IMG/VR virus record: IMGVR_UViG_2529292904_000023 | Source: a virus | Lineage: Duplodnaviria > Heunggongvirae > Uroviricota > Caudoviricetes | Strand: one strand, 5' to 3' | DNA: 27,930 bases | Part shown: positions 1 to 27,930 of the stretch, in pieces | Layout: the number at the start of each line of letters is the position of its first letter | How positions within the stretch are numbered: the first letter of the stretch is position 1 | Notes under the pieces: model-generated | What the model was told of the DNA's origin: nothing | Database searches by the model: none | Seen by the model: the letters and a program-made list of their open reading frames with translations, nothing else | Position numbers and translations under genes: made by a program

Positions 1-8822: not shown

Positions 8823-9264
8823 AGCAGTGGCTGCTGTGGTGACCGGTGCTGATCTCCGGCTTGCGGTTATTTCAGACTCTCACGGGCGTTTAATTGCCCC
8901 GCCGAACAGCTCTTTTCCGCAATAGCTGCAATGTCTTTCGCGCATCAGCCTGCGCATTCACCACAACGCTGAGAGCACTTAGCCAGTTACGGCACCACAC
9001 TTTGTCGCGGTTCCATAAATGCCCTCATCGTTGCACCCTGGTCTCTTCCCAGGCGTCAAACCGAATCGCCACGCTGGTTAGGCGTCTTATCAGCGTCATC
9101 ATTGACTTGCACATTCCGGCTACCTGGTTTGTTTGCTCGAGCAAGGAGTGGATTGTCCCCTTTAACGTCACCAGACCGCTAACGACGCATGTGCCATACG
9201 CCGTGTTACAACCAAATTTTGTTAGTACCTTGTTTGTATGTCTGGAAAGAAAGATAAAATGAAG

Positions 9265-9303
9265 TTGCGCATTATGCAAGTGTTTTTATTGCGAGATATG
9301 CAA
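9265..9303. promoter_or_regulatory. OL-like operators: two copies of TTGCG-N5-TGCAA
   Basis: TTGCGCATTATGCAA (9265-9279) and TTGCGAGATATGCAA (9289-9303); same motif class as in the cI-cro intergenic region. Confidence 0.5.
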
Positions 9304-9313
9304 TTTGGTGGGT

Positions 9314-9338
9314 AATGAAAAGCCACCTTCTGGTGGCT
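9314..9338 (-). terminator. Rho-independent terminator downstream of cI
   Basis: Minus-strand hairpin AGCCACC-agaa-GGTGGCT followed by TTTTCATT. Confidence 0.65.
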
Positions 9339-9358
9339 AATTGATGTTGAGGTAGGGG

Positions 9359-10051
9359 TTAATTGTGTCGCTTAAGGGTTTGTGACTGACTGATTAAGAC
9401 CTTTCCAAAGACCATAAACCGATGTTCGTTTTCGCTGGTAATTCCCCATTCGCGGTAAATCTGATTATCAGAAATTACCAGCAGTTTATCAGGTATCATT
9501 TGCAGTCGTTTGACGTAAATTTTATCATCAAAACCAAATACATATATACCATCCCCATCAAACTGATTGATACTGATATCAACGAAGATGAGATCTCCTG
9601 GCTCAATGGTTGGACACATACTGTCCCCACGAACGTTGATAACTTTAATGTGATTTGCTGGTCGTCCACCAAACATCGATACAGCATTATCAGTTCTGTA
9701 TTCAATGGCATGAATCACATCAATGACATCACCGCCCTGGATAAGGCCATTTCCCGCACTGGCACTGACATCCAGCATTTCAATACGGAATACATCCTTC
9801 ACCTGCGCAACATCCTCACTAATACTGTTTTTACATACAGTATTACTTTTGAGGTCTGAGGTAAAGAGATCAGCAATATCAACACCTAAGCTCCTGGCAA
9901 TATTACTCAGGGCTTGTTCAGTGAATTGTTTCTGCTTACCTGTTTCGAGGCGCGAGATATTCGCCGCATCCACTCCTATTGCTTCAGCGAGATCGGCGAT
10001 TTTCATGTTCTTCGCCTGGCGAAGTTGTCTGACTCGATTTCCTATGTTCAT
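9359..10051 (-). CDS. cI: CI-type prophage repressor, HTH plus LexA-like S24 autopeptidase
   Basis: N-terminal HTH (QAKNMKIADLAEAIGVDAANISRLETG); Ala-Gly cleavage site (SASAG); S24 motifs VRGDSMCPTI and KRL. Confidence 0.85.
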   Translation of the reverse strand: MNIGNRVRQLRQAKNMKIADLAEAIGVDAANISRLETGKQKQFTEQALSNIARSLGVDIADLFTSDLKSNTVCKNSISEDVAQVKDVFRIEMLDVSASAGNGLIQGGDVIDVIHAIEYRTDNAVSMFGGRPANHIKVINVRGDSMCPTIEPGDLIFVDISINQFDGDGIYVFGFDDKIYVKRLQMIPDKLLVISDNQIYREWGITSENEHRFMVFGKVLISQSQTLKRHN

Positions 10052-10071
10052 GCGTTTATTACATTTCTTTA

Positions 10072-10121
10072 TTGCGCGTTAAGCAAATCAACTTGCGCAA
10101 AATATTTGCGTGAAATAATAT
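10072..10121. promoter_or_regulatory. OR/pR region: operator TTGCGCGTTAAGCAA, near-palindrome TTGCGCAAAATATTTGCG, candidate pR (-35 TTGCGC 10093-10098, -10 TAATAT 10116-10121)
   Basis: Divergent cI/cro intergenic region; operator motif shared with 9265-9303; 17-bp promoter spacer. Confidence 0.5.
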
Positions 10122-10148
10122 GCTCATCACGCAATATGTGGAGGTTAT

Positions 10149-10409
10149 ATGCAATCACCATTACGGAATGTGCGTAAGGCGCACGGATTTACTTTGCAGC
10201 ATGTTGCTGCGGGCGTTCAGGTCAATCCAGCGACGCTGAGTCGTATTGAAAGACAGGAACAAATTCCATCTATCGATCTTGCAGAACGTCTGGCCAATTT
10301 TTTTAAGGGTGAAATCAGCGAAATGCAGATTCTTTATCCGGCACGTTTTCAATCTAGCCAAAACCAGAATGGGTTTAAACCACAGGAACAGGAGGTAAGC
10401 CGTGGGTAA
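10149..10409 (+). CDS. cro: Cro-like HTH regulator
   Basis: 86 aa, HTH (FTLQHVAAGVQVNPATLSRIERQE); divergent from cI; GGAGG Shine-Dalgarno. Confidence 0.7.
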   Translation: MQSPLRNVRKAHGFTLQHVAAGVQVNPATLSRIERQEQIPSIDLAERLANFFKGEISEMQILYPARFQSSQNQNGFKPQEQEVSRG

Positions 10410-10953
10410 GCATCACTGGAAAGTGGAAAAACAACCTGAGTGGTACGTGAAAGCTGTCAGAAAAACTATCGCGGCGTTGCCGGGAGGTTACGCTGAAGCT
10501 GCTGAGTGGCTGGATGTAACAGAGAACGCTTTATTCAACCGCCTTCGTGCAGATGGCGATCAGATTTTCCCGCTGGGATGGGCAATGATTTTACAGCGCG
10601 CGGCTGGCACTCACTACATTGCGGATGCTGTCGCACAGTCTGCTGGTGGGGTGTTTGTATCGCTTCCTGAAATTGAGGAAGTAGAGAACGCCGATATAAA
10701 CCAGCGCCTGCTGGAAGCCATCGAACAGATCGGGAGTTACTCAAAGCAGATTCGTTCGGCAATCGAAGATGGGGTCGTGGAGCCACACGAGCAGACAGCA
10801 ATTAATGATGAGTTGTATCTGTCAATTTCGAAGCTCCAGGAGCATGCAGCACTGGTCTACAAAATCTTTTGCGCTCCAGAAAAGAGTGACGCCCGCGAGT
10901 GTGCAGCTCCGGGCGTCGTGGCGTTTTGTGTCTGTGGAGAAACTAACGCATGA
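10402..10953 (+). CDS. CII-like regulatory protein (phage 186 CII / CP76-type), tentative
   Basis: 183 aa immediately after cro, GTG start with CAGGAGG Shine-Dalgarno; resemblance to CP76-type regulators is from memory. Confidence 0.4.
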   Translation: MGKHHWKVEKQPEWYVKAVRKTIAALPGGYAEAAEWLDVTENALFNRLRADGDQIFPLGWAMILQRAAGTHYIADAVAQSAGGVFVSLPEIEEVENADINQRLLEAIEQIGSYSKQIRSAIEDGVVEPHEQTAINDELYLSISKLQEHAALVYKIFCAPEKSDARECAAPGVVAFCVCGETNA

Positions 10954-11549
10954 ACAGTTTAACGGCAAATAACCGTTTGTCGCAACAGCTGGTGGTCAGC
11001 GTCGCTGAACACCTGTTGTTACGGCATGAATGCAGATTACCAAATCACCTGGCTGTAAGTAACCACAGAGAACTTTACCTGACTGTGGGGGGCGAGTTGT
11101 GCAGGAACTTAACCGCTGGTTTCGTGACGGAAGAGGGCTTTATGTCCATGTTATTCGTTGGGAGCCAGAAACACAGCGCGTTATCTATCTTCGCAAAGAC
11201 TACCCGCATGAGTGCTTTAGTCCTTTGTGGAAATTCAGGCGTGATTTTGTTGAGTGTGAAGGACCACCAGCATATTGATTCTGCAATTCCGGGACGTTAC
11301 ACTGCTCAGGCACCTTATAAAGCGGGTGCCGGGATTGGCGTCCTGAAATTCGCACATGCGCATAACCGCGCTTCAGCGGTTTTTTTGCGCACGTTTCCTC
11401 ACATCCAAATTATGGTGGGGCGTGCAGGGGCATCGAAAGATGCGCCGGGGTCATGTGCGACCGGTTACGCCAACCCTGTACGTCTCACCACCTCTGTGAT
11501 TGGCGTCCCATGTGGTGAGTTTTCAAAATTCGCACATGAGGATGTCACT

Positions 11550-12095
11550 ATGGCAACCACCCCTACCCAAACTCACCCTAAAATTGATGTTATCCATGGG
11601 AAGGCTGTTACCTCTTCTTTGGCCGTTGCCGAATATTTCTGCAAGCAGCACAAAAACGTTATTCAAAAAATCCAGACGCTTGAGTGCTCTGTTGAATTCA
11701 CTGAGCTGAATTTTCAGCCCAGTGATTACACCGATTGCACAGGCCGCAAACTCCCTTGTTACCAAATCACCCGCGACGGTTTTGCGTTTCTTGCCATGGG
11801 CTTCACGGGTAAACGTGCTGCCCAGTTCAAAGAGGCATACATCAATGCCTTTAACCAGATGGAGAAACAGCTTTCAAATCCCTCTGTACTGAGCGACGTT
11901 GCACATAACGCCAGCGTTCTCTATTCCTACATTTCATCAATTCATCAGGTCTGGCTGCAGCAGCTTTATCCTATGTTGGCAAAAGCCGAATCTCCGCTGG
12001 CTGTTAGCTTGTATGACTATATTAATGATGCTTCGGCACTGGCCTGCCTCATAAATTTGTCGCTGAACCCTTCAGAGGTAAGGGGGCGCAAATGA
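11550..12095 (+). CDS. rha: Rha-family phage regulatory protein
   Basis: KAVTSSLAVAEYFCKQHKNVIQKIQTL...YQITRDGFAFLAMGFTGKRAAQFKEAYINAFNQME; start ATG 11550 with GAGGA Shine-Dalgarno; the 600-nt upstream extension in the track is not accepted as part of this gene. Confidence 0.7.
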   Translation: MATTPTQTHPKIDVIHGKAVTSSLAVAEYFCKQHKNVIQKIQTLECSVEFTELNFQPSDYTDCTGRKLPCYQITRDGFAFLAMGFTGKRAAQFKEAYINAFNQMEKQLSNPSVLSDVAHNASVLYSYISSIHQVWLQQLYPMLAKAESPLAVSLYDYINDASALACLINLSLNPSEVRGRK

Positions 12096-12316
12096 TCCGG
12101 AATATTTTCAAACGGTTTACCAATCAGACTTTCCGTTGTCCTCGTCCGGGTCAGTGGTACACCACACCTGCAGGGCATGTTCTACGTGTTAGCCTGGTTG
12201 ACCGTGAATGTCAGAAGGTGATTTGTGAACCGCTGGGCCGTAATTACCGCGTCAGTATGCCGCTTATAGCCTTTCGCTCCGGAAAAAACATGAAGCATCT
12301 CGGAGGTGCAGCATGA
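12092..12316 (+). CDS. Hypothetical protein, 74 aa
   Basis: ATGA-coupled to both neighbours. Confidence 0.45.
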   Translation: MIRNIFKRFTNQTFRCPRPGQWYTTPAGHVLRVSLVDRECQKVICEPLGRNYRVSMPLIAFRSGKNMKHLGGAA

Positions 12317-13152
12317 GTATGGAGCTGATGGTTAAAGCGATGAAAATTCGAGTGGGTAATCCATTGCGAAAACTGGTTCTGATCAAGCTGGCTGATAATG
12401 CCAGCGATCAGGGTGAGTGCTGGCCCAGCTACCAGCATATTGCTGACCAGTGCGAGATTAGCAAACGTTCTGTGATGAATCATATTGCGGCCCTTTGTGA
12501 GTCCGGGCTGGTAAAAAAAGTCACCCGGAAAGGTGAAAAAGGTAACTCAAGTAATATCTATCTCCTTCATCTTGATGGTGCAGGAGATTCACTAGGGAGT
12601 AGTGCAAATAATTCACTATCTGGTGCAGCAAATTCACCAGGTAGTGCAGGAGTTGCACTAGGTAGTGCAGGAGTTGCACCAGGGGGTAGTGCAGGAGATT
12701 CACCCAGAACCAGTCACTCTTTTGAACCAGTCAAAGAACCAGTCAATGAACCAATAGCTGTTGGTGCATCTGCTGATGAGTCTGTGCGAGTTCGTTCAAA
12801 CCGACCGGAATACTCTCCAGAGTTTGAGCAGGCATGGCTGGCATATCCCAAACGTGCTGGTGGCAATTCAAAATCTGCAGCCTTCAAAGCCTGGAAAGCC
12901 CGTTTGAATGAGGGGGTAAACCCCGAAACCATGCTGGAAGGTGTGAAACGCTACGCGGGCTGGGTATCTGCGATGGGTAACAGCGGCACACAATTTGTGA
13001 AACAGGCTGTCACGTTCTTTGGTCCGGATCGTCATTTCGAAGAATCCTGGGAAGTTCCTGCGGTATCTGTAGCCGGACGTGAGGACCCGTACTTCAAAGC
13101 CAGTTACGGCAACGTGGACTACAGCCAGATCCCGGCAGGATTCAGGGGGTGA
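12313..13152 (+). CDS. Replication initiator-like protein (winged-helix N-terminus, YdaU/DUF1376-like) containing the iteron array
   Basis: N-terminal LVLIKLADNASDQGECWPSYQHIADQCEISKRSVMNHIAALCESGLVKK; internal low-complexity segment encoded by the tandem repeats; position equivalent to lambda O. Confidence 0.55.
   Translation: MSMELMVKAMKIRVGNPLRKLVLIKLADNASDQGECWPSYQHIADQCEISKRSVMNHIAALCESGLVKKVTRKGEKGNSSNIYLLHLDGAGDSLGSSANNSLSGAANSPGSAGVALGSAGVAPGGSAGDSPRTSHSFEPVKEPVNEPIAVGASADESVRVRSNRPEYSPEFEQAWLAYPKRAGGNSKSAAFKAWKARLNEGVNPETMLEGVKRYAGWVSAMGNSGTQFVKQAVTFFGPDRHFEESWEVPAVSVAGREDPYFKASYGNVDYSQIPAGFRG
12577..12705. repeat. Iteron array (about six ~21-bp direct repeats, consensus GGTAGTGCAGGAGTTGCACYA), candidate replication origin
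   Basis: Direct repeats read in the sequence, followed at 12706-12760 by three GAACCAGTCA repeats; lambda-like ori lies inside the initiator gene. Confidence 0.6.
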
Positions 13153-13154
13153 TC

Positions 13155-13643
13155 ATGAGTCTTTTGAATGACGTTCAGAAATTCATTGAAGCCCATCCGG
13201 GGTGTACTTCCGGAGACATTGCGGATGCTTTTGCCGGTTACTCACGGCAGCGCGTTCTGCAGTCAGCAAGCAAGTTACGTCAGAGTGGGCGTGTGGCTCA
13301 CCGTTGTGAAGGAGATACACGCAGACATTTCCCGCGCCTGACTGAGAGAGCGCAGGAACCGGAACCACAACCAGTTCGAGAAACCAGACCTGTGCGCAAT
13401 TTCTATGTCGGCACTAACGATCCACGGGTGATTTTGTGCCTGACCCGCCAGGCGGAAGAACTGGAGTCCAGGGGCTTATACCGTCGTGCTGCAACGGTGT
13501 GGATGGCGGCATTCCGTGAAAGCCACTCCCAGCAAGAGCGAAACAATTTTCTGGCGCGTCGTGAGCGGTGCTTACGGAAAAGCAGCAAGCGCGCTGCATC
13601 GGGTGAAGAGTGGTATCTGTCAGGGAATTACGTGGGGGCTTAA
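13155..13643 (+). CDS. Hypothetical protein with a winged-helix-like N-terminus
   Basis: ATG 13155 with AGGGGGT Shine-Dalgarno; an alternative GTG at 13149 overlaps the upstream stop. Confidence 0.4.
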   Translation: MSLLNDVQKFIEAHPGCTSGDIADAFAGYSRQRVLQSASKLRQSGRVAHRCEGDTRRHFPRLTERAQEPEPQPVRETRPVRNFYVGTNDPRVILCLTRQAEELESRGLYRRAATVWMAAFRESHSQQERNNFLARRERCLRKSSKRAASGEEWYLSGNYVGA

Positions 13644-14296
13644 TGAGTAATAAATATTGCCAGGCGCTGGTGGAACTGCGGAACAAACCAGCCCATGAAC
13701 TGAAGGAAGTGGGCGATCAGTGGCGCACGCCGGACAACATTTTCTGGGGAATTAACACCCTGTTTGGCCCGTTTGTTCTGGATCTGTTCACTGACGGTGA
13801 TAATGCCAAATGTGCCGCGTATTACACGGCGGAAGACAACGCGCTGGCGCATGACTGGTCAGAACGTCTTGCGGAGCTTAAAGGTGCTGCCTTTGGTAAT
13901 CCCCCATACAGCCGCGCCAGTCAGCATGAGGGGCAATACATCACCGGCATGCGTTACATCATGAAGCATGCCAGTGCCATGCGTGATAAAGGCGGGCGCT
14001 ATGTTTTCCTGATTAAAGCTGCCACCAGCGAAGTGTGGTGGCCGGAAGATGCAGATCATATTGCTTTTATTCGCGGGCGTATTGGTTTTGAACTGCCTGT
14101 CTGGTTTATCCCGAAAGACGAGAAGCAGGTACCGACAGGCGCTTTCTTCGCTGGTGCTATTGCTGTTTTCGACAAGACCTGGAAGGGACCGGCAATCAGC
14201 TACATCGGGCGCGATGAACTTGAGGCATGTGGTGAGGCCTTTCTGGCGCAGGTTCGCCAGCAGGCGGAAAAACTGGTCAGGGAGATGGCGGCATGA
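13643..14296 (+). CDS. Phage Dam-like N6-adenine DNA methyltransferase (orphan)
   Basis: Catalytic NPPY motif (FGNPPYSRAS); start ATG 13643 in TAATG overlap; no adjacent restriction gene. Confidence 0.7.
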   Translation: MSNKYCQALVELRNKPAHELKEVGDQWRTPDNIFWGINTLFGPFVLDLFTDGDNAKCAAYYTAEDNALAHDWSERLAELKGAAFGNPPYSRASQHEGQYITGMRYIMKHASAMRDKGGRYVFLIKAATSEVWWPEDADHIAFIRGRIGFELPVWFIPKDEKQVPTGAFFAGAIAVFDKTWKGPAISYIGRDELEACGEAFLAQVRQQAEKLVREMAA

Positions 14297-14619
14297 CGAC
14301 GTTAACTCAATGCCAGCAGCAGGTGCTGGATATGCTGATTTCTTACCAGAAAGAGCGTGGCTTTCCGCCAACCAATCAGGAGGTGGCAACCATGCTGGGA
14401 TATCGTTCAGTGAATGCAGCGGTGGAGCATCTTCGCGCACTGGAGAAAAAAGGCGTCATCACGATAAAGCGTGGTGTGGCCCGGGGGATAACGCTTCATA
14501 CCGCGGTGAAGGACGACGACAGCGAGGCGGTCGGGATTATCCGCTCACTGCTTGCCGGTGAGGAAAACGCCAGGCTGCGTGCAGCCCACTGGTTACATGA
14601 GAGGGGTCTGAAAGTATGA
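14293..14619 (+). CDS. LexA N-terminal DNA-binding-domain-only protein, no S24 peptidase domain
   Basis: LTQCQQQVLDMLISYQKERGFPPTNQEVATMLGYRSVNAAVEHLRALEKKGVITI closely parallels the recalled LexA N-terminus; 108 aa total. Confidence 0.7.
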   Translation: MTTLTQCQQQVLDMLISYQKERGFPPTNQEVATMLGYRSVNAAVEHLRALEKKGVITIKRGVARGITLHTAVKDDDSEAVGIIRSLLAGEENARLRAAHWLHERGLKV

Positions 14620-15005
14620 AGCTGATTCTGCCTTTCCCGCCCAGCGTGAACACGTACTGGCGACACCCCAACAAAGGGGCGTTTGCAGGTAAGAGCCTGA
14701 TAAGCGCGGCGGGGCGAAAATTCCAGAGCGCAGCGTGTGCAGCCATCATTGAGCAGTTACGTCGTTTGCCGAAACCAACGTCGGCACCAGCTTCAGTGGA
14801 GATCGTGTTGTTTCCTCCGGATAACCGGCTTCGCGATCTGGACAACTATAACAAGGCGCTGTTTGACGCCCTGACCCACGCGGGTGTGTGGGTGGACGAC
14901 AGCCAGGTGAAAAGAATGCTGGTGGAGTGGGGGCCGGTTATCCCGGAAGGGAAGGTCGAAATCACTATCAGTAAGTACGAGAAAACGGCGGGTGCAGCCG
15001 CCTGA
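14616..15005 (+). CDS. rusA: RusA Holliday-junction resolvase
   Basis: PPSVNTYWRH, RLRDLDNYNKALFDALTHAGVWVDDSQV; about 129 aa. Confidence 0.85.
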   Translation: MKLILPFPPSVNTYWRHPNKGAFAGKSLISAAGRKFQSAACAAIIEQLRRLPKPTSAPASVEIVLFPPDNRLRDLDNYNKALFDALTHAGVWVDDSQVKRMLVEWGPVIPEGKVEITISKYEKTAGAAA

Positions 15006-15024
15006 TTAAGAGGAGAAACGAAGT

Positions 15025-15822
15025 ATGAGTAATCTGATGGTTATTGATGGTATTGAAGTTCGTCGTGATGCTTATGGTCGTTACAGCCTGAACGATCTGC
15101 ACAGGGCTGCCGGTTCTCTGGATAAGCATAAGCCTGCATTCTGGCTCCGCAATGAGCAAACTGAACGTTTAATAAGCGAGTTGCAGATTTGCAACTCGGT
15201 CAATATAGCGCCAGTAAATGTCATTCGAGGTGGAAATAACCAGGGAACGTATGTCTGCAAGGAACTGGTGTATGCCTATGCAATGTGGATCAGCCCGTCA
15301 TTCCATCTGAAGGTGATCCGTACTTTCGATATGGTAACCAGCGCACCGGAAAAATTATCAGGACAGGCTGCTGACAAGATGCAGGCTGGCGTGATCCTGC
15401 TGGACTTTATGCGTCGGGAGTTAAACCTGTCTAACTCATCTGTGCTTGGTGCCTGTCAGAAACTCCAGGAGGCTGTTGGCTTACCGAATCTGGCACCGCG
15501 CTATGCCATTGATGCTCCTGCTGACGCGCCTGATGGCTCAAGTCGCCCCACGCTGTCGCTGAGTGCACTGCTGAAACAGTATGGTATCCGCCTGACGGCT
15601 AATCAGGCATATCACCAGATGGTGAAGCTGGGGATCGTCGAGCAGCGCGAACGATACAGCCGTACCGCGATTAACAACATCAAAAAATTCTGGTCGCTGA
15701 CGGCGAAAGGCTGCATGTTCGGCAAGAACATCACCAGTCCTGCAAATCCGCGCGAGACGCAGCCGCACTTCTTCGAATCCCGATTCCCTGAGCTGTTAAA
15801 GCTGCTCGATACCGTTCATTGA
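15025..15822 (+). CDS. KilA-N domain protein with an uncharacterised C-terminal domain
   Basis: N-terminal IDGIEVRRDAYGRYSLNDLHRAAG...AFWLRNEQTERLI...YVCKELVYAYAMWISPSFHLKVI; AGGAGA Shine-Dalgarno. Confidence 0.6.
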   Translation: MSNLMVIDGIEVRRDAYGRYSLNDLHRAAGSLDKHKPAFWLRNEQTERLISELQICNSVNIAPVNVIRGGNNQGTYVCKELVYAYAMWISPSFHLKVIRTFDMVTSAPEKLSGQAADKMQAGVILLDFMRRELNLSNSSVLGACQKLQEAVGLPNLAPRYAIDAPADAPDGSSRPTLSLSALLKQYGIRLTANQAYHQMVKLGIVEQRERYSRTAINNIKKFWSLTAKGCMFGKNITSPANPRETQPHFFESRFPELLKLLDTVH

Positions 15823-15823
15823 G

Positions 15824-16819
15824 GTGACCGTGAGAGCACTACTGACCCCTGAAATTGCCCCGCGTATGGGGATCGTATTGTTCAGACCAGGTTCAGAGCT
15901 GATGCCCCTGTTTATGCAGGGGCGTGTCCTGCTGGAGCCTGAGCCGGAACGTTATTCATCTTTCGCCAGTGGTGCCGTTCCGGCGGCATCACAACCGCTG
16001 GCGGATGATCCTGCCGTTCGGGCCGTGTTCCGCAATGATGCAGTGATCCGTCGTGCTGGTGGCGTGGAATGTCTTGAACGCTGGTTACTTCGTGAAAAAG
16101 GTTGCCAGTGGCCTCATTCCGACTGGCACAGCGAGAACATGACCACAATGCGACACTCGCCGGGCGCAATCCGTCTGTGCTGGCACTGCGATAACCAGCT
16201 GCGCGATCAGTTCACGGAACGGCTGGAATCAATGGCAACGGATAACTGTACCCGCTGGGTGTTGTCTGTTGTGCGTCGGGATCTCGGTTTTGATGACAGT
16301 CACGTTGTGACAATGCCGGAACTGTGCTGGTGGCTGATTCGTAATGACCTGGCGGATGCCTTACCGGAAAGTGCAGCCCGTAAGGCACTGAGATTACCGA
16401 AGCCTGTTGTGCCGTCTGTCACCCGGGAAAGTGACCTTGTGCCTTCGGTTCCTGCCACCAGCATCATCCAGGATAAAGCGAAAAAGGTGCTGGCGCTGAA
16501 AGTGGATCCGGAGTCGCCGGAGTCTTTTATGTTACGCCCAAAACGTCGCCGCTGGGTTAATGAAAAGTACACGCGCTGGGTTAAGACACAGCCGTGTGCA
16601 TGTTGTGGAAAGCCCGCTGATGATCCCCACCACCTGATAGGCCACGGTCAGTGTGGAATGGGTACAAAAGCGCATGACCTTTTTGTGTTGCCTTTGTGCA
16701 GAAAGCATCACGACGAGCTGCATGCGGATACCGTGGCATTTGAAGAGAAGTATGGCTCTCAGCTGGAGCTGATATTTCGTTTTATCGATCGTGCGCTGGC
16801 AATTGGCGTACTGGCGTAA
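15824..16819 (+). CDS. DUF968-like protein with a C-terminal HNH/zinc-finger-like motif
   Basis: C-terminal CACCGKPADDPHHLIGHG...CRKHHDELH; GTG start at 15824 or 15830. Confidence 0.55.
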   Translation: MTVRALLTPEIAPRMGIVLFRPGSELMPLFMQGRVLLEPEPERYSSFASGAVPAASQPLADDPAVRAVFRNDAVIRRAGGVECLERWLLREKGCQWPHSDWHSENMTTMRHSPGAIRLCWHCDNQLRDQFTERLESMATDNCTRWVLSVVRRDLGFDDSHVVTMPELCWWLIRNDLADALPESAARKALRLPKPVVPSVTRESDLVPSVPATSIIQDKAKKVLALKVDPESPESFMLRPKRRRWVNEKYTRWVKTQPCACCGKPADDPHHLIGHGQCGMGTKAHDLFVLPLCRKHHDELHADTVAFEEKYGSQLELIFRFIDRALAIGVLA

Positions 16820-16832
16820 GTGGAGAACGAGC

Positions 16833-17585
16833 ATGAACCTTGAAGCCTTACCGAAATATTACTCCCCGAAATCTCCAAAACTGAGCGATGACGCACCGGC
16901 GACAGGCTCTGGTGGTTTAACAATTACGGATGTGATGGCTGCGCAGGGGATGGTGCAGTCAAAAGCACCGCTTGGGTTTGCTTTATTCCTGGCAAAAGTT
17001 GGTGTTCAGGATCCTCAGTTTGCGATTGAAGGTCTGCTCAATTACGCGATGGCACTGGATAACCCGACATTGAATAAATTGAGTGAAGAAACCCGGCTAC
17101 AGATCATTCCTTACCTTGTGAATTTTGCCTTTGCTGATTATTCCAGGTCTGCGGCAAGTAAGGCTCGCTGTGAGCATTGTGCTGGTACTGGATTTCATAA
17201 TGTATTGCGCGAGGTGGTGAAACACTCCAGAAGCGGGGAATCTGTTATTAAGGAAGAGTGGGTGAAGGAACTATGTCAGCATTGTCATGGTAAGGGAGAA
17301 GTCAGCACAGCATGCAGAGGGTGCAAGGGTAAAGGTATTGTCCTGGATGAAAAAAGAACCCGGCTTCATGGCACACCTGTTTATAAGGTTTGTGGGCGTT
17401 GCAATGGAAACCGGTTTAGCAGTTTACCAACCACACTGGCGCGGCTTCATGTCCAGAAGCTGGTACCAGACCTGACGGATTATCAGTGGTACAAAGGATA
17501 TGCAGATGTCATTGATAAACTGGTTACAAAGTGCTGGCAGGAAGAAGCATATGCAGAGATACAATTGAGAAAGGTGACAAGATAA
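16833..17585 (+). CDS. Q: Late-gene antiterminator Q (phage 82 / QuuQ-like type)
   Basis: 250 aa directly upstream of the pR'/tR' candidate and the tRNA island; four Cys-x2-Cys pairs (CEHC, CQHC, CRGC, CGRC); GGAGA Shine-Dalgarno. Confidence 0.6.
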   Translation: MNLEALPKYYSPKSPKLSDDAPATGSGGLTITDVMAAQGMVQSKAPLGFALFLAKVGVQDPQFAIEGLLNYAMALDNPTLNKLSEETRLQIIPYLVNFAFADYSRSAASKARCEHCAGTGFHNVLREVVKHSRSGESVIKEEWVKELCQHCHGKGEVSTACRGCKGKGIVLDEKRTRLHGTPVYKVCGRCNGNRFSSLPTTLARLHVQKLVPDLTDYQWYKGYADVIDKLVTKCWQEEAYAEIQLRKVTR

Positions 17586-17616
17586 ATGGTTTTCGCCGAA
17601 GATGACGACATGATGC

Positions 17617-17645
17617 TTGCATTTTTCAAAAAATATGGATAAGAT
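17617..17645 (+). promoter_or_regulatory. Candidate late promoter pR' (-35 TTGCAT, 17-bp spacer, -10 TAAGAT)
   Basis: Located just 3' of Q and about 50 nt upstream of a strong terminator, as in lambdoid pR'/tR'. Confidence 0.4.
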
Positions 17646-17691
17646 TTTCCCAACGATGGGCTTTGTATGTCTACCGTTGATAAGATTTAAG

Positions 17692-17717
17692 AACCCGCCG
17701 ATGCGCGGGTTTTTTTG
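17692..17717 (+). terminator. tR'-like rho-independent terminator
   Basis: CCCGC-cgatgc-GCGGG followed by TTTTTTT. Confidence 0.65.
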
Positions 17718-17896
17718 TACCCAGAATCCTGTGAGCTATACGGAAAGTACACAGAAAGGAAGGTGCGACCACAATTAATAACAAAATCTTAAAAATTGCA
17801 CATGGCACTATTAGTTTTCTAAATATTGTGTATTTTTTGTATTGCAGGATGACCCTGTAACGAAGTTTGCGTAACAGCATTTTGCTCTACGAGTTT

Positions 17897-17926
17897 GCCA
17901 GCCTCCCCCAGTGGCTGGCTTTTTTA
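17897..17926 (+). terminator. Second rho-independent terminator
   Basis: GCCAGCC-loop-GGCTGGC followed by TTTTTTAT. Confidence 0.6.
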
Positions 17927-17948
17927 TGTCTGTAGCGTCAAAGCAGCA

Positions 17949-18047
17949 ATGTCGCTGGGGCGTCGTGCAATTGGCGTTGAGCTGGAGACTGAACGTTTTG
18001 AGCAGACGGTCAGGGAAGTTCAGGATTTAGTCAGTCAGAACGGATGA
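17949..18047 (+). pseudogene. 3'-terminal remnant of a DNA methyltransferase gene (last ~33 codons)
   Basis: Reading frame gives ...SVKAAMSLGRRAIGVELETERFEQTVREVQDLVSQNG-stop, resembling the C-terminal motif region of beta-class N6/N4 methyltransferases; upstream part replaced by the terminator. Confidence 0.4.
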
Positions 18048-18087
18048 TATTGCAGGATTAGTTACGTACCGTTATTATCCTGCGCCC

Positions 18088-18163
18088 GGCCCTTTAGCTC
18101 AGTGGTGAGAGCGAGCGACTCATAATCGCCAGGTCGCTGGTTCAAATCCAGCAAGGGCCACCA
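18088..18163 (+). tRNA. tRNA with CAU anticodon (Ile2/Met type, ileZ-like)
   Basis: Cloverleaf folded by hand: 7-bp acceptor stem, GCTC/GAGC D-stem, anticodon loop CTCATAA, T-loop TTCAAAT, encoded CCA. Confidence 0.85.
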
Positions 18164-18172
18164 TATCACATA

Positions 18173-18249
18173 CCGCCATTAGCTCATCGGGATAGAGCGT
18201 CAGCCTTCGAAGCTGGCTGTGCGGGGTTCAAGTCCCCGATGGCGGTCCA
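18173..18249 (+). tRNA. tRNA-Arg (anticodon UCG)
   Basis: Acceptor CCGCCAT/ATGGCGG, anticodon loop CTTCGAA, T-arm CGGGG-TTCAAGT-CCCCG, encoded CCA. Confidence 0.8.
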
Positions 18250-18262
18250 TTATCAGCATCAT

Positions 18263-18339
18263 GCGTTGTTAGCTCAGCCGGACAGAGCAATTGCCTTCTA
18301 AGCAATCGGTCACTGGTTCGAATCCAGTACAACGCGCCA
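18263..18339 (+). tRNA. tRNA-Arg (anticodon UCU)
   Basis: Acceptor GCGTTGT/ACAACGC, anticodon loop CTTCTAA, T-loop TTCGAAT, encoded CCA. Confidence 0.85.
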
Positions 18340-18626
18340 CACCACACTTATCTGCCCTGACTCTCTTTTGCGGGCTTTTTATTACAGGAAAGACACCGGA
18401 CAGTGAAATGTTAAATGCCTCACAATTCAGGTAGTCGACTGTTGCCTGACATGCTGAGCGTTTGTTAAAAAAATCCTGCATGATGAATCCCCCTGGGCGG
18501 CGGGGCATAATGACAGATGTTTGGTTGCGTATTGTATAGGCAAGTTGCGGATTCTGTCTGGTCATTGCAGAATTCACCGGGAGGCACCCGGCATCATGCT
18601 GTATACAGAGATTAGGCATATATCCA

Positions 18627-18652
18627 GGCTCCTCATCGCAGGAGCCTTTTTA
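18627..18652 (+). terminator. Rho-independent terminator
   Basis: GGCTCCT-catcgc-AGGAGCC followed by TTTTT. Confidence 0.6.
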
Positions 18653-18656
18653 CATG

Positions 18657-18682
18657 CAAAAAAAGCCCGAGTAGGTTCGGGC
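18657..18682 (-). terminator. Convergent minus-strand terminator
   Basis: A-run then GCCCGA-gtaggt-TCGGGC; reads as hairpin plus T-run on the minus strand. Confidence 0.5.
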
Positions 18683-18864
18683 AACAGCATGAGATACTTG
18701 CATTGTCATTTTTATCGTGTGGATTTTAACCAGGGTTTATCAGGCTGCGCAACTGCGTGGCCTTTTTTCATTTCTTGGGCTGTAGTCCCCGTGTGTCATT
18801 CAGGCTTCCGGACTACAGCCCACTCCATATCTGATTTAATACACTATCCCGGCCGGGAGGAATA

Positions 18865-20718
18865 ATGACATTTAAACATTATGATGTTGTCAGGGCGGCG
18901 TCGCCGTCAGACCTTGCGGAAAAGCTGACACACAAACTGAAAGAGGGCTGGCAGCCGTTTGGTAGTCCGGTGGCCATAACCCCTTATACCCTGATGCAGG
19001 CGATTACAGCAGAAGGTGATGTGATGGTCAGTGGTGCAACTGAGCCGGATTGGTACTACGTCATCGTACTGGCCGGGCAGTCCAATGCCATGGCTTACGG
19101 TGAAGGGCTTCCGCTTCCGGATTCATACGATGCGCCCCATCCGCGCATTAAGCAACTGGCCCGTCGTAACACAGTGACTCCCGGTGGTGAAGTATGCGTA
19201 TTTAACGACATCATTCCTGCTGACCATTGTCTGCATGATGTTCAGGATATGAGTACGATTAACCATCCCCGGGCTGACCTGAGCAAAGGGCAGTACGGCT
19301 GTGTCGGACAGGGCTTACATATTGCCAAAAAACTGCTTCCGTATATCCCTAATAATGCGGGGATCCTGCTGGTACCATGCTGTCGTGGTGGTTCGGCATT
19401 CACCCAGGGCACGGAGGGGACATTCAGCGAGTCCACGGGGGCCAGTCAGGATTCGGCTCGCTGGGGAGTGGGTAAGCCGTTATATCAGGATCTGCTTTTC
19501 CGCACGAAGGCAGCATTGCAGAAAAACCCGAAAAACGTTTTGCTGGCGATATGCTGGATGCAGGGGGAATTCGATATGACGAATGCCAGTTACGCCCAGC
19601 AGCCAGCAGCATTTCTTGCAATGGTACAGCAGTTCCGTGCTGACCTTGCCGGGCTGGCGGCGCAGTGTCACGGTGGAAGTCCGGCATCAGTCCCCTGGAT
19701 TTGTGGCGACACGACATACGCGTGGAAACAAGAACACGGTACGCAATATGAAGTGGTATATGGTGCATATAAAGGTAAAGAATCCCAGCAGATTTATTTT
19801 GTTCCCTTTATGACCGATGGTAGCGGAGTTAATACACCGACAAACAACCCGTCAGAAGATCCTGATATTGTCGGGTCTGGTTATTACGGTTCGGCATCCC
19901 GAACGAACAAAAACTGGGTATCATCAAATCGCCCGACGCATTTCAGCTCATGGGCGCGTCGTGGCATTATTCCCGATCGTATGGCAACCGCTATTCTGAA
20001 CGCAGCCGGGCGCACCTCAGCCTTCATCAGTGGTAAGGCACCGGAAATCAAACCCTCGCCCGGCGGCGACACGCCATCGGGTCCGTCTACAGATACGTCC
20101 GTTCGCACAATCTCCCTGCTGCCGACAGCCGGAGAGGCTGCTGCGCAGGGCTGGACCATTAAGGACGGCGGAATTCAGTTGTCGGGTGGTGTATTTAAGA
20201 TCGCCAAGCAGAGCAATAAAACCTGGTCCCTGACGCGCCCGGTGGATGACGCAGTCTCCCTGCTGACACGGGGTGGCAGACTGAGCTGTAAGTTTCGACT
20301 GTCAGGCGCACTGACCAACAATCAGTTCGGTCTGGGAATTTATCTGTATACCGATGTAGCGTTACCTGACGTCGTGGCGATGACGGGTACCGGTAACCCG
20401 TTCCTGATGTCGTTCTTCACCCAGACCACAGACGGCAAACTGAATCTGATGCATCACAAGAAAGCAGGAAACACAAAGTTGGGCGAGTTCGGGAATTACA
20501 GTAACGACTGGCAGACGCTGGAGCTGGTGTTCACCGCCGGCAGTGCCACGGTTACTCCGAAACTGAATGGAGTGGCTGGCCCGGCATTCCAGGTCATAAA
20601 AGACAGTCTGACACTGGGGCTGAATGCGCTGACGCTGACGGATATTACCAAAAATGCAGCGTATGGCGTTGAGATAGAAAGTCTGGTGCTGGAGATAAAT
20701 GCACCGGCATCATCATAA
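18865..20718 (+). CDS. nanS-p: NanS-p-type sialate O-acetylesterase (SGNH/DUF303 esterase with C-terminal extension)
   Basis: VIVLAGQSNAMAYGEG catalytic-serine motif; 617 aa; occupies the position downstream of the tRNA island where Stx phages carry the homolog; GGGAGGA Shine-Dalgarno. Confidence 0.8.
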   Translation: MTFKHYDVVRAASPSDLAEKLTHKLKEGWQPFGSPVAITPYTLMQAITAEGDVMVSGATEPDWYYVIVLAGQSNAMAYGEGLPLPDSYDAPHPRIKQLARRNTVTPGGEVCVFNDIIPADHCLHDVQDMSTINHPRADLSKGQYGCVGQGLHIAKKLLPYIPNNAGILLVPCCRGGSAFTQGTEGTFSESTGASQDSARWGVGKPLYQDLLFRTKAALQKNPKNVLLAICWMQGEFDMTNASYAQQPAAFLAMVQQFRADLAGLAAQCHGGSPASVPWICGDTTYAWKQEHGTQYEVVYGAYKGKESQQIYFVPFMTDGSGVNTPTNNPSEDPDIVGSGYYGSASRTNKNWVSSNRPTHFSSWARRGIIPDRMATAILNAAGRTSAFISGKAPEIKPSPGGDTPSGPSTDTSVRTISLLPTAGEAAAQGWTIKDGGIQLSGGVFKIAKQSNKTWSLTRPVDDAVSLLTRGGRLSCKFRLSGALTNNQFGLGIYLYTDVALPDVVAMTGTGNPFLMSFFTQTTDGKLNLMHHKKAGNTKLGEFGNYSNDWQTLELVFTAGSATVTPKLNGVAGPAFQVIKDSLTLGLNALTLTDITKNAAYGVEIESLVLEINAPASS

Positions 20719-20868
20719 AAAGTGAGCCAGTCAAATGGAAGGTATCGTTAAACTCACCGGTAGTGTCAGTGGGTCGTCTGAGATGCCTGCATGAGTTATC
20801 AGAGCCATCAGTACTTAACTGGTGGCTTTTTTTATTGTTGTCAGCTTCCGGATAACGGGAGACGGGGT

Positions 20869-21084
20869 ATGTACCAGATGGAAAAAATCACAACAGGTGT
20901 GTCATACACCACGTCAGCGGTGGGAACGGGCTACTGGTTCCTGCAGTTGCTGGACAGGGTTTCCCCGTCTCAGTGGGCGGCAATAGGCGTGCTGGGAAGT
21001 CTGCTGTTTGGGCTGCTGACATATCTGACTAACCTGTATTTCAAAATCAGAGAGGACCGGCGTAAGGCCGCCCGGGGAGAGTGA
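20869..21084 (+). CDS. S: Phage-21-type class II holin (pinholin) with a dual start
   Basis: 71 aa, MYQMEKITT... with Met1/Met4 dual-start motif; two TM segments; C-terminal [14 protein letters not shown]; GGGAGA Shine-Dalgarno. Confidence 0.85.
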
Positions 21085-21087
21085 ATA

Positions 21088-21645
21088 ATGAACCATGAAG
21101 AAATGAATCAGCGCTTCAGTCGCCTGGAAAATGAAATTGCTGAACTGAATAAAAAACTGTCGACGCTGATGCATTCTGAAGATGAAAAAAAACGCCGCGA
21201 TGAGCAGTTTGCTGCGTTTGACGATTATTGTCGGAAAGTGATGAGCAAAAATCTCGCAGAGTGTTTCAGTATTCATAATGATAATTTCAGTGAGCTGGAA
21301 TGGGAGTGTAACCGGCCATCCTTTGTTGTATCCGGTGATGCCGGGAAAATAACCATCTCAGAAAATGGGAAAGTAACACCTCCATCGCACCAGCACAGTG
21401 AGGAGCTCATTGAATTTGCCATTGATTACCTGAAGAACAATAAAAAGCAGGGGCTGATGAAGCGCGTTGGCCGTTGCATGGGATATCTTCAGGTAGCCGC
21501 TGAGATTGAAGCGCTGGCCAGTGGTGCTGATAAGGATGCAATTGTGCGGGAGGCTCTTCTTCGTGATTTTAATACTCCACCCTTTAAAAAAGTGCCGGCT
21601 TACTGGCTTCATCCGGGGCTGACTTATCTTAAAGTGCGTATTTAG
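21088..21645 (+). CDS. Hypothetical 185-aa protein inserted between holin and endolysin
   Basis: ORF 3 nt after the holin stop; N-terminal heptad-like segment (LENEIAELNKKLSTL); no TM segment or recognised motif. Confidence 0.5.
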   Translation: MNHEEMNQRFSRLENEIAELNKKLSTLMHSEDEKKRRDEQFAAFDDYCRKVMSKNLAECFSIHNDNFSELEWECNRPSFVVSGDAGKITISENGKVTPPSHQHSEELIEFAIDYLKNNKKQGLMKRVGRCMGYLQVAAEIEALASGADKDAIVREALLRDFNTPPFKKVPAYWLHPGLTYLKVRI

Positions 21646-21681
21646 TGGGCCAGGGACAGCGGCTGAATATTTAATATATCC

Positions 21682-22215
21682 ATGAACACCAAAATCAAAT
21701 ACGGCCTGTCGGCTGCCGTTCTGGCGCTGATTGCCGCTGGTGCGTCTGCGCCTGACATTCTCGACCAGTTTCTGGATGAAAAGGAAGGCAATCACACCAC
21801 GGCATACCGTGATGGTGCAGGTATCTGGACCATCTGCCGTGGTGCCATCATGGTGGATGGCAAACCTGTCGTTCCGGGCATGAAGTTGTCGAAGGAAAAA
21901 TGCGACCAGGTTAACGCCATTGAGCGTGATAAAGCGCTGGCGTGGGTGGAGAAAAACATCAAAGTGCCATTGAGCGAACCCCAGAAAGCGGGGATCGCGT
22001 CATTCTGTCCGTACAACATTGGTCCCGGTAAGTGTTTCCCGTCGACGTTTTATAAACGAATTAATGCAGGTGATCGCAGGGGAGCGTGTGAGGCGATTCG
22101 CTGGTGGATTAAGGACGGTGGCAGAGACTGCCGTATTCGTTCAAACAACTGCTACGGTCAGGTATCCCGTCGTGACCAGGAGAGCGCGCTGGCGTGCTGG
22201 GGTATCGACAGATAA
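21682..22215 (+). CDS. R: SAR endolysin (T4-lysozyme-like)
   Basis: Weakly hydrophobic Gly/Ala-rich N-terminus (GLSAAVLALIAAGASA); catalytic E-x8-D-x5-T pattern (EGNHTTAYRDGAGIWTICRG). Confidence 0.8.
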   Translation: MNTKIKYGLSAAVLALIAAGASAPDILDQFLDEKEGNHTTAYRDGAGIWTICRGAIMVDGKPVVPGMKLSKEKCDQVNAIERDKALAWVEKNIKVPLSEPQKAGIASFCPYNIGPGKCFPSTFYKRINAGDRRGACEAIRWWIKDGGRDCRIRSNNCYGQVSRRDQESALACWGIDR

Positions 22216-22329
22216 GCAGAATATTTTGCTGAAAAATAAAGCATGGCCACGCGGGCGGATAACATGAAATCCTGCGAACTGGCGAAACGTAAGTGAATAA
22301 AAGTAAAAACCCCGTTTGTTGGCACCAAG

Positions 22330-22364
22330 CGGGGTTTTGTGTTTCCTGACTCCGGAAAAGTCAA
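22330..22364 (+). terminator. Rho-independent terminator between R and Rz
   Basis: 9-bp stem (CCCCGTTTG / CAAGCGGGG, one G-U pair) followed by TTTTGTGTTT. Confidence 0.6.
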
Positions 22365-22374
22365 AGGAGAAAGT

Positions 22375-22512
22375 GTGTTTGATTTTAGCAAACTGATTCG
22401 GGAGATTCGAGTGATGGCTGAAAAATTATCCACCTGGAAGTTCATTCTTATCTGGCTGGTGTTTGTGATTATGGCCTCCGGTTATTTCATCGGTCAGATA
22501 CGCTGGTGGTGA
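22375..22512 (+). CDS. Candidate micro-ORF, 45 aa (32 aa from the internal ATG at 22414), single hydrophobic segment
   Basis: Not in the track; AAAGGAGAAA Shine-Dalgarno before GTG 22375; hydrophobic core [20 protein letters not shown]; stop 1 nt before the Rz start. Confidence 0.3.
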
Positions 22513-22513
22513 A

Positions 22514-22978
22514 ATGAACCGCGTACTGTGCGTGGTCATCATTGCCCTGCTGGTGGCCTGTGGTGCGCTTAGTCTGGGGCTGAATCATTACCGTGATAAC
22601 GCCATTACCTACAAAGCCCAGCGCGACAAAAATGTCAGAGAACTGAAGCTGGCGAACGCGGCAATTACTGACATGCAGATGCGTCAGCGTGATGTTGCTG
22701 CGCTCGATGCAAAATACACGAAGGAGTTAGCTGATGCGAAAGCTGAAAATGATGCTCTGCGTGATGATGTTGCCGCTGGTCGTCGTCGGTTGCACATCAA
22801 AGCAGTCTGTCAGTCAGTGCGTGAAGCCACCACCGCCTCCGGCGTGGATAATGCAGCCTCCCCCCGACTGGCAGACACCGCTGAACGGGATTATTTCACC
22901 CTCAGAGCGCGACTGATAATAATGCAAAAACAACTTGAAGGGGCACAGCTATACATTCGAGAGCAATGCCTCAGATAA
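22514..22978 (+). CDS. Rz: Rz i-spanin
   Basis: N-terminal TM anchor, coiled-coil periplasmic domain, 154 aa, Rz1 embedded in the +1 frame. Confidence 0.8.
22734..22916 (+). CDS. Rz1: Rz1 o-spanin lipoprotein
   Basis: Lipobox LVVVGC, proline-rich (PPPPP), 60 aa, fully embedded in Rz. Confidence 0.75.
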
Positions 22979-23285
22979 AAACCGGCCAAGGATAATCCGC
23001 TGAAGATTCGCCGGTGGCTAAAGTGTGCCAAGAGTTCAATTTACGCAATTACTCCAGTCGATGCTATGCACCGTCTTTGTGAAGTCAATGGATACCTGAT
23101 TTATTTCTGTGCGCTGTATCGTCGCTGTACTCTTGCATTAATTATGACTGTAGCCTGACGGGGAACTCCTTCTGCACAAGTGTGGGGGAATAATCAAAAA
23201 CGATGCACACCGGGGTTACCGGGTACACATATTTCATCATGCCAGCGAGTCCGGTTCTGGCACGGAAGAAACCGGACGTTATGAT

Positions 23286-23711
23286 TTAGTGCGGAAATAT
23301 TTGTGTAGTGTTCTGAATGTTCTCAGTAAAGAGTAATGAATTATCAAAGGTATAGTAATACCTTTTGTTTTCGTGGATATTTGTAATCCATCTGAAAACC
23401 CCTGCTGTAGCAAGATTTTTCCTGTATTCGTAAAATGATAACTCTCCTGATTTGAATCCTTTTAAGGTGGCTTCTATAAGGCATTTATTTTTTGAAAATC
23501 TTACATTTACAACCTTACCCTGTCCTTTTATTAAAACCGTATTATCGTTTTCAAGAACAAGATGAATATTCTCTGTGGCTAAATAGTAAATGTAATGTGA
23601 GACATTGTGACGTTTTAGTTCAGAATAAAACCAGTGATAGTTTAAATTATTTCGCACTTTATCGAATATTTGTTTAAAAATGGCAACCTGAGCCATTGTA
23701 GTACCTTCCAT
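23286..23711 (-). CDS. AT-rich hypothetical protein, possibly DUF1398 (YbcV/YdfO-like)
   Basis: Antisense to the late operon, downstream of Rz, as for ybcV in DLP12; family call is from memory of synteny, not sequence. Confidence 0.4.
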
Positions 23712-23753
23712 GTGATATGAGGGGGCGTAGTCTGCACGATTATCTAAATTGCT

Positions 23754-23987
23754 TCAATCTGGTCTGACCTGTTTTCTGAGCAATTCAGTAATGTCACTCT
23801 TTTCTTTGTTTGCTTCAGGCGAAACTCTTTTTACTGAGCACAGTCTCCGACGGCAGGCTTCAATGACCCAGGCTGAGAAATTCCCAGACCCTTTTTGCTC
23901 AAGAGCGATGTTAATTTGTTCAATCATTTGGTTAGGAAAGCGGATGTTGCGGGTTGTTGTTCTGCGGGTTCTGTTCTTCGTTGACAT
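23754..23987 (-). CDS. Small ribbon-helix-helix-like DNA-binding protein (YlcI/DUF3950-like?)
   Basis: Basic N-terminus, then IRFPNQMIEQINIALEQKGSGNFSAWVIEACRRRL, compatible with a beta-strand plus two helices. Confidence 0.45.
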   Translation of the reverse strand: MSTKNRTRRTTTRNIRFPNQMIEQINIALEQKGSGNFSAWVIEACRRRLCSVKRVSPEANKEKSDITELLRKQVRPD

Positions 23988-24186
23988 GAGGTTGCCCCGT
24001 ATTCAGTGTCGCTGATTTGTATTGTCTGAAGTTGTTTTTACGTTAAGTTGACGCAGATCAATTAATACGATACCTGCGTCATAATTGATTATTTGACGTG
24101 GTTTGATGGCGTAGATGCACGTTGTGACATGTAGATGATAATTATTATCATTTTGCGGGTCCTTTCCGGCGATCCGACAGGTTACG

Positions 24187-24198
24187 GGGCGGCGACCT
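24187..24198. other. cos site, lambda-type 12-nt cohesive end GGGCGGCGACCT
   Basis: GGGCGGCGACCTCGCGCGTTTTCACTATTTATGAG closely matches the recalled lambda left end; about 215 nt upstream of Nu1. Confidence 0.6.
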
Positions 24199-24414
24199 CG
24201 CGCGTTTTCACTATTTATGAGATTTTTTGAGGGGGTGGTTGTTGTTTAATTGTTTGGTATATCTAATTGATAAGTAAGGTGAAAATAAAATAAATACAAC
24301 AACCTTACGATGTGTTTTGATGTCGTCAATGCAAAAAATGTCAATGATATCAAATGGTTTTGCAAAAACACATGGTTGTTGTTTCGCTTTTTATCGATGA
24401 CTTATGGAGAGGAG

Positions 24415-24921
24415 ATGGCCTTTTTATTGAATAAAAGTGATATGGCCTCCTCCATCGGTATCTCTGTTCAGGCATTTGATAAATGGGGCGTTCCTCCTGT
24501 TGAACGTCGGGGGAGGGAAGTTTTATATGACGTTAAAACTGTACTGGAGATAGATCGCGAGCGGCGACAACACAATCAGAGAACACCTGATGACGGGGGA
24601 GAACTGGAGGAAAGGCTGCTTCGGGCCAGAGCTGAACTGACAGAAGAACAGGCTGTAGCTCAAAAACTTAAAAATCAGGTAACCGAAGGTAAGCTCATCG
24701 ATTCAGACTTCTGCGTTTTCGCCCTCAGCAAACTGGCGATGGCATTGTCCAGTACGCTTGATTCCATTCCGTTATCCATGCAGCGACAGTTCCCGGATTT
24801 AACGCCACGTCATATTGACCATCTGAAAACCCTTATTGCAAAGGGGGCAAATCAGTGTGCGCGGGCAGGGGATAAATTACCGGATTTACTCGATGAATAT
24901 ATCAGAGCAACAACTGAATAA
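24415..24921 (+). CDS. nu1: Terminase small subunit, Nu1-like
   Basis: Parallels the recalled lambda Nu1 (EVLYD, FCVFALSKLA, LPLSMQRQFPDL, LKTLIAKG); start ATG 24415 with GGAGAGGAG Shine-Dalgarno. Confidence 0.8.
   Translation: MAFLLNKSDMASSIGISVQAFDKWGVPPVERRGREVLYDVKTVLEIDRERRQHNQRTPDDGGELEERLLRARAELTEEQAVAQKLKNQVTEGKLIDSDFCVFALSKLAMALSSTLDSIPLSMQRQFPDLTPRHIDHLKTLIAKGANQCARAGDKLPDLLDEYIRATTE

Positions 24922-27930: not shown

Follow-up and report, generated by a model that had tools for sequence, protein, structure and literature searches.

A conserved DUF4222 gene and an isrK/C4 RNA cassette, probably gating translation, upstream of rha in a phage immunity region

The immI region of phages P1 and P7, for which PMC8201110 cites Citron and Schuster (1990), is composed of the c4 antisense RNA, icd and ant1/ant2. 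The C4 RNA of these phages belongs to the family RF01695 and pairs, through its loops a' and b', with targets repeated upstream (a1/b1) and downstream (a2/b2), the downstream target occluding the ribosome binding site ahead of the antirepressor operon. Specificity differences between the two phages (heteroimmunity) sit in these loops and targets. In P1, icd lies between c4 and ant and the repression of ant is indirect (polarity). P1 and P4 both act largely by Rho-dependent termination following a translation block, the P4 CI RNA operating mainly via such premature termination. In Gifsy-1, read-through transcripts are translationally silent and the small RNA IsrK activates in trans the orf45-coupled translation of anrP (Hershko-Shalev et al. 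2016, PMC4825925). Translation of orf45 was shown experimentally in this system and is required for that of anrP (PMC4825925). For P4, PMC10111431, relaying Forti et al. 1999, reports that eta is coupled to the gene upstream and that its translation from the upstream promoter prevents termination.

Here, we present a computational analysis of a 27.9-kb stretch of Caudoviricetes DNA (27,930 nt, IMG/VR record IMGVR_UViG_2529292904_000023, hereafter the window), focusing on the 600 nt upstream of its rha gene (10950-11549). These 600 nt are mostly not protein-coding and hold a small conserved DUF4222 gene together with a two-RNA immunity switch (isrK and C4), so their features are largely accounted for by known biology and the system is not of a new kind. 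With a probability of roughly 0.85, we consider that positions 11099-11549 carry one small protein gene (DUF4222) and then an RNA-based immunity cassette gating the translation of rha. A preliminary description, whose listed features were all confirmed at their positions, had left the coding content of the region undecided; DUF4222 proves to be coding and the long open frame beside it does not, and the isrK/C4 pair at 11310-11495 had been overlooked. The features of the locus are as follows:

10402-10953, + strand: CII-like/YmfL gene (Pfam Phage_CP76, E 6e-15; RefSeq name ymfL)
10950-11098, + strand: 149-nt gap between ymfL and DUF4222, first part of the stop-free long frame
11099-11278, + strand: gene for a DUF4222 small protein, 59 aa, GTG start (Pfam, PHROG, pN/pS, RefSeq WP_001379286.1)
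11275-11303, + strand: putative isrK promoter, overlapping the DUF4222 stop codon (sequence reading)
11310-11386, + strand: isrK sRNA, equivalent of P4 seqA / c4-a1b1 (Rfam RF01394, covariation, terminator scan)
11408-11495, + strand: C4-type antisense RNA, as P1/P7 c4, P4 CI and Salmonella STnc1160 (Rfam RF01695, paired helices)
11412-11549, + strand: orf45-like leader frame of 46 codons, from a conserved AUG inside C4 (AAUUAUGGUGGG), stop-free and in frame with rha
11498-11508, + strand: predicted a2 target, second copy of GATTGGCGTCC (TTGGCGT complementary to the C4 a' loop; covariation)
11526-11542, + strand: predicted b2 target, second copy of the 13-mer (TCGCACATGA at 11530-11539 complementary to the C4 b' loop)
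11550-12095, + strand: rha, Rha-family regulator, antirepressor-like, 181 aa (Pfam Phage_pRha, E 7e-33; TIGR02681; anti-repressor PHROGs)

The window and Gifsy-1 share the same order of elements. A promoter, putative in the window, is followed by isrK and its terminator, then by a C4-type RNA (STnc1160 in Gifsy-1), a small ORF and an antirepressor-like gene; both Rfam families (isrK and C4) match in the two loci. The small ORF starts in each at a C4-internal AUUAUGG, the AUG at 11412 being the same as that of orf45; no obvious Shine-Dalgarno sequence was seen for this AUG in the window. As in Gifsy-1, a1/b1 lie inside isrK and a2/b2 precede the Shine-Dalgarno sequence of the downstream gene, with b2 adjoining it. 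By contrast, the downstream gene belongs to the Rha family in the window and to ORF6N (AnrP) in Gifsy-1, and the leader of the window continues without a stop and in frame into rha, whereas orf45 ends in an ATGA at anrP. The b' loop also differs in length (12 nt in the window, 8 nt in Gifsy-1), consequently changing the amino-acid frame past the loop. Finally, the cassette of the window, preceded by DUF4222, belongs to the early-right operon, where it is flanked by the cII-like gene and the replication genes, while that of Gifsy-1 is found downstream of antQ.

Phage P4 holds an isrK-like element (8615-8692) and the C4-like CI RNA (8420-8507), both inside an ORF that matches Phage_ASH in the same register as the long frame of the window, as judged from profile coordinates. 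As in the model proposed here, the P4 series seqA, CI RNA and seqC lies within the nested eta/kil with an internal constitutive promoter. Frame 0 of the window resembles eta, its long ORF starting upstream of the internal promoter and being coupled to the preceding gene (ATGA at 10950). The short nested product is Kil in P4, where the epsilon antirepressor is a separate next gene, whereas it would be Rha itself in the window.

The 59-aa ORF that the preliminary description placed in another frame, from the GTG at 11099 to 11278, is present and, judging from its family matches and selection pattern, is a real, conserved gene. Its product matches Pfam PF13973 DUF4222 (E 9.4e-14, 51.1 bits for a gathering score of 27 bits) and phrog_1343 (E 2e-36). 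Over 11099-11278, the DUF4222 frame shows a pN/pS of 0.13-0.39, with substitutions concentrated at its third codon positions, whereas the long frame reaches 1.3-2.0. The gene is kept in 36 distinct alleles, its end always located 133-139 nt before the C4 AUG. A truncated copy (L103) ends 151 nt before this AUG, and the homolog of another locus (L007) starts with ATG, not GTG. The search of both translations that the preliminary description had proposed returned, besides DUF4222 and phrog_1343 for the small ORF, Phage_ASH and Phage_pRha for the long frame; a PDB sequence search found nothing with the DUF4222 protein or with the leader. A programmed frameshift or natural fusion joining the 10950 frame to DUF4222, prompted by Salmonella phage 118970_sal3 (L004), was considered and rejected: its 1-nt insertion is absent from three further loci carrying that DUF4222 allele and so represents a private frameshift or a sequencing error.

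Upstream of DUF4222, positions 10950-11098 matched nothing in Pfam, NCBIfam or PHROG, nor in Rfam at E<=1, and the fold of 10954-11098 was not significant (z-score -1.3). This stretch, in which no separate gene or RNA was found, is missing in other contexts, L007 among them, and may be a spacer or a leader, whether translated or untranslated.

Downstream of DUF4222, the isrK sRNA aligns over the whole of its Rfam model (RF01394, positions 1-77 of 77, 62.3 bits for a gathering score of 50, E 7e-13). It carries the decoy targets a1 (11333-11343) and b1 (11346-11358, the first 13-mer) and ends with the last of its three hairpins, AACCGC/GCGGTT followed by seven T's at 11364-11386, which was called by the terminator scan and is the intrinsic terminator of isrK. 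In alignment A1, only 63% of the terminator helix is paired, owing to the alignment register. The related model RF03163 (c4-a1b1) reached 22.5 bits at 11297-11349, below its gathering score of 46.7 (P4 and Gifsy-1 score 44.1 and 48.1 bits, respectively), the isrK model being the better fit to this region. The putative promoter consists of a -35 TTGATT (11275-11280), a 17-nt spacer and a -10 TACACT (11298-11303), with a +1 near G11310. It matches the consensus at 8 of 12 positions and was not called by the scan, for which the threshold was 9 of 12. Homology between loci with unrelated upstream DNA starts exactly at ATTGATTCTGC, and a -10-like hexamer is found at the same distance in other allele groups. 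By analogy with PisrK of Gifsy-1 (PMC4825925), this element would drive the transcription of isrK.

The C4 RNA also spans its full model (RF01695, positions 1-87 of 87, 75.1 bits for a gathering score of 45, E 9e-15). Across 31 alleles, its outer stem is 99.8% paired and its inner hairpins 100% paired, with nine pairs altered on both sides over three helices. Its loop b' (11451-11460) is exactly complementary to 11530-11539 (10 nt, 100%) and to 11350-11358 (9 nt), and its internal loop a' (11467-11473) to 11335-11341 and 11500-11506. These targets correspond to two exact repeats. The window contains exactly two copies of the 13-mer AAATTCGCACATG, at 11346 and 11526 (0.01 expected from shuffling, with two or more matches in 0 of 100 shuffles), and copies of GATTGGCGTCC are found at 11333 and 11498. 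The preliminary description had correctly located both copies of the 13-mer, the second just before the Rha Shine-Dalgarno sequence, as well as the hairpin with its 7-T run near 11364. It had missed the second repeat, and recognised neither the 13-mer as the b1/b2 antisense target pair nor the hairpin as the isrK terminator. From complementarity and covariation, we identify the 13-mer copies as b1/b2 and the 11-mer copies as a1/a2, the predicted targets of the C4 loops.

Covariation among alleles supports this assignment. For the upstream targets (b1/b' and a1/a', 31 alleles), 96.4% of the cells are paired against 32-48% when the partners are slid (32-49% over both target sets), with a covariation score of 0.89 against at most 0.17, a value reached in 0 of 500 shuffles. 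For the downstream targets (b'/b2 and a'/a2, 31 alleles), pairing reaches 84.1% and the score 0.60 against at most 0.15 when slid, the paired fraction being lowered by b2 columns that are partly out of register in one subgroup of alignment A1. Among 54 alleles, the median Watson-Crick run is 7-8 nt long for cognate pairs and 4 nt for non-cognate pairs, and in most of these alleles b2 is directly followed by the Shine-Dalgarno sequence and the start codon. The duplex between the b' loop and b2 has an energy of -16.6 kcal/mol. Computed over the entire RNAs, the duplex energies of C4 with either the leader or isrK were not clearly better than with shuffled targets; the support for pairing is carried by loop-level complementarity and covariation. 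At least 60 distinct C4 sequences were found, combining b' and a' in differing ways, which suggests a wide repertoire of RNA specificities that are heteroimmune to one another. This loop-target covariation is the heteroimmunity pattern of P1/P7 c4, P4 CI and the isrK-orf45-anrP system of Gifsy-1, and agrees with the loop and target specificity of P1/P7. In comparison with P1, b2 in the window overlaps the Shine-Dalgarno sequence of rha itself, and the upstream target is carried within a terminated sRNA, isrK.

The rha ATG at 11550 is preceded by a GAGGA Shine-Dalgarno sequence (11538-11542), the first two bases of which are overlapped by b2. A switch in which isrK and C4 control the blocking of this ribosome site is very probably at work here. 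Homology with the described systems would supply its successive parts, from promoter and RNA processing to translational repression, activation by isrK and leader translation. The promoter overlapping the DUF4222 stop codon would transcribe isrK (11310-11386), and read-through past the terminator would give transcripts carrying C4 (11408-11495) and the rha leader. The exposed loops b' and a' would then base-pair with the leader at b2 and a2, respectively; since b2 overlaps the rha Shine-Dalgarno sequence, the paired leader would block ribosome loading and no Rha would be made. As isrK holds the second copy of the targets (a1, b1), it could titrate C4 or refold the leader, turning rha on, and would thus activate rha as IsrK does anrP in Gifsy-1. 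The long frame would correspond to the frame of P4 eta/kil and of Gifsy-1 orf45, maintained without stops, and ribosomes that start at the C4-internal AUG (11412), or that arrive from genes further upstream on transcripts from PR, could translate through the terminator and past the C4 target as far as rha.

A further reading is a dual use of the segment resembling P4 eta, in which the RNAs are real and the frame is also translated from upstream on PR transcripts, the sequence of its product being irrelevant. We consider such a dual use possible, at somewhat below even odds; it adds to the main explanation and does not replace it. Ribosomes would enter at the ymfL-coupled ATG 10950 or at internal ATGs, and their passage would suppress the isrK terminator and bypass C4, leaving rha insensitive to immunity in lytic growth and C4-repressed in the lysogen. 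The frame is stop-free in 31 of 32 RNA-defined alleles, in the isrK and C4 parts alike, against 12/32 and 3-4/32 for the other frames, although these are raw counts over related alleles and not independent events. Where homologous sequences diverge, stop-codon avoidance is kept and the amino-acid sequence is not. Indels are mostly multiples of three in Rha-linked loci, the exceptions being decayed copies or copies with unrelated upstream DNA. Unrelated upstream contexts present a frame-0 ATG 156-174 nt before the C4 AUG, often as an ATGA with the preceding stop, and the register is common to P4 eta/kil, with shared Pfam profile coordinates. The dual use is also consistent with the dependence of Gifsy-1 anrP on orf45 translation (PMC4825925) and with the upstream coupling of P4 eta and the prevention of termination by its translation (PMC10111431). 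On the other hand, the frame of the window type crosses 180 nt of DUF4222 in another frame, a highly conserved stretch, and one locus (L017) carries a stop codon in frame 0 where DUF4222 ends.

More tentatively, and with the odds rather against it, the stop-free frame that in this large group of lambdoid prophages runs from the upstream gene through the isrK promoter, the terminator and C4 into rha may constitute an immunity bypass of the P4-eta type. Ribosomes relayed from ymfL on PR transcripts would then open the isrK terminator and be unaffected by C4, so that Rha would be made with N-terminal extensions, as isoforms of 381, 295 or 227 aa, while transcripts from the internal promoter would be C4-repressed. 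A single DNA segment would then encode two regulatory RNAs together with their targets and at the same time act as a promoter and as a coding leader whose sequence does not matter. The Pfam 'Ash domain', reported on thousands of Bro/Rha/Ant proteins, would in that case be a trace of this arrangement and not a protein domain.

A far less probable reading, to which we give very little credence, takes the whole ORF 10950-12095 as a single 381-aa Rha regulator with a long N-terminal 'Ash' domain, the RNA matches being incidental. The frame does run as the preliminary description had it, from an ATG overlapping the TGA of the CII-like/YmfL gene (ATGA) into the Rha start and on to the rha stop, and GenBank and RefSeq annotate it as one CDS in phages cdtI, mEp460 and PhiR47_1 and in E. 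coli JB2 (WP_001087332.1). When 49 distinct homologous regions upstream of rha were compared, the frame remained open over 201-203 codons in about 40 of them. Most of this openness carries little information, since those loci share about 97-100% identity over 10950-11278. The conservation of such a fusion, which the preliminary description had set against its own view, extends to the open frame and its annotation, but not to the amino-acid sequence. Over 11279-11549, the long frame has a pN/pS of 0.96, compared with 0.84-0.86 for the other frames, and its variability by codon position (53/60/52) shows no third-position excess, which, together with the values over the 59-aa ORF, bears out the earlier impression that the frame is not protein-like; purifying selection sits in the overlapping DUF4222 frame. 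The codon-usage score of the long frame was +0.27 bits per codon over 11279-11549, similar to rha, but it mainly mirrors the presence or absence of stops and was not taken as coding evidence. The poverty in charged residues also noted then is weakly true and does not discriminate: D+E+K+R make up 15% of the long frame, while Rha has 17%, YmfL 23% and the DUF4222 protein 32%. Furthermore, the frame is broken or replaced upstream of about -100 codons in four loci (L017, L018, L057 and L068), rha keeps its own Shine-Dalgarno sequence and ATG in all alleles, and the same 'Ash' leader precedes unrelated downstream proteins.

A further argument for a single protein is the match of residues 117-197 (nt 11298-11540) to Pfam PF10554 Phage_ASH (E 5.9e-11, 43.2 bits), several PHROGs also spanning the extension. 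The DNA under this match is exactly isrK, C4 and a2/b2, and no purifying selection on the amino-acid sequence was detected in the segment (pN/pS 0.96). In P4, Phage_ASH matches the obsolete 137-aa 'cI' ORF over the CI RNA and not epsilon/Ash, which corresponds to PF25738. Given this exact coverage, the P4 match and a pN/pS of about 1, Phage_ASH seems to be an RNA cassette in conceptual translation, or a translated leader at most, rather than a folded domain. The long frame is not a conserved protein and is most likely a translated leader, not a protein domain. A 47-aa ORF in frame 1 (11356-11499) was rejected as well, having no family match and stops in 20 of 32 alleles.

A chance origin of the repeats and the open frame, within nothing more than an intergenic spacer, has a practically negligible probability. 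Short repeats and open frames can arise randomly and whole-molecule duplex energies are unexceptional, but a 13-mer expected 0.01 times in the window, two Rfam families above their gathering scores and the presence of the region in 1489 of 5426 complete E. coli genomes stand against it, and the three-way covariation over dozens of alleles already refutes it.

Under the preferred reading of an isrK/C4 cassette, the locus in all likelihood switches an antirepressor-like regulator on and off within the immunity region of its prophage. Prophages of this type, Stx-phage relatives included, are present in over a quarter of complete E. coli genomes. In RefSeq, neither isrK nor C4 is annotated at the locus, DUF4222 is sometimes missing, and Rha is inconsistent, its length being given as 381 aa for one genome but as 295 aa for a second. 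These 381-aa and 295-aa proteins include translations of the RNA genes, and the Pfam/PHROG 'Ash' N-terminal domain likewise appears to be such a translation.

Between the CII-like/YmfL gene and rha (10950-11549) lie a DUF4222 gene, a putative promoter, a pair of known regulatory RNAs together with their targets, and a leader frame free of stops. The observations of the preliminary description are confirmed, every feature it listed being recovered where it had been placed, and its interpretation is partly supported; the coding content that it left open now resolves into a known gene, RNAs and a leader frame. The interval is part of a lambdoid prophage, in its immunity and early region; the insertion site of this prophage adjoins mlrA, and its replication genes lie 3' of the last gene listed here:

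9359-10051, minus strand: cI-like repressor
10149-10409: cro-like gene
10402-10953: CII-like/YmfL gene
11099-11278: DUF4222 gene (59 aa, GTG start)
11275-11303: putative isrK promoter, TTGATT-17 nt-TACACT
11310-11386, plus strand: isrK (62.3 bits; gathering score 50)
11408-11495, plus strand: C4 antisense RNA (75.1 bits; gathering score 45)
11550 (ATG)-12095: rha
12092-12316: 74-aa gene directly 3' of rha (phrog_1153, E 1e-45)

RNA genes were sought by an Rfam scan, and both matches are full length and above the curated gathering scores. The GC-rich hairpin followed by seven T's at 11364-11386, already noticed in the preliminary description and confirmed by a terminator scan, is the isrK terminator. 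By analogy with Gifsy-1, we infer that the TTGATT/TACACT pair, directly 5' of isrK and overlapping the DUF4222 stop codon, is the isrK promoter; among loci whose upstream DNA is unrelated, similarity starts precisely at its -35 element. The isrK-C4 cassette is widespread: of 5426 complete E. coli genomes, 1489 have a match.

The 59-aa frame matches Pfam DUF4222 (E 9.4e-14) and phrog_1343 (E 2e-36), and carries the DUF4222 annotation in some RefSeq genomes. Relative to four diverged homologs, substitutions over 11099-11278 are concentrated at third positions of this frame, with pN/pS of 0.13-0.39 vs 1.3-2.0 in the long frame, which opens at ATG 10950 (overlapping the ymfL stop as ATGA) and stays open as far as the rha stop, for 381 codons. 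Judged by these substitution patterns, DUF4222 is the gene over this stretch and the long frame a bystander. Further 3' (11279-11549, 22 alleles), the rha frame has a pN/pS of 0.96 and the two others 0.84-0.86, and variable columns are spread evenly across codon positions (53/60/52), indicating that the amino-acid sequence of the long frame is under no selection there; the earlier impression that this frame is not protein-like agrees with both sets of ratios. Over 10950-11098, where the pN/pS frame comparison rests on too few data, searches of Pfam, Rfam, NCBIfam and PHROG and a fold score found no protein family match, RNA model match or significant structure.

Several minor observations concern the DUF4222 gene. 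A perfect 10-nt inverted repeat, GCTGGTGGTC (10988-10997) and GACCACCAGC (11262-11271), flanks it with arms 264 nt apart, and may be due to chance. Its product also matches phrog_1153 weakly (E 0.008), and the 74-aa gene looks like a distant paralog of it; in one homologous locus (L057), the first 11 codons of the 74-aa gene counterpart are joined to a second cassette's leader frame. E. coli JB2 (L210), which carries the same prophage as the window, has a second DUF4222 gene, annotated as frameshifted, at 9185-9426 near xis/int in the early-left arm. In Salmonella phage 118970_sal3 (L004), a private 1-nt insertion at the equivalent of window ~11144 makes the frame coupled to ymfL continue into the C-terminal part of DUF4222, and the 108-aa product is annotated as a 'putative antirepressor'; since three other loci carry the same DUF4222 allele without it, this insertion is probably a mutation or sequencing error.

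The repeats within the interval are antisense targets. The 13-mer AAATTCGCACATG occurs at 11346 and 11526, as first described, with no third copy in the window (expected number 0.01), and a second exact repeat that had been overlooked, the 11-mer GATTGGCGTCC, lies at 11333 and 11498. Both 13-mer copies are perfectly complementary to the loop that closes the second hairpin of C4 (TCATGTGCGA, 11451-11460), the first over 11350-11358 within isrK and the second over 11530-11539, which ends within the rha Shine-Dalgarno GAGGA (11538-11542). Both 11-mer copies complement the internal loop of C4, ACGCCAA at 11467-11473. This arrangement of C4 loop segments (a', b') with target copies in isrK (a1, b1) and before rha (a2, b2) is the layout described for P1/P7 c4, and the Rfam family 'a1, b1 targets of C4' matches the window weakly.

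Homologous loci were gathered through Rha (80) and through a C4 sequence pattern (120), the combined set holding at least 60 distinct C4 alleles. In an alignment of 31 alleles, the C4 internal helices are 99.8-100% paired, with compensatory changes, vs 37-47% for all six helices together when partners are slid. The b1/b' and a1/a' pairings reach 96.4% vs 32-48% slid (covariation score 0.89 vs at most 0.17), and b'/b2 and a'/a2 reach 84.1% vs 34-49% (0.60 vs at most 0.15), where a register shift of one subgroup in the alignment depresses the b'/b2 fraction. Among 54 alleles, the longest Watson-Crick run of a C4 loop has a median of 7-8 nt with its own targets vs 4 nt with those of other alleles, and b2 is in most cases directly followed by GGAGG/GAGG and a start codon. 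From this pairing and covariation, loops and targets therefore change together, as would be expected for an RNA repressor whose specificity defines heteroimmunity.

Some loci depart from this layout. The start codon after b2 is displaced by 1-2 nt (GGCCACACCATGG, GCCACATGG) in L105, L124, L125, L132, L095, L170 and others, which takes the canonical ATG out of the reading frame of the C4 AUG; the C4-AUG frame is nevertheless open for 148-416 codons. A cassette copy in L055 (1726-2020) appears to be decaying: compared with its relatives it lacks four single bases, and these deletions disrupt both the leader frame and some of the complementarity of a' and b'. In some viral contigs, two or three complete isrK-C4-small-gene cassettes follow one another in tandem, spaced by ~656 nt (L118, C4 starts 9775, 10431 and 11087, minus strand; L103, L104, L156, L171 and L057 are also multi-cassette); each differs in b'/a' loop specificity, and every leader frame is ATGA-coupled to the stop of the preceding gene.

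The long frame is open for 201-203 codons in most homologs, although its openness over 10950-11278 says little because that stretch is ~97-100% identical in those loci. Among alleles defined by an RNA feature only, a 12-nt b' loop (n = 32), the rha frame is stop-free in 31 of 32 for both the isrK and C4 parts, against 12/32 for both parts in one alternative frame and 4/32 (isrK) and 3/32 (C4) in the other. Indels in Rha-linked loci are mostly multiples of three. A conserved AUG inside C4 (11412, AAUUAUGGUGGG) is the start of the leader frame and equals the orf45 start in Gifsy-1; with zero stops from there to rha, the frames are fused in the window, and initiation at this AUG could possibly give a 227-aa Rha isoform. 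The DUF4222 end lies 133-139 nt 5' of this AUG among 36 distinct alleles, except in the truncated copy of L103 (151 nt). In unrelated upstream contexts, a frame-0 ATG lies 156-174 nt 5' of the C4 AUG and frequently overlaps the stop of the preceding gene as ATGA. Most parsimoniously, stops are kept out of the leader frame so that ribosomes can pass, which would make it a translated leader and not a domain.

The cassette clearly belongs to the C4/isrK families, and Gifsy-1 isrK-orf45-anrP is the closest system, in which orf45 translation was demonstrated with a tagged protein and is needed for downstream anrP translation (PMC4825925). Four differences set the window locus apart from Gifsy-1: its effector is Rha and not an ORF6N protein; its leader frame continues into the effector gene, where in Gifsy-1 the two overlap at ATGA; it has a longer b' loop; and its cassette lies in the early-right operon behind the DUF4222 gene, not downstream of Q. 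From characterised relatives, C4 would block ribosome loading on rha, and isrK with its decoy targets, presumably made in excess because of its own terminator, would relieve this block as in Gifsy-1. A further effect of repression, as in P1 and P4, may be polarity on the replication genes that follow. Ribosomes entering from upstream may escape both controls, as happens in P4: there, eta is coupled to the gene before it, and its translation from an upstream promoter prevents termination (PMC10111431). Such an eta-like bypass through the leader frame may be the one mildly novel possibility.

P4 carries an isrK-like element (8615-8692) and a C4-like element (8420-8507), and the window long frame is in register with its eta/kil ORF. 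The old 137-aa 'cI protein' ORF of P4, which spans both elements, matches the Pfam profile Phage_ASH, as do long-frame residues 117-197; the genuine epsilon/Ash protein of P4 is a member of a different family. What has been described as an 'Ash domain' on Rha/Bro proteins (e.g. PMC8951638) looks like a translation of RNA genes. The annotated length of Rha in RefSeq differs between genomes (381 aa in one, 295 aa in another), some annotations omit the DUF4222 gene, and neither RNA is annotated.

Elsewhere in the window, three tRNA genes (18088-18336) are followed by the sRNA STnc100 (18449-18657, 175.6 bits) and, on the opposite strand, by the anti-GcvB sRNA AgvB (18658-18717; 56.2 bits, exactly at threshold), as is usual downstream of Q in Stx-like prophages.

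Follow-up and report, generated by a model that had tools for sequence, protein, structure and literature searches.

In phage lambda and the Stx phages, the iterons that make up the replication origin are inverted repeats located inside the initiator gene O, with an unwinding tract beside them (PMC7466680). In iteron plasmids, Rep proteins such as RK2 TrfA and F RepE additionally bind the repeated 13-mers of the DUE as single-stranded DNA (PMC4081077). O-only modules have been recognised in phage LLS and in 34 of 314 lambdoid phages, which are described as unstudied and whose replication is "not yet understood" (PMC12315714). Of the Eru replication proteins nothing is known (PMC8951638), neither an origin nor a mechanism for O-only or Eru6 modules is given in PMC12315714 or PMC8951638, and the word "iteron" is absent from PMC8951638 and PMC8044961. 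In the Stx phages, replication drives toxin production, and the type of replication region is linked to virulence (PMC8044961, PMC8951638).

The DNA considered here (the window, that is, the whole stretch of 27,930 nucleotides that was analysed) is an Eru6/O-only member, with Rha and an HTH_36 protein at the end of the gene order cI, cro, cII-like, Rha, HTH protein, and with no helicase or loader. "Initiator-solo" modules are said to have been described by Weigel and Seitz in 2006. Over 1.7 kb the window shares 98.1% DNA identity with Stx2a_WGPS2, the Eru6 representative (PMC8951638). This lambdoid prophage quite likely replicates from an origin at positions 12577-12760, where its own initiator gene encodes a disordered linker; this estimate includes the proposed steps of binding, unwinding and action of the tail. 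Directly observed are the anatomy of the region, the constraint on its DNA, the modularity of the tails, the lack of a loader gene and the way in which the repeats co-vary with the recognition helix. The kind of origin is ordinary, the variant unstudied. The features of the locus are collected in Table 1.

Table 1. Features of the initiator gene, the candidate origin and the adjacent gene, in window coordinates
Feature	Position	Strand	Remarks
Replication initiator gene, 279 aa	12313..13152	+	ORF, Pfam, PHROG, AlphaFold2 domain layout
Winged-helix DNA-binding domain coding region, aa 1-88	12313..12576	+	pLDDT 80-90
Left low-stability shoulder, 67-70% A+T	12530..12577		Least stable 30-mers of the gene
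Iteron 1, GTGCAGGAGATTCAC	12578..12592		GTGCA-N5-TKCAC match
Iteron 2, GTGCAAATAATTCAC	12602..12616		GTGCA-N5-TKCAC match
Iteron 3, GTGCAGCAAATTCAC	12623..12637		GTGCA-N5-TKCAC match
Iteron 4, GTGCAGGAGTTGCAC	12644..12658		Perfect dyad, matches both strands
Iteron 5, GTGCAGGAGTTGCAC	12665..12679		Perfect dyad
Iteron 6, GTGCAGGAGATTCAC	12689..12703		Adjoins the conserved junction element
Junction element, CCAGAACCAGTCAC-TCTTTT-GAACCAGTCAAA-GAACCAGTCAAT-GAACCAATAG	12704..12757		Proposed unwinding/helicase-loading site
Helical C-core coding region, aa 165-249	12805..13059	+	Common to initiators preceding DnaC-like and DnaB-like genes
C-terminal tail SQIPAGFRG coding region	13123..13149	+	Matches DnaT C-terminus
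PerC/YfdN-family regulator gene, 162 aa	13155..13643	+	Pfam PerC 2.2e-09; position of lambda P

The iteron array occupies 12578-12703 as a tandem repeat with a period of 21 and 5.7 copies (73% matches, score 93; Tandem Repeats Finder). Its 21-bp units have in common a dyad-symmetric 15-mer, GTGCA-N5-TKCAC, which has six exact matches on the + strand, spaced 24/21/21/21/24 bp, and no others in the window; shuffled sequence gives a mean of 0.17 matches, and none of 100 shuffles reaches the observed count. The preliminary description had reported about six direct repeats of about 21 bp, wholly within the initiator coding sequence and reminiscent of the lambda origin inside O. Tandem Repeats Finder and the core-motif search confirm six units, all of them inside the ORF, where the array encodes aa 89-131 of a disordered linker between the DNA-binding and the C-terminal domains, a placement that supports the likeness to lambda (PMC7466680). 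Synonymous-codon resampling that kept the peptide unchanged yielded far fewer repeats than the natural sequence, both for palindrome centres (7 observed against a mean of 0.75 and a maximum of 5 in 1000 resamplings) and for exact 9-mer direct repeats (17 observed against a mean of 0.26), so the repeats and dyads are not a by-product of the encoded peptide. The array and its surroundings contain neither a DnaA-box nor an IHF consensus and show no clustering of GATC, and scanning for promoters and terminators gave no enrichment.

The protein itself is assigned by PHROG to phrog_270, "replication initiation protein" (5.4e-88), and by Pfam to HTH_36 (PF13730; 1.9e-11, above the cutoff), with a weak match to DnaD_N and none to Phage_rep_O, the N-domain of lambda O. 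The comparison with YdaU-type replicons, suggested previously, does not hold, as no DUF1376/YdaU match was obtained in Pfam, PHROG or NCBIfam. According to the AlphaFold2 model, the initiator consists of a winged-helix N-domain (helices 3-11, 17-28, 40-47 and 51-63, wing strands 67-73 and 79-85), a disordered linker with the candidate origin, a helical C-core and a flexible tail, and this arrangement, with a single winged helix and a helical C-core, is not the two-winged-helix layout of Rep_3. The recognition helix spans roughly aa 48-63 (EISKRSVMNHIAALCE), and Foldseek relates the N-domain to generic winged-helix folds only, including the DnaD N-domain; Pfam, NCBIfam and PDB sequence searches returned nothing usable for the C-terminal half. 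Since the linker is predicted to be disordered (aa 91-164), the repeats need no role in the protein fold.

Whether the repeats are kept as iterons in homologues was checked among relatives, where iteron-like arrays recur at the corresponding position. Every lineage in the family carries dyad-symmetric repeats of its own, in keeping with its recognition helix: EISKRSVM is found with GTGCA-N5-TGCAC, both EMTRRSAI and EITKRSVM with GTGAA-N5-TTCAC, EIGRSTVK with GGGCAG-N3-CTGCCC, and ECSKSAVR with TGTGCC-N7-GGCACA. Over 41 lineages, palindromes number 155 in total, whereas synonymous resampling predicts about 39. In near-identical proteins, the copy number of the iterons may be 1, 2, 5, 6, 7 or 8-9. 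As iterons and recognition helix are adjacent, their co-variation is inseparable from their physical linkage. In the first step of the proposed mechanism, dimers of the N-terminal winged-helix domain would bind the six dyad-symmetric 15-mers, which are about two helical turns apart.

To the right of the array, GAACCAGTCA occurs in three exact copies (starting at 12707, 12724 and 12736, and spanning 12707-12745) and has no other exact copy in the window; a degenerate fourth copy, GAACCAATAG, starts at 12748, and 12724-12753 is scored as a tandem repeat with a period of 12 and 2.5 copies (94% matches; Tandem Repeats Finder). The presence of three such repeats after the array had been stated correctly, but they do not belong to the iteron set: they form a separate, family-wide element of about 29-37 nt, conserved at the nucleotide level in phages of many gammaproteobacterial genera. 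The element was found in 139 phage records and in 68 of 80 genome loci picked by the N-domain alone; a set of 120 viral loci was chosen using the junction motif itself, and the sets chosen without the motif are smaller. A programmed frameshift or RNA element at the junction was considered and rejected, as an Rfam search of the junction gave no match and TCTTTTG is not in slippery register.

Low-stability shoulders flank the array on both sides. The left one has a nearest-neighbour dG of -32.5 (window mean -40.8, sd 3.6) and recurs in 41 lineages with a mean z of about +1.2. The right one, which is the conserved one and has 57-63% A+T in the window, coincides with the junction element, a local minimum of duplex stability across 41 lineages (z of +1.4 to +1.65), and the GAACCAGTCA element is therefore read as an unwinding or loading site. 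In the second step of the mechanism, the nucleoprotein complex would destabilise a flanking segment, most likely the GAACCAGTCA element to the right of the array; like the 13-mers of iteron plasmids, this element may be bound in single-stranded form and in a sequence-specific way.

An alternative that accepts the iterons as real is that neither unwinding nor loading takes place at the GAACCAGTCA element, which instead provides a short homology "linker" for recombination between N- and C-modules or encodes a peptide motif (RTSHSFEPV). The element lies exactly at the boundary between the N- and C-modules and is followed by C-domains of many unrelated types; in the natural recombinants P0156, P0160 and P0162 the N-domain moves together with its own iterons and the crossover falls in the element; and the least stable DNA in this window is the left shoulder, on the opposite side of the iterons, not the junction element. 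Against this, invariant amino-acid columns use identical codons in 6 of 7 cases in the junction element but in 1 of 33 in the N-domain, and this codon identity persists between lineages in which synonymous sites elsewhere are saturated. A distance of 17 nt puts the two core copies in different reading frames, and the DNA motif is kept where shifts in spacing change the peptide (for example to PEPVTLEPV in Shewanella and NQSI in Avibacterium), which rules out the peptide motif; the junction peptide is, moreover, predicted to be disordered (pLDDT 30-39). Aliivibrio relatives have an A/T run in place of the second core copy, and recombination potential alone would be a weak force to keep about 29 nt across five orders (Enterobacterales, Vibrionales, Pseudomonadales, Pasteurellales and Alteromonadales). 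The alternative is unlikely, although it is the most probable of those considered here, and the GAACCAGTCA element is preferred as the candidate unwinding and helicase-loading site.

How the helicase would reach this site is suggested by the end of the protein. The SQIPAGFRG tail matches 8 of 9 residues of E. coli DnaT (SQIPPGFRG), and both sequences are C-terminal; 120 DnaT clusters show hardly any variation in IPxGFRG, and among 5559 ORFs the motif is specific to initiators and DnaT. The similarity is confined to the tail, which is disordered in the AlphaFold2 model: the DNA-binding three-helix domain of DnaT (PF17948) gave no Pfam hit in the C-half of the initiator, and the profile of the C-core shows no likeness to DnaT (hhalign probability 0.4%). 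Within the family, C-terminal tails are partner-specific, and in O-only modules three C-cores that are unrelated to one another carry the DnaT-type tail (those of the window type, of the PhiR29_2/YfdO type and of LLS). In the related prophages L137 and L139 the DnaT-tailed initiator is followed by a DnaC with a full-length identity of 48-51% to the host protein; these two loci also rule out that the tail is confined to solo modules. The partner of the DnaT tail is not given in PMC5778457, PMC13377028 or PMC4132743. Because the phage has no loader or helicase of its own, the tail is proposed to recruit the host DnaC-DnaB complex, which would be the third and least certain step of the mechanism and suggests a way for the phage to borrow the host helicase loader.

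Downstream of the initiator the genes encode PerC/YfdN, Dam, a LexA-like protein, RusA, KilA-N, DUF968 and Q. No homologue of P, DnaC or DnaB is encoded anywhere in the window, which extends the earlier remark that no P- or DnaC-like loader gene is recognisable downstream. The same description placed a 162-aa winged-helix-like protein in the loader position; the position stands, and the protein turns out to be a PerC/YfdN regulator (PHROG 1324, "transcriptional activator"; RefSeq name yfdN) whose MarR-like N-half is weak. Its gene takes the place that P has in lambda and is at most a putative part of the replicon.

A second alternative is that no tail-based helicase loading takes place at the origin, and that either the PerC/YfdN-like protein is a new loader or replication is recombination-dependent, through Chi, RecBCD, RecA and host PriA-PriB-DnaT. 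A yfdN-like gene at the position of P accompanies the DnaT-type tail in 29 of 31 loci, but neither locus L111 nor LLS, a viable O-only phage, has it, so that the protein is rejected as a necessary replication partner, and it matches families of transcription regulators only. The recombination route is consistent with the 14 Chi sites of the window (about 1 expected) and with the lack of any Rec module in it, as in LLS, whose growth is aided by RecBCD (PMC12315714); yet a DnaT-like tail would be superfluous if host DnaT did the job. The pairing of the tail with a host-type DnaC in L137 and L139 likewise speaks against other ways of loading, and this second alternative appears rather improbable. 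Recruitment of host DnaC-DnaB by the tail is retained as the preferred third step.

The array could also be mainly a control element, acting through titration, handcuffing, incompatibility or autoregulation, and not a start site. Iterons of plasmids and of lambda also act in copy control, and the copy number is highly polymorphic here (from 1 to 9). Nevertheless, the early region contains no other repeat array or origin-like feature, and architecture and position match those of known phage origins (PMC7466680), which makes this possibility very unlikely. Control and start-site roles of an array are not mutually exclusive. Finally, there is hardly any reason to believe that the repeats are a slippage-made, low-complexity Gly/Ser/Ala peptide linker with no DNA role, since, even though the region encodes 7-aa repeats that are predicted to be disordered and vary freely in number in frame, the dyads and exact DNA repeats far exceed the synonymous-codon nulls, dyad symmetry is kept in every lineage despite differing sequence and peptide, and the class of repeat tracks the recognition helix.

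The reading of 12577-12760 as an origin provides the field with a precisely located candidate origin, with a cis element that is shared across the family and open to mutation at an unchanged protein sequence, and with a concrete hypothesis for helicase recruitment. The replicon type is a common one: among 5426 complete E. coli genomes, 896 have the full initiator gene, which is also present in SfV, ST64B and mEp460 and in many Stx2-converting phages. A bolder and more tentative idea is that O-only initiators carry a mimic or an ancestor of the host DnaT tail, which docks DnaC-DnaB and delivers it to the conserved unwinding element, and that the prophage modules combining a DnaT tail with DnaC are the phage counterpart, possibly the source, of the dnaT-dnaC operon. 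If this were true, those modules would point to the partner of the DnaT tail. The hypothesis for helicase recruitment also bears on replication restart, namely on what the conserved tail of DnaT binds.

Compared with known systems, the locus resembles ori-lambda and the origins of Stx phages P27 and 933W (six iterons) in having direct repeats with inverted-repeat symmetry in the middle of the initiator gene, where they encode a linker and separate the DNA-binding domain from the partner-binding one, and in an adjoining segment that is thought to unwind, as is proposed here; iteron number is 4 or 6 within the lambda group and 1-9 in the family of the window (PMC7466680). In contrast to lambda, the initiator has an HTH_36/DnaD_N-like winged helix and not Phage_rep_O, there is no P gene, the iterons are 15 bp long at a spacing of 21-24 bp, and the flank is not an A/T tract but a sequence-conserved repeat of a 10-12-mer with only about 60% A+T. 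Phage LLS is similarly Chi-rich and without a Rec module, and its initiator has the same IPxGFRG end, although with another N-subfamily and a Phg_2220_C core. Iteron plasmids also place iterons beside short tandem repeats whose sequence is itself conserved (here with a 12-nt period and 2-4 copies, the window having 3-4), and in the plasmids Rep binds one of the two strands of these repeats, but the window lacks a Rep_3 (WH1-WH2) initiator and DnaA boxes. E. coli DnaT shares the IPxGFRG extreme C-terminus on a flexible tail (PMC5778457), and the succession of initiator and DnaC in L137 and L139 mirrors the dnaT-dnaC gene order; unlike DnaT, which works with PriA and PriB at abandoned forks and not at an origin, the initiator has no PF17948 domain. 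The domesticated O/P-like pair DopC/DopE combines an HTH_36 N-domain with a DnaT-derived C-terminal part, as in the window (PMC5509034). DopC differs in its DnaT three-helix domain, its P-like partner and the absence of detected iterons, whereas the initiator of the window has the DnaT tail only, iterons and no partner gene. The replisome organisers and DnaD proteins of Firmicutes, for instance SPP1 G38P (with oriL in gene 38), presumably offer a further parallel, in that a winged-helix DnaD-type N-domain is joined to a helical C-domain and the origin repeats lie within the gene.

The replication initiator gene of the window carries two tandem arrays, one of period 21 with 5.7 copies and one of period 12 with 2.5 copies (Tandem Repeats Finder), both contained in the initiator ORF. 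The preliminary description had read this region as an origin-like iteron array, and its account of the repeats is correct in position, number and statistics according to Tandem Repeats Finder, exact matches and shuffles, which confirms the observation and supports its interpretation. The 21-bp units share the inverted-repeat core GTGCA-N5-TKCAC, whose six exact copies are spaced 24, 21, 21, 21 and 24 bp apart, or about two helical turns. No further match to this core occurs elsewhere in the 27.9-kb window, and dinucleotide-preserving shuffles give a mean of 0.17 matches against the six observed. At the protein level, the repeat region encodes a linker that AlphaFold2 predicts to be disordered (aa 91-164, pLDDT 30-39), separating a confident winged-helix domain (aa 1-88) from a helical C-terminal domain (C-core, aa 165-230), whose fold is uncertain.

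Positions of the features in the window and, where a locus is named, in related loci
Feature	Coordinates	Strand	Remark
DnaQ-like exonuclease	2839-3414		left operon
yfbR-like	6720-7283		left operon
DUF2303/yfdQ	7384-8208		left operon
cI	9359-10051	-	
cro	10149-10409		
cII-like	10402-10953		
isrK sRNA and C4 antisense RNA	11310-11386 and 11408-11495	+	Rfam; between cII-like gene and Rha
Rha	11562-12095		
Small ORF	12092-12316		
Initiator	12313-13152	+	279 aa
Inverted copy of 10-mer core, ACTGGTTCT	12372-12380		
Hairpin TCACCCGGAAAGGTGA	12511-12536		preceded by A7 run
Left shoulder	12530-12577		weaker duplex in window
Period-21 array	12578-12703		
Exact GTGCA-N5-TKCAC cores	12578, 12602, 12623, 12644, 12665, 12689		pattern match
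Exact GAACCAGTCA copies	12707, 12724, 12736		
Period-12 array	12724-12753		
Degenerate GAACCAGTCA copy	12748		
Chi site in initiator gene	12856-12863		
PerC/YfdN	13155-13643		162 aa
Dam methylase	13643-14296		
LexA-like	14293-14619		
RusA	14616-15005		
KilA-N	15025-15822		
DUF968	15824-16819		
Q	16791-17585		
tRNAs (Met, Arg-tcg, Arg-tct), STnc100 and AgvB sRNAs, nanS-p-type esterase	18088-18339, 18449-18717, 18865-20718		downstream of Q, in this order
LLS O linker array (L135)	34522-34586		four copies of TCTGACGCATCAAAA
L137 and L139 initiator-DnaC modules	3001-4697 and 3001-4661		Enterobacter-group prophages
L011 initiator	2501-3235		Klebsiella phage ST15-VIM1phi2.1

Four observations favour a function of the 21-bp repeats at the DNA level. 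When synonymous codons are resampled with the peptide kept, the seven palindrome centres observed compare with a mean of 0.75 and a maximum of 5 in 1000, and the 17 exact 9-mer repeats with 0.26. Relatives of the same N-domain family, only 46-70% identical, carry different repeats in the same place, dyad-symmetric each time: GGGGCAG-GAG-CTGCCCC in the F403/Min27 type, GTGAC-N5-GTCAC in Vibrio D160, CTGTGCC-N7-GGCACAG in S137 and ZF40, TGCCATC-T-GATGGCA in Klebsiella, and GTGAA-N5-TTCAC or GTGTAA-N3-TTACAC in other lineages. Summed over 41 lineages, palindromes number 155 against the roughly 39 expected from synonymous resampling. Recognition-helix sequence and repeat class go together across relatives, a match that cognate initiator-iteron pairs would predict and that is supportive rather than decisive, since physical linkage gives the same pattern. 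Finally, iteron copy number in near-identical genes is 1, 2, 5, 6, 7 or 8-9, the common form being a five-iteron gene of 272 aa. Among the otherwise 90-97% identical proteins P0133, P0120, P0109, P0105, P0093, P0092 and P0111, iterons range from 1 to about 9, and the 12-nt unit is present two to four times; defective prophages may account for some of the low-copy alleles. The O gene of phage LLS holds its own linker array of a 15-bp unit, a candidate origin of that phage.

The three repeats that the preliminary description placed after the iterons are present and exact, but they are not further iterons and belong to a distinct junction element, AGAACCAGTCAC-TCTTTT-GAACCAGTCAA(t/a)-GAACC, whose distance from the last iteron is fixed in every lineage. 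In a codon comparison of six lineages picked by protein similarity only, the N-domain keeps an identical codon in all six at one of 33 invariant amino-acid columns (pairwise codon identity 0.37), as against six of seven such columns in the junction (0.92), where the rare Arg codon AGA is among those fixed. The core copies were excluded as a peptide repeat because their 17-nt spacing puts them in different frames, read as R-T-S-H and E-P-V. In Shewanella lineages the two 10-mers are both retained, 15 nt apart, and the first now encodes P-E-P-V, Avibacterium keeps AACCAGTCAAT encoding N-Q-S-I, and Aliivibrio has AAAAAATATAAAAAAATC in place of the second copy; these exceptions indicate that the motif is conserved as DNA regardless of the encoded peptide. 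A total of 139 phage records contain the element, without exception within the initiator gene, and the hosts of these phages include Escherichia, Salmonella, Klebsiella, Pectobacterium, Vibrio, Pseudomonas, Stenotrophomonas and Aggregatibacter. It is present with at most six mismatches in 29 nt at 68 of 80 genome loci selected via N-domain peptides alone (120 viral loci were retrieved using the junction motif itself), many loci being near-identical and hence non-independent observations.

Averaged over 41 lineages, the junction element is a duplex-stability minimum (z +1.4 to +1.65), and a second minimum lies immediately left of the iterons (z +1.2); in 29 of the 41 the least stable 30-mer of the gene sits in one of the two. 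By analogy with plasmid unwinding elements, whose 13-mers are bound by Rep proteins as single-stranded DNA and resemble the junction element in tandem 12-nt periodicity and sequence conservation (PMC4081077), the element is best read as a putative unwinding or helicase-loading site. The main rival reading, compatible with this one, takes it as a conserved homology patch for the exchange of N- and C-modules, and natural recombinants do cross over within it: P0156, P0160 and P0162 are chimeras that join F403-type or ECSKSAV-type N-domains and iterons to a window-type C-half inside the GAACCAGTCA element. The hairpin, which scores as terminator-like on the minus strand, sits immediately to the left of the probable origin's A/T-rich shoulder.

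The initiator matches HTH_36 (1.9e-11), weakly DnaD_N, and PHROG 270 'replication initiation protein' (5e-88). As the preliminary description had noted, no helicase-loader gene follows it; the early-right operon has none, and no helicase, primase or loader was found in the left arm and late genes. The downstream 162-aa protein does occupy the loader position but matches regulator families only. PerC/YfdN accompanies the DnaT-type tail described below at 29 of 31 loci, and it was discounted as a replicon part because of these regulator-only matches and its absence from locus L111 and LLS. Over 1.7 kb the module shares 96-98% identity with Stx2a_WGPS2, Stx2a_1447, mEp460, SfV (counterpart orf39, 'replication protein'), 1720a-02 and Stx2c phages.

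Around this module, the window holds 14 Chi sites (GCTGGTGG), a number that compares with the 1.07 that shuffles predict, and 11 of the 14 are on the + strand; no Red/Erf-type recombination module was found in the left operon, and the window matches the LLS functional type, 'no Rec module, Chi-rich' (PMC12315714). Given the isrK and C4 RNAs, the mechanical ORF 10950-12095 is mostly non-coding upstream of 11562, and Rha looks to be under P1-type c4/ant (immI-like) control. Downstream of Q lie three tRNAs (Met, Arg-tcg and Arg-tct, the last of which decodes AGA, the rare codon kept in the junction element), then the STnc100 and AgvB sRNAs and directly the nanS-p-type esterase, a Stx-phage layout without stx genes, as the gap leaves no room for stxAB.

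The family is built of modules. An N-domain with its iterons and junction element is joined to one of many unrelated C-terminal parts, and the last dozen or so residues correlate with the following gene. Tails ending W(K/R)DFI precede lambda-P homologues (PF06992), PETLRKTREGSL a DnaB-like helicase, NW, LTF or NF DnaC-like plus DnaB-like genes, and YYYIER or FFDR a primase-helicase, while the SQIPAGFRG of the window precedes no replication gene. PhiR49_2, phiP27 L17 and Stx2_14744 O have the same C-core as the window (aa 165-249), different tails, and DnaC-like and DnaB-like genes. The window tail is identical in eight of nine residues to the E. coli DnaT end, SQIPPGFRG-COOH, whose terminal IPxGFRG is nearly invariant in 120 DnaT clusters; it belongs to a highly flexible 20-residue tail to which no partner was found assigned in PMC5778457, PMC13377028 and PMC4132743. 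A count over 5559 ORFs of 80 aa or more, from 1.4 Mb of retrieved DNA, gave 51 with this motif at the end, every one an initiator or DnaT itself. The DnaT-type tail is attached to three C-cores that are unrelated to one another, each belonging to O-only modules (initiator without helicase or loader gene): the window type, the PhiR29_2/VIT_AJPSC/K-12 YfdO type, and the Phg_2220_C core of the O protein of LLS, a viable O-only phage, which ends KIPEGFRG. The tail may be matched to host-type DnaC or the DnaC-DnaB complex, in which case solo initiators would recruit the host loader through it.

In L137 and L139, the gene after a YfdO-type initiator ending RDINQISRPDNTVPPGFRG (12/19 residues identical to the DnaT end, 63%, E 2e-7) encodes a DnaC of 246 aa. 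Along its full length this protein shares 48-51% identity with the DnaC of E. coli, as against 32-34% in the ATPase part alone for DnaC-like proteins of other modules; no helicase gene was found in these two modules. The arrangement reproduces in a phage the dnaT-dnaC pair of the host, and it may be relevant to how that operon arose. Initiators of the L011 type are paired with lambda-P-like loaders, and their C-half weakly matches the DnaT DNA-binding domain (PF17948, 7e-4, below the Pfam cutoff), hence the frequent annotation 'primosomal protein I'.

With regard to known systems, the replicon is not of the YdaU type, which the preliminary description named for comparison, as judged from a Pfam search of the initiator; it belongs to the HTH_36 'O-only' or Eru6 class. 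The Eru6 replication region has Stx2a_WGPS2 as its type phage; for this region an HTH_36 protein has been noted, Eru-phage replication called unknown and iterons not mentioned (PMC8951638), and only an O homologue, without helicase or loader, occurs in 34 of 314 lambdoid phages (PMC12315714, from 2025). The literature searched gives no origin or mechanism for this class, and three features beyond the preliminary description were not found described: a junction element conserved at the nucleotide level, tails specific to the partner, and the DnaT-type tail of solo initiators. The iterons may have been predicted before, in Weigel & Seitz (2006) or in the SfV paper. Judged from its sequence, the region is very probably an origin of an ordinary kind, in a widespread and unstudied variant, which yields a testable lead on helicase recruitment. 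Brezellec et al. reported an HTH_36 and DnaT_C fusion in the domesticated DopC, where iterons were not found, and L011-type initiators parallel DopC/DopE in their DnaT-domain match (PMC5509034). With neither a Phage_rep_O domain nor a P gene, the replicon falls outside the lambda O/P family; it shares with lambda, whose origin consists of 19-bp imperfect inverted repeats in the middle of O, the architecture of an iteron origin within its own initiator gene (PMC7466680).

What the first reader, a model, noticed from the sequence alone, without database searches (positions are those of the whole stretch)
13643..14619. Orphan Dam-like methyltransferase coupled to a LexA DNA-binding-domain-only protein
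The methyltransferase has the NPPY catalytic motif and no partner restriction gene, consistent with anti-restriction or epigenetic roles. The next gene (ATGA-coupled) encodes a 108-aa protein that parallels the LexA N-terminal domain but lacks the S24 peptidase, so it could occupy SOS boxes without being cleavable and alter induction behaviour.
Basis: partly seen in the sequence, partly recalled or inferred. Interest (0 to 1): 0.45.

Follow-up and report, generated by a model that had tools for sequence, protein, structure and literature searches.

The report
Phage methylase next to LexA-like DNA-binder
Both genes are real, but they are a very common, already annotated part of the early operon of E. 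coli lambda-like prophages and are only loosely linked; the small LexA-like protein has never been tested, keeps LexA's DNA-reading residues, and could act as an uncleavable stand-in for LexA.

Summary
13643-14296 encodes a 217-aa phage N6-adenine methyltransferase (PF05869/TIGR01712, NPPY at aa 86-89). 14293-14619 encodes a 108-aa protein ("LexN") that is a complete LexA winged-helix DNA-binding domain plus a conserved two-helix tail, with no S24 peptidase. The ATGA overlap is present.

The context is the delayed-early operon of an stx-less lambdoid prophage of the mEp460/SfV/Stx2a_1447 type. The pair occurs in 1661 of 5426 complete E. coli genomes and is already annotated there.

The methylase and LexN are not a functional unit:
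- The methylase is an exact presence/absence cassette, missing in 27 of 80 near-identical loci.
- Other phages have unrelated methylases, or nothing, in that slot.
- The methylase family is in 364 phage records, LexN in 61.
- RusA immediately follows LexN in 160 of 162 loci sampled.

LexN keeps LexA's recognition-helix and wing residues and is under purifying selection. The best reading, unproven, is a RecA-insensitive binder of SOS-type operators made only during lytic growth. The only characterised analogue, GIL01 gp6, changed specificity and activates late genes.

Separately, I found a strong SOS box inside the prophage's cI gene. It is conserved in five diverged cI lineages, with or without LexN.

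The parts
13149..13643 (+). PerC-family (YfdN-like) gene. Its stop overlaps the methyltransferase start (TAATG); in methylase-less relatives the same stop overlaps the LexN start.
   Evidence: PF06069 E 2.2e-9; phrog_1324; junction sequences.
13643..14296 (+). Orphan phage N6-adenine DNA methyltransferase (217 aa), NPPY at nt 13898-13909. It is an exact presence/absence cassette bounded by ATGA at both ends.
   Evidence: PF05869 E 9.7e-46; TIGR01712 256.5 bits vs cut-off 97; NPPY aa 86-89; absent in 27 of 80 loci with a precise junction.
14293..14619 (+). LexN: a 108-aa stand-alone LexA-type winged-helix protein. The wHTH is aa 1-69 (nt 14293-14499). The family-specific C-terminal helices are aa 75-87 and 93-103 (nt 14515-14601). 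There is no cleavage site and no S24 peptidase.
   Evidence: PF01726 E 2.9e-19; 1lea/3jso matches; AF2 model pLDDT 77; phrog_362 full length, E 1.4e-59; C-tail conserved down to 39-48% identity; in the P0131-like LexN clade dN/dS is 0.20 for the wHTH and 0.19 for the tail.
14616..15005 (+). RusA-family Holliday-junction resolvase. Its start overlaps the LexN stop (ATGA). It is the usual downstream neighbour of LexN.
   Evidence: PF05866 E 1.1e-14; immediately downstream in 80 of 80 near-identical loci and in 80 of 82 loci of the 44-48%-identical subfamilies.
15824..16819 (+). DUF968/HNH-like gene. Context only; it is not a restriction partner of the methylase.
   Evidence: PF06147 E 3.8e-80, PF16784 weak; retained in loci without the methylase.
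9823..9842 (.). Strong LexA (SOS) box TACTGTTTTTACATACAGTA inside the cI coding sequence. It is the only strong SOS-type site in the window and a candidate cis target for host LexA and, hypothetically, for LexN.
   Evidence: Pattern scan; heuristic PWM 25.8 bits, against 12.6-27.1 for known sites recalled from memory; arms conserved in 5 of 5 cI lineages of 69-76% DNA identity.
9359..10051 (-). cI-like prophage repressor (HTH + S24 peptidase) that carries the intragenic SOS box in its linker (about codons 70-77).
   Evidence: PF00717 E 5.9e-19 and HTH families; annotated cI in mEp460, PhiR and Stx2a phages.

Best explanation
The region is two independent genes of the delayed-early (nin-like) right operon of a lambdoid prophage. 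They are transcribed from the early rightward promoter only after infection or induction.

(1) The methyltransferase is a facultative, orphan phage N6-adenine DNA methyltransferase. It most likely methylates replicating phage and host DNA, protecting it from restriction and keeping fast-replicating DNA methylated. This role is inferred from family membership only.

(2) LexN is a captured gammaproteobacterial LexA DNA-binding domain fused to a short helical hairpin that probably replaces the S24 domain as the dimerisation element. It keeps LexA's recognition-helix residues (S39, N41, A42, E45, H46, K53) and wing (G61, R64, G65, I66), and it has no cleavage site. It is therefore most likely a RecA-insensitive protein that binds CTGT-N8-ACAG (SOS-type) operators during lytic growth, when host LexA has been destroyed. 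Candidate targets are host SOS promoters and the phage's own intragenic SOS box in cI, which it would re-close.

Shown here: gene structure, domain identity, fold, conservation, purifying selection, operon position, and the lack of obligate linkage to the methylase. Inferred: dimerisation, DNA target and physiological effect.
For: - Domain and fold.
- Recognition helix: LexN RSVNAAVEHLRALEKKG against LexA RSPNAAEEHLKALARKG. Wing: LexN KRGVARGI against LexA VSGASRGI. The same positions are invariant or nearly invariant across LexN subfamilies and LexA. Three diverged subfamilies read SPNAAAEHLKAL, one residue away from LexA.
- LexA R52/K53 and Asn41 are reported as DNA-binding residues (PMC4807011; PMC5999292).
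- The wHTH is 50% identical to E. coli LexA and up to 58% identical to a full-length 205-aa LexA-sized protein, which fits a recent capture.
- The C-terminal hairpin is conserved down to about 40% identity and is under purifying selection (dN/dS 0.19). Weaker structural matches over about 100 columns include BlaI/MecI-type (Rv1846c, MecI) and MarR-type (MepR) chains. That those regulators dimerise through their helical regions is my own knowledge.
- No promoter-like or terminator-like site on the coding strand between 12000 and 16200; ATGA/TAATG overlaps on both sides.
- One strong SOS box in the window.
- Independence from the methylase.
- From my own knowledge, not retrievable here: in the LexA-DNA crystal structures the two wings share one minor groove, which fixes half-site spacing; and LexA NTDs fused to heterologous dimerisation domains are efficient SOS-box repressors.
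Against: - There are no binding, dimerisation or expression data for any member of this family. Searches found none.
- The only characterised phage LexA-DBD-only protein, GIL01 gp6, evolved a different palindrome and is an activator.
- Some LexN subfamilies, all from Enterobacterales, have substitutions at reading positions (A42 to T or G; E45 to G, L, I or D). This is unexpected if all of them must read the same invariant host box.
- The window's own protein has C7 where LexA and most relatives have R7.
- The cI-internal SOS box also occurs in phages without LexN, so it does not need LexN.
- CTGT-Nk-ACAG sites at other spacings are not enriched in the window.
Confidence: 0.4

Rival explanations
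1. LexN is a phage-specific transcription factor like GIL01 gp6. It has drifted to a phage-encoded operator and activates or represses phage genes (for example timing of late or nin genes), not host SOS genes.
For: gp6 is a PF01726-only protein that binds a GaCACA..TGTGtC-type site and activates the late promoter. Stand-alone LexA-DBD proteins are widespread in phages. Some LexN subfamilies vary at recognition positions 42-45.
Against: Most LexN subfamilies, including the one in the window, keep LexA's reading residues and wing almost unchanged. No candidate phage-specific palindrome travels with the gene: its flanks are mosaic and it has no promoter of its own. In this lambdoid phage, late genes are presumably controlled by the Q antiterminator encoded at 16791-17585.
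Confidence: 0.25
2. LexN is an accessory DNA-binding factor for recombination or replication. It would work with the RusA resolvase that is translationally coupled to it, or act as a general architectural nin-region protein, rather than as a transcription factor.
For: RusA follows LexN with an overlapping start in 80 of 80 and 80 of 82 loci across subfamilies that are only 44-48% identical. In the Buttiauxella loci LexN is again directly followed by a RusA gene.
Against: This RusA type occurs without LexN (ST64B: methylase then RusA). In the P0137 subfamily a 67-aa ORF separates the two genes, and one locus has no RusA. Overlapping starts are the rule for every gene in this operon. The conserved residues are those LexA uses for sequence-specific reading.
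Confidence: 0.12
3. LexN is the target-recognition or specificity subunit of the adjacent methyltransferase. This is the first reader's 'coupled' unit, by analogy with the Stx-phage MT-A70 enzyme that needs the winged-helix protein PNB-2.
For: M.EcoPA8orf6770P forms a 1:1 complex with an adjacent wHTH protein that directs its substrate choice. Methyltransferases of three families recur just upstream of LexN.
Against: The methylase is absent from 27 of 80 near-identical LexN loci and from SfIV and Ayreon. PF05869 methylases are in 364 phage records against 61 for LexN, mostly in phages with no LexN. Methylases sit directly after the replication gene in related phages that lack LexN (phiNP, Flotzy, Klebsiella phage 1 LV-2017). 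The published enzyme belongs to a different family (DPPW, MT-A70) and sits at a different locus.
Confidence: 0.05
4. LexN is a decaying remnant of a captured lexA gene and has no function.
For: It lacks two thirds of LexA, and many truncated or frameshifted copies exist in databases.
Against: The full-length 104-108-aa form is conserved in thousands of sequences, in functional cultured phages such as SfV, SfII, SfIV, mEp460, cdtI and Ayreon, and across subfamilies down to about 40% identity with a conserved non-LexA tail. dN/dS is about 0.2 in both halves in the P0131-like clade.
Confidence: 0.03

Closest known systems
E. coli LexA repressor, N-terminal domain (PDB 1lea, 3jso)
   Same: Same winged-helix fold (rmsd 1.2 A over 68 residues, 50% identity). 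The recognition-helix and wing residues are shared.
   Different: No linker cleavage site and no S24 peptidase/dimerisation domain. Instead there is a 40-residue tail with two helices that LexA lacks. It scores below the TIGR00498 cut-off. It is phage-encoded and lies inside a lytic operon.
Bacillus phage GIL01 gp6 (PMC6182141)
   Same: A phage-encoded truncated LexA homologue consisting of the PF01726 domain only, expressed from an early operon.
   Different: gp6 is 66 aa with no C-terminal helices and derives from a Bacillus LexA. It shows no BLASTP similarity to LexN. Its recognition helix has diverged (K38), it binds a non-SOS palindrome, and it activates late transcription. LexN keeps LexA's reading residues, and its function is untested.
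Phage N-6-adenine methyltransferases, TIGR01712 / PF05869
   Same: Full-length profile match above the curated cut-off, with an NPPY motif. It is orphan and phage-borne. A 97%-identical DNA segment is annotated dam, orf42 (the LexN equivalent), orf43 in phage SfV. [quoted passage not shown]
   Different: Nothing distinguishes this copy. Its target sequence was not determined here.
M.EcoPA8orf6770P-PNB-2 holoenzyme of Stx phages (PMC10810198)
   Same: A prophage methyltransferase next to a winged-helix protein.
   Different: That enzyme is MT-A70 (DPPW). It lies in a separate unit co-transcribed with its partner gene gp6 from a promoter induced near stationary phase, at about 3.3 kb in that paper's coordinates. 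It needs its partner and prefers 16S rRNA. Here the methylase is PF05869 (NPPY), and the two genes are not co-inherited.

Membership tests
Phage N-6-adenine methyltransferase (TIGR01712 / PF05869) | Whole-protein HMM score above the curated cut-off | tested here: met
   TIGR01712 256.5 bits vs 97.05; PF05869 156 bits vs 28.1.
Phage N-6-adenine methyltransferase (TIGR01712 / PF05869) | Catalytic (D/N)PPY motif IV | tested here: met
   GNPPYS at aa 85-90, nt 13898-13909 for NPPY.
Phage N-6-adenine methyltransferase (TIGR01712 / PF05869) | m6A methylation of DNA at a defined target | not testable with these tools
   Needs a methylome or restriction-protection assay.
Type II restriction-modification system | Cognate restriction endonuclease gene next to the methylase | tested here: not met
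   The neighbours are PerC-like, LexN, RusA, KilA-N, DUF968 and Q. The HNH-like DUF968 gene persists without the methylase.
LexA repressor (TIGR00498) | N-terminal LexA winged-helix DNA-binding domain | tested here: met
   PF01726 E 2.9e-19 over the full profile; 3jso rmsd 1.2 A.
LexA repressor (TIGR00498) | Ala-Gly cleavage site and S24 Ser/Lys peptidase domain | tested here: not met
   No PF00717 hit. The protein ends at residue 108. The alignment to LexA stops at about residue 90.
LexA repressor (TIGR00498) | Equivalog HMM score above the cut-off | tested here: not met
   70.8 bits vs 110.95, with model positions 1-91 of 203 matched.
Stand-alone phage LexA-DBD proteins (GIL01 gp6 type) | Phage-encoded protein consisting of PF01726 without a peptidase domain | tested here: met
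   BFVD lists many 70-150-aa viral LexA-DBD proteins.
Stand-alone phage LexA-DBD proteins (GIL01 gp6 type) | Sequence relatedness to gp6 beyond the shared Pfam domain | tested here: not met
   BLASTP finds no alignment. This points to an independent capture from a gammaproteobacterial LexA.
Stand-alone phage LexA-DBD proteins (GIL01 gp6 type) | Binds a phage promoter palindrome distinct from the SOS box and activates transcription | not testable with these tools
   Needs EMSA, ChIP or reporter assays.
phrog_362 (lambdoid 'transcriptional repressor', about 106 aa) | Full-length profile match including the C-terminal helices | tested here: met
   E 1.4e-59, residues 1-108 against profile positions 1-106 of 106.
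Methyltransferase plus winged-helix specificity-subunit holoenzyme (M.EcoPA8orf6770P-PNB-2 type) | MT-A70 catalytic subunit with DPPW | tested here: not met
   PF05869 with NPPY.
Methyltransferase plus winged-helix specificity-subunit holoenzyme (M.EcoPA8orf6770P-PNB-2 type) | Co-inheritance of the methylase and the wHTH partner | tested here: not met
   27 of 80 loci lack the methylase. There are 364 phage records with the methylase family and 61 with LexN.

The most novel reading that the evidence does not exclude
LexN is an uncleavable surrogate for LexA. Once RecA has destroyed host LexA and the prophage is committed to lysis, LexN dimerises through its C-terminal hairpin and re-occupies SOS operators. 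These would include the conserved SOS box buried in the phage's own cI gene. The effect would be to shut the SOS regulon down again in a cell that is still damaged, silencing LexA-controlled antirepressors of rival prophages, colicins and mutagenic polymerases. Because 1661 of 5426 complete E. coli genomes hold a place covering at least 80% of the methylase+LexN segment, and others hold LexN without the methylase, this would be a widespread phage override of the SOS response.
Probability: 0.25. Interest if true: 0.65.

Novelty: new member of a known kind. Interest (0 to 1): 0.33.

Why it matters
The methylase is routine. LexN could matter if the favoured mechanism holds, for three reasons:
- A RecA-proof protein with LexA's DNA-reading surface would be made in induced cells in a large share of E. 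coli strains, including Stx2a/Stx2c, SfV/SfII/SfIV and cdtI converting phages.
- It could change SOS output, the induction of co-resident prophages (and so toxin release), and mutagenesis after antibiotics.
- It would be a second, independent case of phages capturing only the DNA-binding half of LexA, after GIL01 gp6.

The intragenic SOS box in cI suggests that host LexA acts directly on the immunity region of this phage group. Tools that scan only promoter regions (PSOSP) would miss such a site.

Tried and rejected
- **Direct literature on LexN.** Five searches found no functional study of the lambdoid protein. Only GIL01 gp6 turned up.
- **The NAR 2023 'prophage methyltransferase plus winged-helix partner' paper.** It looked like a direct hit but concerns an MT-A70 enzyme at another locus. 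I kept it as an analogy only.
- **LexA-DNA structure paper.** It is not held. The wing-wing spacing argument therefore rests on my own knowledge.
- **Phage orphan-methylase review.** Not held.
- **Genome-contig search with family alignments.** It failed twice for lack of a conserved stretch. The single scan, with P0137, showed that the LexN relatives it recovered (Klebsiella, Enterobacter, Buttiauxella) are Enterobacterales; the other hits appear to be genuine LexA genes of Vibrionaceae and others. A test for covariation with hosts that use a different SOS motif was therefore not possible.
- **Alternative half-site spacings.** A scan for CTGT-Nk-ACAG with k = 0-24 found no enrichment.
- **CTG-N10-CAG inside the LexN gene (14397).** It matches only 10 of 20 consensus positions and was rejected as chance and codon bias.
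- **SfV's annotated 'dam promoter'.** The hexamers are poor (TTGCGC / TACGGA), and the window has a T-to-G change in the -35. I rejected it as evidence for expression in the lysogen.
- **Association between LexN and SOS boxes.** Strong boxes occur in LexN-positive and LexN-negative phages alike.
Full report
**What is there**

The window is a lambdoid prophage segment. Its genes are:

| Coordinates | Strand | Gene |
|---|---|---|
| 2521-8822 | mostly - | early-left genes |
| 9359-10051 | - | S24-type cI-like repressor |
| 10149-10409 | + | cro |
| 10402-10953 | + | CII/YmfL-like |
| 10950-12095 | + | Rha/Ash |
| 12313-13152 | + | O-like replication gene |
| 13149-13643 | + | PerC-family gene |
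| 13643-14296 | + | methyltransferase |
| 14293-14619 | + | 108-aa LexA-like gene ("LexN") |
| 14616-15005 | + | RusA |
| 15025-15822 | + | KilA-N |
| 15824-16819 | + | DUF968/HNH |
| 16791-17585 | + | Q antiterminator |
| 18088-18339 | + | three tRNAs |
| 18865-20718 | + | nanS-p-like esterase |
| 20791-26437 | mostly + | lysis genes and terminase (DUF1398 gene 23286-23711 on -) |

The 2-kb stretch around the finding is 97-99% identical to Stx2a_1447/WGPS2, mEp460, SfV, 1720a-02 and the Stx2c phages. The segment 13643-14619 is found at 80% coverage or more in 1661 of 5426 complete E. coli genomes, and in part in 2655. RefSeq names the two genes 'phage N-6-adenine-methyltransferase' and 'LexA family transcriptional regulator'. 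The finding is therefore a common, already annotated gene pair.

**Check of the observation**

- The methyltransferase ATG at 13643 overlaps the PerC stop (TAATG). Its stop overlaps the next ATG (ATGA at 14293-14296). The 108-aa ORF ends in a second ATGA with RusA.
- The methyltransferase matches PF05869 (E 9.7e-46) and the NCBIfam equivalog TIGR01712 (256.5 bits against a cut-off of 97). It carries NPPY at residues 86-89. No solved structure matches it by sequence.
- The 108-aa protein matches the whole LexA_DNA_bind profile (PF01726, E 2.9e-19) and the E. coli LexA NTD (1lea, E 7e-16).
- An AlphaFold2 model (pLDDT 77) shows a three-helix winged HTH plus two further helices at residues 75-87 and 93-103. 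It superposes on the LexA-DNA complex 3jso with rmsd 1.2 A over 68 residues at 50% identity.
- There is no S24 peptidase. The protein fails the LexA equivalog cut-off (70.8 against 110.95 bits). It is not a LexA.

**Are the two genes a unit? No.**

- In 80 IMG/VR loci with a near-identical LexN, RusA follows immediately in all 80. The methyltransferase is present in only 53. In 26 of the other 27 the PerC gene abuts LexN directly.
- The junctions show an exact cassette. With the methylase the sequence reads ...GGGGGCTTAATGAGTAA...(651 nt)...GGCGGCATGACGACG. Without it, it reads ...GGGGGCTTAATGACGACG.
- The cultured phages SfIV and Ayreon have LexN without the methylase.
- LexN subfamilies that are 44-48% identical are still followed by RusA (80 of 82 loci). 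Upstream of them lies an MT-A70 methylase plus a 79-aa ORF, a PF05869 plus a C5-cytosine methylase, or the replication gene itself.
- In a third subfamily a 67-aa ORF separates LexN from a RusA-like gene, or RusA is missing.
- Conversely, PF05869 methylases occur in 364 phage records, most without LexN, which is in 61. In ST64B the methylase, with a different C-terminal extension, directly precedes RusA.
- Related phages without LexN also carry methylases right after the replication gene.

So the position after the replication genes is a methylase slot. LexN is a separate gene of fixed position in the nin-like region. The ATGA overlap is simply how this operon is packed.

**What LexN looks like**

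- It belongs to phrog_362, a 106-position profile that it matches end to end (E 1.4e-59).
- A full-library search found 4563 relatives. Nearly all share only the wHTH, but a set of 104-135-aa proteins aligns over the whole length at 39-52% identity.
- Across these proteins and LexA, the following are invariant or nearly so: S39, N41, H46, L50, K53, G54, G61, R64, G65 and I66.
- The window's recognition helix reads RSVNAAVEHLRALEKKG, against LexA's RSPNAAEEHLKALARKG. Three diverged subfamilies read SPNAAAEHLKAL.
- Papers held here name Asn41 and R52/K53 as DNA-contacting residues of LexA.
- The tail (consensus ...EAV..IR.LLAGEENAR.RA..WL..RG...) is absent from LexA but conserved in the family.
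- In 72 distinct sequences of one subfamily (the P0131-like clade, not the window's own), the median dN/dS is 0.20 for the wHTH and 0.19 for the tail. Both halves are functional there.
- The gene has no promoter-like or terminator-like site of its own, and its composition is continuous with the operon. The promoter annotated for dam in SfV is poor, and in the window its -35 carries a T-to-G change. LexN should therefore be a delayed-early protein, made only after the prophage repressor has gone.

**Most likely mechanism**

LexN is a captured gammaproteobacterial LexA DNA-binding domain. It has exchanged the cleavable S24 dimerisation domain for a short helical hairpin.

Two points rest on my own knowledge. 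First, isolated LexA NTDs bind weakly but become good repressors when given any dimerisation module. Second, in the LexA-DNA crystal structures the two wings meet in one minor groove, which fixes the half-site spacing. I could not retrieve that paper.

LexN keeps both the reading residues and the wing. The most economical prediction is that it binds CTGT-N8-ACAG operators and cannot be removed by RecA. It would then re-close SOS operators during lytic growth. I put this at about 0.4.

Arguments against:
- The only characterised analogue, GIL01 gp6, is also PF01726-only but is unrelated by BLASTP. It changed specificity and activates the late promoter.
- Several LexN subfamilies, all from Enterobacterales, vary at positions 42-45.
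- No experimental data exist.

Rivals are a gp6-like phage-specific regulator (0.25), a recombination accessory linked to RusA (0.12), a methylase specificity subunit by analogy with the MT-A70/PNB-2 holoenzyme of Stx phages (0.05), and a dead remnant (0.03).

**The methyltransferase**

It is an ordinary member of a large phage family and has no nuclease partner. The HNH-like DUF968 gene downstream persists in methylase-less loci. GATC is mildly under-represented in the window: 86 observed against 109-122 expected. From my own knowledge, characterised relatives (the T1, HP1 and VT-2 Dam enzymes) methylate GATC. [quoted passage not shown] Target and activity cannot be settled computationally.

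**An unexpected SOS box**

While scanning for possible LexN targets I found TACTGTTTTTACATACAGTA at 9823-9842. It lies inside the coding sequence of the cI-like repressor, in the linker between the HTH and S24 domains.
- A TACTGT-N8-ACAGTA match is expected about 0.002 times per window.
- With a heuristic matrix built from SOS boxes I recalled from memory, it scores 25.8 bits. The training sites span 12.6-27.1 bits. It is the only site above 10 bits in the window.
- The CTGT/ACAG arms are kept in five cI lineages whose DNA is only 69-76% identical: this window, ST64B, Klebsiella phage 1 LV-2017, phiNP and Flotzy. The spacer and the neighbouring linker codons vary.
- Four of those five phages have no LexN. 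The box is therefore presumably a host-LexA site and does not depend on LexN, though it would be an obvious target for it.
- On the cI-sense strand, TTTAC(C/A), then 17 nt, then TACTGT is kept in all five. This could be a promoter occluded by LexA. I found no conserved start codon downstream.
- I found no description of this site. PSOSP scans promoter regions only.
- SfV and Ayreon have another cI allele and do carry LexN. They have a different strong box at the start of a PF01555 methylase gene between Q and the holin.

**Verdict**

The 'coupling' to the methylase is an accident of gene order, and the region is ordinary and already annotated.

LexN is an uncharacterised member of a known kind, the stand-alone phage LexA DNA-binding domains. 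It is worth a simple EMSA and a lexA(Def) reporter test because of how common it is.

Noticed in passing
window 9823-9842 (inside cI, 9359-10051, minus strand); also L002:8468, L003:7857, L175:7364, L176:7362: A strong LexA/SOS box (TACTGTTTTTACATACAGTA) lies inside the coding sequence of the S24-type prophage repressor. Its arms are conserved in five cI lineages of only 69-76% DNA identity, with or without the LexA-like gene. A conserved TTTAC(C/A)-17 nt-TACTGT on the cI-sense strand could be a LexA-occluded internal promoter. The function is unknown, and I found no description in the literature searched.
   Followed up: partly
window 13643-14296; junctions at 13640-13646 and 14290-14296: The methyltransferase ORF is an exact presence/absence cassette bounded by ATGA at both ends. 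Methylase-less relatives read ...GGGGGCTTAATGACGACG, joining the PerC stop directly to the LexN start.
   Followed up: yes
L088:4088-5004; L164:1275-4006; L182:3309-4016: The slot just upstream of LexN holds unrelated methyltransferases in different phages: MT-A70 plus a conserved 79-85-aa ORF of unknown function, or PF05869 with a C-terminal extension plus a 626-aa C5-cytosine methylase. The small ORF that travels with the MT-A70 gene was not examined.
   Followed up: partly
L177 (SfV) 34170-34189; L178 (Ayreon) 41489-41508: A strong SOS box (TACTGTAAAAATAAACAGTG) sits 8 nt inside the start of a PF01555 N6/N4 DNA methylase gene between Q and the holin. This suggests LexA control of a late-region methylase. 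A relative of the window is annotated with only a fragment of that gene.
   Followed up: no
window 16791-20718: Q, three tRNAs (Met-CAT, Arg-TCG, Arg-TCT at 18088-18339) and a nanS-p-like SASA esterase (18865-20718) follow one another as in Stx2 phages, but no stx ORFs lie between them. The prophage is an stx-less relative of Stx2a/Stx2c phages.
   Followed up: partly
proteins P0152, P0153, P0156, P0160, P0164: Public metagenomes contain proteins of about 160 aa with two tandem LexA_DNA_bind stretches and no peptidase domain. [quoted passage not shown]
   Followed up: no
L002 (ST64B) 12275-13168; L164:1275-2129: Some PF05869 methylases carry a conserved extra C-terminal domain of about 80 aa (...QLWLERM...) and then directly precede RusA, occupying the position LexN has here. 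The extension has no Pfam match.
   Followed up: no
window 10950-12095: The 381-aa ORF combines Ash (aa 117-211) and Rha (aa 221-306) domains behind an N-terminal stretch of about 115 aa with no match. The listed start may be too far upstream.
   Followed up: no

Follow-up and report, generated by a model that had tools for sequence, protein, structure and literature searches.

A conserved KilA-N/DUF968 gene pair ahead of the antiterminator gene Q of a lambdoid prophage, and a palindrome inside its first gene

Gene content and conservation of the locus

The analyzed stretch of DNA (27,930 nucleotides, referred to as the window) carries a nin-type region with the gene order O-like initiator, PerC-like, Dam, LexA-DBD, RusA, KilA-N, DUF968, Q, and three tRNAs. 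The features of the part that is of interest here are compiled in Table 1. A nin-region placement of the KilA-N and DUF968 genes had been proposed in the original prediction and agrees with their position after RusA and before Q. The gaps between RusA, KilA-N, DUF968, and Q are short (19 nt, 1–7 nt, and 13 nt) and there is a ribosome-binding site (RBS) at each. The true start of Q is its ATG codon at 16833, which is preceded by the RBS GGAG; in the long ORF, the PHROG match does not set in until residue 15. The DUF968 ORF has 331 aa when started from GTG 15824 and 329 aa, as in the databases, when started from GTG 15830. The latter is the likelier start because its RBS (GAGG) overlaps the stop codon of the KilA-N gene; the DUF968 gene is translationally coupled to the KilA-N gene. 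On the + strand, no promoter-like site was found from 12000 to 18400, and an Rfam search of 14500–18500 returned only the tRNAs and weak chance matches.

Table 1. Features of the RusA to Q region, with positions in the window
Feature	Position	Strand	Remarks
RusA Holliday-junction resolvase	14616..15005	+	Pfam RusA E 1.1e-14; directly upstream of the KilA-N ORF
KilA-N::C-module protein, 265 aa (predicted Roi-like DNA-binding protein)	15025..15822	+	ATG start, RBS GAGGAG
KilA-N domain (residues 7-105)	15043..15339	+	Pfam PF04383
Perfect palindrome CGAGTTGCA-gatt-TGCAACTCG	15177..15198	.	within the hypervariable codons of KilA-N (about residues 51-58)
Helical hairpin (predicted), residues 115-151, first part of the C-module	15367..15477	+	AF2 secondary structure
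C-terminal globular domain, residues 176-264, with NPRETQPH motif	15550..15816	+	helix-turn-helix-like, then beta strands and a helix
DUF968 / YdfU / PdcB-family two-domain His-Me-finger protein	15830..16819	+	alternative start GTG 15824
N-terminal domain of the DUF968 protein, residues about 60-190	16001..16393	+	AF2 pLDDT 75-92
HNH (His-Me finger) core CxCC...DDPHH...HD...PLCRxHHDELH	16580..16753	+	
Antiterminator Q	16833..17585	+	Pfam Antiterm E 2.5e-52; directly downstream of the DUF968 gene

That the KilA-N and DUF968 ORFs are genuine genes and not a chance pair of ORFs was confirmed. The pair occurs in 3728 of the 5426 complete E. coli genomes and is also present in phages SfV (orf44/45), mEp460, and ST64B, and in Stx2c phages. 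Among 80 IMG/VR loci whose DUF968 gene is near-identical, a KilA-N::C-module gene lies directly 5' in 78. For a broader survey of partners, we used the 71 species-level DUF968 loci that have an upstream ORF. The gene directly 5' of DUF968 belongs to the antirepressor class in about two thirds of these (Rha+ANT, 28; KilA-N::C-module, 14; ORF6N+ANT, 5; Rha-only, 1), so that the KilA-N::C-module gene may be replaced at the same locus by Rha+ANT (Roi-like) genes. On the 3' side, one of four Q types follows in 69 of the 71 loci that have a downstream ORF. The partner types are interspersed over the whole range of DUF968 identity, from 98% to 37%, which indicates that the slot is kept rather than a specific partner.

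The two encoded proteins

The original prediction had described the first protein as a KilA-N domain fused to an uncharacterized C-terminal half and the second as a DUF968 protein with a C-terminal Cys/His cluster of HNH type. Both descriptions proved correct. The KilA-N domain matches its Pfam model over residues 7–105 with an E-value of 2.5e-26 (92 bits, cut-off 23.8) and the protein has the APSES/KilA-N fold, while for residues 107–265 no Pfam match was obtained with the threshold relaxed to E<=10. Over its full length, the protein is matched by PHROG 129 (E 3.9e-128); the pLDDT of its AF2 model is 71.

The C-terminal half (C-module) contains a predicted helical hairpin which is conserved across 96 diverse homologues. 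Its N-terminal partners are Rha (32), Bro-N (18), KilA-N (12), AntA (8), ORF6N (5), and P22_AR_N (1), and in Pseudomonas and Ruminococcus phages the homologue is found directly after cro in the early operon. We considered that the C-module might be a divergent ANT/KilAC domain, which neither Pfam (E<=10) nor hhalign supported. None of the 96 homologues matches ANT (PF03374), and hhalign comparison with the ANT domains of 33 locus-equivalent proteins gave P 0.26–0.37, so that homology is not detectable. Judged from these comparisons, the C-module is a widespread module of its own, separate from ANT/KilAC.

The DUF968 match (PF06147) covers residues 162–328 of the 331-aa ORF (E 3.8e-80, 268 bits, cut-off 27.8), and that to HNHc_6 stays slightly below its cut-off (25.9 vs 26.6 bits). 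The protein is also matched by PHROG 96 (E 1.1e-175). Its fold is of the beta-beta-alpha-metal type, the zinc-binding Cys and the catalytic His residues are present, and nine residues of the cluster are invariant in 17 homologues: C258, C261, H269, H270, H284, D285, C292, H296, and H300. The N-terminal domain has no Pfam match. It contains a beta-beta-alpha element at residues 106–126 and the conserved residues C94, H98, C119, and C122. The idea that it is a degenerate copy of the HNH domain found no significant support: the motifs are in register in hhalign, but with P 0.47.

The solved structure nearest to the HNH core is that of P1 Ref (PDB 3plw), which the DUF968 protein resembles in its predicted structure. 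RecA_dep_nuc (PF16786) is not among the Pfam matches of the DUF968 protein; one homologue (P0206) has a precomputed PF16786 match. DUF968 has been grouped with DUF1364/YbcO in group 7 of the His-Me finger proteins, and a role in recombination has been proposed, the neighbors of DUF968/DUF1364 genes including RusA, Q, and antirepressor genes (PMC5714182). The HNH nuclease Ref depends on RecA (PMC4330346), and Gp16 of PhiNM1, which belongs to HNH "subclass 6" (HNHc_6, in our understanding), is a nickase that interacts with RecA (PMC12817073).

A palindrome inside the KilA-N gene

A surprise of the analysis was a perfect palindrome inside the KilA-N gene (Table 1), the full site of which (15178–15197) has no second copy in the window. 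The segment around it is hypervariable and mosaic and both flanks are conserved. Other variants of the gene have different palindromes at the same position, for example CAACACCCA-gaatt-TGGGTGTTG, and some have two copies, although a single one is usual. Palindromes with arms of at least 8 nt are present in 11 of the 16 variant classes as opposed to 0.56% of the control windows. The background consisted of within-gene windows together with the flank density; a background drawn from all ORFs of the loci was discarded because antisense ORFs and near-duplicates contaminate it. Compensatory changes preserve the symmetry among homologues, and the encoded peptide bears the imprint of the palindrome as an antisense-codon symmetry (K..L, GT..GT, H..V). 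Bro-N and Rha genes have their own, differing palindromes at the equivalent place, and in the Bro-N/KilA-N/Rha class these are 16–27 bp long and lie about 130–210 nt into the coding sequence. From these sequence patterns, the palindrome looks selected.

No Rfam model identifies the palindrome as a known RNA element. An RNA hairpin was also rejected: since sense and antisense folding energies are similar and not one G·T pair occurs in 38 distinct palindromes, a dyad at the DNA level is favored. One palindrome variant (FTEGGIPP) would pair only via G·U. Two further copies of the octamer GAGTTGCA lie in the repeats of the O-like initiator gene (12650, 12671), which are spaced 21 nt apart. Other loci that have this palindrome do not show the recurrence, which is therefore treated as a probable coincidence.

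We also considered the palindrome as a link between the two genes and rejected this. The DUF968 protein remains 97–99% identical while the palindrome of the KilA-N gene changes completely, and thus the nuclease does not read the palindrome sequence. Moreover, palindrome-bearing Bro-N, KilA-N, and Rha genes occur without an adjacent nuclease gene, and those of the Bro-N and KilA-N types occur without DUF968.

We tentatively suggest that each gene of the Bro-N/KilA-N/Rha class may hold its own cognate operator within the codons of the specificity segment, which we regard as possible though short of probable. If so, such a gene would be a portable cassette of protein plus site, the protein recognizing the very DNA molecule that encodes it, with self-marking, autoregulation, or targeting of DNA processing as conceivable uses. 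The free shuffling of these N-terminal domains would be explained, and binding sites would be predicted for thousands of uncharacterized phage proteins.

Interpretation and comparison with known systems

We see about an even chance that the pair is an ordinary module of a delayed-early DNA-binding regulator and a recombination-type nuclease, the binder most likely acting on the palindrome in its own gene. Both ORFs would be expressed from the rightward early operon, just ahead of Q, as a conserved delayed-early lambdoid cassette. The first product is probably a dimeric, site-specific DNA binder of Roi-like type, composed of KilA-N, the helical hairpin, and the helix-turn-helix-like C-module. 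By its architecture and position, it would count as a Roi-like nin-region protein, which is a working class and not a curated family. Further marks of this class are binding within the own gene, for which 15177–15198 is the only candidate site, and lytic growth that depends on IHF. By analogy with HK022 Roi, whose site reportedly lies within roi, it most likely recognizes the palindrome. Once bound there, it might modulate read-through into Q or mark a position for DNA processing. The second product appears to be a nuclease of the YdfU/PdcB family whose intact HNH core is nearest to those of P1 Ref and YbcO. Judged by analogy from Ref, PhiNM1 Gp16, and the neighboring RusA, its most likely task is to nick or cut intermediates of recombination or replication in the lytic cycle. 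Any functional coupling of the two proteins is likewise something we infer.

An alternative which we consider unlikely is that of an antirepressor or anti-defense protein: the C-module would inactivate a repressor (of the own or a co-resident prophage) or a host defense protein, and the N-terminal domain would tether it to DNA. A likeness to antirepressors, as had been noted in the original prediction, holds for the N-terminal domains, which are those of known antirepressors, and for the exchange at the locus, where KilA-N::C-module and Rha+ANT genes are allelic; the position of the homologue after cro in other phages also fits. It does not hold for the C-terminal half, which could not be aligned to ANT/KilAC and whose modeled domain rather resembles another helix-turn-helix. 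In addition, "antirepressor" is an annotation habit for this class, which has few proven members (P22 Ant, P1 Ant), and it is hard to see what an antirepressor would act on if it is made only once its own prophage has been derepressed.

We consider it decidedly unlikely that the pair is a selfish, homing-like cassette, in which binder and HNH nuclease cut competing lambdoid alleles and thus induce gene conversion, with the polymorphism of the palindrome protecting "self". Bro-N and KilA-N often serve GIY-YIG/T5orf172 homing endonucleases as DNA-binding modules (PMC8096241), the palindrome segment is mosaic between conserved flanks, and the nuclease gene adjoins the KilA-N gene with translational coupling. 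Yet DUF968 does not co-vary with the palindrome, palindromes occur in Bro-N, KilA-N, and Rha genes that lack an adjacent nuclease, and P1 PdcB has kept fold and position without the catalytic His pair.

Very improbable is an exclusion function of the BstA type, in which the KilA-N protein would detect or bind the DNA of a foreign phage as it replicates and stop it, with the palindrome as an aba-like "self" element. BstA and the 265-aa protein both consist of a KilA-N-type N-terminal domain with an unrelated C-terminal domain. [quoted passage not shown] There is also a weak PADLOC match to the candidate PDC-S22 (E 4.2e-06), restricted to the KilA-N core. However, the kinship with BstA that the original prediction had raised found no support: BLASTP against BTP1 BstA gave an E-value of 0.46, and the PADLOC BstA profile, which detects BstA itself with 1.9e-124, does not match the 265-aa protein at E<=1. 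Genome position and expression logic differ as well. The bstA gene is downstream of cI and expressed in the lysogen (PMC8585504), as a prophage defense gene needs to be, whereas the KilA-N gene is not in the immunity region but between RusA and Q, in a repressed delayed-early operon, with no promoter-like site of its own. Further, aba measures 63 bp, has direct repeats at both ends, and lies at the 5' start of its gene, unlike a palindrome about 150 nt inside the gene, and the KilA-N gene can be replaced at its locus by Roi-like genes. Taken as a whole, the sequence evidence seems to point to neither an exclusion nor an anti-defense role.

A role in packaging like that of the HNH nuclease HK97 gp74, on which terminase would depend for cos cleavage, can be dismissed as extremely improbable: such a role is common among phage HNH proteins (PMC12817073) and P1 pdcB lies two genes ahead of pacA/pacB, but the terminase of the prophage (24310–26437) is of the lambda Nu1/gpA type, has its own endonuclease domain, and is 7.5 kb away, the DUF968 gene almost always adjoins Q and not terminase, and the same DUF968 gene is present in SfV, Stx2c phages, and mEp460, whose packaging genes may differ.

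The KilA-N/DUF968 pair is among the commonest uncharacterized gene pairs of E. coli prophages, those of Stx phages included, where any factor that times Q expression bears on toxin output. For the Bro-N/KilA-N/Rha class, which is very large and whose functions are obscure, the palindrome offers a prediction of the DNA site that its members bind.

The closest known system is that of phage HK022, with the gene order Roi (Rha+ANT), a YbcO-family nuclease with an ATGA overlap, RusA, and Q; Roi comes before YbcO in 51 of 80 related contigs. In both HK022 and the window, a two-domain DNA binder is followed by an overlapping group-7 His-Me-finger nuclease in the nin region, near RusA and Q. They differ in that Roi is Rha+ANT as opposed to KilA-N with an unnamed C-module, that the HK022 nuclease is a 96-aa single-domain YbcO (DUF1364) as opposed to a 329-aa two-domain DUF968 protein, and that RusA comes after the pair in HK022 but before it in the window. 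Roi reportedly binds a site inside its own gene; no strong palindrome was found in HK022 roi.

E. coli Qin YdfU and P1 PdcB are full-length homologues from the DUF968 family (PdcB with about 27% identity over residues 3–331). In P1, pdcB is directly 5' of the late activator gene lpa, as the DUF968 gene of the window is directly 5' of Q. In PdcB, the catalytic His-His and the HHxxxH motif are gone, while the DUF968 protein has kept all conserved HNH residues, and pdcB is preceded by phd-doc and pdcA and not by a KilA-N gene. P1 Ref is a 186-aa single-domain protein (Pfam RecA_dep_nuc), to which the DUF968 protein adds a folded N-terminal domain of about 190 residues.

The likeness to lambda O/ori is one of analogy only. 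The DNA-binding protein O has its cognate, type-specific sites of dyad symmetry within the O gene, where the sequence differs among lambdoid phages; these are four iterons, and O recruits P/DnaB. The KilA-N gene usually has a single palindrome, and the window has a separate O-like initiator.

The pattern of a Roi-like DNA binder, a group-7 His-Me nuclease, and a late-gene activator recurs in HK022, P1, and the lambdoid phages, from Escherichia to Gilliamella, and gives YdfU, YbcO, and PdcB, so far counted among the "y-ome" proteins, a concrete frame that can be tested.

The KilA-N and DUF968 genes and their surroundings

The original prediction described a KilA-N gene followed by a DUF968/HNH-like gene and regarded these as a possible exclusion or anti-defense pair. 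Two adjacent plus-strand ORFs span exactly the predicted interval, and both domain calls are borne out by Pfam and PHROG. The KilA-N protein is matched over its full length by PHROG 129 ("transcriptional regulator"), and the DUF968 protein is covered end to end by PHROG 96 ("HNH endonuclease"); the HNHc_6 score of the latter is slightly under the Pfam cut-off. In database homologues, the DUF968 gene starts at GTG 15830, two codons past 15824, and the GAGG ahead of it overlaps the KilA-N stop codon.

The gene order is O-like initiator, PerC-like activator, Dam, LexA DNA-binding domain only, RusA, KilA-N, DUF968, Q, and three tRNAs. The gaps between RusA, KilA-N, DUF968, and Q are 19, 1-7, and 13 nt, with a ribosome-binding site at each, and a consensus scan of 12000-18400 detected no promoter-like site on the plus strand. 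The ORF matches, the tight packing, and the lack of a promoter-like site of their own confirm the observation behind the original prediction, the interpretation of which proved right only in part, and we read both genes as a likely part of a delayed-early operon ending in Q.

The pair is a standard cassette among enterobacterial lambdoid phages and no rarity. Megablast finds matches to the 1.8-kb sequence in 3728 of 5426 complete Escherichia coli genomes (coverage at least 80% in 2116). Phages 2H10, SfV, mEp460, and Ayreon, Stx2c and Stx2k phages, and others also carry it, with identities of 95-98%. Both genes are widely annotated (in SfV as orf44/orf45, "unknown"), and their neighborhood has been described.

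Further features were noted in the window. The LexA-type protein (108 aa) has neither a cleavage nor a dimerization domain and could sit on SOS boxes while escaping inactivation by RecA. The stretch between Q and a 617-aa NanS-p-like esterase (DUF1737 + SASA + DUF6645) holds three tRNA genes (Met, Arg, Arg) and lacks a toxin ORF. Stx phages carry stx at this position, which makes the prophage look like a relative devoid of stx. A low-GC island (0.39-0.40 vs. about 0.50) between the lysis genes and terminase looks like a moron insertion.

Coordinates of features in the window, in the two proteins, and in comparison loci (L-numbers)
Feature	Coordinates	Strand	Remarks
Repeats GGTAGTGCAGGAGTTGCAC	within 12600-12700		21-nt spacing
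O-like initiator	12313-13152		
PerC-family transcriptional activator homologue	13149-13643	+	E 2.2e-09; prophage early operon
LexA-type protein	14293-14619	+	Pfam LexA_DNA_bind, E 2.9e-19
RusA	14616-15005		directly 5' of KilA-N gene
KilA-N ORF	15025-15822	+	265 aa; Pfam KilA-N at residues 7-105, E 2.5e-26
Palindrome, perfect core	15177-15198		
20-nt inverted repeat	15054-15073 and 16703-16722		90% complementary
DUF968 ORF	15824-16819	+	331 aa; Pfam DUF968 at residues 162-328, E 3.8e-80
Codon of DUF968 residue 277	16652-16654		
Q	16833-17585		true start 16833; directly 3' of DUF968 gene
Q to esterase	17585-18865		three tRNA genes
STnc100 sRNA, partial match	from 18449		below gathering score; runs past edge of searched stretch
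Low-GC island	23000-24500		
DUF1398 ORF in island	23286-23711	-	E 3.3e-43
KilA-N domain (AlphaFold model)	residues 1-106		
Helical hairpin (AlphaFold model)	residues 115-151		
Disordered linker (AlphaFold model)	residues 154-173		
Compact C-terminal domain (AlphaFold model)	residues 176-264		helix-turn-helix-like unit at its start
Other palindrome-class loci	L010:8179-8709; L239-L246; L247-L346		
P1 PdcB	L156:4501-5544		
APSE-2 P44	L239:1475-1759		94 aa, "endonuclease"

A palindrome embedded in genes for DNA-binding domains

A repeat scan revealed a palindrome in the KilA-N ORF with the perfect core CGAGTTGCA-gatt-TGCAACTCG, the single such site in the window. It sits in the only hypervariable segment of the protein, which is highly conserved elsewhere. 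The peptide of this segment differs between homologues, and a distinct palindrome occupies the same position in each variant, for example CAACACCCA-gaatt-TGGGTGTTG, ACTACGGGA-gat-TCCCGTAGT, CGATACAGGAATTCCTGTATCG, CAAAGCAGGAATTCCTGCTTTG, CGCTCCTG-acatca-CAGGAGCG, and CGATGCGA-taaatg-TCGCATCG. Perfect arms of at least 8 nt centered in one 32-nt window are found in 11 of 16 variant classes, compared to 0.56% of 360 control windows from the same genes (binomial p 6.6e-22, Mann-Whitney p 5.5e-9); these classes are not fully independent but include at least eight unrelated palindrome sequences. The arms CGCTCCTG/CAGGAGCG of one variant correspond to CACTCCTG/CAGGAGTG in another, a compensatory double change, and two palindrome copies are present where a variant has a tandem duplication of 11 aa.

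Palindromes at the equivalent place occur in KilA-N, Bro-N, and Rha genes of many phages, among them the ORF of a distant KilA-N relative whose C-terminus differs and the gene for APSE-2 protein G. They are also present in genes that join the C-module (the KilA-N protein's C-terminal half) to Rha (CTTTTCCTCAG-a-CTGAGGAAAAG in SopranoGao, CATCCTCA-atc-TGAGGATG in Medea1) or to Bro-N (CAAACCGGC-aaatc-GCCGGTTTG and the compensated variant CAAACCGCC...GGCGGTTTG). Bro-N genes devoid of the C-module also carry them, e.g., AAGGGTACCCACA-t-TGTGGGTACCCTT. Arms of at least 8 nt within the first 330 nt are found in 52% of 54 distinct Bro-N-type N-terminal segments, with the palindrome starting in most of these at nt 134-159, immediately past the LDEDEKG motif. 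The density of palindromes having arms of 9 nt or more is 2.39/kb in such segments vs. 0.127/kb in 181 kb of flanking phage DNA. The palindrome is a property of DNA-binding-domain genes and is not tied to DUF968.

The encoded peptides show antisense-codon symmetry (K faces L, GT faces GT, H faces V), which indicates selection on the nucleic acid, strong enough to shape the protein. Perfect palindromes account for 33 of the 38 distinct ones, and G·T pairs occur in none of the five imperfect ones. Together with similar folding energies of sense and antisense strand and an outer half-site spacing that is constant within each class, this leads us to favor a DNA dyad rather than an RNA hairpin. The palindrome has no match in Rfam, and no description of it was found in the literature searched. 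Specialists may find it surprising, since it might point to the cognate sites recognized by a very large and unexplained class of DNA-binding proteins in phages.

Two other repeats were observed. The origin-iteron-like repeats inside the O-like gene contain the octamer GAGTTGCA, which is also that of the KilA-N palindrome arms; the sharing is not seen in other loci that have this palindrome, so it is probably a coincidence. The 20-nt inverted repeat brackets most of the two-gene cassette, and its chance expectation is low by a rough estimate. Both arms encode conserved motifs (VRRD of KilA-N, HHDELH of the HNH motif), so conservation is unusable as a test.

Proposed function of the pair and alternatives

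The domains, operon packing, synteny, structural neighbors, and covarying palindrome are observed. We give about even chances to the reading that the pair is an ordinary delayed-early module of a self-site DNA binder and a DUF968 nuclease. The KilA-N protein would be a Roi-like site-specific DNA binder (Roi being the Rha+ANT protein of HK022), most likely targeting the dyad in its own gene. Bound there, 1.6 kb upstream of Q on the same transcript, it could modulate read-through into Q or, alternatively, mark DNA for processing. The DUF968 protein would be an active His-Me-finger nuclease or nickase, probably acting on recombination or replication intermediates by analogy to Ref, Gp16, and the neighbor RusA. 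Binding, catalysis, and any cooperation between the two proteins are what we infer here. At least one observation stands against each of four alternatives. The most probable of these, though unlikely, is that the KilA-N protein is a true antirepressor or an anti-defense protein; a homing-like selfish nuclease cassette is slightly less probable.

The C-terminal half of this protein is indeed uncharacterized, as had been predicted: residues 107-265 have no Pfam match even at E<=10, and the AlphaFold model (pLDDT 71) consists of four parts. Searching 1.84 billion representatives with these residues by a full HMMER scan returned 810 clusters. Among 96 diverse members, the N-terminal partner is Phage_pRha in 32, Bro-N in 18, KilA-N in 12, AntA in 8, ORF6N in 5, and P22_AR_N in 1, and in all 96 the C-module is without a Pfam model. 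When its profile was compared with that of the ANT/KilAC domain, the result was not significant. The C-terminal half is thus an unnamed module in the same domain-shuffling network as "antirepressor-like" proteins and is not demonstrably an ANT domain.

A KilA-N::C-module gene is directly upstream in 78 of 80 IMG/VR loci with near-identical DUF968. In a species-level set (one genome per species, 74 loci, Shigella to Gilliamella, DUF968 identity 98% to 36%), an upstream and a downstream ORF are present in 71 loci each. Upstream are Rha+ANT (28/71), KilA-N::C-module (14/71), ORF6N+ANT (5/71), Rha only (1/71), and, in the remainder, methyltransferases, RusA, and others; downstream, 69 of 71 loci have Q, which comes in four types. 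Rha+ANT and KilA-N::C-module alternate along the DUF968 identity range, and therefore the conserved feature 5' of DUF968 is a slot, not a co-evolving partner.

We rate BstA-like exclusion as improbable, a notch below the homing-like cassette. The suggested kinship with BstA was rejected: BLASTP of BstA from phage BTP1 (NC_042346.1) gave no match to the KilA-N protein (best E 0.46), and the PADLOC BstA model, which recognizes BstA itself at 1.9e-124, did not report it at E<=1. Its sole PADLOC match is weak and pairs the KilA-N core with the candidate PDC-S22. Furthermore, bstA is located downstream of cI and highly expressed in lysogens (PMC8585504), whereas the KilA-N gene resides in a repressed early operon. 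What remains is an architectural resemblance only. A packaging HNH is very improbable because the terminase is of the lambda Nu1/gpA type and 7.5 kb away.

The DUF968 protein and comparison with known systems

The HNH-type Cys/His cluster predicted at the C-terminus of the second protein is corroborated by an alignment in which all HNH residues are invariant across the family. The structure model (pLDDT 66) comprises a confident N-terminal domain (residues about 60-190), which contains a beta-beta-alpha element of its own and the conserved residues C94, H98, C119, and C122; next come a basic stretch that is likewise conserved (FMLRPKRRRW) and, at the C-terminus, the beta-beta-alpha-metal core. 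Residue 277 of the 331-aa ORF, in the motif GHGQGGMG of the loop between the two HNH strands, is Cys in the window protein vs. Gly in 16 aligned homologues.

In the literature searched, no work on the function of YdfU, PdcB, or another DUF968 protein was found. Functional data exist for two relatives. Ref cuts RecA-bound DNA only (PMC4330346). Gp16 of PhiNM1, an HNH protein of "subclass 6" (HNHc_6 as we understand it), is a nickase that interacts with RecA and promotes the propagation of the phage (PMC12817073). A survey of His-Me-finger proteins grouped DUF968 with DUF1364/YbcO, listed RusA, Q, and antirepressor genes as neighbors, and proposed a role in recombination (PMC5714182).

PdcB of phage P1 is a full-length homologue, and its gene immediately precedes lpa, which encodes the late promoter activator. 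In contrast to the window protein, which keeps the HNH residues, it lacks the catalytic His-His and HHxxxH residues while retaining the zinc-binding cysteines, so that PdcB may be a non-catalytic family member. In HK022, roi overlaps in ATGA with the next gene, which encodes a 96-aa nuclease of the YbcO family, a small relative of DUF968, and RusA and then Q come after it; Roi is 5' of YbcO in 51 of 80 related contigs. We conclude that an antirepressor-class DNA binder, a group-7 His-Me nuclease, and a late activator form a recurrent cassette, the recurrence of which supports, short of proof, some functional connection. APSE-2 offers another case of a DNA binder encoded close to a small nuclease, but with the order inverted: P44 is followed after about 400 nt by the KilA-N::C-module gene G and then by two further antirepressor-like genes.

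There is precedent for a cognate site inside a gene. Clerget and Boccard reportedly found in 1996 that Roi binds within roi, and the lambda ori lies inside the O gene. Likewise, aba is a DNA-based, homologue-specific element that overlaps bstA (PMC8585504).

Follow-up and report, generated by a model that had tools for sequence, protein, structure and literature searches.

Q cassettes are defined by the promoter that lies immediately 3' of the Q gene, and the binding site of Q-lambda is the spacer of pR' (PMC9388147, from which the definition of the lambda-Q family was also taken). In Sakai, transcription started at pR' yields a 258-nt transcript that ends at tR' (Sy, Lan & Tree, PNAS 2020, PMC7547250). 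This transcript is cut by RNase E at +173, between the GU and the AUU of a GUAUU sequence, to give a stable 74-nt Hfq-binding sRNA, StxS, whose 3' end was mapped to tR' by Term-seq (PMC7547250). StxS activates rpoS and represses stx1B in Sakai and is tied to a 144-aa Q in the published survey; a primary start located between tR' and stx2 drives the tRNAs (PMC7547250). In qO111-type Stx2a phages a methylase is found between q and the tRNAs, and it is absent from q933-type phages (PMC8456039). An account of pR' regions by Zhang et al. (2018) makes no mention of a methylase or of tRNAs.

The window (the whole 27,930-nt stretch of DNA that was analysed) was examined between its Q antiterminator gene and its three-tRNA island, at 17586-18087. 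This region is the late-gene switch of a lambda-like E. coli prophage. The locus is, with high probability, the late regulatory region of an stx-negative lambdoid prophage that was built from three known modules and operates as proposed below; the homologies, hairpins, breakpoints and conservation behind this reading were observed directly. Nearly every element is already annotated or published (Table 1). The tRNAs are followed by an STnc100-family RNA, AgvB, a sialate O-acetylesterase gene and lysis genes, and stx genes are absent downstream of the tRNA island in the window, which identifies the window as an stx-negative relative of Shiga-toxin phages. Over the 1 kb at 17400-18400, one complete E. 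coli chromosome matches the window at 100% identity, and chromosomes of O26, O121 and O145 STEC do so at 99.9%. Complete E. coli genomes with the entire arrangement numbered 146, and about ten viral contigs had it too; the part from Q through T2 was present in 175 complete genomes; in the phage collection, no record covered at least 80% of 17400-18400.

Table 1. Coordinates of features and modules in the window, with the basis of each assignment.
Feature	Coordinates	Strand	Basis
Q antiterminator gene, 250 aa, lambda-Q family with DnaJ-like zinc-finger insert	16833..17585	+	Pfam, Q-lambda structure chain, annotation
Putative pR': -35 TTGCAT 17617-17622, spacer 17623-17639, -10 TAAGAT 17640-17645	17617..17645	+	homology to lambda pR'
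Predicted start (about 17652) and putative sigma-dependent pause element AACGAT(GGG)	17652..17660	+	lambda analogy
T1: tR' belonging to the lambda-family Q; mosaic junction between its cassette and the 933W-type leader	17689..17716	+	folding, variants, annotation
Long StxS precursor body (933W-type leader)	17717..17840	+	identity to phage 86, Sakai Sp5, Nil3, phi296, 933W
Short StxS sRNA: 5' end equivalents 17841/17849, 3' end at the T2 T-run	17841..17925	+	published mapping, conservation
T2: tR' of 933W-type Stx phages	17897..17925	+	folding, 933W annotation, published 3' end
N6/N4 DNA methylase remnant (pseudogene), last 37 codons and stop	17934..18047	+	homology, RefSeq
pT, putative: TTGCAG-17-TATTAT, then G+C-rich CCTGCGCCC before the first tRNA	18050..18078	+	933W annotation
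tRNA island ileZ (anticodon CAT)-argN-argO	18088..18339	+	ARAGORN, Rfam, 933W and Sakai annotation
Module 1: lambda-family Q cassette (Q, pR', putative Q-binding element, pause element, T1)	16833-17716		
Module 2: 933W-type Shiga-toxin phage leader; T1 shared, StxS precursor, ends with T2	17691-17936		
Module 3: last 111 nt of the methylase gene, pT and three tRNA genes	from 17937		

The Q protein was compared with Pfam, where it matched PF03589 (E 2.5e-52) and DnaJ_CXXCXGXG (E 1.9e-8), and with the PDB Q-lambda chain 7ubm_Q, which was matched over residues 1-120 and 160-250 (E 1e-36). The annotation in Lys8385Vzw, SfV, Ayreon and RefSeq is antitermination protein Q. A PF03589 Q gene thus stands immediately 5' of the switch, as in other lambda-Q cassettes.

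T1 folds as a hairpin at 17689-17714 with a CCCGC/GCGGG core and a 6-nt loop, accompanied by seven T residues at 17710-17716. Folding energies were -14 kcal/mol for T1 (z -3.3) and -14.5 kcal/mol for T2 (z -3.4); each hairpin beat all 200 shuffles (0/200 folded as well in either case), and the intrinsic terminator expected of a Q cassette is present. None of the four elements of the region, both hairpins included, was listed by a consensus promoter/terminator pattern scan, and the hairpins were likely missed through limits of its rules, the T1 stem entering the T-run and the T2 loop exceeding 8 nt; the scan was given no weight in either direction. Variants of the cassette were collected from 80 viral contigs that carry the same Q (98-100% identical protein), giving 35 distinct versions. 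Of 12 folded representatives, 11 have a hairpin and T-run at a constant spacing from the pause element; in the exception, L059, the stem is degenerate and the T-run broken. Pairing was judged from the individual folds, the 3' arms being out of register in the MAFFT alignment because loop lengths differ. The stems seen were CCCGC/GCGGG, CCUCGC/GCGAGG, CUCGC/GCGAG, ACCGC/GCGGU and CCUCGC/GCGGGG, with compensatory changes in several variants and a freely varying loop. Directly 3' of the T-run the sequence is wholly different between lineages, and T1 carries a terminator annotation in SfV, Ayreon and 933W. The retained hairpin, the compensatory stems, the divergence past the T-run and these annotations together argue that T1 is the tR' that belongs to the cassette and marks its right-hand end.

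T1 is also where two module families meet. Similarity to phages with this Q stops at 17718, similarity to 933W-type phages starts at 17691/2, and the two families overlap in T1 only. The loop in the window is of the 933W type (CGATGC), which places the crossover in or just before the 5' arm of T1. A T1-like hairpin was also found 3' of unrelated PF06530 Q genes, in 933W-type and in qO111-type phages, and is preceded in both by the motif AAGAGTGGTTAC..TTGCCAC. Since it also follows PF06530 Q genes, the hairpin belongs natively to both cassette types and forms a linker common to them. The idea that T1 of 933W-type phages is a vestige of a lambda-family Q cassette was considered and is excluded by the T1-like hairpin after the qO111-type Q.

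T2 begins 181 nt past the T-run of T1 and consists of a stem (17897-17903/17913-17919), a 9-nt loop and six T residues at 17920-17925. Its 933W counterpart, at 20929-20957, is annotated 'possible rho-independent terminator'. A second strong terminator about 180 nt beyond the first had been proposed in the original prediction; the hairpin is real (17897-17925) but not anonymous, because its coordinates match the published mapping, in which the Term-seq 3' end of StxS is tR' and corresponds to T2 (PMC7547250). The intervening '180 nt' are accordingly the body of the StxS precursor, and StxS itself (about 85 nt, ending at T2) had been overlooked.

Over 17691-18100, phage 86 is 99.5% identical to the window, and Sakai Sp5, Nil3 and phi296 are 95% identical; 933W is 94% identical over 17691-18380. 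When the Sakai coordinates were transferred, the cut fell between 17840 and 17841, in a GUAUU at 17839-17843 and 85 nt before the 3' end at 17925; the Sakai start lies 22 nt past the Q933W stop codon, and T1 occupies about +24 to +52 of the Sakai transcript. The mapping is internally consistent, since it accommodates both the spacing of 258 nt and the site of GUAUU. Homology to StxS thus includes its 3' 74-nt part, and GUAUU stands about 85 nt before the 3' end of the terminator. A 933W-type pR' after a 144-aa Q, with which StxS is otherwise associated, was not found here, the Q being a 250-aa PF03589 protein. 933W-type homology begins only at 17691, and the StxS precursor of this locus would be chimeric, its 5' leader being a different one. 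No match was obtained in 17586-18087 at Rfam gathering thresholds, so StxS apparently lacks an Rfam family; a permissive Rfam search returned sub-threshold matches to RprA, DsrA and leader families.

T1 looks strong, yet the 258-nt Sakai precursor passes through the same hairpin. It is therefore conceivable, if somewhat unlikely, that T2 is the effective tR', with a leaky T1 and StxS made constitutively at a high level as in Sakai. T1 of Sakai Sp5 lies inside the 258-nt pR' transcript, which accumulates on RNase E inactivation, and the distal hairpin alone was named tR' by the authors who described StxS (PMC7547250). Here, however, the T1 stem is G+C-rich, is followed directly by U7 and folds at the -14 kcal/mol given above, and most phages with this Q have no terminator near pR' other than T1, which compensatory changes in the stem have maintained. 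Moreover, T1 would lie at +38 to +65 of the transcript in this locus as against +24 to +52 in Sakai, and the Sakai behaviour may not transfer.

Production of short StxS from an internal promoter of its own, independent of pR' and of read-through at T1, is improbable. Hexamers for such a promoter can be read upstream of the short form (TTGCAC-18-TAAATA at 17796-17825, and ATGGCA-16-TATTGT with its -10 at 17824-17829), but they are at chance level and their expected starts are 5-9 nt off the mapped end. In Sakai, the 5' end was recovered by RLM-RACE without pyrophosphatase and the precursor builds up in an rne-ts strain, both of which point to processing (PMC7547250).

The promoter assigned as pR', TTGCAT-17-TAAGAT, agrees with the consensus at 7/12 positions. 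Matches as good or better number 492 in the 27.9-kb window, 16 of them inside 17586-18087, and a scan requiring 9/12 did not report it; the consensus match alone is at chance level. The assignment is credible through homology to lambda pR' and its geometry, not through the consensus score. The 9-mer AACGATGGG, which occurs once in the window, stands 6 nt past the -10 hexamer with the sequence and offset seen in lambda, and it includes lambda's sigma-dependent pause element. In sequence and offset, the AACGAT(GGG) pause element expected of a lambda-Q cassette is present, and by analogy with lambda the transcription start would fall at about 17652. The 17-nt spacer, presumed to be the Q-binding element, is identical to that of lambda at 11/17 positions (own count on the alignment). 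Among 18 aligned variants, the TGG 5' of the -10 and four of the six -10 positions are invariant; the -10 forms TAAGAT, TAAAAT and TAGGAT were all seen among the 35 variants behind this Q. Across the cassette variants the pause element is near-invariant and the -35 slightly variable.

These results agree with the original prediction. It had named TTGCAT-17-TAAGAT as a sigma70-like promoter, and both hexamers are read directly at 17617-17645; it had placed this promoter about 50 nt before a strong terminator, and T1 begins 44 nt past the -10; and it had regarded the arrangement as fitting pR'/tR', which is consistent with the lambda-family Q on the 5' side, the lambda pR' layout and the retention of T1 in the folded variants. 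A chance match at this site, with the true late promoter elsewhere (for example within the 3' end of Q), is very unlikely. The 492 equal matches and the silence of the standard scan would allow for it, but position, spacing and the offset of the 9-nt pause element are identical to those of lambda, the hexamers, spacer and pause element are kept whereas the flanks vary, and Q cassettes are defined by a promoter right after Q (PMC9388147). TTGCAT-17-TAAGAT is retained as the candidate pR'.

The open frame between T2 and the tRNAs, 17934-18047, reads SVKAAMSLGRRAIGVELETERFEQTVREVQDLVSQNG followed by a stop codon. It aligned with the C-terminus of the 350-aa Ayreon methylase at 23/35 identical residues (66%, E 1e-15) and with positions 196-220 of the 221-position Pfam profile PF01555 (E 0.077). 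A tblastn search with the remnant retrieved 289 phage records, including the annotated full-length methylases of SfV, cdtI, PY54 and phiO18P. An in-frame methyltransferase relic of about 33 residues had been predicted here; the relic is confirmed as the last 37 codons of such a gene, and the methyltransferase homology whose lack was to count against it was found on search. From 17937 the DNA agrees at 158/163 nt (97%) with the 3' end of an intact 1059-bp gene in Stx2_EH2246 and with the spacer that follows it. The intact methylase of the qO111-type Stx2a phages Stx2_14744 and Stx2_EH2246 (352 aa, PF01555 E 6.8e-44) ends 40 nt before the same tRNAs, carries DPPY near residue 35 and FMGSGST at residues 309-315, and reads ...DFFMGSGSTVKAAMALGRR... 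The frame in the window starts past both motifs, the T2 module being joined to ...SVKAAMSLGRR... Catalytic motif IV (DPPY) and AdoMet-binding motif I (FMGSGST) are thus missing from the remnant, and for this reason, together with a Pfam match limited to positions 196-220 of 221 at E 0.077, it was filed as a pseudogene rather than as a PF01555 member. RefSeq flags the frame as a pseudogene, with the wording 'DNA methylase; incomplete; missing N-terminus'. Two alleles of the remnant differ by 5 nonsynonymous and 1 synonymous codon changes.

A functional small protein of 32-50 codons (from ATG 17949 or TTG 17895 to 18047) can hardly be encoded there, for although the frame is open, identical in >100 phage records and entered in several phage records as a CDS for a 'DNA modification methylase' or 'DNA methyltransferase', both motifs lay upstream of the breakpoint and are lost, ATG 17949 has no Shine-Dalgarno sequence and TTG 17895 lies inside the terminator stem, the ratio of nonsynonymous to synonymous changes is unlike purifying selection, RefSeq labels the frame a pseudogene, and the identical copies come from recent relatives.

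Lys8385Vzw, an Stx1 phage, follows the window at 99.7% identity from Q as far as 17934 and departs from it beyond that point, which makes the end of the T2 module a second recurrent joint. Nothing equivalent to the StxS/T2 segment exists in the intact-methylase phages Stx2_14744 and Stx2_EH2246, and the event was therefore a replacement of about 1.4 kb and not a simple deletion. The earlier proposal, that DNA had once been deleted or recombined between Q and the tRNAs, holds for recombination, supported by the intact gene in qO111-type phages, and not for simple deletion. A TTTTTT-ATG microhomology at the methylase breakpoint was also considered; it was ruled out by the ATGTCYGTA that follows T2 in Lys8385Vzw, and these shared bases belong to the T2 module. 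Downstream of the remnant, pT corresponds exactly to a 933W feature at 21082-21110 annotated 'pT; putative tRNA promoter', and it agrees with the start that drives the tRNAs in Sakai (PMC7547250).

The following mechanism is proposed, in which the start site, pausing, termination efficiencies, promoter activity and StxS output of this locus are modelled on lambda and Sakai. In the lysogen, RNA polymerase would initiate at pR', pause at the AACGAT element and, without Q, mostly stop at T1. Transcripts leaking past T1 would end at T2, and the leaked RNA would be cut by RNase E between the GU and AUU of GUAUU to give an Hfq-binding StxS of about 75-85 nt. On induction, Q would load on the paused complex and the polymerase would read on into the late genes, past T1, T2 and the terminators beyond them. 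The tRNAs would be driven by their own promoter, and the methylase fragment would be an inert scar of the exchange that brought in module 2.

This locus shows a precise exchange of Q cassettes of unrelated families at a shared terminator, so that StxS can sit behind another switch and in toxin-free prophages. It is tentatively suggested that exchange at T1 has freed StxS from the 144-aa Q and placed it behind a lambda-family Q and pR' in stx-negative prophages of many STEC, non-O157 as well as O157; if this holds, T1-type hairpins would serve generally as linkers for swaps of the late-gene switch among lambdoid phages. If T1 leaks as it does in Sakai, such silent prophages would add differently regulated copies of StxS that raise RpoS in the host, and the presence of this regulator of RpoS and Stx1 in toxin-free prophages affects gene dosage counts in outbreak strains. 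Toxin output in STEC is commonly read from which Q and pR' precede stx. In annotation, StxS should be the label for the stretch from T1 to T2, the short 'DNA methylase' CDS of many phage records should be given as a pseudogene, and T1 and T2 should be treated as module boundaries.

Against lambda, the layout of pR' is identical (-35, 17 nt, -10, 6 nt, AACGATGGG), Q is homologous (E 1e-36) and a 5' stem CAACG...CGUUG is present in both; Q here has an additional zinc-finger segment of about 40 aa, and the terminator lies about 40 nt from the start, compared with about 190 nt in lambda. In SfV, mEp460, Ayreon and Stx2c phages the Q-pR'-T1 block is 96-97.5% identical up to 17718. After T1 these phages have other small genes and an intact methylase of about 350 aa before the lysis genes, without the StxS/T2 segment and without a tRNA island directly after. 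In Stx2_14744 and Stx2_EH2246 the match to 17937-18087 (97% identity) takes in the last 111 nt of the methylase gene and the 40-nt spacer, and the same tRNAs follow; the first 315 methylase codons of these phages are replaced in the window by the StxS/T2 segment.

Features of 933W were taken from its GenBank record (AF125520; Plunkett et al. 1999), in which both hairpins are annotated as possible terminators. 933W and Sakai Sp5 are 94-95% identical to the window from 17691 and have the same two terminators, methylase remnant, pT and ileZ-argN-argO at matching positions. Upstream, Q and pR' are of unrelated families (PF03589 here, PF06530 in 933W) and T1 stands at about +38 here and about +24 in 933W; downstream, stx is absent after the tRNAs here. 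The StxS of this locus has a DsrA/RprA-like, seed-like stretch, CCCUGUAACGAA, seen in the sub-threshold Rfam alignments; this weak similarity fits the published rpoS seed shared with those sRNAs. It differs from published StxS in that the first ~40 nt of the precursor would come from another promoter and leader, and in that it lies behind a 250-aa lambda-family Q in an stx-negative prophage, this position being the sole departure from the literature and a minor extension of it.

Downstream of the tRNA island, 39 nt (18381-18419) were found in place of the ~1.34-kb stx2AB cassette of Stx2a phages (2942-4282 in L010, a Stx2a phage sequence with a qO111-type Q), and homology of the window to L010 picked up again on both sides. 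Judged from sequence, this is a clean stx-empty allele with the tRNA island on one side and the STnc100/AgvB/esterase region on the other. In that region, the STnc100 and AgvB matches lay back to back, flanked by the tRNAs and the esterase gene. IsrK adjoined a C4 antisense RNA in the prophage early region.

Small RNAs and reverse frame in the window
Feature	Position	Strand	Basis
IsrK	11310-11386	+	Rfam, 62.3 bits
C4 antisense RNA	11408-11495	+	Rfam, 75.1 bits
69-codon frame	17671-17880	-	spans T1 (terminator, 17689-17716) and the StxS precursor
STnc100 sRNA family	18449-18657	+	Rfam, gathering level, 175.6 bits
AgvB, anti-GcvB sRNA	18658-18717	-	Rfam, gathering level, 56.2 bits, just at threshold

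The first tRNA (18088-18163) was called Met, anticodon CAT, by ARAGORN; in 933W, Sakai and RefSeq records, the same gene is ileZ, tRNA-Ile reading AUA. The 69-codon reverse frame is listed as a hypothetical protein in one PHANOTATE-annotated phage record; given its A+T-rich composition and its overlap with known RNA elements, it is probably not a gene.

A T1-like terminator, AAACCCGC-CGCGA-GCGGGTTT with a T-run (1040-1090 in L010; 1474-1530 in the Nil3 phage sequence, L001), was also located after qO111-type Q (PF06530). Ahead of it stands AAGAGTGGTTACTTTGCCACACAG, which 933W-type phages have as well. Two unrelated Q cassettes thus end in a hairpin of one and the same type. The feature labeled tR' in the Nil3 GenBank record (1580-1648 in L001, window ~17770-17838) is an A+T-rich stretch lying between the window's two G+C-rich hairpins and matches neither of them.

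The region of StxS, a published Hfq-binding sRNA, was aligned (17813-17929) with RprA at 25.6 bits and with DsrA at 16.2 bits, both sub-threshold in Rfam. Common to these alignments were the terminator and a stretch resembling CCCUGUAACGAA, a likeness in line with the shared rpoS seed described in the literature.

At the predicted 5' end of the RNA from the late promoter pR', folding gave a stem CAACG...CGUUG (17651-17679) that takes in the pause-element sequence. The pairing was retained or improved in several cassette variants (versions of the region behind the same Q) and broken in one. A short inverted repeat, TCGCC-GAAGAT-GACGA (17593-17608), lay just past the Q stop codon, ahead of the -35, and was perfect as GGCGA in many variants. 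Both elements have counterparts in lambda, which carries an equivalent stem, CAACGA...UCGUUG, in the same position and TTGCCA-CGGA-TGGCAA where the window has the repeat.

Follow-up and report, generated by a model that had tools for sequence, protein, structure and literature searches.

In the Stx2a phage 933W, the toxin genes lie between a tRNA array and the esterase gene nanS-p. A viral DNA of 27,930 nucleotides (IMG/VR record IMGVR_UViG_2529292904_000023; the whole stretch is referred to as the window) carries a similar array and a nanS-p-type gene, separated by about 525 nt. This raises the questions of what occupies the gap and whether a toxin was lost from it. Very probably, the locus (window 16.8-23 kb) is where a stx-negative lambdoid prophage controls its late genes through Q, and its polymorphic "moron" site has an allele without cargo. 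The window is an E. coli prophage of ordinary type, built like a Shiga-toxin phage minus the toxin genes. The features of the region are collected in Table 1.

Table 1. Features of the late control region, in window coordinates.
Feature	Position	Strand	Basis or remark
Antiterminator Q gene	16833..17585	+	Phage-82/21-type, unlike 933W Q type; Pfam PF03589 Antiterm, 175 bits
pR'-to-tR' leader, StxS sRNA homologue	17668..17925	+	Ends in tR' terminator 17897-17925
DNA methylase gene, C-terminal remnant (pseudogene)	17934..18047	+	RefSeq annotation in L002, L005
Putative tRNA promoter pT	18050..18078	+	TTGCAG, 17-nt spacer, TATTAT
tRNA, anticodon CAU, ileZ-type (tRNA-Ile2 after lysidine modification)	18088-18163	+	ARAGORN; Rfam 72.5 bits
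tRNA-Arg (UCG), argN-type	18173-18249	+	ARAGORN; Rfam 55.9 bits
tRNA-Arg (UCU), argO-type	18263-18339	+	ARAGORN; Rfam 70.1 bits
Decayed terminator 3' of argO, left border of cargo slot	18349..18380	+	Homologous to 933W 'terminator upstream of the stx genes'
Linker TACAGGAAAGACACCGGACAGTG, 23-24 nt	18375..18398	+	In place of stx2 cassette; alignments A1-A3
STnc100-family sRNA gene, homologue of EcOnc27/EcOnc28 (O157 Sakai)	18449..18657	+	Rfam RF02076; ends in terminator 18626-18647
Anti-sRNA, AgvB/AsxR family, EcOnc03 type	18658..18717	-	Terminator 18682-18665; Rfam AgvB, AsxR
Third intrinsic terminator	18742..18770 (scan 18742-18763)	+	Terminator scan
Conserved 12-13-bp hairpin directly 5' of nanS-p ribosome-binding site	18776..18822	+	Folding, conservation
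nanS-p-type sialate O-acetylesterase gene	18865..20718	+	Pfam DUF1737, SASA, DUF6645
Lysis cassette	20869..22978	+	Pfam PF04971, PF00959, PF03245
P21-type holin	20869-21084	+	Pfam, lysis cassette
orf185	21088-21645	+	PHROG 1085, function unknown
Lysozyme	21682-22215	+	Pfam, lysis cassette
Rz	22514-22978	+	Pfam, lysis cassette

Late control region and tRNA array

Starting at base 56-59, the window can be aligned with prophages of CD45, 493/89, and O145:H28 whose neighbors are zur, a DUF2713 gene, and a dusA fragment. This homology to prophages beside zur and the dusA fragment suggests integration at dusA. Coverage of the window stays below 80% in every complete E. coli genome of the collection, the best reaching 75% at 95.5% identity, and the exact mosaic thus appears to be without counterpart there. 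Pfam domains and alignment to 933W and to the Stx1a phage Lys8385Vzw reveal a lambdoid late architecture composed of Q, pR'/tR', nanS-p, and a holin-lysozyme-Rz set. The ileZ-argN-argO array lies between tR' and nanS-p, and argO is joined straight to the sRNA/nanS-p segment. An earlier note on this DNA had read the same order from the letters, and its reading stands: ARAGORN finds exactly the three tRNAs it named (CAU, Arg-UCG, and Arg-UCU), all on the plus strand, and the Pfam domains place Q before them and nanS-p and then the lysis genes after them. RefSeq names the nanS-p homologues 'SASA family carbohydrate esterase'.

The start of Q was chosen from a 753-nt RefSeq homologue in L002. The gene is 99.2-99.6% identical to Q of Lys8385Vzw. 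The leader that follows corresponds to StxS, a name given to the pR'-tR' transcript of 258 nt and to the 74-nt product from its 3' part (PMC7547250). It is identical to Lys8385Vzw at 258 of 258 positions, and its last 74 nt match 933W at 74/74. An upstream terminator lies within the leader at about 17694-17716, and the 933W record annotates terminators at positions equivalent to those of the leader. The 5' end of the leader is placed by spacing, and pR' is placed only relative to tR'.

The methylase remnant is annotated by RefSeq at the equivalent position in L002 and L005 as 'DNA methylase, incomplete, missing N-terminus'. The ORF and tRNA lists contain an intact 352-aa ORF at this position in the Stx2c phage L003. 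L006 carries a full-length (1059-nt) copy with an internal stop, annotated as a pseudogene.

The putative promoter pT is identical to a 933W stretch annotated 'pT; putative tRNA promoter', and a transcription start driving the tRNAs has been mapped between tR' and stx2AB in Sakai (PMC7547250). The Rfam scores of the three tRNAs compare with a gathering score of 29 for the tRNA model. The CAU tRNA is assigned as tRNA-Ile by RefSeq in near-identical prophages and has the same sequence as ileZ of 933W. The earlier note also proposed that the tRNAs supply rare-codon decoding. Such a role is plausible, but would be weaker in the absence of stx, as the codons AUA, AGA, and AGG occur at 6.7, 8.6, and 2.4 per 1000 codons in the Q-to-lysis genes of the window versus 36.7, 14.7, and 4.9 in stx2AB.

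The terminator after argO has a folding energy of -6.0 kcal/mol, compared with -14.8 in 933W and -12.1 in the phage vB_EcoP_phi296 (phi296), and folds no better than shuffled sequences (z=+0.48). A moron, as reportedly defined by Juhala et al. in 2000, is an autonomous promoter-gene-terminator unit in a late operon. The tRNA block has the pT sequence on one side but a decayed terminator on the other, and thus may not be such a self-contained unit.

RNA genes between argO and nanS-p

The earlier note described the gap (18340-18864) as containing only convergent terminators and a hairpin. These elements are real, and the terminator scan confirms the convergent pair at 18626-18647 on the plus strand and 18682-18665 on the minus strand, but two sRNA genes were overlooked. 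As judged by homology, the gap harbors a convergent pair of genes for known small regulatory RNAs, which the two terminators close, and so cannot be called empty.

The plus-strand gene matches the STnc100 model full-length (positions 1-206 of 206) with 175.6 bits against a gathering score of 47, and its 5' end probably lies upstream of the matched segment, around 18420-18435. The family is found at the equivalent position in 933W, Lys8385Vzw, CD45, and phi296, with the 933W copy matching the EcOnc27 probe from the literature. Hfq crosslinking had recovered both EcOnc27 and EcOnc28, and EcOnc27 gave Northern bands of ~235/247 nt (PMC4104026).

The minus-strand gene, convergent with the STnc100-family gene as in the EcOnc03 type, agrees with EcOnc03 (Fig. 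S4, PMC4104026) in 50/51 bases. The match includes the 5' variable region, and the sole difference lies in the terminator loop. The same variant is also located downstream of stx1 in Lys8385Vzw. The 5' region of the RNA reads CGAUAAAAAUGACAAUGCAAG, and the fold consists of a 5' single strand and a terminator (z=-2.4). The score to the Rfam AgvB model (RF02702) is 56.2 bits, only 0.2 bits above the gathering score of 56, while the true AgvB of CD45 reaches 96.5 bits. The score to the AsxR model (RF02703), 44 bits, falls short of the gathering score of 63. The 5' variable region lacks the CACAACA GcvB-R1 target motif. The predicted duplex with GcvB has an energy of -11.5 kcal/mol (z=-0.05 against shuffled seeds), compared with -19.5 kcal/mol (z=-2.1) for the AgvB control. 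With an at-threshold Rfam score, no CACAACA, and GcvB pairing at shuffle level, the assignment as AgvB was rejected in favor of EcOnc03. MicC was also rejected as a seed partner of EcOnc03 (-10.5 kcal/mol, z=-0.5), and target prediction gave no candidate among the six host sRNAs screened, with McaS, FnrS, OmrA, and OmrB unremarkable. PMC4104026, the sole paper mentioning EcOnc03 in the literature searched, describes neither its function nor its target.

The third terminator is conserved in 12/12 allele types (6 pairs) and is likely to overlap, on the other strand, the predicted -35 region of the anti-sRNA promoter. Together with the hairpin next to it, it has a minimum free energy of -42.9 kcal/mol (z=-6.8). 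The hairpin stem is maintained in divergent alleles, with compensatory changes in 4/20 pairs. Convergent sRNA pairs between a moron coding sequence and a conserved ORF are present in Sakai prophages Sp3, 4, 5, 9, 10, 11, 15, and 17 (PMC4104026).

The gap could alternatively encode protein, with a 114-aa ORF (18521-18865, plus strand) or a 116-aa ORF (18269-18619, minus strand) being a real small phage gene. Both ORFs match short PHROG families of unknown function, and a 'hypothetical protein' is listed at this site in some phage records. However, neither has a Pfam match. The plus-strand ORF has a TTG start and crosses three terminators and the anti-sRNA gene, and the minus-strand ORF overlaps the argO tRNA. 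The matching PHROGs are profiles of 39-83 aa that may reflect over-calling of the same non-coding DNA. The strength of the match to a structured-RNA model and the Hfq-bound sRNAs mapped at homologous Sakai loci also speak against coding. A protein-coding gap is thus very improbable, and the two ORFs were discarded as probable over-annotations. The STnc100-family sRNA and the EcOnc03-type anti-sRNA should be annotated here, rather than a blank or hypothetical ORFs.

Characterized homologues, from which promoters and transcript ends are also extrapolated, suggest how the region may work. In a lysogen, transcripts from pR' would halt at tR' and yield an exact copy of the StxS leader RNA, while the tRNAs and the two sRNAs would be transcribed from their own promoters. 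The stacked terminators would shield nanS-p and the lysis genes from this transcription. Upon induction, Q would allow RNA polymerase to read through all terminators into nanS-p, the lysis genes, and the structural genes. [quoted passage not shown]

The cargo slot without toxin

A tblastn search of the whole window with Stx1A, Stx1B, Stx2A, and Stx2B gave a best E-value of 0.038 and no match inside 18340-18864. Blastn-short comparison of the stx1 and stx2 cassettes with the window gave only chance-level matches of 11-15 nt. The window thus does not carry stxA and stxB downstream of Q/pR', the mark of a Shiga-toxin-converting phage. As the earlier note had stated, the gap contains no stxA/stxB-like ORF, and the remnant search it had called for yielded nothing above chance. 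The alignment it had also called for succeeded: the window is 94% identical to 933W over 17691-18380 (690 nt), downstream of pR' through tR', the methylase remnant, pT, and ileZ-argN-argO. From about 18400 (18406-18420) into nanS-p, the window is again homologous to 933W and to Stx1a phages. Its view of a stx-negative relative is supported, since the stx cassette is precisely the missing part and has left no remnant; neither toxin remnants nor a failure to align, which it had named as grounds for abandoning that view, was found.

Where the window has a 23-nt linker, 933W carries a stx2 cassette of ~1.34 kb. The earlier note had suggested that the junction be compared for a scar of insertion or deletion. 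Alignments A1-A3 display no scar and no flanking direct repeat, but a clean swap of the cassette for the conserved linker. The linker is 96% identical in the stx-negative phages phi296, PPwrbA_EH2201, TL-2011a, and Lahn2; among GTDB species representatives, it occurs only in one Escherichia sp. contig. Of 5,426 complete E. coli genomes, 490 (about 9%) have the toxin-less junction of 181 nt as one contiguous stretch, compared with 592 that have the argO-to-stx2A junction; isolated Traversvirus and Oslovirus phages that are stx-negative share the toxin-less one. The 1.6-kb arrangement of the window is present in 118 complete E. coli genomes.

The slot is bounded by the argO terminator on its left and by the promoter region of the STnc100-family gene on its right. 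It contains the stx2 promoter and stx2AB in 933W, and TerB/DUF3927 genes, a methyltransferase-like gene, or a second STnc100 copy in other prophages. CD45, the closest whole-prophage relative, has a TerB/DUF3927 cassette there. Among 68 nanS-p upstream regions with argO upstream, the slot is empty in 28, contains an extra ~240-490 nt in 18, holds TerB or other cargo in 9, and holds stx2 in 13. The single representative of the ~240-490-nt class that was looked at has a second STnc100 copy.

The toxin may have been lost or may never have been acquired, although its deletion in recent times is unlikely. In such a scenario, a precise internal deletion would have removed the stx2 promoter and stx2AB from a Stx2-converting ancestor in this lineage. 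It would account for the Stx2-phage chassis, which extends to details such as the methylase remnant, pT, and three tRNAs, and for the exact copy of the StxS leader; the Pas-sRNA preprint also offers repeated stx loss as one explanation of stx-less esterase-holin regions. However, nothing remains of a stx promoter, coding part, or 3' flank, and the slot has at least four other states. Moreover, the linker and junction are 96-100% conserved in the 490 genomes, at various chromosomal sites and in unrelated phage backbones, which marks the allele as an old one that is spread by recombination. Since the junction is an allele shared this widely, also by several isolated phages, it is not a private deletion, and recent loss in this lineage is improbable. 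An ancient deletion may conceivably have given rise to the cargo-less allele. Least probable of all is an assembly artefact, in which a chimeric join of paralogous prophages would have dropped the stx cassette. The many near-identical late regions of STEC genomes do confound assemblers (PMC8065619), and no complete genome matches the whole window, but the identical junction recurs in hundreds of closed genomes and in isolated phages, and the flanks are continuous at 99% identity with closed O157, O145, and O26 chromosomes over 1.6 kb.

The locus is thus best labeled a stx-negative lambdoid prophage late region. More tentatively, the cargo-less allele may be the ancestral chassis, with the tRNA array, the STnc100/anti-sRNA pair, and nanS-p as a conserved unit, and with stx2, TerB-type, and other cargos having entered a single hotspot, flanked by the argO terminator and the sRNA promoter, in separate insertions. 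The same tentative proposal takes the EcOnc03-type anti-sRNA, as a sponge for a host sRNA, and the hairpin, as a control of the esterase in lysogens, to be uncharacterized regulators. Because the flanks on either side of the toxin slot are up to 100% identical to Stx phages, such backbones are ready recombination partners for them.

Comparison with known phages and sRNAs

The toxin-less, Stx-phage-like arrangement is common and already known, and its significance as a discovery is small. Earlier work on EHEC genomes described lambdoid prophages without Stx whose late regions resemble those of Stx phages and which carry nanS-p genes and, at the moron site of pR', convergent pairs of sRNAs (PMC4104026, PMC8065619, and PMC10462455), and the latter two papers report nanS-p in non-Stx prophages.

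The order in 933W (Stx2a, Traversvirus) is Q-pR'-tR'-ileZ-argN-argO-stx2AB-AsxR/EcOnc27-nanS-p-S-R-Rz. Besides the segment around the tRNAs, the window shares with 933W the STnc100-family sRNA and convergent anti-sRNA, third terminator, hairpin, nanS-p, and P21-type holin in equal order. It differs in lacking the stx2 promoter and stx2AB, in its Q (PF03589 family in the window, a short protein of another family in 933W), in its anti-sRNA (EcOnc03-type rather than AsxR), and in nanS-p, which is only about 69-78% identical. The remainder of the window resembles a siphovirus-type dusA prophage, not a podovirus. Lys8385Vzw is 99.2-99.7% identical to the window up to 17934.

The dusA-site prophages of O157:H- 493/89, O145:H28, and O26:H11, together with non-Stx lambdoid prophages of EHEC (Sakai Sp-series type), share the methylase remnant, tRNA-Ile, two tRNA-Arg, and SASA esterase, without stx. 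These prophages show 99.0-99.1% identity over 17600-19187, with an identical gap region. Their nanS-p and lysis genes diverge, with 92.7% overall identity over 17600-20730 and another holin-lysozyme set.

The stx-negative Sepvirinae phages phi296 (Traversvirus tv86) and PPwrbA_EH2201 (Oslovirus) have the tRNA array, the cargo-less junction and linker, and then a STnc100-family sRNA, the hairpin, and NanS. The phi296 record annotates a methyltransferase fragment, three tRNAs, NanS, and a holin. Both phages differ from the window in having a 933W-type Q, an intact argO terminator, another minus-strand module in place of the anti-sRNA, and another nanS-p allele.

The anti-sRNA has a 5' variable region without the GcvB-target motif of AgvB and unlike that of AsxR. 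It resembles AgvB, AsxR, and EcOnc03, as described together with their convergent partners (Tree et al. 2014, PMC4104026; RF02702, RF02703, and RF02076), in its site between the moron slot and a conserved esterase ORF, its convergent layout, and its conserved 3' body of ~42 nt and terminator.

The late region and the missing toxin genes

The window possesses the late gene order proposed in the earlier note: an antiterminator Q gene, three tRNAs, nanS-p, and the lysis genes. ARAGORN and Rfam identify the tRNAs, and domain matches identify the flanking genes. The CAU tRNA is labeled tRNA-Ile by RefSeq in near-identical prophages and named ileZ in the stx2 phage 933W. The 617-residue ORF is of the nanS-p type, as judged from its three domains, and is followed by a P21-type holin, a 185-residue ORF of no known function, lysozyme, and Rz.

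Features of the window, with strand and supporting evidence
Feature	Position	Strand	Evidence or location
isrK RNA	11310-11386	+	Rfam, gathering level, 62.3 bits
C4 antisense RNA	11408-11495	+	Rfam, gathering level, 75.1 bits
Antiterminator Q gene	16833-17585		PF03589; upstream of tRNAs
tRNA, anticodon CAU	18088-18163	+	ARAGORN; Rfam 72.5 bits
tRNA Arg-UCG	18173-18249	+	ARAGORN; Rfam 55.9 bits
tRNA Arg-UCU	18263-18339	+	ARAGORN; Rfam 70.1 bits
STnc100-family sRNA, full length	18449-18657	+	Rfam 175.6 bits (gathering 47)
Terminator of STnc100-family gene	18626-18647	+
AgvB-family RNA	18658-18717	-	Rfam 56.2 bits (gathering 56)
Terminator of minus-strand RNA gene	18682-18665	-
Third terminator	18742-18763	+	before nanS-p ribosome-binding site
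Hairpin, 12-13 bp	18776-18822	+	immediately upstream of nanS-p ribosome-binding site
nanS-p-type ORF, 617 aa	18865-20718		DUF1737, SASA, DUF6645; downstream of tRNAs
Intrinsic terminator	20801-20829	+	12-pair stem and T-run
185-aa ORF	21088-21645	+	PHROG 1085 (unknown function)

No toxin gene is found. In tblastn searches of the whole window with Stx1A, Stx1B, Stx2A, and Stx2B from Lys8385Vzw (a Stx1a phage) and 933W, the best match has E=0.038 and none lies in 18340-18864, in line with the absence of a stxA/stxB-like ORF claimed for this gap. Both stx cassettes give only chance 11-15-mers by blastn-short. Because stx genes define a Stx phage and are absent here, the locus falls outside that definition.

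The layout nevertheless aligns to 933W-type phages, as the earlier note had anticipated. Identity to 933W is 94% over 17691-18380, which spans the first terminator after pR', tR', a methylase-gene remnant, the annotated tRNA promoter pT, and ileZ-argN-argO. Beyond the argO-proximal terminator, 933W contains about 1.34 kb comprising the stx2 promoter, stx2A, stx2B, and a short 3' flank, whereas the window contains only TACAGGAAAGACACCGGACAGTG (about 18375-18398). Lys8385Vzw is 99.2-99.7% identical to the window up to 17934, but lacks the tRNAs and carries stx1AB directly after tR'. In a three-way alignment, homology resumes at AAATGTTAAAT...CACAATTCAG. A short linker stands in place of the stx2 segment, and the junction shows no direct repeat or other scar of the kind the note had suggested looking for. 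The window's copy of the terminator that follows argO has decayed (-6.0 kcal/mol, z=+0.48, versus -14.8 kcal/mol in 933W).

Several other features accompany this region. The 185-residue ORF lacks a Pfam domain, and may be truncated since its PHROG match covers only profile positions 117-296 of 296; in relatives, this place in the holin-lysozyme interval is taken by a YdfR-family gene. The strong terminator that separates the nanS-p stop (20718) from the holin start (20869) occupies the esterase-holin position to which a recent preprint on Pas sRNAs assigns PasA and PasC, and may be another sRNA 3' end. In the early region, the isrK/C4 pair resembles an immunity module of the P1/P7 c4/antirepressor type; the prophage of E. 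coli CD45 has the pair too (L005 15785-15973), a short distance ahead of a gene for a Rha-family regulator. Judged by alignment to CD45 and 493/89, positions 1 to ~1450 at the left end comprise host DNA with a DUF2713 gene and, after it, a 5' fragment of dusA, which puts the prophage at the dusA integration site.

Small RNAs and transcription

The gap had been described as holding only convergent terminators and a hairpin. These elements are real, but the convergent terminators end two sRNA genes with Rfam matches. By sequence, the two are predicted members of STnc100 (RF02076) and of the AgvB/AsxR anti-sRNA family, the latter as an EcOnc03 variant. The EcOnc27 Northern probe of Tree et al. 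2014 (PMC4104026) matches the STnc100 homologue of 933W, which makes the plus-strand gene the EcOnc27/28 homologue. The minus-strand RNA, CGAUAAAAAUGACAAUGCAAGUAUCUCAUGCUGUUGCCCGAACCUACUCGGGCUUUUUUU, is identical to published EcOnc03 (Fig. S4 of the same study) at 50 of 51 bases and reaches 44 bits with the AsxR model (gathering 63). It is not AgvB proper: the CACAACA motif is absent, and predicted GcvB pairing has z=-0.05 versus -2.1 for an AgvB control.

The counterpart pair is STnc100 with AsxR in 933W, with the EcOnc03 type in Lys8385Vzw, and with true AgvB (96.5 bits) in CD45; the stx-negative phage phi296 retains STnc100, but its minus-strand module is unrelated. Compared with L005 24419-24440 and two further loci (L004 5016-5037, L008 ~3810-3870), the variable 5' seed (18696-18717, minus strand) behaves like an exchangeable cassette, the sequence on either side being otherwise the same; 493/89 shares the EcOnc03 seed.

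The third terminator and the hairpin fold jointly (-42.9 kcal/mol, z=-6.8). Across divergent alleles the hairpin has no fewer than four stem sequences and still pairs, with compensatory changes at 4 of 20 pairs.

The 258-nt segment that ends with tR' (17668-17925) matches Lys8385Vzw at every base (258/258), and its final 74 nt likewise match 933W (74/74). In Stx phages, this constitutive pR'-tR' transcript, StxS, stops at tR', is processed to a 74-nt Hfq-binding sRNA, and represses stx1B translation (PMC7547250). Given this identity, the toxin-less prophage should still make StxS. The pT sequence is the same as in 933W, and a transcription start has been mapped at this position in strain Sakai (PMC7547250). 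Judging from homologues, each gap sRNA gene would have a promoter of its own, the series of terminators would bar lysogenic transcription from nanS-p and the lysis genes, and Q-modified polymerase would pass them upon induction.

The rare-codon supply suggested for the tRNAs is a plausible role, though a modest one. Per 1000 codons, eight Q-to-Rz genes contain 6.7 AUA, 8.6 AGA, and 2.4 AGG, compared with 2.0, 0, and 1.0 in five flanking host genes and 36.7, 14.7, and 4.9 in stx2AB, all small samples.

Cargo slot and origin of the toxin-less allele

The slot between the argO terminator and the STnc100-family gene is polymorphic. Of 129 sequences lying upstream of nanS-p, drawn from the window, comparison loci, and 120 IMG/VR contigs, 68 have argO upstream and were classified by argO-to-third-terminator distance. 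The slot is empty in 28 (362-439 nt) and holds stx2 in 13 (about 1.70-1.73 kb). For the 18 regions of 652-854 nt, the single 854-nt representative run through Rfam (L013) contains a second STnc100-family copy in tandem (the two at 811-1001 and 1279-1488), a doubling that occurs in some IMG/VR contigs. Of two representatives inspected among four regions of 1.06-1.14 kb, one (L034) carries a TerB-family gene and the other (L017) shows no intact TerB ORF. Five regions of about 1.6-1.9 kb hold other non-stx cargo: TerB accompanied by two small ORFs and a DUF3927-like membrane peptide, and a 311-residue methyltransferase-like ORF. CD45, the closest whole-prophage relative (75% coverage, 95.5% identity), fills the slot with a TerB/DUF3927 cassette and, starting at the anti-sRNA promoter, has the same sequence as the window. 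The Stx2c phage L003 and the O157:H7 prophage L006 lack argN and have a full-length methylase gene in place of the remnant; in L006 this gene is annotated as a pseudogene with an internal stop.

The toxin-less junction is common. At least 80% of the 1.6-kb region 17600-19200 is covered in 118 complete E. coli genomes, with the best matches (99.0-99.1%) in O157:H- 493/89, O145:H28, and O26:H11 strains. Of 5,426 complete E. coli genomes, 490 have the 181-nt junction (18300-18480) unbroken, with identity reaching 100% and with differing chromosomal locations, and 592 have the argO-to-stx2A junction of 933W. The linker recurs, 96% identical, in the phage records vB_EcoP_phi296, PPwrbA_EH2201 (Oslovirus), TL-2011a, and Lahn2.

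The empty slot could reflect either loss of stx or a backbone that never gained it. A recent private deletion of stx is argued against by the lack of any stx promoter or 3'-flank remnant, by conservation of the linker in unrelated backbones and many genomes, and by the several alternative cargos at the same site. An ancient deletion is a possible origin of the empty allele, and a recent preprint on Pas sRNAs names repeated stx loss as one way in which stx-less esterase-holin regions might have arisen.

The earlier reading of a stx-negative relative holds: the locus displays every tested feature of stx-negative lambdoid prophages whose late chassis is of the Stx2 type, a known class. The phi296 record (Traversvirus tv86) is annotated with a methyltransferase fragment, three tRNAs, NanS, and holin, and no stx, and nanS-p is documented in non-Stx prophages (PMC8065619, PMC10462455). 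The toxin-less late region is correctly recognized, yet ordinary and already described.

Follow-up and report, generated by a model that had tools for sequence, protein, structure and literature searches.

Lysis cassettes of the phage 21 type govern the release of phage particles, and in stx-carrying relatives also of Shiga toxin, from pathogenic Escherichia coli. Several phages encode small accessory genes in or beside the lysis cassette, which are co-expressed with the holin. Examples are LysA and LysB of P2, LydB of P1 and RIII of T4, all of which are non-essential, soluble modulators of lysis. Within the phage-21-type cassette, the closest described counterpart is YdfR of the K-12 Qin prophage (103 aa, DUF1327/PF07041), which, like the YdfR proteins of Stx phages, occupies the slot after the holin and before the endolysin. 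The only relevant paper found in a search of the family literature is a 2026 study (PMC13232886), in which K-12 YdfR bound the N-terminal catalytic half of RNase E in bacterial two-hybrid and pull-down experiments and co-purified with RNA, and in which the overproduction of YdfR barely altered the transcriptome.

The stretch of DNA analysed here (the window, 27,930 nucleotides) is a lambdoid prophage. Its cI-like repressor (9359..10051, minus strand) is followed, in order, by a KilA-N protein, a DUF968 protein and the Q antiterminator (16791..17585), 3′ of which lie three tRNAs (Met, Arg, Arg). The site where stx sits in Stx phages is occupied by the sRNAs STnc100 and AgvB, and a NanS-p-type sialate esterase stands between these sRNAs and the lysis cassette. 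The cassette opens on the plus strand with a phage-21-type class II holin, the pinholin S (20866..21084; PF04971 'Bacteriophage P21 holin S', E=9.5e-33), which also matches phrog_9876/phrog_20 'holin' and carries the dual-start motif MYQM. The R21-type SAR endolysin (21682..22215, plus strand) is of the T4-lysozyme type (PF00959, E=2.4e-24; phrog_7 endolysin); it begins with a SAR-like N-terminus rich in Gly and Ala (YGLSAAVLALIAAGASAP), and its translation carries the E35-x8-D44-x5-T50 spacing. The end of the cassette is formed by the Rz spanin (22514..22978, plus strand; PF03245, E=1.4e-52) with an embedded Rz1 ORF (22734..22916, plus strand, from the ORF list; LVVVGC lipobox). Beyond it lie a DUF1398 gene and then the Nu1/gpA terminase genes.

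An earlier note on this DNA had reported a 185-aa ORF between pinholin and SAR endolysin, beginning 3 nt past the holin stop, and both statements are borne out. The gene from the ORF list (21088..21645, plus strand) is flanked by the PF04971 and PF00959 genes; the holin stop TGA lies at 21082-21084 and is followed by ATA and by the ATG at 21088. The junction from the 3′ end of the holin into the gene reads GGGGAGAG TGA ATA ATG, in which the Shine-Dalgarno-like GGGGAGAG (21074..21081, plus strand) is located within the 3′ end of S, 6 nt 5′ of the ATG. On the other side, the stop codon is separated from the start of R by an AU-rich spacer of 36 nt (21646..21681, plus strand; …GAATATTTAATATATCC) with no obvious Shine-Dalgarno sequence. 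A consensus scan finds no promoter-like site on the plus strand from 20866 to 21682 and no convincing terminator between S and R, the sole terminator candidate (21604-21621) having 3 GC pairs and no T-run. Since neither element separates the gene from S and R, late co-expression with lysis, as previously proposed, is the natural reading of the sequence. The GC content of the gene is 45.0%, against 54.8% in S and 53.9% in R, and the gene is compositionally foreign to both.

The encoded protein has a pI of 6.3 and a GRAVY of -0.63, which divide unevenly along the chain in the case of the pI: the N-terminal module is acidic (5.6) and the C-terminal domain is basic (9.3). The heptad-like N-terminus that had been noticed in the letters is found again as a hydrophobic repeat of 4-3-4-3 spacing (M6, F10, L13, I17, L20, L24, L27). 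The reported lack of a TM segment also holds, the top 19-residue Kyte-Doolittle mean being 0.75. The protein carries none of the TM, SAR or signal sequences by which a holin, an antiholin or a membrane-tethered regulator (S107, S21-71, T4 RI, Mu gp25 releasin) is recognised, has no holin-family match in Pfam or PHROGs, and is predicted to be soluble and cytoplasmic.

AlphaFold reached a pLDDT of only 56 with a shallow alignment of 17 sequences, and a mean pLDDT of 82.7 with a pTM of 0.60 when 35 diverse sequences were provided. The model shows an N-terminal helical hairpin with the heptad pattern, a putative coiled coil (21094..21273, plus strand; helices at residues 3-27 and 31-62), a low-confidence linker (62-76) and a C-terminal domain conserved in the homolog alignments (residues 76-185; 21313..21642, plus strand). 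The last of these is modelled at pLDDT 83-96 as a three-strand beta meander (79-97) followed by helices 101-117, 123-144, 151-161 and 178-184. Its invariant residues (G128, R129, L134, Q135, A137, P165, K167, W173, P176 and Y180) gather in the motifs GR[CS]MG.LQ.AAE, PPFK and W..PG..YL.

The absence of a recognised motif was likewise confirmed, in that no Pfam or NCBIfam family lies above cutoff for the protein; sub-threshold matches to Relaxase_C and HLH (13-14 bits) were dismissed as coiled-coil noise. When Pfam, NCBIfam, PHROGs and PADLOC were searched with the protein, 35 homologs and the neighbouring ORFs, only PHROGs of unknown function were returned. A sequence-profile search of the PDB gave nothing below E=0.025, and all of its matches were rejected as coiled-coil artefacts. 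Foldseek, run with the untrimmed model, in which the N-terminal helices may have dominated, gave matches at E of at least 1 in the PDB and at least 0.2 in BFVD. The C-terminal domain itself has no match in Pfam, NCBIfam, PADLOC, the PDB or BFVD. The earlier note had asked whether the protein is a recognisable homolog of a characterised lysis accessory protein; none was found by Pfam, PHROGs, NCBIfam, PADLOC or fold, and neither sequence nor fold homology connects it with the soluble accessory proteins of P2, P1 and T4 named above. The RefSeq label is 'hypothetical protein' (WP_001015163-like), and the literature search found no paper on the protein or its accessions.

The identity of the gene is given by PHROG 1085. 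Residues 1-185 match positions 117-296 of the 296-position profile (hmmscan, E=8.1e-113, 377.7 bits), and all 35 aligned homologs match it as well. This PHROG and its sub-fragments phrog_36381, 26186, 15975 and 2091 are all labelled 'unknown function'. The window protein has no counterpart of the first, N-terminal third of this profile, which is explained by the long relatives, since they open with an N-terminal DUF1327. In these relatives the domain scores about 152 bits to PF07041 (gathering score 25 bits), whereas the 185-aa protein has no match to it even at E<=0.1, and tblastn finds no DUF1327 anywhere in the window. The long YdfR family/DUF1327 proteins of the slot measure 268-329 aa and contain the coil and C-terminal domain of the window protein at 83-92% identity. 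The C-terminal part of the Stx2_95 DUF1327/YdfR protein (BCI50300, 329 aa) is 92% identical to residues 31-185, that of gp05 of Stx2 phage 86 (268 aa, 'YdfR family protein') is 83% identical to residues 71-185, and the PF07041 proteins of 287/296 aa show 85-87% identity over 98% of the query. Full-length members are thus built of three modules: a DUF1327(-like) N-domain, a coiled coil and a basic C-domain of about 110 aa. K-12 YdfR consists of DUF1327 and a helix, without the C-domain, and the window protein is the reverse, without DUF1327. By its alignments, the window gene is a recurrent short isoform of coil and C-domain, that is, a natural form of the YdfR family without the N-domain. The earlier note had cited ydfR in Qin as a precedent for an insertion at this place. 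The slot is indeed the same, and so is the coupled start site of the YdfR-family genes and the 185-aa gene, but the 185-aa gene is no independent peculiarity with a mere likeness to ydfR: both belong to one family.

The modules do not travel together in all cases. DNA similarity to the window begins only at 21183 in Stx2_95 and only at 21297 in phage 86, and there is a difference of about 50% between the coil of the 185-aa protein and its counterpart in the long forms, which therefore indicates an old lineage rather than a recent deletion. The start MNHEEMNQR also heads diverged short forms of 195-222 aa. Residues 1-62 alone are common to variants of 161, 169 and 263 aa (tblastn), so the N-terminal coil is a recombining module that is also joined to other C-termini. 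Intact genes of several such combinations exist: DUF1327 with coil in PhiR12 phages and Yersinia ruckeri, coil with an unrelated C-terminus in Stx2_14744 and Stx1_499, and the C-domain alone in P0140. No family was found for the other C-terminus of the 161-/263-aa variants (Stx2_14744, Stx1_499), which may be a product of rearrangement.

How often the slot is filled was estimated from the holin alone. Eighty IMG/VR loci with holins 97-100% identical were sampled without dereplication, 70 of which have R inside the locus. S and R are adjacent (1-4 nt) in 12 of the 70, which corrects the earlier statement that in the canonical cassette R comes directly after S; for this holin, that arrangement is a minority and the insert is the norm. 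The insert consists of DUF1327 only in 35/70 loci, of DUF1327 with the C-domain in 11/70, and of coil with C-domain, the architecture of the window, in 10/70; other content is present in 2/70. A variant of the ydfR family therefore stands between S and R in 58 of the 70 loci (83%) of this undereplicated sample, and a filled slot is the rule. Comparison of the junctions over 24 slot configurations shows that any gene placed behind S starts 1-4 nt past the stop codon of S and relies on the GGGGAGAG with which S ends; this is the element that serves R where there is no insert. The 185-aa gene, with its start coupled 3 nt past the holin stop, therefore takes over the Shine-Dalgarno element that serves R when the slot is empty.

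The gene is under selection and recurs in many genomes. An IMG/VR scan was made for the C-domain, of which the best-matching 80 loci were kept. An identical 185-codon ORF with its ATG 3 nt past the holin stop is present in 41 of these 80, the gap to R being 36 or 42 nt except in two loci with 454 and 671 nt. Long forms account for a further part of the best 80 (296 aa in 29, 329 aa in 2), the gene is cut off by a contig end in 1 or 2, and 73/80 are intact. The spacer before R measures 36 nt in most of the best 80 and 42 nt in 7, and the 36-nt spacer seen in the window is co-inherited by the C-domain-bearing inserts. Of 5,426 complete E. coli genomes, 810 contain DNA that matches the gene, 249 of them over at least 80% of its length. 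Owing to a narrow search pattern, a scan of GTDB species representatives recovered no more than 3 loci, each of them from Escherichia or Shigella. The ratio dN/dS was computed by the Nei-Gojobori method between the window gene and its E. coli homologs. For the C-domain (residues 76-185), it is 0.16-0.28 against intact short forms (dS 0.17-0.34) and 0.16 and 0.41 against two long forms; for the coil (residues 1-65), it is about 0.5-0.7 (dS 0.40-0.60). The C-domain is under purifying selection, and the ORF is a genuine gene, more than a product of chance. Selection is not strong everywhere, since frameshifts are common in the long forms of resident prophages, and E. coli chromosomes frequently list such genes as pseudogenes. 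The gene is common and already catalogued, and it is not an odd insertion. It is very probably an accessory, non-essential late-operon gene of lambdoid prophages that belongs to the extended YdfR family as a short isoform, with an S-coupled start, a soluble product and a selected C-domain.

Cargo genes of the moron type offer a further comparison. Like stx, nanS-p, bor and DUF1378/DUF826, the 185-aa gene is dispensable, distinct in base composition and present in some late operons but not in others, near their 5′ end. Morons, however, are autonomous lysogenic-conversion cassettes, whereas no promoter or terminator of its own is detected for this gene, which sits in line with its neighbours and has a coupled translation start. 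It is therefore expected to be silent in the lysogen.

The reading preferred for the function of the gene, held tentatively, is that of a soluble, late-expressed accessory protein whose C-domain acts in the RNA-decay pathway shared with DUF1327. The protein would be made only in lytic growth, from the Q-antiterminated late transcript, and would oligomerise via the heptad helix. The basic C-domain would bind a cytoplasmic macromolecule, a target related to RNA decay, and act in the late-infection control of RNA decay or processing. Because the C-domain is fused to DUF1327(-like) domains in most lineages, it may act in the same pathway, DUF1327 providing the docking to RNase E and the C-domain serving as cargo or effector. 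Without the docking half, the 185-aa protein would act free-standing or as a competitor; it would not be a structural part of the holin-endolysin-spanin machinery. Other modulators of RNase E (RapZ, RraA, T7 gp0.7 and phiKZ Dip) are related to this proposal by analogy only, through the binding of DUF1327 to the N-terminal half of RNase E. They have no homology to the window protein, and the RNase E-binding domain is absent from it. The RNase E link comes from one paper, and that paper concerns the domain which the 185-aa protein lacks. Shared function deduced from domain fusion is suggestive only, and the constant adjacency to the holin could equally indicate a role in lysis.

Such a role would be that of a lysis-timing modulator, in which the cytoplasmic protein would attach to the SAR endolysin before its release or to the charged C-tail that the pinholin exposes in the cytoplasm. 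In a variant of this explanation, the onset or the sharpness of lysis would be tuned merely because the gene deprives R of the start coupled to S. The argument in its favour is one of place, as every context examined sets the family beside a holin or lysis cassette. Among the best 80 C-domain loci of the IMG/VR scan, all 77 that have both S and R inside the locus show the gene between them. The insert also holds the coupled start behind S, and R receives a different 5′ end in filled slots (MNTKI... in place of the MSRKF... of insert-free cassettes) and an AU-rich leader without an obvious Shine-Dalgarno sequence. The likeness to P2 LysA/LysB, P1 LydB and T4 RIII, as a small accessory gene in a lysis cassette, would be a functional analogy.

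Relatives outside E. coli qualify the meaning of this position. When 1.84 billion representative proteins were searched exhaustively with a profile, only 43 matched, which indicates a small family confined to enteric bacteria. The distant homologs are 27-43% identical to the window protein and keep the order of N-domain, coil and C-domain, and fusion to the N-domain is found in 12 of 16 distinct C-domain proteins that are not of the E. coli type. The genes of Salmonella, Yersinia and other enterics lie within about 0.15-0.9 kb 5′ of the lysis genes. In Salmonella Montevideo, the gene is directly 5′ of a class II holin, on a contig that begins just before the gene; in a second Salmonella enterica and in one other enteric contig, it stands between the Q antiterminator and a class II holin. 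A further enteric contig, which also begins just before the gene, has one ORF between the gene and the class II holin. In all four, S and R overlap. In a third enteric contig, which ends at its class II holin, the gene separates this holin from the Q antiterminator. The N-domain and coil gene of Yersinia ruckeri is placed between antiterminator and holin, and a C-domain-only gene of a metagenomic contig lies 5′ of a GH108-type endolysin. What is conserved is thus the head of the late operon by the lysis genes and not the position between S and R, and the type of endolysin beside the family is not conserved.

Several observations weigh against a modulator of lysis. The protein has no TM segment or membrane anchor and does not resemble any lysis-category PHROG or Pfam family, and one and the same holin allele functions whether the slot is empty or filled by a DUF1327-only insert. 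Moreover, the late-operon head also holds the stx-locus sRNAs, nanS-p, DUF1378, DUF826, HicAB and DUF4406. It is a general cargo site, and adjacency to the lysis genes is therefore weak evidence. The link of the 185-aa gene to lysis is one of position only, and a role in lysis timing is rather doubtful.

Another explanation, which we consider unlikely, is an effector of counter-defence or inter-phage conflict. The gene would encode a diversifying late protein that neutralises late-triggered abortive infection or defence, or excludes competitors. Its patchy distribution, the mosaic shuffling of domains, the variable C-termini, a GC content below that of the flanks and neighbours such as HicAB and other cargo are consistent with this. 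A convergent gene of about 104 aa (phrog_1853, 'unknown function') is found directly 3′ of the C-domain gene in four divergent contexts, namely Stx2 phage 86, an O157:H7 prophage, Salmonella and the GH108 contig, with 40-68% identity, and its product could, in some phages, be the partner or regulator of such an effector. However, phrog_1853 was not found in the window and is missing from most E. coli loci, which have the 36-nt spacer. DUF1883 was tried as a distant relative of the partner and rejected (hhalign probability 0.03). In PADLOC-DB v2, neither the window protein nor the long forms nor the phrog_1853 product match a family at E<=0.1, and the selection on the C-domain is purifying and not diversifying. 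As no promoter of its own is detected, the gene is not expected to be expressed in the lysogen, unlike classical exclusion genes.

That the gene is a functionless remnant, left by a 5′ deletion in a long ydfR-family gene and carried along by the essential lysis genes on both sides, is highly improbable, since the missing N-terminal domain, the frequent frameshifts of long forms in E. coli chromosomes and the disruption of 7 of the best 80 C-domain loci (leaving ORFs of 158 or 134 aa) are outweighed by the intact ORF with the same start in 41 of those 80, the low dN/dS of the C-domain, the start shared with the diverged short forms, the old divergence of the coil and the existence of independent short or C-only forms in distant lineages (P0135, P0140).

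A further reading, offered as a speculation and with little expectation that it is correct, regards the C-domain as the effector half of an unrecognised holin-adjacent module conserved in Enterobacterales prophages, which couples a cytoplasmic process to the lysis programme. This process may be RNA decay, via the contact of DUF1327 with RNase E, or the perception of a signal that arises late in infection. An optional regulator would be supplied by the convergent phrog_1853 gene, and the short forms would be naturally uncoupled effectors that alter the timing of lysis or the release of phage and cargo in pathogenic E. coli. The C-domain is covered by no Pfam entry or solved structure, and inserts of the ydfR family fill 83% of the 70 same-holin slots. 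An effect of the family on RNA decay or on the timing of lysis would amount to a widespread regulatory layer over a textbook lysis system; the lack of any measurable effect would show how cargo builds up at translationally coupled junctions.

Two other candidate interpretations of the locus were considered. The linkers of the Salmonella-type relatives weakly match tail-fibre/J PHROGs (E about 1e-6); this segment is absent from the window protein, and the matches were therefore rejected as relevant to it. Two ORFs on the minus strand (20914..21276 and 21358..21795) overlap the gene and were weighed as alternative genes, but the pattern of substitutions fits the plus-strand frame, and they were therefore rejected.

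The 5′ end of the endolysin gene R, together with its leader, was compared with the state of the slot that separates R from the holin gene S. The comparison covered the window (21646-21684) and the R starts of loci L102-L180. In cassettes where this slot is filled, R begins with MNTKI, MNAKI or MSAKI in place of MSRKF or MSKL. The filled-slot R is preceded by an AU-rich leader, which ends in ATAAATATCC ATG or TTAATATATCC ATG and contains no recognisable Shine-Dalgarno sequence. In empty-slot cassettes, GGGGAGAG at the 3′ end of S serves R.

Genes of the ydfR family vary in their modules. Many complete E. coli genomes carry the long ydfR-family gene in frameshifted form (e.g., the chromosomal L013:2553-3443 and L014:1975-2963), with matches of 98.6-99.5% identity that cover nucleotides 116-558 of the query; in RefSeq the 5′ part counts as a pseudogene, and the part encoding the conserved C-terminal domain (C-domain) is unannotated or listed as a separate hypothetical protein. 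In the Stx2_14744 and Stx1_499 variants (L010:1501-1986, L011:1186-1977), an unrelated C-terminus of ~100 aa is substituted after ...NLAECF, and about 500 nt of unannotated DNA lie between it and R. Two readings fit this altered C-terminus: a third module at that end of the protein, or the scar of a rearrangement. In the Salmonella-type relatives P0163, P0165, P0166 and P0133, the N-domain-to-coil linker (residues ~85-180), absent from the window protein, weakly matches central tail fibre J and tail-fibre PHROGs (phrog_31, phrog_2148; E 1e-6 to 1e-4), and may be a fibrous or coiled segment common to, and exchanged with, tail genes.

A convergent gene of ~104 aa (minus strand; L001:3706-4017, L018:1859-2215, L007:4785-5102, L182:495-812) lies directly 3′ of ydfR-family genes that encode the C-domain, in E. 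coli, in Salmonella and on one metagenomic contig; its products share 40-68% identity across these contexts. It belongs to phrog_1853, a PHROG of unknown function, and has no Pfam match. Such recurrent adjacency suggests an optional two-gene module, of which the window lacks the phrog_1853 partner.

Between R and the spanin gene Rz, the window carries a strong terminator-like hairpin (22306-22338, plus strand; 13-bp stem, then a T-rich tail), followed by a 57-aa ORF (22339-22512, plus strand; phrog_6632, unknown function) with one hydrophobic segment. The interval from R to Rz thus forms a second cargo slot, holding ant in Stx phages and the phrog_6632 ORF here.

Rz and the terminase genes flank a DUF1398 gene on the opposite strand (23286-23711, minus strand; PF07166, E=3e-43), which takes the place that bor or TonB-like morons have in related prophages. 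The large terminase ORF, of gpA type (24836-26437, plus strand), has just 533 aa, its nuclease-domain match ends at profile position 192/294, and a separate 127-aa ORF (26439-26822, plus strand) begins 2 nt after it. The terminase gene possibly carries a frameshift, in which case the prophage could be defective.

The window prophage is stx-negative yet Stx-phage-like, and the stx position of Stx phages is occupied by the sRNAs STnc100 (18449-18657, plus strand; Rfam, 175.6 bits) and AgvB, an anti-GcvB sRNA (18658-18717, minus strand; Rfam, 56.2 bits, equal to the gathering score). Both directly follow a tRNA-Met/Arg/Arg cluster (18088-18339), ahead of the NanS-p esterase gene.

Follow-up and report, generated by a model that had tools for sequence, protein, structure and literature searches.

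A conserved small membrane protein gene and its hairpin leader between the endolysin and spanin genes of a lambdoid prophage

In the prophage analysed here (IMG/VR record IMGVR_UViG_2529292904_000023; the whole stretch of 27,930 nucleotides is referred to as the window), 298 bp separate the endolysin gene R from the i-spanin gene Rz, which raises the question of what this gap encodes and how it is expressed. The window is a lambdoid prophage that resembles an Stx phage, with the stx genes absent, and over the R-Rz segment (22150-22600) it shows 100% identity to E. coli O55:H7 DEC5E. After Q, the tRNAs and a pair of sRNAs, the late region runs from a SASA esterase gene through an S21-type pinholin gene (PF04971), a 185-aa ORF and the endolysin gene to the gap and Rz (Table 1). 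As the endolysin gene directly overlaps the Rz gene in K-12 Qin and DLP12, with no insert, the gap is an insertion. The spacer following the endolysin stop (22216-22305) is common to Sakai Sp15, where the ant gene comes next, and partly to a Salmonella locus (L007); the homology to Sp15 stops at about 22303-22305, where the cassette described below begins. This spacer is kept whatever insert comes next, and contains GGATAACA.GAAATCC.

The surroundings hold several further elements. Past Q and the tRNAs lies a convergent sRNA pair at 18449-18717, STnc100 (plus strand, 175.6 bits) and AgvB (minus strand, 56.2 bits), and the interval from Q to the esterase has the Stx-phage layout with the stx genes missing. 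The 185-aa ORF between holin and endolysin (21088-21645) belongs to phrog_1085; other cassettes carry a 114-aa YdfR family protein there. An isrK element (11310-11386) stands beside a C4 antisense RNA (11408-11495), like the antirepressor control regions of the P1/P7 type. The terminase large subunit (24836-26437) is flagged by RefSeq as incomplete (pseudogene) in the identical DEC5E prophage, so the prophage may be defective.

Table 1. Features of the R-Rz gap and its neighbours (window coordinates unless a locus is named).
Feature	Position	Strand	Remarks
Q antiterminator	16791-17585		PF03589
Three tRNAs	18088-18336		between Q and the sRNA pair
SAR-type endolysin R	21682-22215	+	PF00959 (2.4e-24), phrog_7; PGAP name 'lysozyme'; upstream neighbour
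Non-coding spacer adjoining R	22216-22295	+	outside the mobile cassette
Palindromic two-way intrinsic terminator (predicted)	22296-22346	both	A-tract 22296-22309, stem-loop 22306-22338, T-tract 22335-22346
Predicted antisense RNA, ~80 nt	22296-22376	-	5' anti-SD, small hairpin, terminator, U-tail; predicted from promoter motif and two-way terminator
Leader hairpin 2	22343-22370	+	TGACT 22347-22351 / AGTCA 22359-22363; pyrimidine tract can pair with the SD
Shine-Dalgarno (SD) AAAGGAGAAA	22364-22373	+	GGAG 22366-22369, 5 nt before GTG
Micro-ORF	22375-22512	+	GTG start, 45 codons + TGA; phrog_6632; amphipathic N-terminal helix, one TM helix, RWW
Candidate extended -10 TGCTAAAAT	22382-22390	-	inside codons 3-6; weak -35 TCGAAT at 22410-22405
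Candidate internal start	22400-22416	+	SD GGGAG 22400-22404, ATG codon 14 at 22414-22416; 32-aa form
Stop-start junction TGA-A-ATG	22510-22516	+	into Rz
Rz i-spanin	22514-22978	+	PF03245 (1.4e-52); downstream neighbour
Rz1 o-spanin	22734-22916	+	embedded in Rz; PF06085 (5.4e-20)
Sakai 48-aa ORFs	L201 14749-14895; L202 5625-5771; L203 6887-7033	- (L201)	end 7 nt before Rz

The micro-ORF, its product and its distribution

A preliminary description of the gap had noted a strong Shine-Dalgarno sequence after a terminator and a 45-codon ORF encoding one hydrophobic helix and ending 1 nt before Rz. These observations were confirmed: AAAGGAGAAA precedes the micro-ORF with a 5-nt spacing to the start codon that is kept in nearly all relatives, residues 24-42 of the translated product form a TM helix with a mean Kyte-Doolittle hydropathy of 2.13, and the TGA (22510-22512) is followed by a single A (22513) and the ATG of Rz (22514). 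AlphaFold2 models the peptide as a single helix (residues 4-44, pLDDT 86.7). Its N-terminal helix is strongly amphipathic and net basic, and only RWW follows the TM helix; the C-terminal RWW is periplasmic and the peptide is a conserved small inner-membrane protein. The whole length of the peptide matches the phrog_6632 profile (E 1.2e-29, residues 1-45 on positions 1-45), and PGAP lists the same peptide as WP_000459345.1 in some E. coli genomes, while it is unannotated in DEC5E. Both entries (hypothetical 45-aa phage protein) describe the same family, without a function, the leader, an antisense element or the distribution.

To compare alleles, 197 retrieved modules were reduced to 47 distinct 45-codon alleles with 42 peptide variants. 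The reading frame was intact in all 47 alleles and in the divergent relatives; E. coli, Edwardsiella, Yersinia and Brenneria all preserve it. In codons 15-45 synonymous sites have diverged almost to saturation (pS 0.685) at a pN of 0.211, corresponding to a dN/dS of about 0.13. Frame conservation and a preference for synonymous changes had been set beforehand as the check on this ORF, and both were found. By this pattern of substitution the micro-ORF is a genuine gene, and the view of it as a real small membrane-protein gene held. A profile search of 1.8 billion representatives returned 41 clusters at 50% identity, with lengths of 42-54 residues, which share the motif E-[ILV]-R-x-M...W-[KR]-F, the TM helix and often RWW. 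Hosts of the homologues include E. albertii, E. fergusonii, Salmonella, Citrobacter, Edwardsiella, Yersinia, Izhakiella, Sodalis, Brenneria, Providencia and others. Close relatives begin the ORF with GTG or TTG in practically all intact alleles, and ATG is never used.

Searches of the peptide against Pfam, NCBIfam and PADLOC gave no match, and the literature searched by accession, peptide sequence and PHROG id contained no paper mentioning it. Both strands of 22100-22620 were also searched against Rfam at gathering and permissive thresholds; no family was found, the best match being a sub-threshold rimP-leader on the minus strand. Two other ORFs in the region were discarded, a 17-codon ORF at 22246-22299, which is not conserved, and a 95-aa minus-strand ORF at 22158-22445, which crosses the terminator.

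Hairpin and ORF move as one unit, mostly between endolysin and i-spanin genes. The membrane protein is encoded beside an endolysin gene in more than 150 sampled loci as well as in the window, and six unrelated families are represented among these endolysins (Phage_lysozyme, GH19, GH108, Peptidase_M15_4, a 138-aa type and a 115-aa type), while the neighbouring spanins are of at least five kinds, including PF03245 and two DUF2514 types. At 28 loci the cassette lies between an upstream baseplate-spike gene (Gp138_N / GpV apex) and a downstream gene for a 117-aa protein, a context that speaks against a role confined to lysis. Divergent members are found by themselves, with ParE, RelB and HicAB genes as neighbours ahead of the terminase (locus L205), or after tail genes, and tandem cassettes occur in E. 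fergusonii, Dryocola and the loci L205 and L210. Of 5,426 complete E. coli genomes, 869 (~16%) carry the cassette, which also occurs in Stx1, Stx2a and Stx2c phages, H-19B among them. It sits inside the toxin-release and lysis operon of Stx phages, where its annotation is inconsistent or absent.

The stand-alone relative in L205 has a TTTACA-17-TATCAT promoter about 350 nt upstream. This locus (2600-4000) consists of two tandem units of ~700 bp, each with such a promoter, two terminator-like hairpins, a leader and a small ORF, surrounded by ParE, RelB/YafQ and HicAB genes upstream of the terminase. A sister family, which we call ORF-A (MSEKGA...WW), shares both the hairpin leader and the C-terminal IRWW and is found in tandem with the micro-ORF cassette (L011 3678-3908; L026 2526-2746; L021 3134-3271; L205 3620-3879); it also has an internal Met with an SD-like sequence before it.

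The hairpin leader and the constrained first codons

The micro-ORF is preceded by a hairpin at 22306-22338 of 13 pairs, 6 of them G-C, with a loop of 7 (AAAACCCCGTTTG/TTGGCAC/CAAGCGGGGTTTT, then GTGTTTCC). Hairpins of such quality number 5 on the plus strand of the window versus 3 in total in 20 randomised windows (both strands, stricter scan), far above the random frequency, and with its stem-loop and U-tract the element is a predicted intrinsic terminator. A strong terminator had been placed at 22330-22364 before; its existence is upheld, whereas its position is corrected to the hairpin given here with a T-tail reaching to about 22346. Since an A-rich tract (22296-22309) precedes the hairpin, the terminator has a palindromic, two-way shape: read on the plus strand, the 13-bp stem is followed by TTTTGTGTTT, and read on the minus strand a stem with one mismatch is followed by TTTTTACTTTTATT. 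In agreement, the hairpin matched its own reverse complement in nhmmer.

A G+C-rich hairpin with a 5' A-tract and a 3' T-tract was present in 72 of 72 distinct upstream regions, at 28-43 nt from the start codon in all but one (locus L109, 75 nt). Eight of its 13 pairs have changed on both sides, and the upper stem shows compensatory substitutions. The hairpin is therefore part of the ORF's own mobile cassette. The earlier claim that it splits the lysis operon stands only for ordinary RNA polymerase, as the prophage encodes a Q antiterminator. In lambda, Q-modified late transcription passes through intrinsic terminators.

Between terminator and start codon a second hairpin is formed whose arms covary among relatives (CCTTG/CAAGG, CGTTA/TAACG and CCTG/CAGG, corresponding to TGACT/AGTCA in the window). 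In a 31-sequence alignment of the leader, 91.5% of cells were paired versus 83.5% in shuffles (none of 500 reached the observed value) and 43-59% when the partner was slid, and 12 pairs were altered on both sides. The pairing probability of the Shine-Dalgarno sequence was 0.68 overall versus 0.50 for shuffled spacers. For the allele in the window it was only about 0.55 versus 0.51, so that sequestration is unconvincing here, though it is present in most relatives. G-U pairs are slightly in favour of the plus strand (28 vs 18 cells), which also folds better by 2.5 kcal/mol on average; the hairpins may hence act mainly in the mRNA.

Synonymous sites are frozen over codons 1-12 (pS 0.26 vs 0.69 downstream), and the leader upstream is variable. 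The frozen codons are GAT (45/45), TTT (31/31), AGC (47/47), AAA (46/47), (A/C)GG (42/42), GAG (46/46), TTG (37/37) and CGA (47/47), followed by ATG at codon 14 (47/47). Several of them are rare, including rare Arg codons, and are kept despite this. The constraint over codons 2-12 fits two overlapping signals, namely an extended -10 element on the minus strand and an internal Shine-Dalgarno sequence before Met14. The first of these, TGnTAnnnT, was present in 19 of 19 distinct 5' ends and in five of the six divergent members from metagenomes, which differ in amino acids and codons (TGCTAATGT, TGCTAGAAT, TGATAAACT, TGCTAAGAT; consensus TGATATAAT). Sampling synonymous codons put the chance of obtaining TGnTAnnnT from the peptide alone at 0.002-0.24. 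The accompanying -35 candidate is poor (3/6), and a scan for consensus promoters did not report the site at 22382-22390. That scan did return a promoter-like site on the minus strand at 22497-22468, which was set aside because it is not conserved in relatives.

Transcription from the candidate extended -10 would yield an antisense RNA of about 80 nt that ends at the two-way terminator. The predicted RNA folds with -23.2 kcal/mol (z -3.0) and leaves its 5' ACACUUUC unpaired. The A-tract 5' of the hairpin is conserved and would be the U-tail of the minus-strand RNA; its conservation would make sense if the predicted transcript ended there. The cassette may be restrained by this predicted antisense RNA of its own. 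The frozen codons could instead mark another overlapping signal, e.g., a binding site for a protein or an sRNA.

Published sRNA data were considered as well. Among the Hfq-bound sRNAs of EHEC Sakai (Tree et al., 2014, Table S2), EcOnc11/12 are located after Rz and EcOnc33 at the end of the esterase gene; this table does not cover the cassette, since the three Sakai prophages examined (Sp6, Sp10 and Sp15) carry a different insert. The PasA/PasC sRNAs were ruled out as the cassette RNA because of their position between esterase and holin. A strong terminator hairpin at 20801-20829 separates the SASA esterase from the holin gene in the window, and a 2026 preprint puts PasA/PasC at such a position.

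The second signal precedes Met14, where GGGAG lies 9 nt before the ATG. In five of the six divergent members, too, an SD-like motif stands 8-10 nt ahead of the conserved Met, and some annotators call the 32-aa form (P0022, P0023, P0029). We infer that Met14 is a candidate second start giving a 32-aa product.

Expression, possible function and alternative readings

To account for these observations together, we propose that window positions 22296-22512 form a self-contained mobile cassette inserted where endolysin and spanin genes meet in a lambdoid late operon that depends on Q, resembling a type I toxin-antitoxin locus for a small membrane protein that is expressed late under Q antitermination. 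This reading is tentative and we put its probability at about 0.4. In the prophage state, the plus-strand hairpin would stop ordinary transcription leaving R, while Q-modified late transcription would pass the hairpin so that the peptide could be made, with Rz/Rz1 expressed next via the TGA-N-ATG junction. The extended -10 in codons 3-6 would drive the ~80-nt minus-strand RNA from a start at about 22375; it would span the start codon, the Shine-Dalgarno sequence and the small hairpin, stop at the same palindromic terminator and silence leaky translation, on the same principle as type I toxin-antitoxin loci and P22 sar/ant. Initiation at Met14 from a separate Shine-Dalgarno sequence would yield a 32-aa form devoid of the amphipathic helix, comparable to the dual starts of holin genes. 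The peptide itself would be membrane-active and harmful if made early, and might act late as an accessory of lysis or host shutdown, like HokW in the release of Sp5. HokW is a type I toxin of prophage Sp5 that is made on induction and aids phage release (PMC8621323).

The likeness to type I toxin-antitoxin systems (hok/sok including the prophage-borne hokW-sokW, ibs/sib, ldr/rdl, zorO/orzO) consists in a hydrophobic one-TM peptide of less than 60 aa, a structured leader, and a candidate cis-antisense RNA of ~80 nt over the Shine-Dalgarno sequence and start codon with a predicted Rho-independent terminator; the cassette is also prophage-borne and has relatives in tandem copies. Unlike in these systems, the peptide resembles none of the known toxin families in sequence (no match in Pfam or NCBIfam), the charged region is N-terminal, and the cassette in the window is without a toxin promoter of its own, the gene lying inside a late operon. 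No plus-strand promoter was found between R and the micro-ORF in the window, and the conserved unit starts at the hairpin.

In P22, sar is a small antisense RNA whose promoter lies inside the 5' end of ant and which covers the ribosome-binding site. Similarly, the antisense promoter predicted here lies in the first codons, its RNA would be complementary to the intercistronic ribosome-binding region, and it would end at the spacer hairpin. The two differ in that ant encodes an antirepressor and the micro-ORF a membrane peptide; there is no homology between them, and the RNA of the cassette is a predicted one. The cassette is a new family with a known kind of logic. It seems doubtful to us that it is the founder of a new, widespread family of sense/antisense small-toxin modules in gammaproteobacterial prophages, with the two-way terminator, antisense promoter and dual start gating a membrane-active peptide to late lytic transcription; if true, the cassette would tune lysis and spanin expression in Stx-type phages. 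If the peptide alters lysis timing, or if translation of Rz depends on the cassette, this bears on the release of Shiga toxin and phage, and the antisense RNA, if real, would be a compact, portable way of silencing a toxic late gene and a clear example of a promoter maintained via synonymous sites.

An accessory lysis regulator working without antisense RNA appears unlikely. Here the 45- and 32-aa forms would modulate the pinholin, the SAR endolysin or the spanin in the inner membrane, much as an antiholin or 'releasin' would, and the hairpins would serve the mRNA only, by insulation and damped translation. The recurrent position between so many kinds of endolysin and spanin genes points this way, as do the slightly better folding of the plus strand and the filling of the same slot by other, unrelated one-TM ORFs (ECs_5741 in Sakai, the ORF-A type). 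A precedent is the releasin of Mu, a small TM protein that regulates a SAR endolysin (PMC9239132). The candidate dual start recalls holin/antiholin genes (lambda S107/S105, phage 21 S71/S68), which likewise encode membrane proteins of the lysis cassette from two in-frame starts, each with a Shine-Dalgarno sequence, and as in these the longer form would have extra N-terminal positive charge. However, the extension is of 13 residues versus 2-3 in holins, the peptide has one TM helix and ends in RWW without the charged C-terminal tail typical of holins, and the cassette already holds a separate S21-type pinholin. The peptide gave no match to known holin families in Pfam or NCBIfam. Moreover, the family is also found outside lysis cassettes, at the 28 baseplate loci and alone among toxin-antitoxin genes, the accompanying endolysins are not all of the SAR type, and the frozen codons 3-6 and the conserved A-tract are left unexplained by a regulator of this kind.

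It is quite unlikely, in our view, that the micro-ORF is an ordinary moron, i.e., a gene for an inner-membrane protein made in the lysogen to the benefit of host or prophage, for example in superinfection exclusion by blocking DNA entry, with the lysis cassette as a tolerated insertion site. HK97 gp15 is a precedent for a superinfection-exclusion moron. Like phage morons (lambda bor and lom, HK97 gp15), the cassette adds a mobile gene among conserved late genes, has a terminator at its flank and is missing in Qin and DLP12; its distribution over late regions is mobile and independent of context, extending to tail and baseplate clusters and to the stretch ahead of the terminase, and small TM ORFs accumulate in tandem. 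Unlike in morons, the terminator lies upstream and not downstream of the gene and is two-way, and no plus-strand promoter precedes the gene within the conserved unit. The GTG or TTG start of close relatives and the partly occluded Shine-Dalgarno sequence point to restrained expression instead, and a defence function received no match in PADLOC.

The preliminary description had also considered that the ORF might simply be a leader coupling translation into Rz, its only task being to bring ribosomes to the Rz start while the peptide is functionless. The stop + 1 nt + ATG junction in 137 of 198 related loci, with several spanin N-termini, the direct overlap of R and Rz in insert-free cassettes, and TGGTGGTGA, which supplies an SD-like GGTGG before the Rz ATG, would suit such a leader, but this reading is hardly tenable, since the frame is kept and the amino-acid sequence is under strong purifying selection where a leader peptide would be free to vary, motif and length are kept across the 41 divergent clusters, and the peptide stays conserved even with a distant or unrelated gene downstream or with no abutting gene (Izhakiella, Brenneria and the stand-alone L205). 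As the junction recurs in so many loci, the proposed cassette probably does couple translation into Rz, though only secondarily.

In Sakai Sp15, Sp10 and Sp6 the same slot holds an antirepressor gene and an unrelated 48-aa one-TM ORF (ECs_5741, ECs_1966 and ECs_5713). Unrelated one-TM micro-ORFs thus recur just before i-spanin genes, which suggests that lysis cassettes hold an unrecognised component. Loci L184-L200 (e.g., L194 at about 1995-2010) carry TTG-start alleles ending in IKG, with an ECs_5741-like ORF (MSDKLIT...) 2 nt past the stop; several small TM ORFs can therefore stack before Rz.

Follow-up and report, generated by a model that had tools for sequence, protein, structure and literature searches.

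A ynfO-ydfO-type pair of accessory genes antisense to the late operon of a lambdoid E. coli element

Two small genes, antisense to the late operon and placed between its lysis genes and the cohesive-end site, raise the question of whether they form a dedicated regulator-and-effector unit or are two separate accessory genes. The window, i.e. the whole stretch of 27,930 nt that was analysed, belongs to a lambdoid E. coli prophage or phage. It encodes an S24/HTH repressor (9359-10051), a Q antiterminator (16791-17585), three tRNAs (18088-18339, plus strand), a NanS-p-like esterase (18865-20718, plus strand), a holin (20791-21084) and a lysozyme (21682-22215). The Rz spanin gene (22514-22978, plus strand; Pfam Phage_lysis, 177.7 bits), with Rz1 embedded in it (22734-22916, plus strand), is the final late-strand gene ahead of the pair. 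On the other side, the cosN cohesive-end sequence GGGCGGCGACCT (24187-24198, plus strand) was read from the sequence; it is the same as the lambda left end, and the alignments showed that the lambda record ends and begins exactly at this site. The first late-strand gene past cos encodes the Nu1-type small terminase (24415-24921, plus strand; Pfam Phage_Nu1; start taken from a RefSeq homologue), and terminase A lies downstream in the gene order.

Some other features of the window were also recorded. The Rfam search revealed the sRNA STnc100 (18449-18657, plus strand) and the anti-GcvB sRNA AgvB (18658-18717, minus strand), which abut each other between Q and the esterase gene, just past the tRNA-Met/Arg/Arg cluster. 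The esterase is a 617-aa protein of the NanS-p type 9-O-acetylesterases (DUF1737, SASA esterase and DUF6645), and its gene occupies the slot used in Stx phages downstream of Q and the tRNAs. The isrK (Hfq-binding sRNA) and C4 antisense RNA families matched at 11310-11386 and 11408-11495 (plus strand) within ORF 10950-12095, the product of which is an Ash/Rha-type regulator; this looks like the P1/P7-like immunity-I RNA arrangement in a lambdoid early region. The gap between the holin and lysozyme genes contains a 185-aa ORF (21088-21645, plus strand) with no Pfam match; a 104-aa YdfR-family gene takes this place in the closest E. coli prophage. No Rfam family was found in the region of the gene pair.

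The two minus-strand ORFs reported in the preliminary description were confirmed at 23754-23987 (77 aa) and 23286-23711 (141 aa), flanked by Rz/Rz1 and cosN, and the two families that it had named, DUF3950 and DUF1398, were also recovered by profile search. The 77-aa ORF matches DUF3950 (PF13132; E = 2.8e-21, 75.5 bits against a cut-off of 25) and the NCBIfam model YlcI_YnfO_N (NF041551; 36.7 bits against a curated cut-off of 30), and represents a ynfO/ylcI-type gene. The 141-aa ORF, of the ydfO/ybcV type, matches DUF1398 (PF07166; E = 3.3e-43, 147 bits against a gathering cut-off of 22), with residues 13-131 covering profile positions 1-119 of 119. The phmmer comparison of this ORF with E. 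coli YdfO (NMR structure PDB 2HH8) gave an E-value of 1.4e-69, and the protein has the YdfO fold, composed of two alpha-alpha-beta-beta-beta repeats. This downstream gene is AT-rich, as described before (31.7% GC, against 48.7% in the window), and the GC content of the DUF3950 gene is 44.4%. Both genes belong to the known YnfO/YlcI and YdfO/YbcV accessory families, which are present in lambda and in most E. coli; they are ordinary, and nothing in them is novel. On balance, and with modest confidence, the locus is read here as the Qin-type (ynfO-ydfO) version of the lambdoid right-end accessory region, in which two non-essential genes, each mobile without the other, lie antisense to the late operon.

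Lambda has both genes: the DUF1398 gene is p78 (47048-47452), and the homologue of DUF3950, which J02459 does not annotate, is found at about 48139-48303. The window DUF1398 protein shares 76% identity with p78; the DUF3950 protein is 94.5% identical to the lambda YlcI homologue over 55 residues, and the DNA from the DUF3950 gene start to cosN is about 95% identical. Two blocks were aligned (window 23109-23770 with lambda 46867-47527, and window 23825-24186 with lambda 48141-48502), whereas lambda 46422-46866 (bor) and 47528-48140 (613 bp; p79/ybcW and the YlcI tail) are absent from the window. In both lambda and DLP12, some 690 bp and an ORF on the opposite strand separate the two genes. The genes are adjacent in the window only because the 613-bp ybcW segment of lambda/DLP12 is missing, and the different C-terminal tail on the window domain has the same origin. 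Within 22970-23150 of the window bor is absent, and a homologue of the annotated HK630/lambda bor promoter persists at about 23119-23150 with degenerate hexamers (the -10 TACAAT changed to TACAGC). Lambda p79/ybcW is non-essential by classical data. In a CRISPRi essentiality map, lambdap79 (lambda 47738-47944; not present in the window) is given as 'essential'; since the segment is missing from the apparently intact window phage and from the Qin-type arrangement, this score is likely to be a positional effect near cos.

The first alternative is a dedicated regulator-plus-cargo operon, in which the ribbon-helix-helix (RHH) protein would autoregulate a bicistronic ynfO-ydfO transcript and specifically control a DUF1398 effector. 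This reading is unlikely, but it keeps more than a token share of our belief. The two genes are on the same strand, no terminator-like hairpin was seen in the 57-nt spacer between them (23697-23753, minus strand), inverted repeats occur upstream of the RHH gene, and the adjacent arrangement recurs in 79 of the 80 IMG/VR loci sampled and in Qin (table in PMC7660256). However, the 80 loci are all near-identical relatives and not independent evidence for pairing, and the separation in lambda also argues against an operon. Moreover, about 75 bp of DNA upstream of the DUF1398 gene travels with that gene. Among the phage records, DUF3950 was found in 155 and DUF1398 in 43, and about 110 contain DUF3950 without DUF1398; conversely, DUF1398 occurs without DUF3950 at chromosomal sites. 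For example, the Stx phages of the BP-4795 type carry DUF3950 alone, between Rz and the HNH-TerS-TerL module, 41 bp from the divergent HNH gene. In PICI-like satellites, too, DUF3950 occurs by itself. The DUF3950 and DUF1398 genes are distributed independently, and the pair is not obligate; the regulator-plus-cargo unit of the preliminary description was therefore not borne out.

The 1.3-kb region has a match in 4283 of 5426 complete E. coli genomes, with at least 80% coverage in 1171, and a near-full-length DUF1398 gene is present in 3010; the remaining genomes have weaker partial DUF1398 matches which, among those sampled, are the chromosomal paralogue ycgX. In the 60-80% identity band (2373 E. 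coli records), the best match among the records sampled is a lone DUF1398 gene in a ycgX-type chromosomal locus. Where DUF1398 has diverged (26-53% identity), its gene lies in the chromosome or in a late-strand Q-holin slot and has no DUF3950 gene nearby. A search for conserved neighbours of the distant DUF1398 genes gave only unrelated contexts (a GerE regulator, an adenosine deaminase, the end of a polyketide-type ketoacyl-synthase/ACPS cluster, and the Q-holin slot).

A wide taxonomic spread of the family was considered and rejected as an artefact of lambda DNA in unrelated assemblies. Many of the 'homologues' of both proteins in assemblies labelled as Pseudomonas, Kitasatospora, Brevibacillus, Flavobacterium, Staphylococcus, a spider and others are lambda DNA (loci L107-L143, e.g. 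L109, L111, L112, L117, L119, L120, L125, L141 and L142); they have the gene order Rz-bor-p78-ybcW-ylcI as in lambda, with Bor and YbcW at 100%. In many cases they make up whole contigs of about 3.5 kb, matching the Oxford Nanopore lambda control amplicon in size, or sit at the ends of contigs of some 48.5 kb. The real distribution of the family is the Enterobacteriaceae.

The spacer between the two genes carries a C-run of variable length (C4-C6 among relatives), and it is 57 nt long in 55 related loci and 56, 58 or 59 nt in 23. The two ORFs are in frame across one TGA, and a public 233-aa YnfO-YdfO 'fusion' (P0133, 761 members) reads this TGA as W. With such variation in the spacer, relatives do not all keep the two ORFs in a common frame; a translational read-through fusion was therefore dismissed, and the 233-aa protein is probably a gene-calling artefact. 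A promoter of the DUF3950 gene, if any, must lie within 23988-24186, which separates its start codon from cosN. This spacer contains nested inverted repeats at 24049-24089 (TGACGCAG/CTGCGTCA and ATCAATTAATACG/CGTCATAATTGAT), a candidate operator that is not common to the BP-4795-type loci. The whole of 23988-24186 is about 95% identical to the lambda right end, whereas it is unrelated to the BP-4795-type upstream DNA. No shared operator was found upstream of DUF3950 between the two types, their sole common sequence being an 11-mer on opposite strands (E = 0.017). Simple autoregulation by the DUF3950 protein is weakened by these differences. Downstream, a hairpin GTCCGGTT...AACCGGAC (23249-23277, minus strand) begins 8 nt past the DUF1398 stop codon. 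The stem is present, also in HK630, with no U-tract, and the region z-score of -0.29 is not significant; it is a possible transcript end.

The conserved domain of the DUF3950 gene comprises residues 1-48 (23844-23987, minus strand), which are nearly invariant among the homologues, whereas residues 49-77 form a variable tail. In codons 1-48, the window and phage 569R3 differ at 27 nucleotides, 23 of them at third positions, which gives 20 synonymous and 4 non-synonymous codons. By this substitution pattern, the DUF3950 gene is a genuine coding sequence with an N-terminal domain under strong purifying selection. The plus-strand ORF 23749-24015 (88 aa, TTG start) was dismissed as a true gene, because the substitutions fit the minus-strand frame. 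The family is a narrow one, with 196 representative clusters among 1.84 billion; whatever the terminase type, its gene always occupies the lysis/packaging junction. The 144-nt segment that encodes the domain was found at 9855 places in 4183 E. coli genomes, with up to 12 per genome.

This frequency and the fixed junction, together with a homology between the lambda-type and BP-4795-type loci that runs from about the DUF3950 start codon to about codon 48, might suggest that the 144-nt segment is conserved chiefly for its DNA, the protein being incidental. It would then serve to link the lysis and packaging modules of mosaic lambdoid phages in recombination, or be a cis-acting packaging-proximal site. 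The third-position bias described above argues against this. Complete but unannotated DUF3950 ORFs with 38% identity also occur in small satellite-like elements of the Klebsiella type and in Pasteurella, and these keep the protein motif IRFP...NFSxWV, not the DNA. Since the substitutions are synonymous and the distant homologues keep the motif rather than the DNA, selection acts on the DUF3950 protein, and the DNA-level explanation is improbable. The satellite ORFs (2501-2704 in locus L094 and 2501-2680 in L093; IRFPHELI...NFSxWV, Pfam 29.8-29.9 bits; vB_KppS-Ant and Pasteurella Pmp7) are each antisense to a large annotated ORF of doubtful reality (324 aa; 224 aa, 'transcriptional repressor').

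The preliminary description called the 77-aa protein RHH-like, which is plausible by topology and by the top matches, whereas no match is significant. The AF2 monomer has an extended segment at residues 14-18 and helices at 19-32 and 34-53, with a core pLDDT of about 80; no strand was called, as expected without a dimer partner. In the Foldseek search of the PDB, 10 of the 12 matches are, by our reading of the entries, RHH or RHH-like DNA binders (ParD, ArtA, TCP domains), all with E-values of at least 5.4. The sole match of the family profile among the PDB sequences is the CopG-family RHH protein 9kkd, with the whole domain aligned (hmmsearch, E = 0.6). The hhalign comparison with Arc set NIRFP on NLRWP (E = 0.005, probability 7%), and none of the Pfam RHH families matched at E-values up to 10. 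Every RHH test was below significance; these items, each of them weak, converge on a putative RHH protein as the best reading.

A more ambitious reading was also considered, in which the YlcI/YnfO domain is a trans-acting regulator shared by lambdoid prophages and satellites, and DUF1398 is an unrelated passenger. It is offered on the basis of the near-invariance of the domain, its probable DNA binding, the fixed junction, the up to 12 copies per genome and the PICI-like satellites; for the capsid-forming PICIs of Enterobacter, too, YlcI/YnfO proteins have been listed (PMC13612085). If true, one common operator might couple co-resident elements, for example by damping late or packaging expression or by helper-satellite cross-talk. 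Little credence is given to it here.

The gene for the DUF1398 protein is likely to be shorter than its ORF. The Shine-Dalgarno sequence GGAAGGT (23703-23709) is located 6 nt ahead of the second ATG (23694-23696), and in RefSeq the homologues have a length of 136 aa; the 141 aa given previously is thus correct as the ORF length, whereas the gene is probably 23286-23696 (minus strand, 136 aa). Compared with lambda p78, the differences by codon position are 23/12/34, with 20 synonymous and 33 non-synonymous codons, so that the gene is less constrained than the DUF3950 gene. The pattern of differences indicates a genuine coding sequence, with its frame under purifying selection. The amino-acid differences among the window protein, lambda p78 and YdfO cluster in window 23410-23525 (residues about 58-95), and both ends are nearly identical; the central segment may be a variable interaction surface.

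The DUF1398 fold is an orphan, for which no enzyme, defence-family or toxin-like match was found. By our reading of the sequences, neither product of the pair has a signal peptide or a membrane segment. PHROG 413 and several RefSeq phage records label DUF1398 as 'head protein', and older records as 'putative envelope protein' (lambda p78 in NC_001416, NC_019723). Both labels were rejected. The gene is antisense to the late operon and outside the head genes, no capsid structural match rose above noise, and lambda p78 is non-essential by CRISPRi (PMC10695390); the PHROG 413 head label appears to be an annotation error. An envelope protein is likewise not consistent with the antisense orientation, the non-essentiality, the YdfO fold and the lack of a membrane segment.

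A type II toxin-antitoxin or phage-exclusion module, with the RHH protein as antitoxin or repressor and the DUF1398 protein as toxin or abortive-infection effector, could be suggested by the gene order common in type II systems (a small RHH-like protein, then one of ~135 aa), a weak similarity to ParD in Foldseek and the prophage accessory slot, but it is very improbable, since the obligate adjacent pairing is lacking and DUF1398 stands alone in the ycgX-type locus, the PADLOC-DB HMMs gave nothing for DUF3950 and only Csx23 for DUF1398 (E = 0.025, below the reliable level), no toxin HMM or toxin-like fold matched DUF1398, p78 is dispensable in lambda, and PMC4077768 cites YdfO overexpression as raising resistance to oxidative stress, not as toxic. 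No report of an exclusion phenotype for either family was found in the literature. The preliminary description had itself allowed that membership of both proteins in the DLP12 families with no exclusion phenotype would speak against it; since both are ordinary members of the DLP12/Qin families and no exclusion phenotype has been reported, this is largely what was found. The toxin-antitoxin and exclusion readings are unsupported.

Several expression studies of the K-12 homologues are available. In a pdhR mutant, the ybcV/ybcW mRNA decreased about 10-fold, and PdhR gSELEX peaks were located at ybcV/ybcW and at ynfO/ydfO (PMC7660256). An imidazolium ionic liquid in exponential phase raised ydfO 12.5-fold in microarrays and 117-fold in qPCR, and the induction was transient (PMC4077768). 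The ydfO gene is also among four Qin genes that change after DicC induction (PMC11430063). As late as 2024, both ynfO and ydfO were given as uncharacterised (PMC11551758). The window contains a PdhR-box-like 17-mer AACAGGTCAGACCAGAT (23757-23773, minus strand) in the last DUF3950 codons, 61-77 nt upstream of the DUF1398 start and within the ~75 bp of lambda-homologous DNA upstream of this gene. The identical sequence is given as the site under the gSELEX peak at ynfO/ydfO of Qin (PMC7660256), and it fits 10 of the 14 consensus positions. Looser matches are expected by chance, and a consensus scan with 3 mismatches allowed gave no more than chance, so that the box was rejected as an independent statistical signal. 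The preliminary description had proposed expression in the lysogen from the genes' own promoter. Independence from the late operon fits the K-12 data (PMC7660256, PMC4077768), whereas the minus-strand DNA upstream of the two genes showed no consensus sigma-70 promoter. By analogy with these homologues, from which all the expression evidence comes, the window pair is likely expressed in the prophage state.

In the Qin-type reading that is preferred here, YnfO/YlcI would be a small RHH protein that forms a dimer and binds DNA, expressed from a host-type promoter in the prophage, where late transcription is off. It probably recognises one common operator and acts in trans, since the putative DNA-reading segment NIRFP is identical in every copy examined and the coding segment reaches 12 copies per genome. 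In the window arrangement, ynfO might be co-transcribed with the DUF1398 gene. The AT-rich DUF1398 gene would be a horizontally acquired one with its own upstream control region, including the putative PdhR-binding sequence; its product may be a cytoplasmic protein with no catalytic signature, which most likely binds a host component affecting stress physiology.

As a discovery the pair matters little, because the families are catalogued, one structure is solved, and both are present in lambda and in the K-12 cryptic prophages. What is of use is the negative result: the pair should not be taken for a candidate toxin-antitoxin module or defence module, and no support exists for naming DUF1398 a 'head protein' or 'envelope protein'. 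Mildly interesting is the 48-residue domain, which is under strong purifying selection and is found, in multiple copies, at the same junction in many lambdoid phages and satellites.

Comparison with known systems showed similarities at several levels. The DUF3950 protein shares its size and its predicted strand-helix-helix order with the RHH repressors (P22 Arc/Mnt, CopG, ParD, ArtA); its NIRFP aligns with the NLRWP of Arc, and a G-x-N/S turn precedes helix 2. Its top structure and profile matches are RHH proteins, none of them statistically significant, whereas dimerisation, DNA binding and an operator are only predicted. For bor and lom, the lysogenic-conversion morons of lambda, the promoters are mapped, and the envelope products and the phenotypes are known. 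Unlike these, the window pair has no consensus minus-strand promoter, and its products have neither signal peptide nor membrane segment. Like them, the window genes are non-essential, deviate in base composition, lie in the late region and are variably present among related phages: the GC content is 31.7% against 48.7%, DUF1398 is absent from the Stx phages, and bor and ybcW are absent here. The K-12 homologues of the window genes are also reported to be transcribed without lytic induction (PMC7660256, PMC4077768).

The lambda right end has the order bor - p78 - p79 (ybcW) - unannotated YlcI homologue - cos, and DLP12 has the same layout (borD-ybcV-ybcW-ylcI). The arrangement of ynfO-ydfO in the K-12 Qin prophage is the same as that of the window. 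The Qin YdfO differs from the window protein in the central segment; moreover, Qin is a decayed cryptic prophage, whereas the window pair is located in an apparently intact lambdoid late region with lysis genes, cos and Nu1/A.
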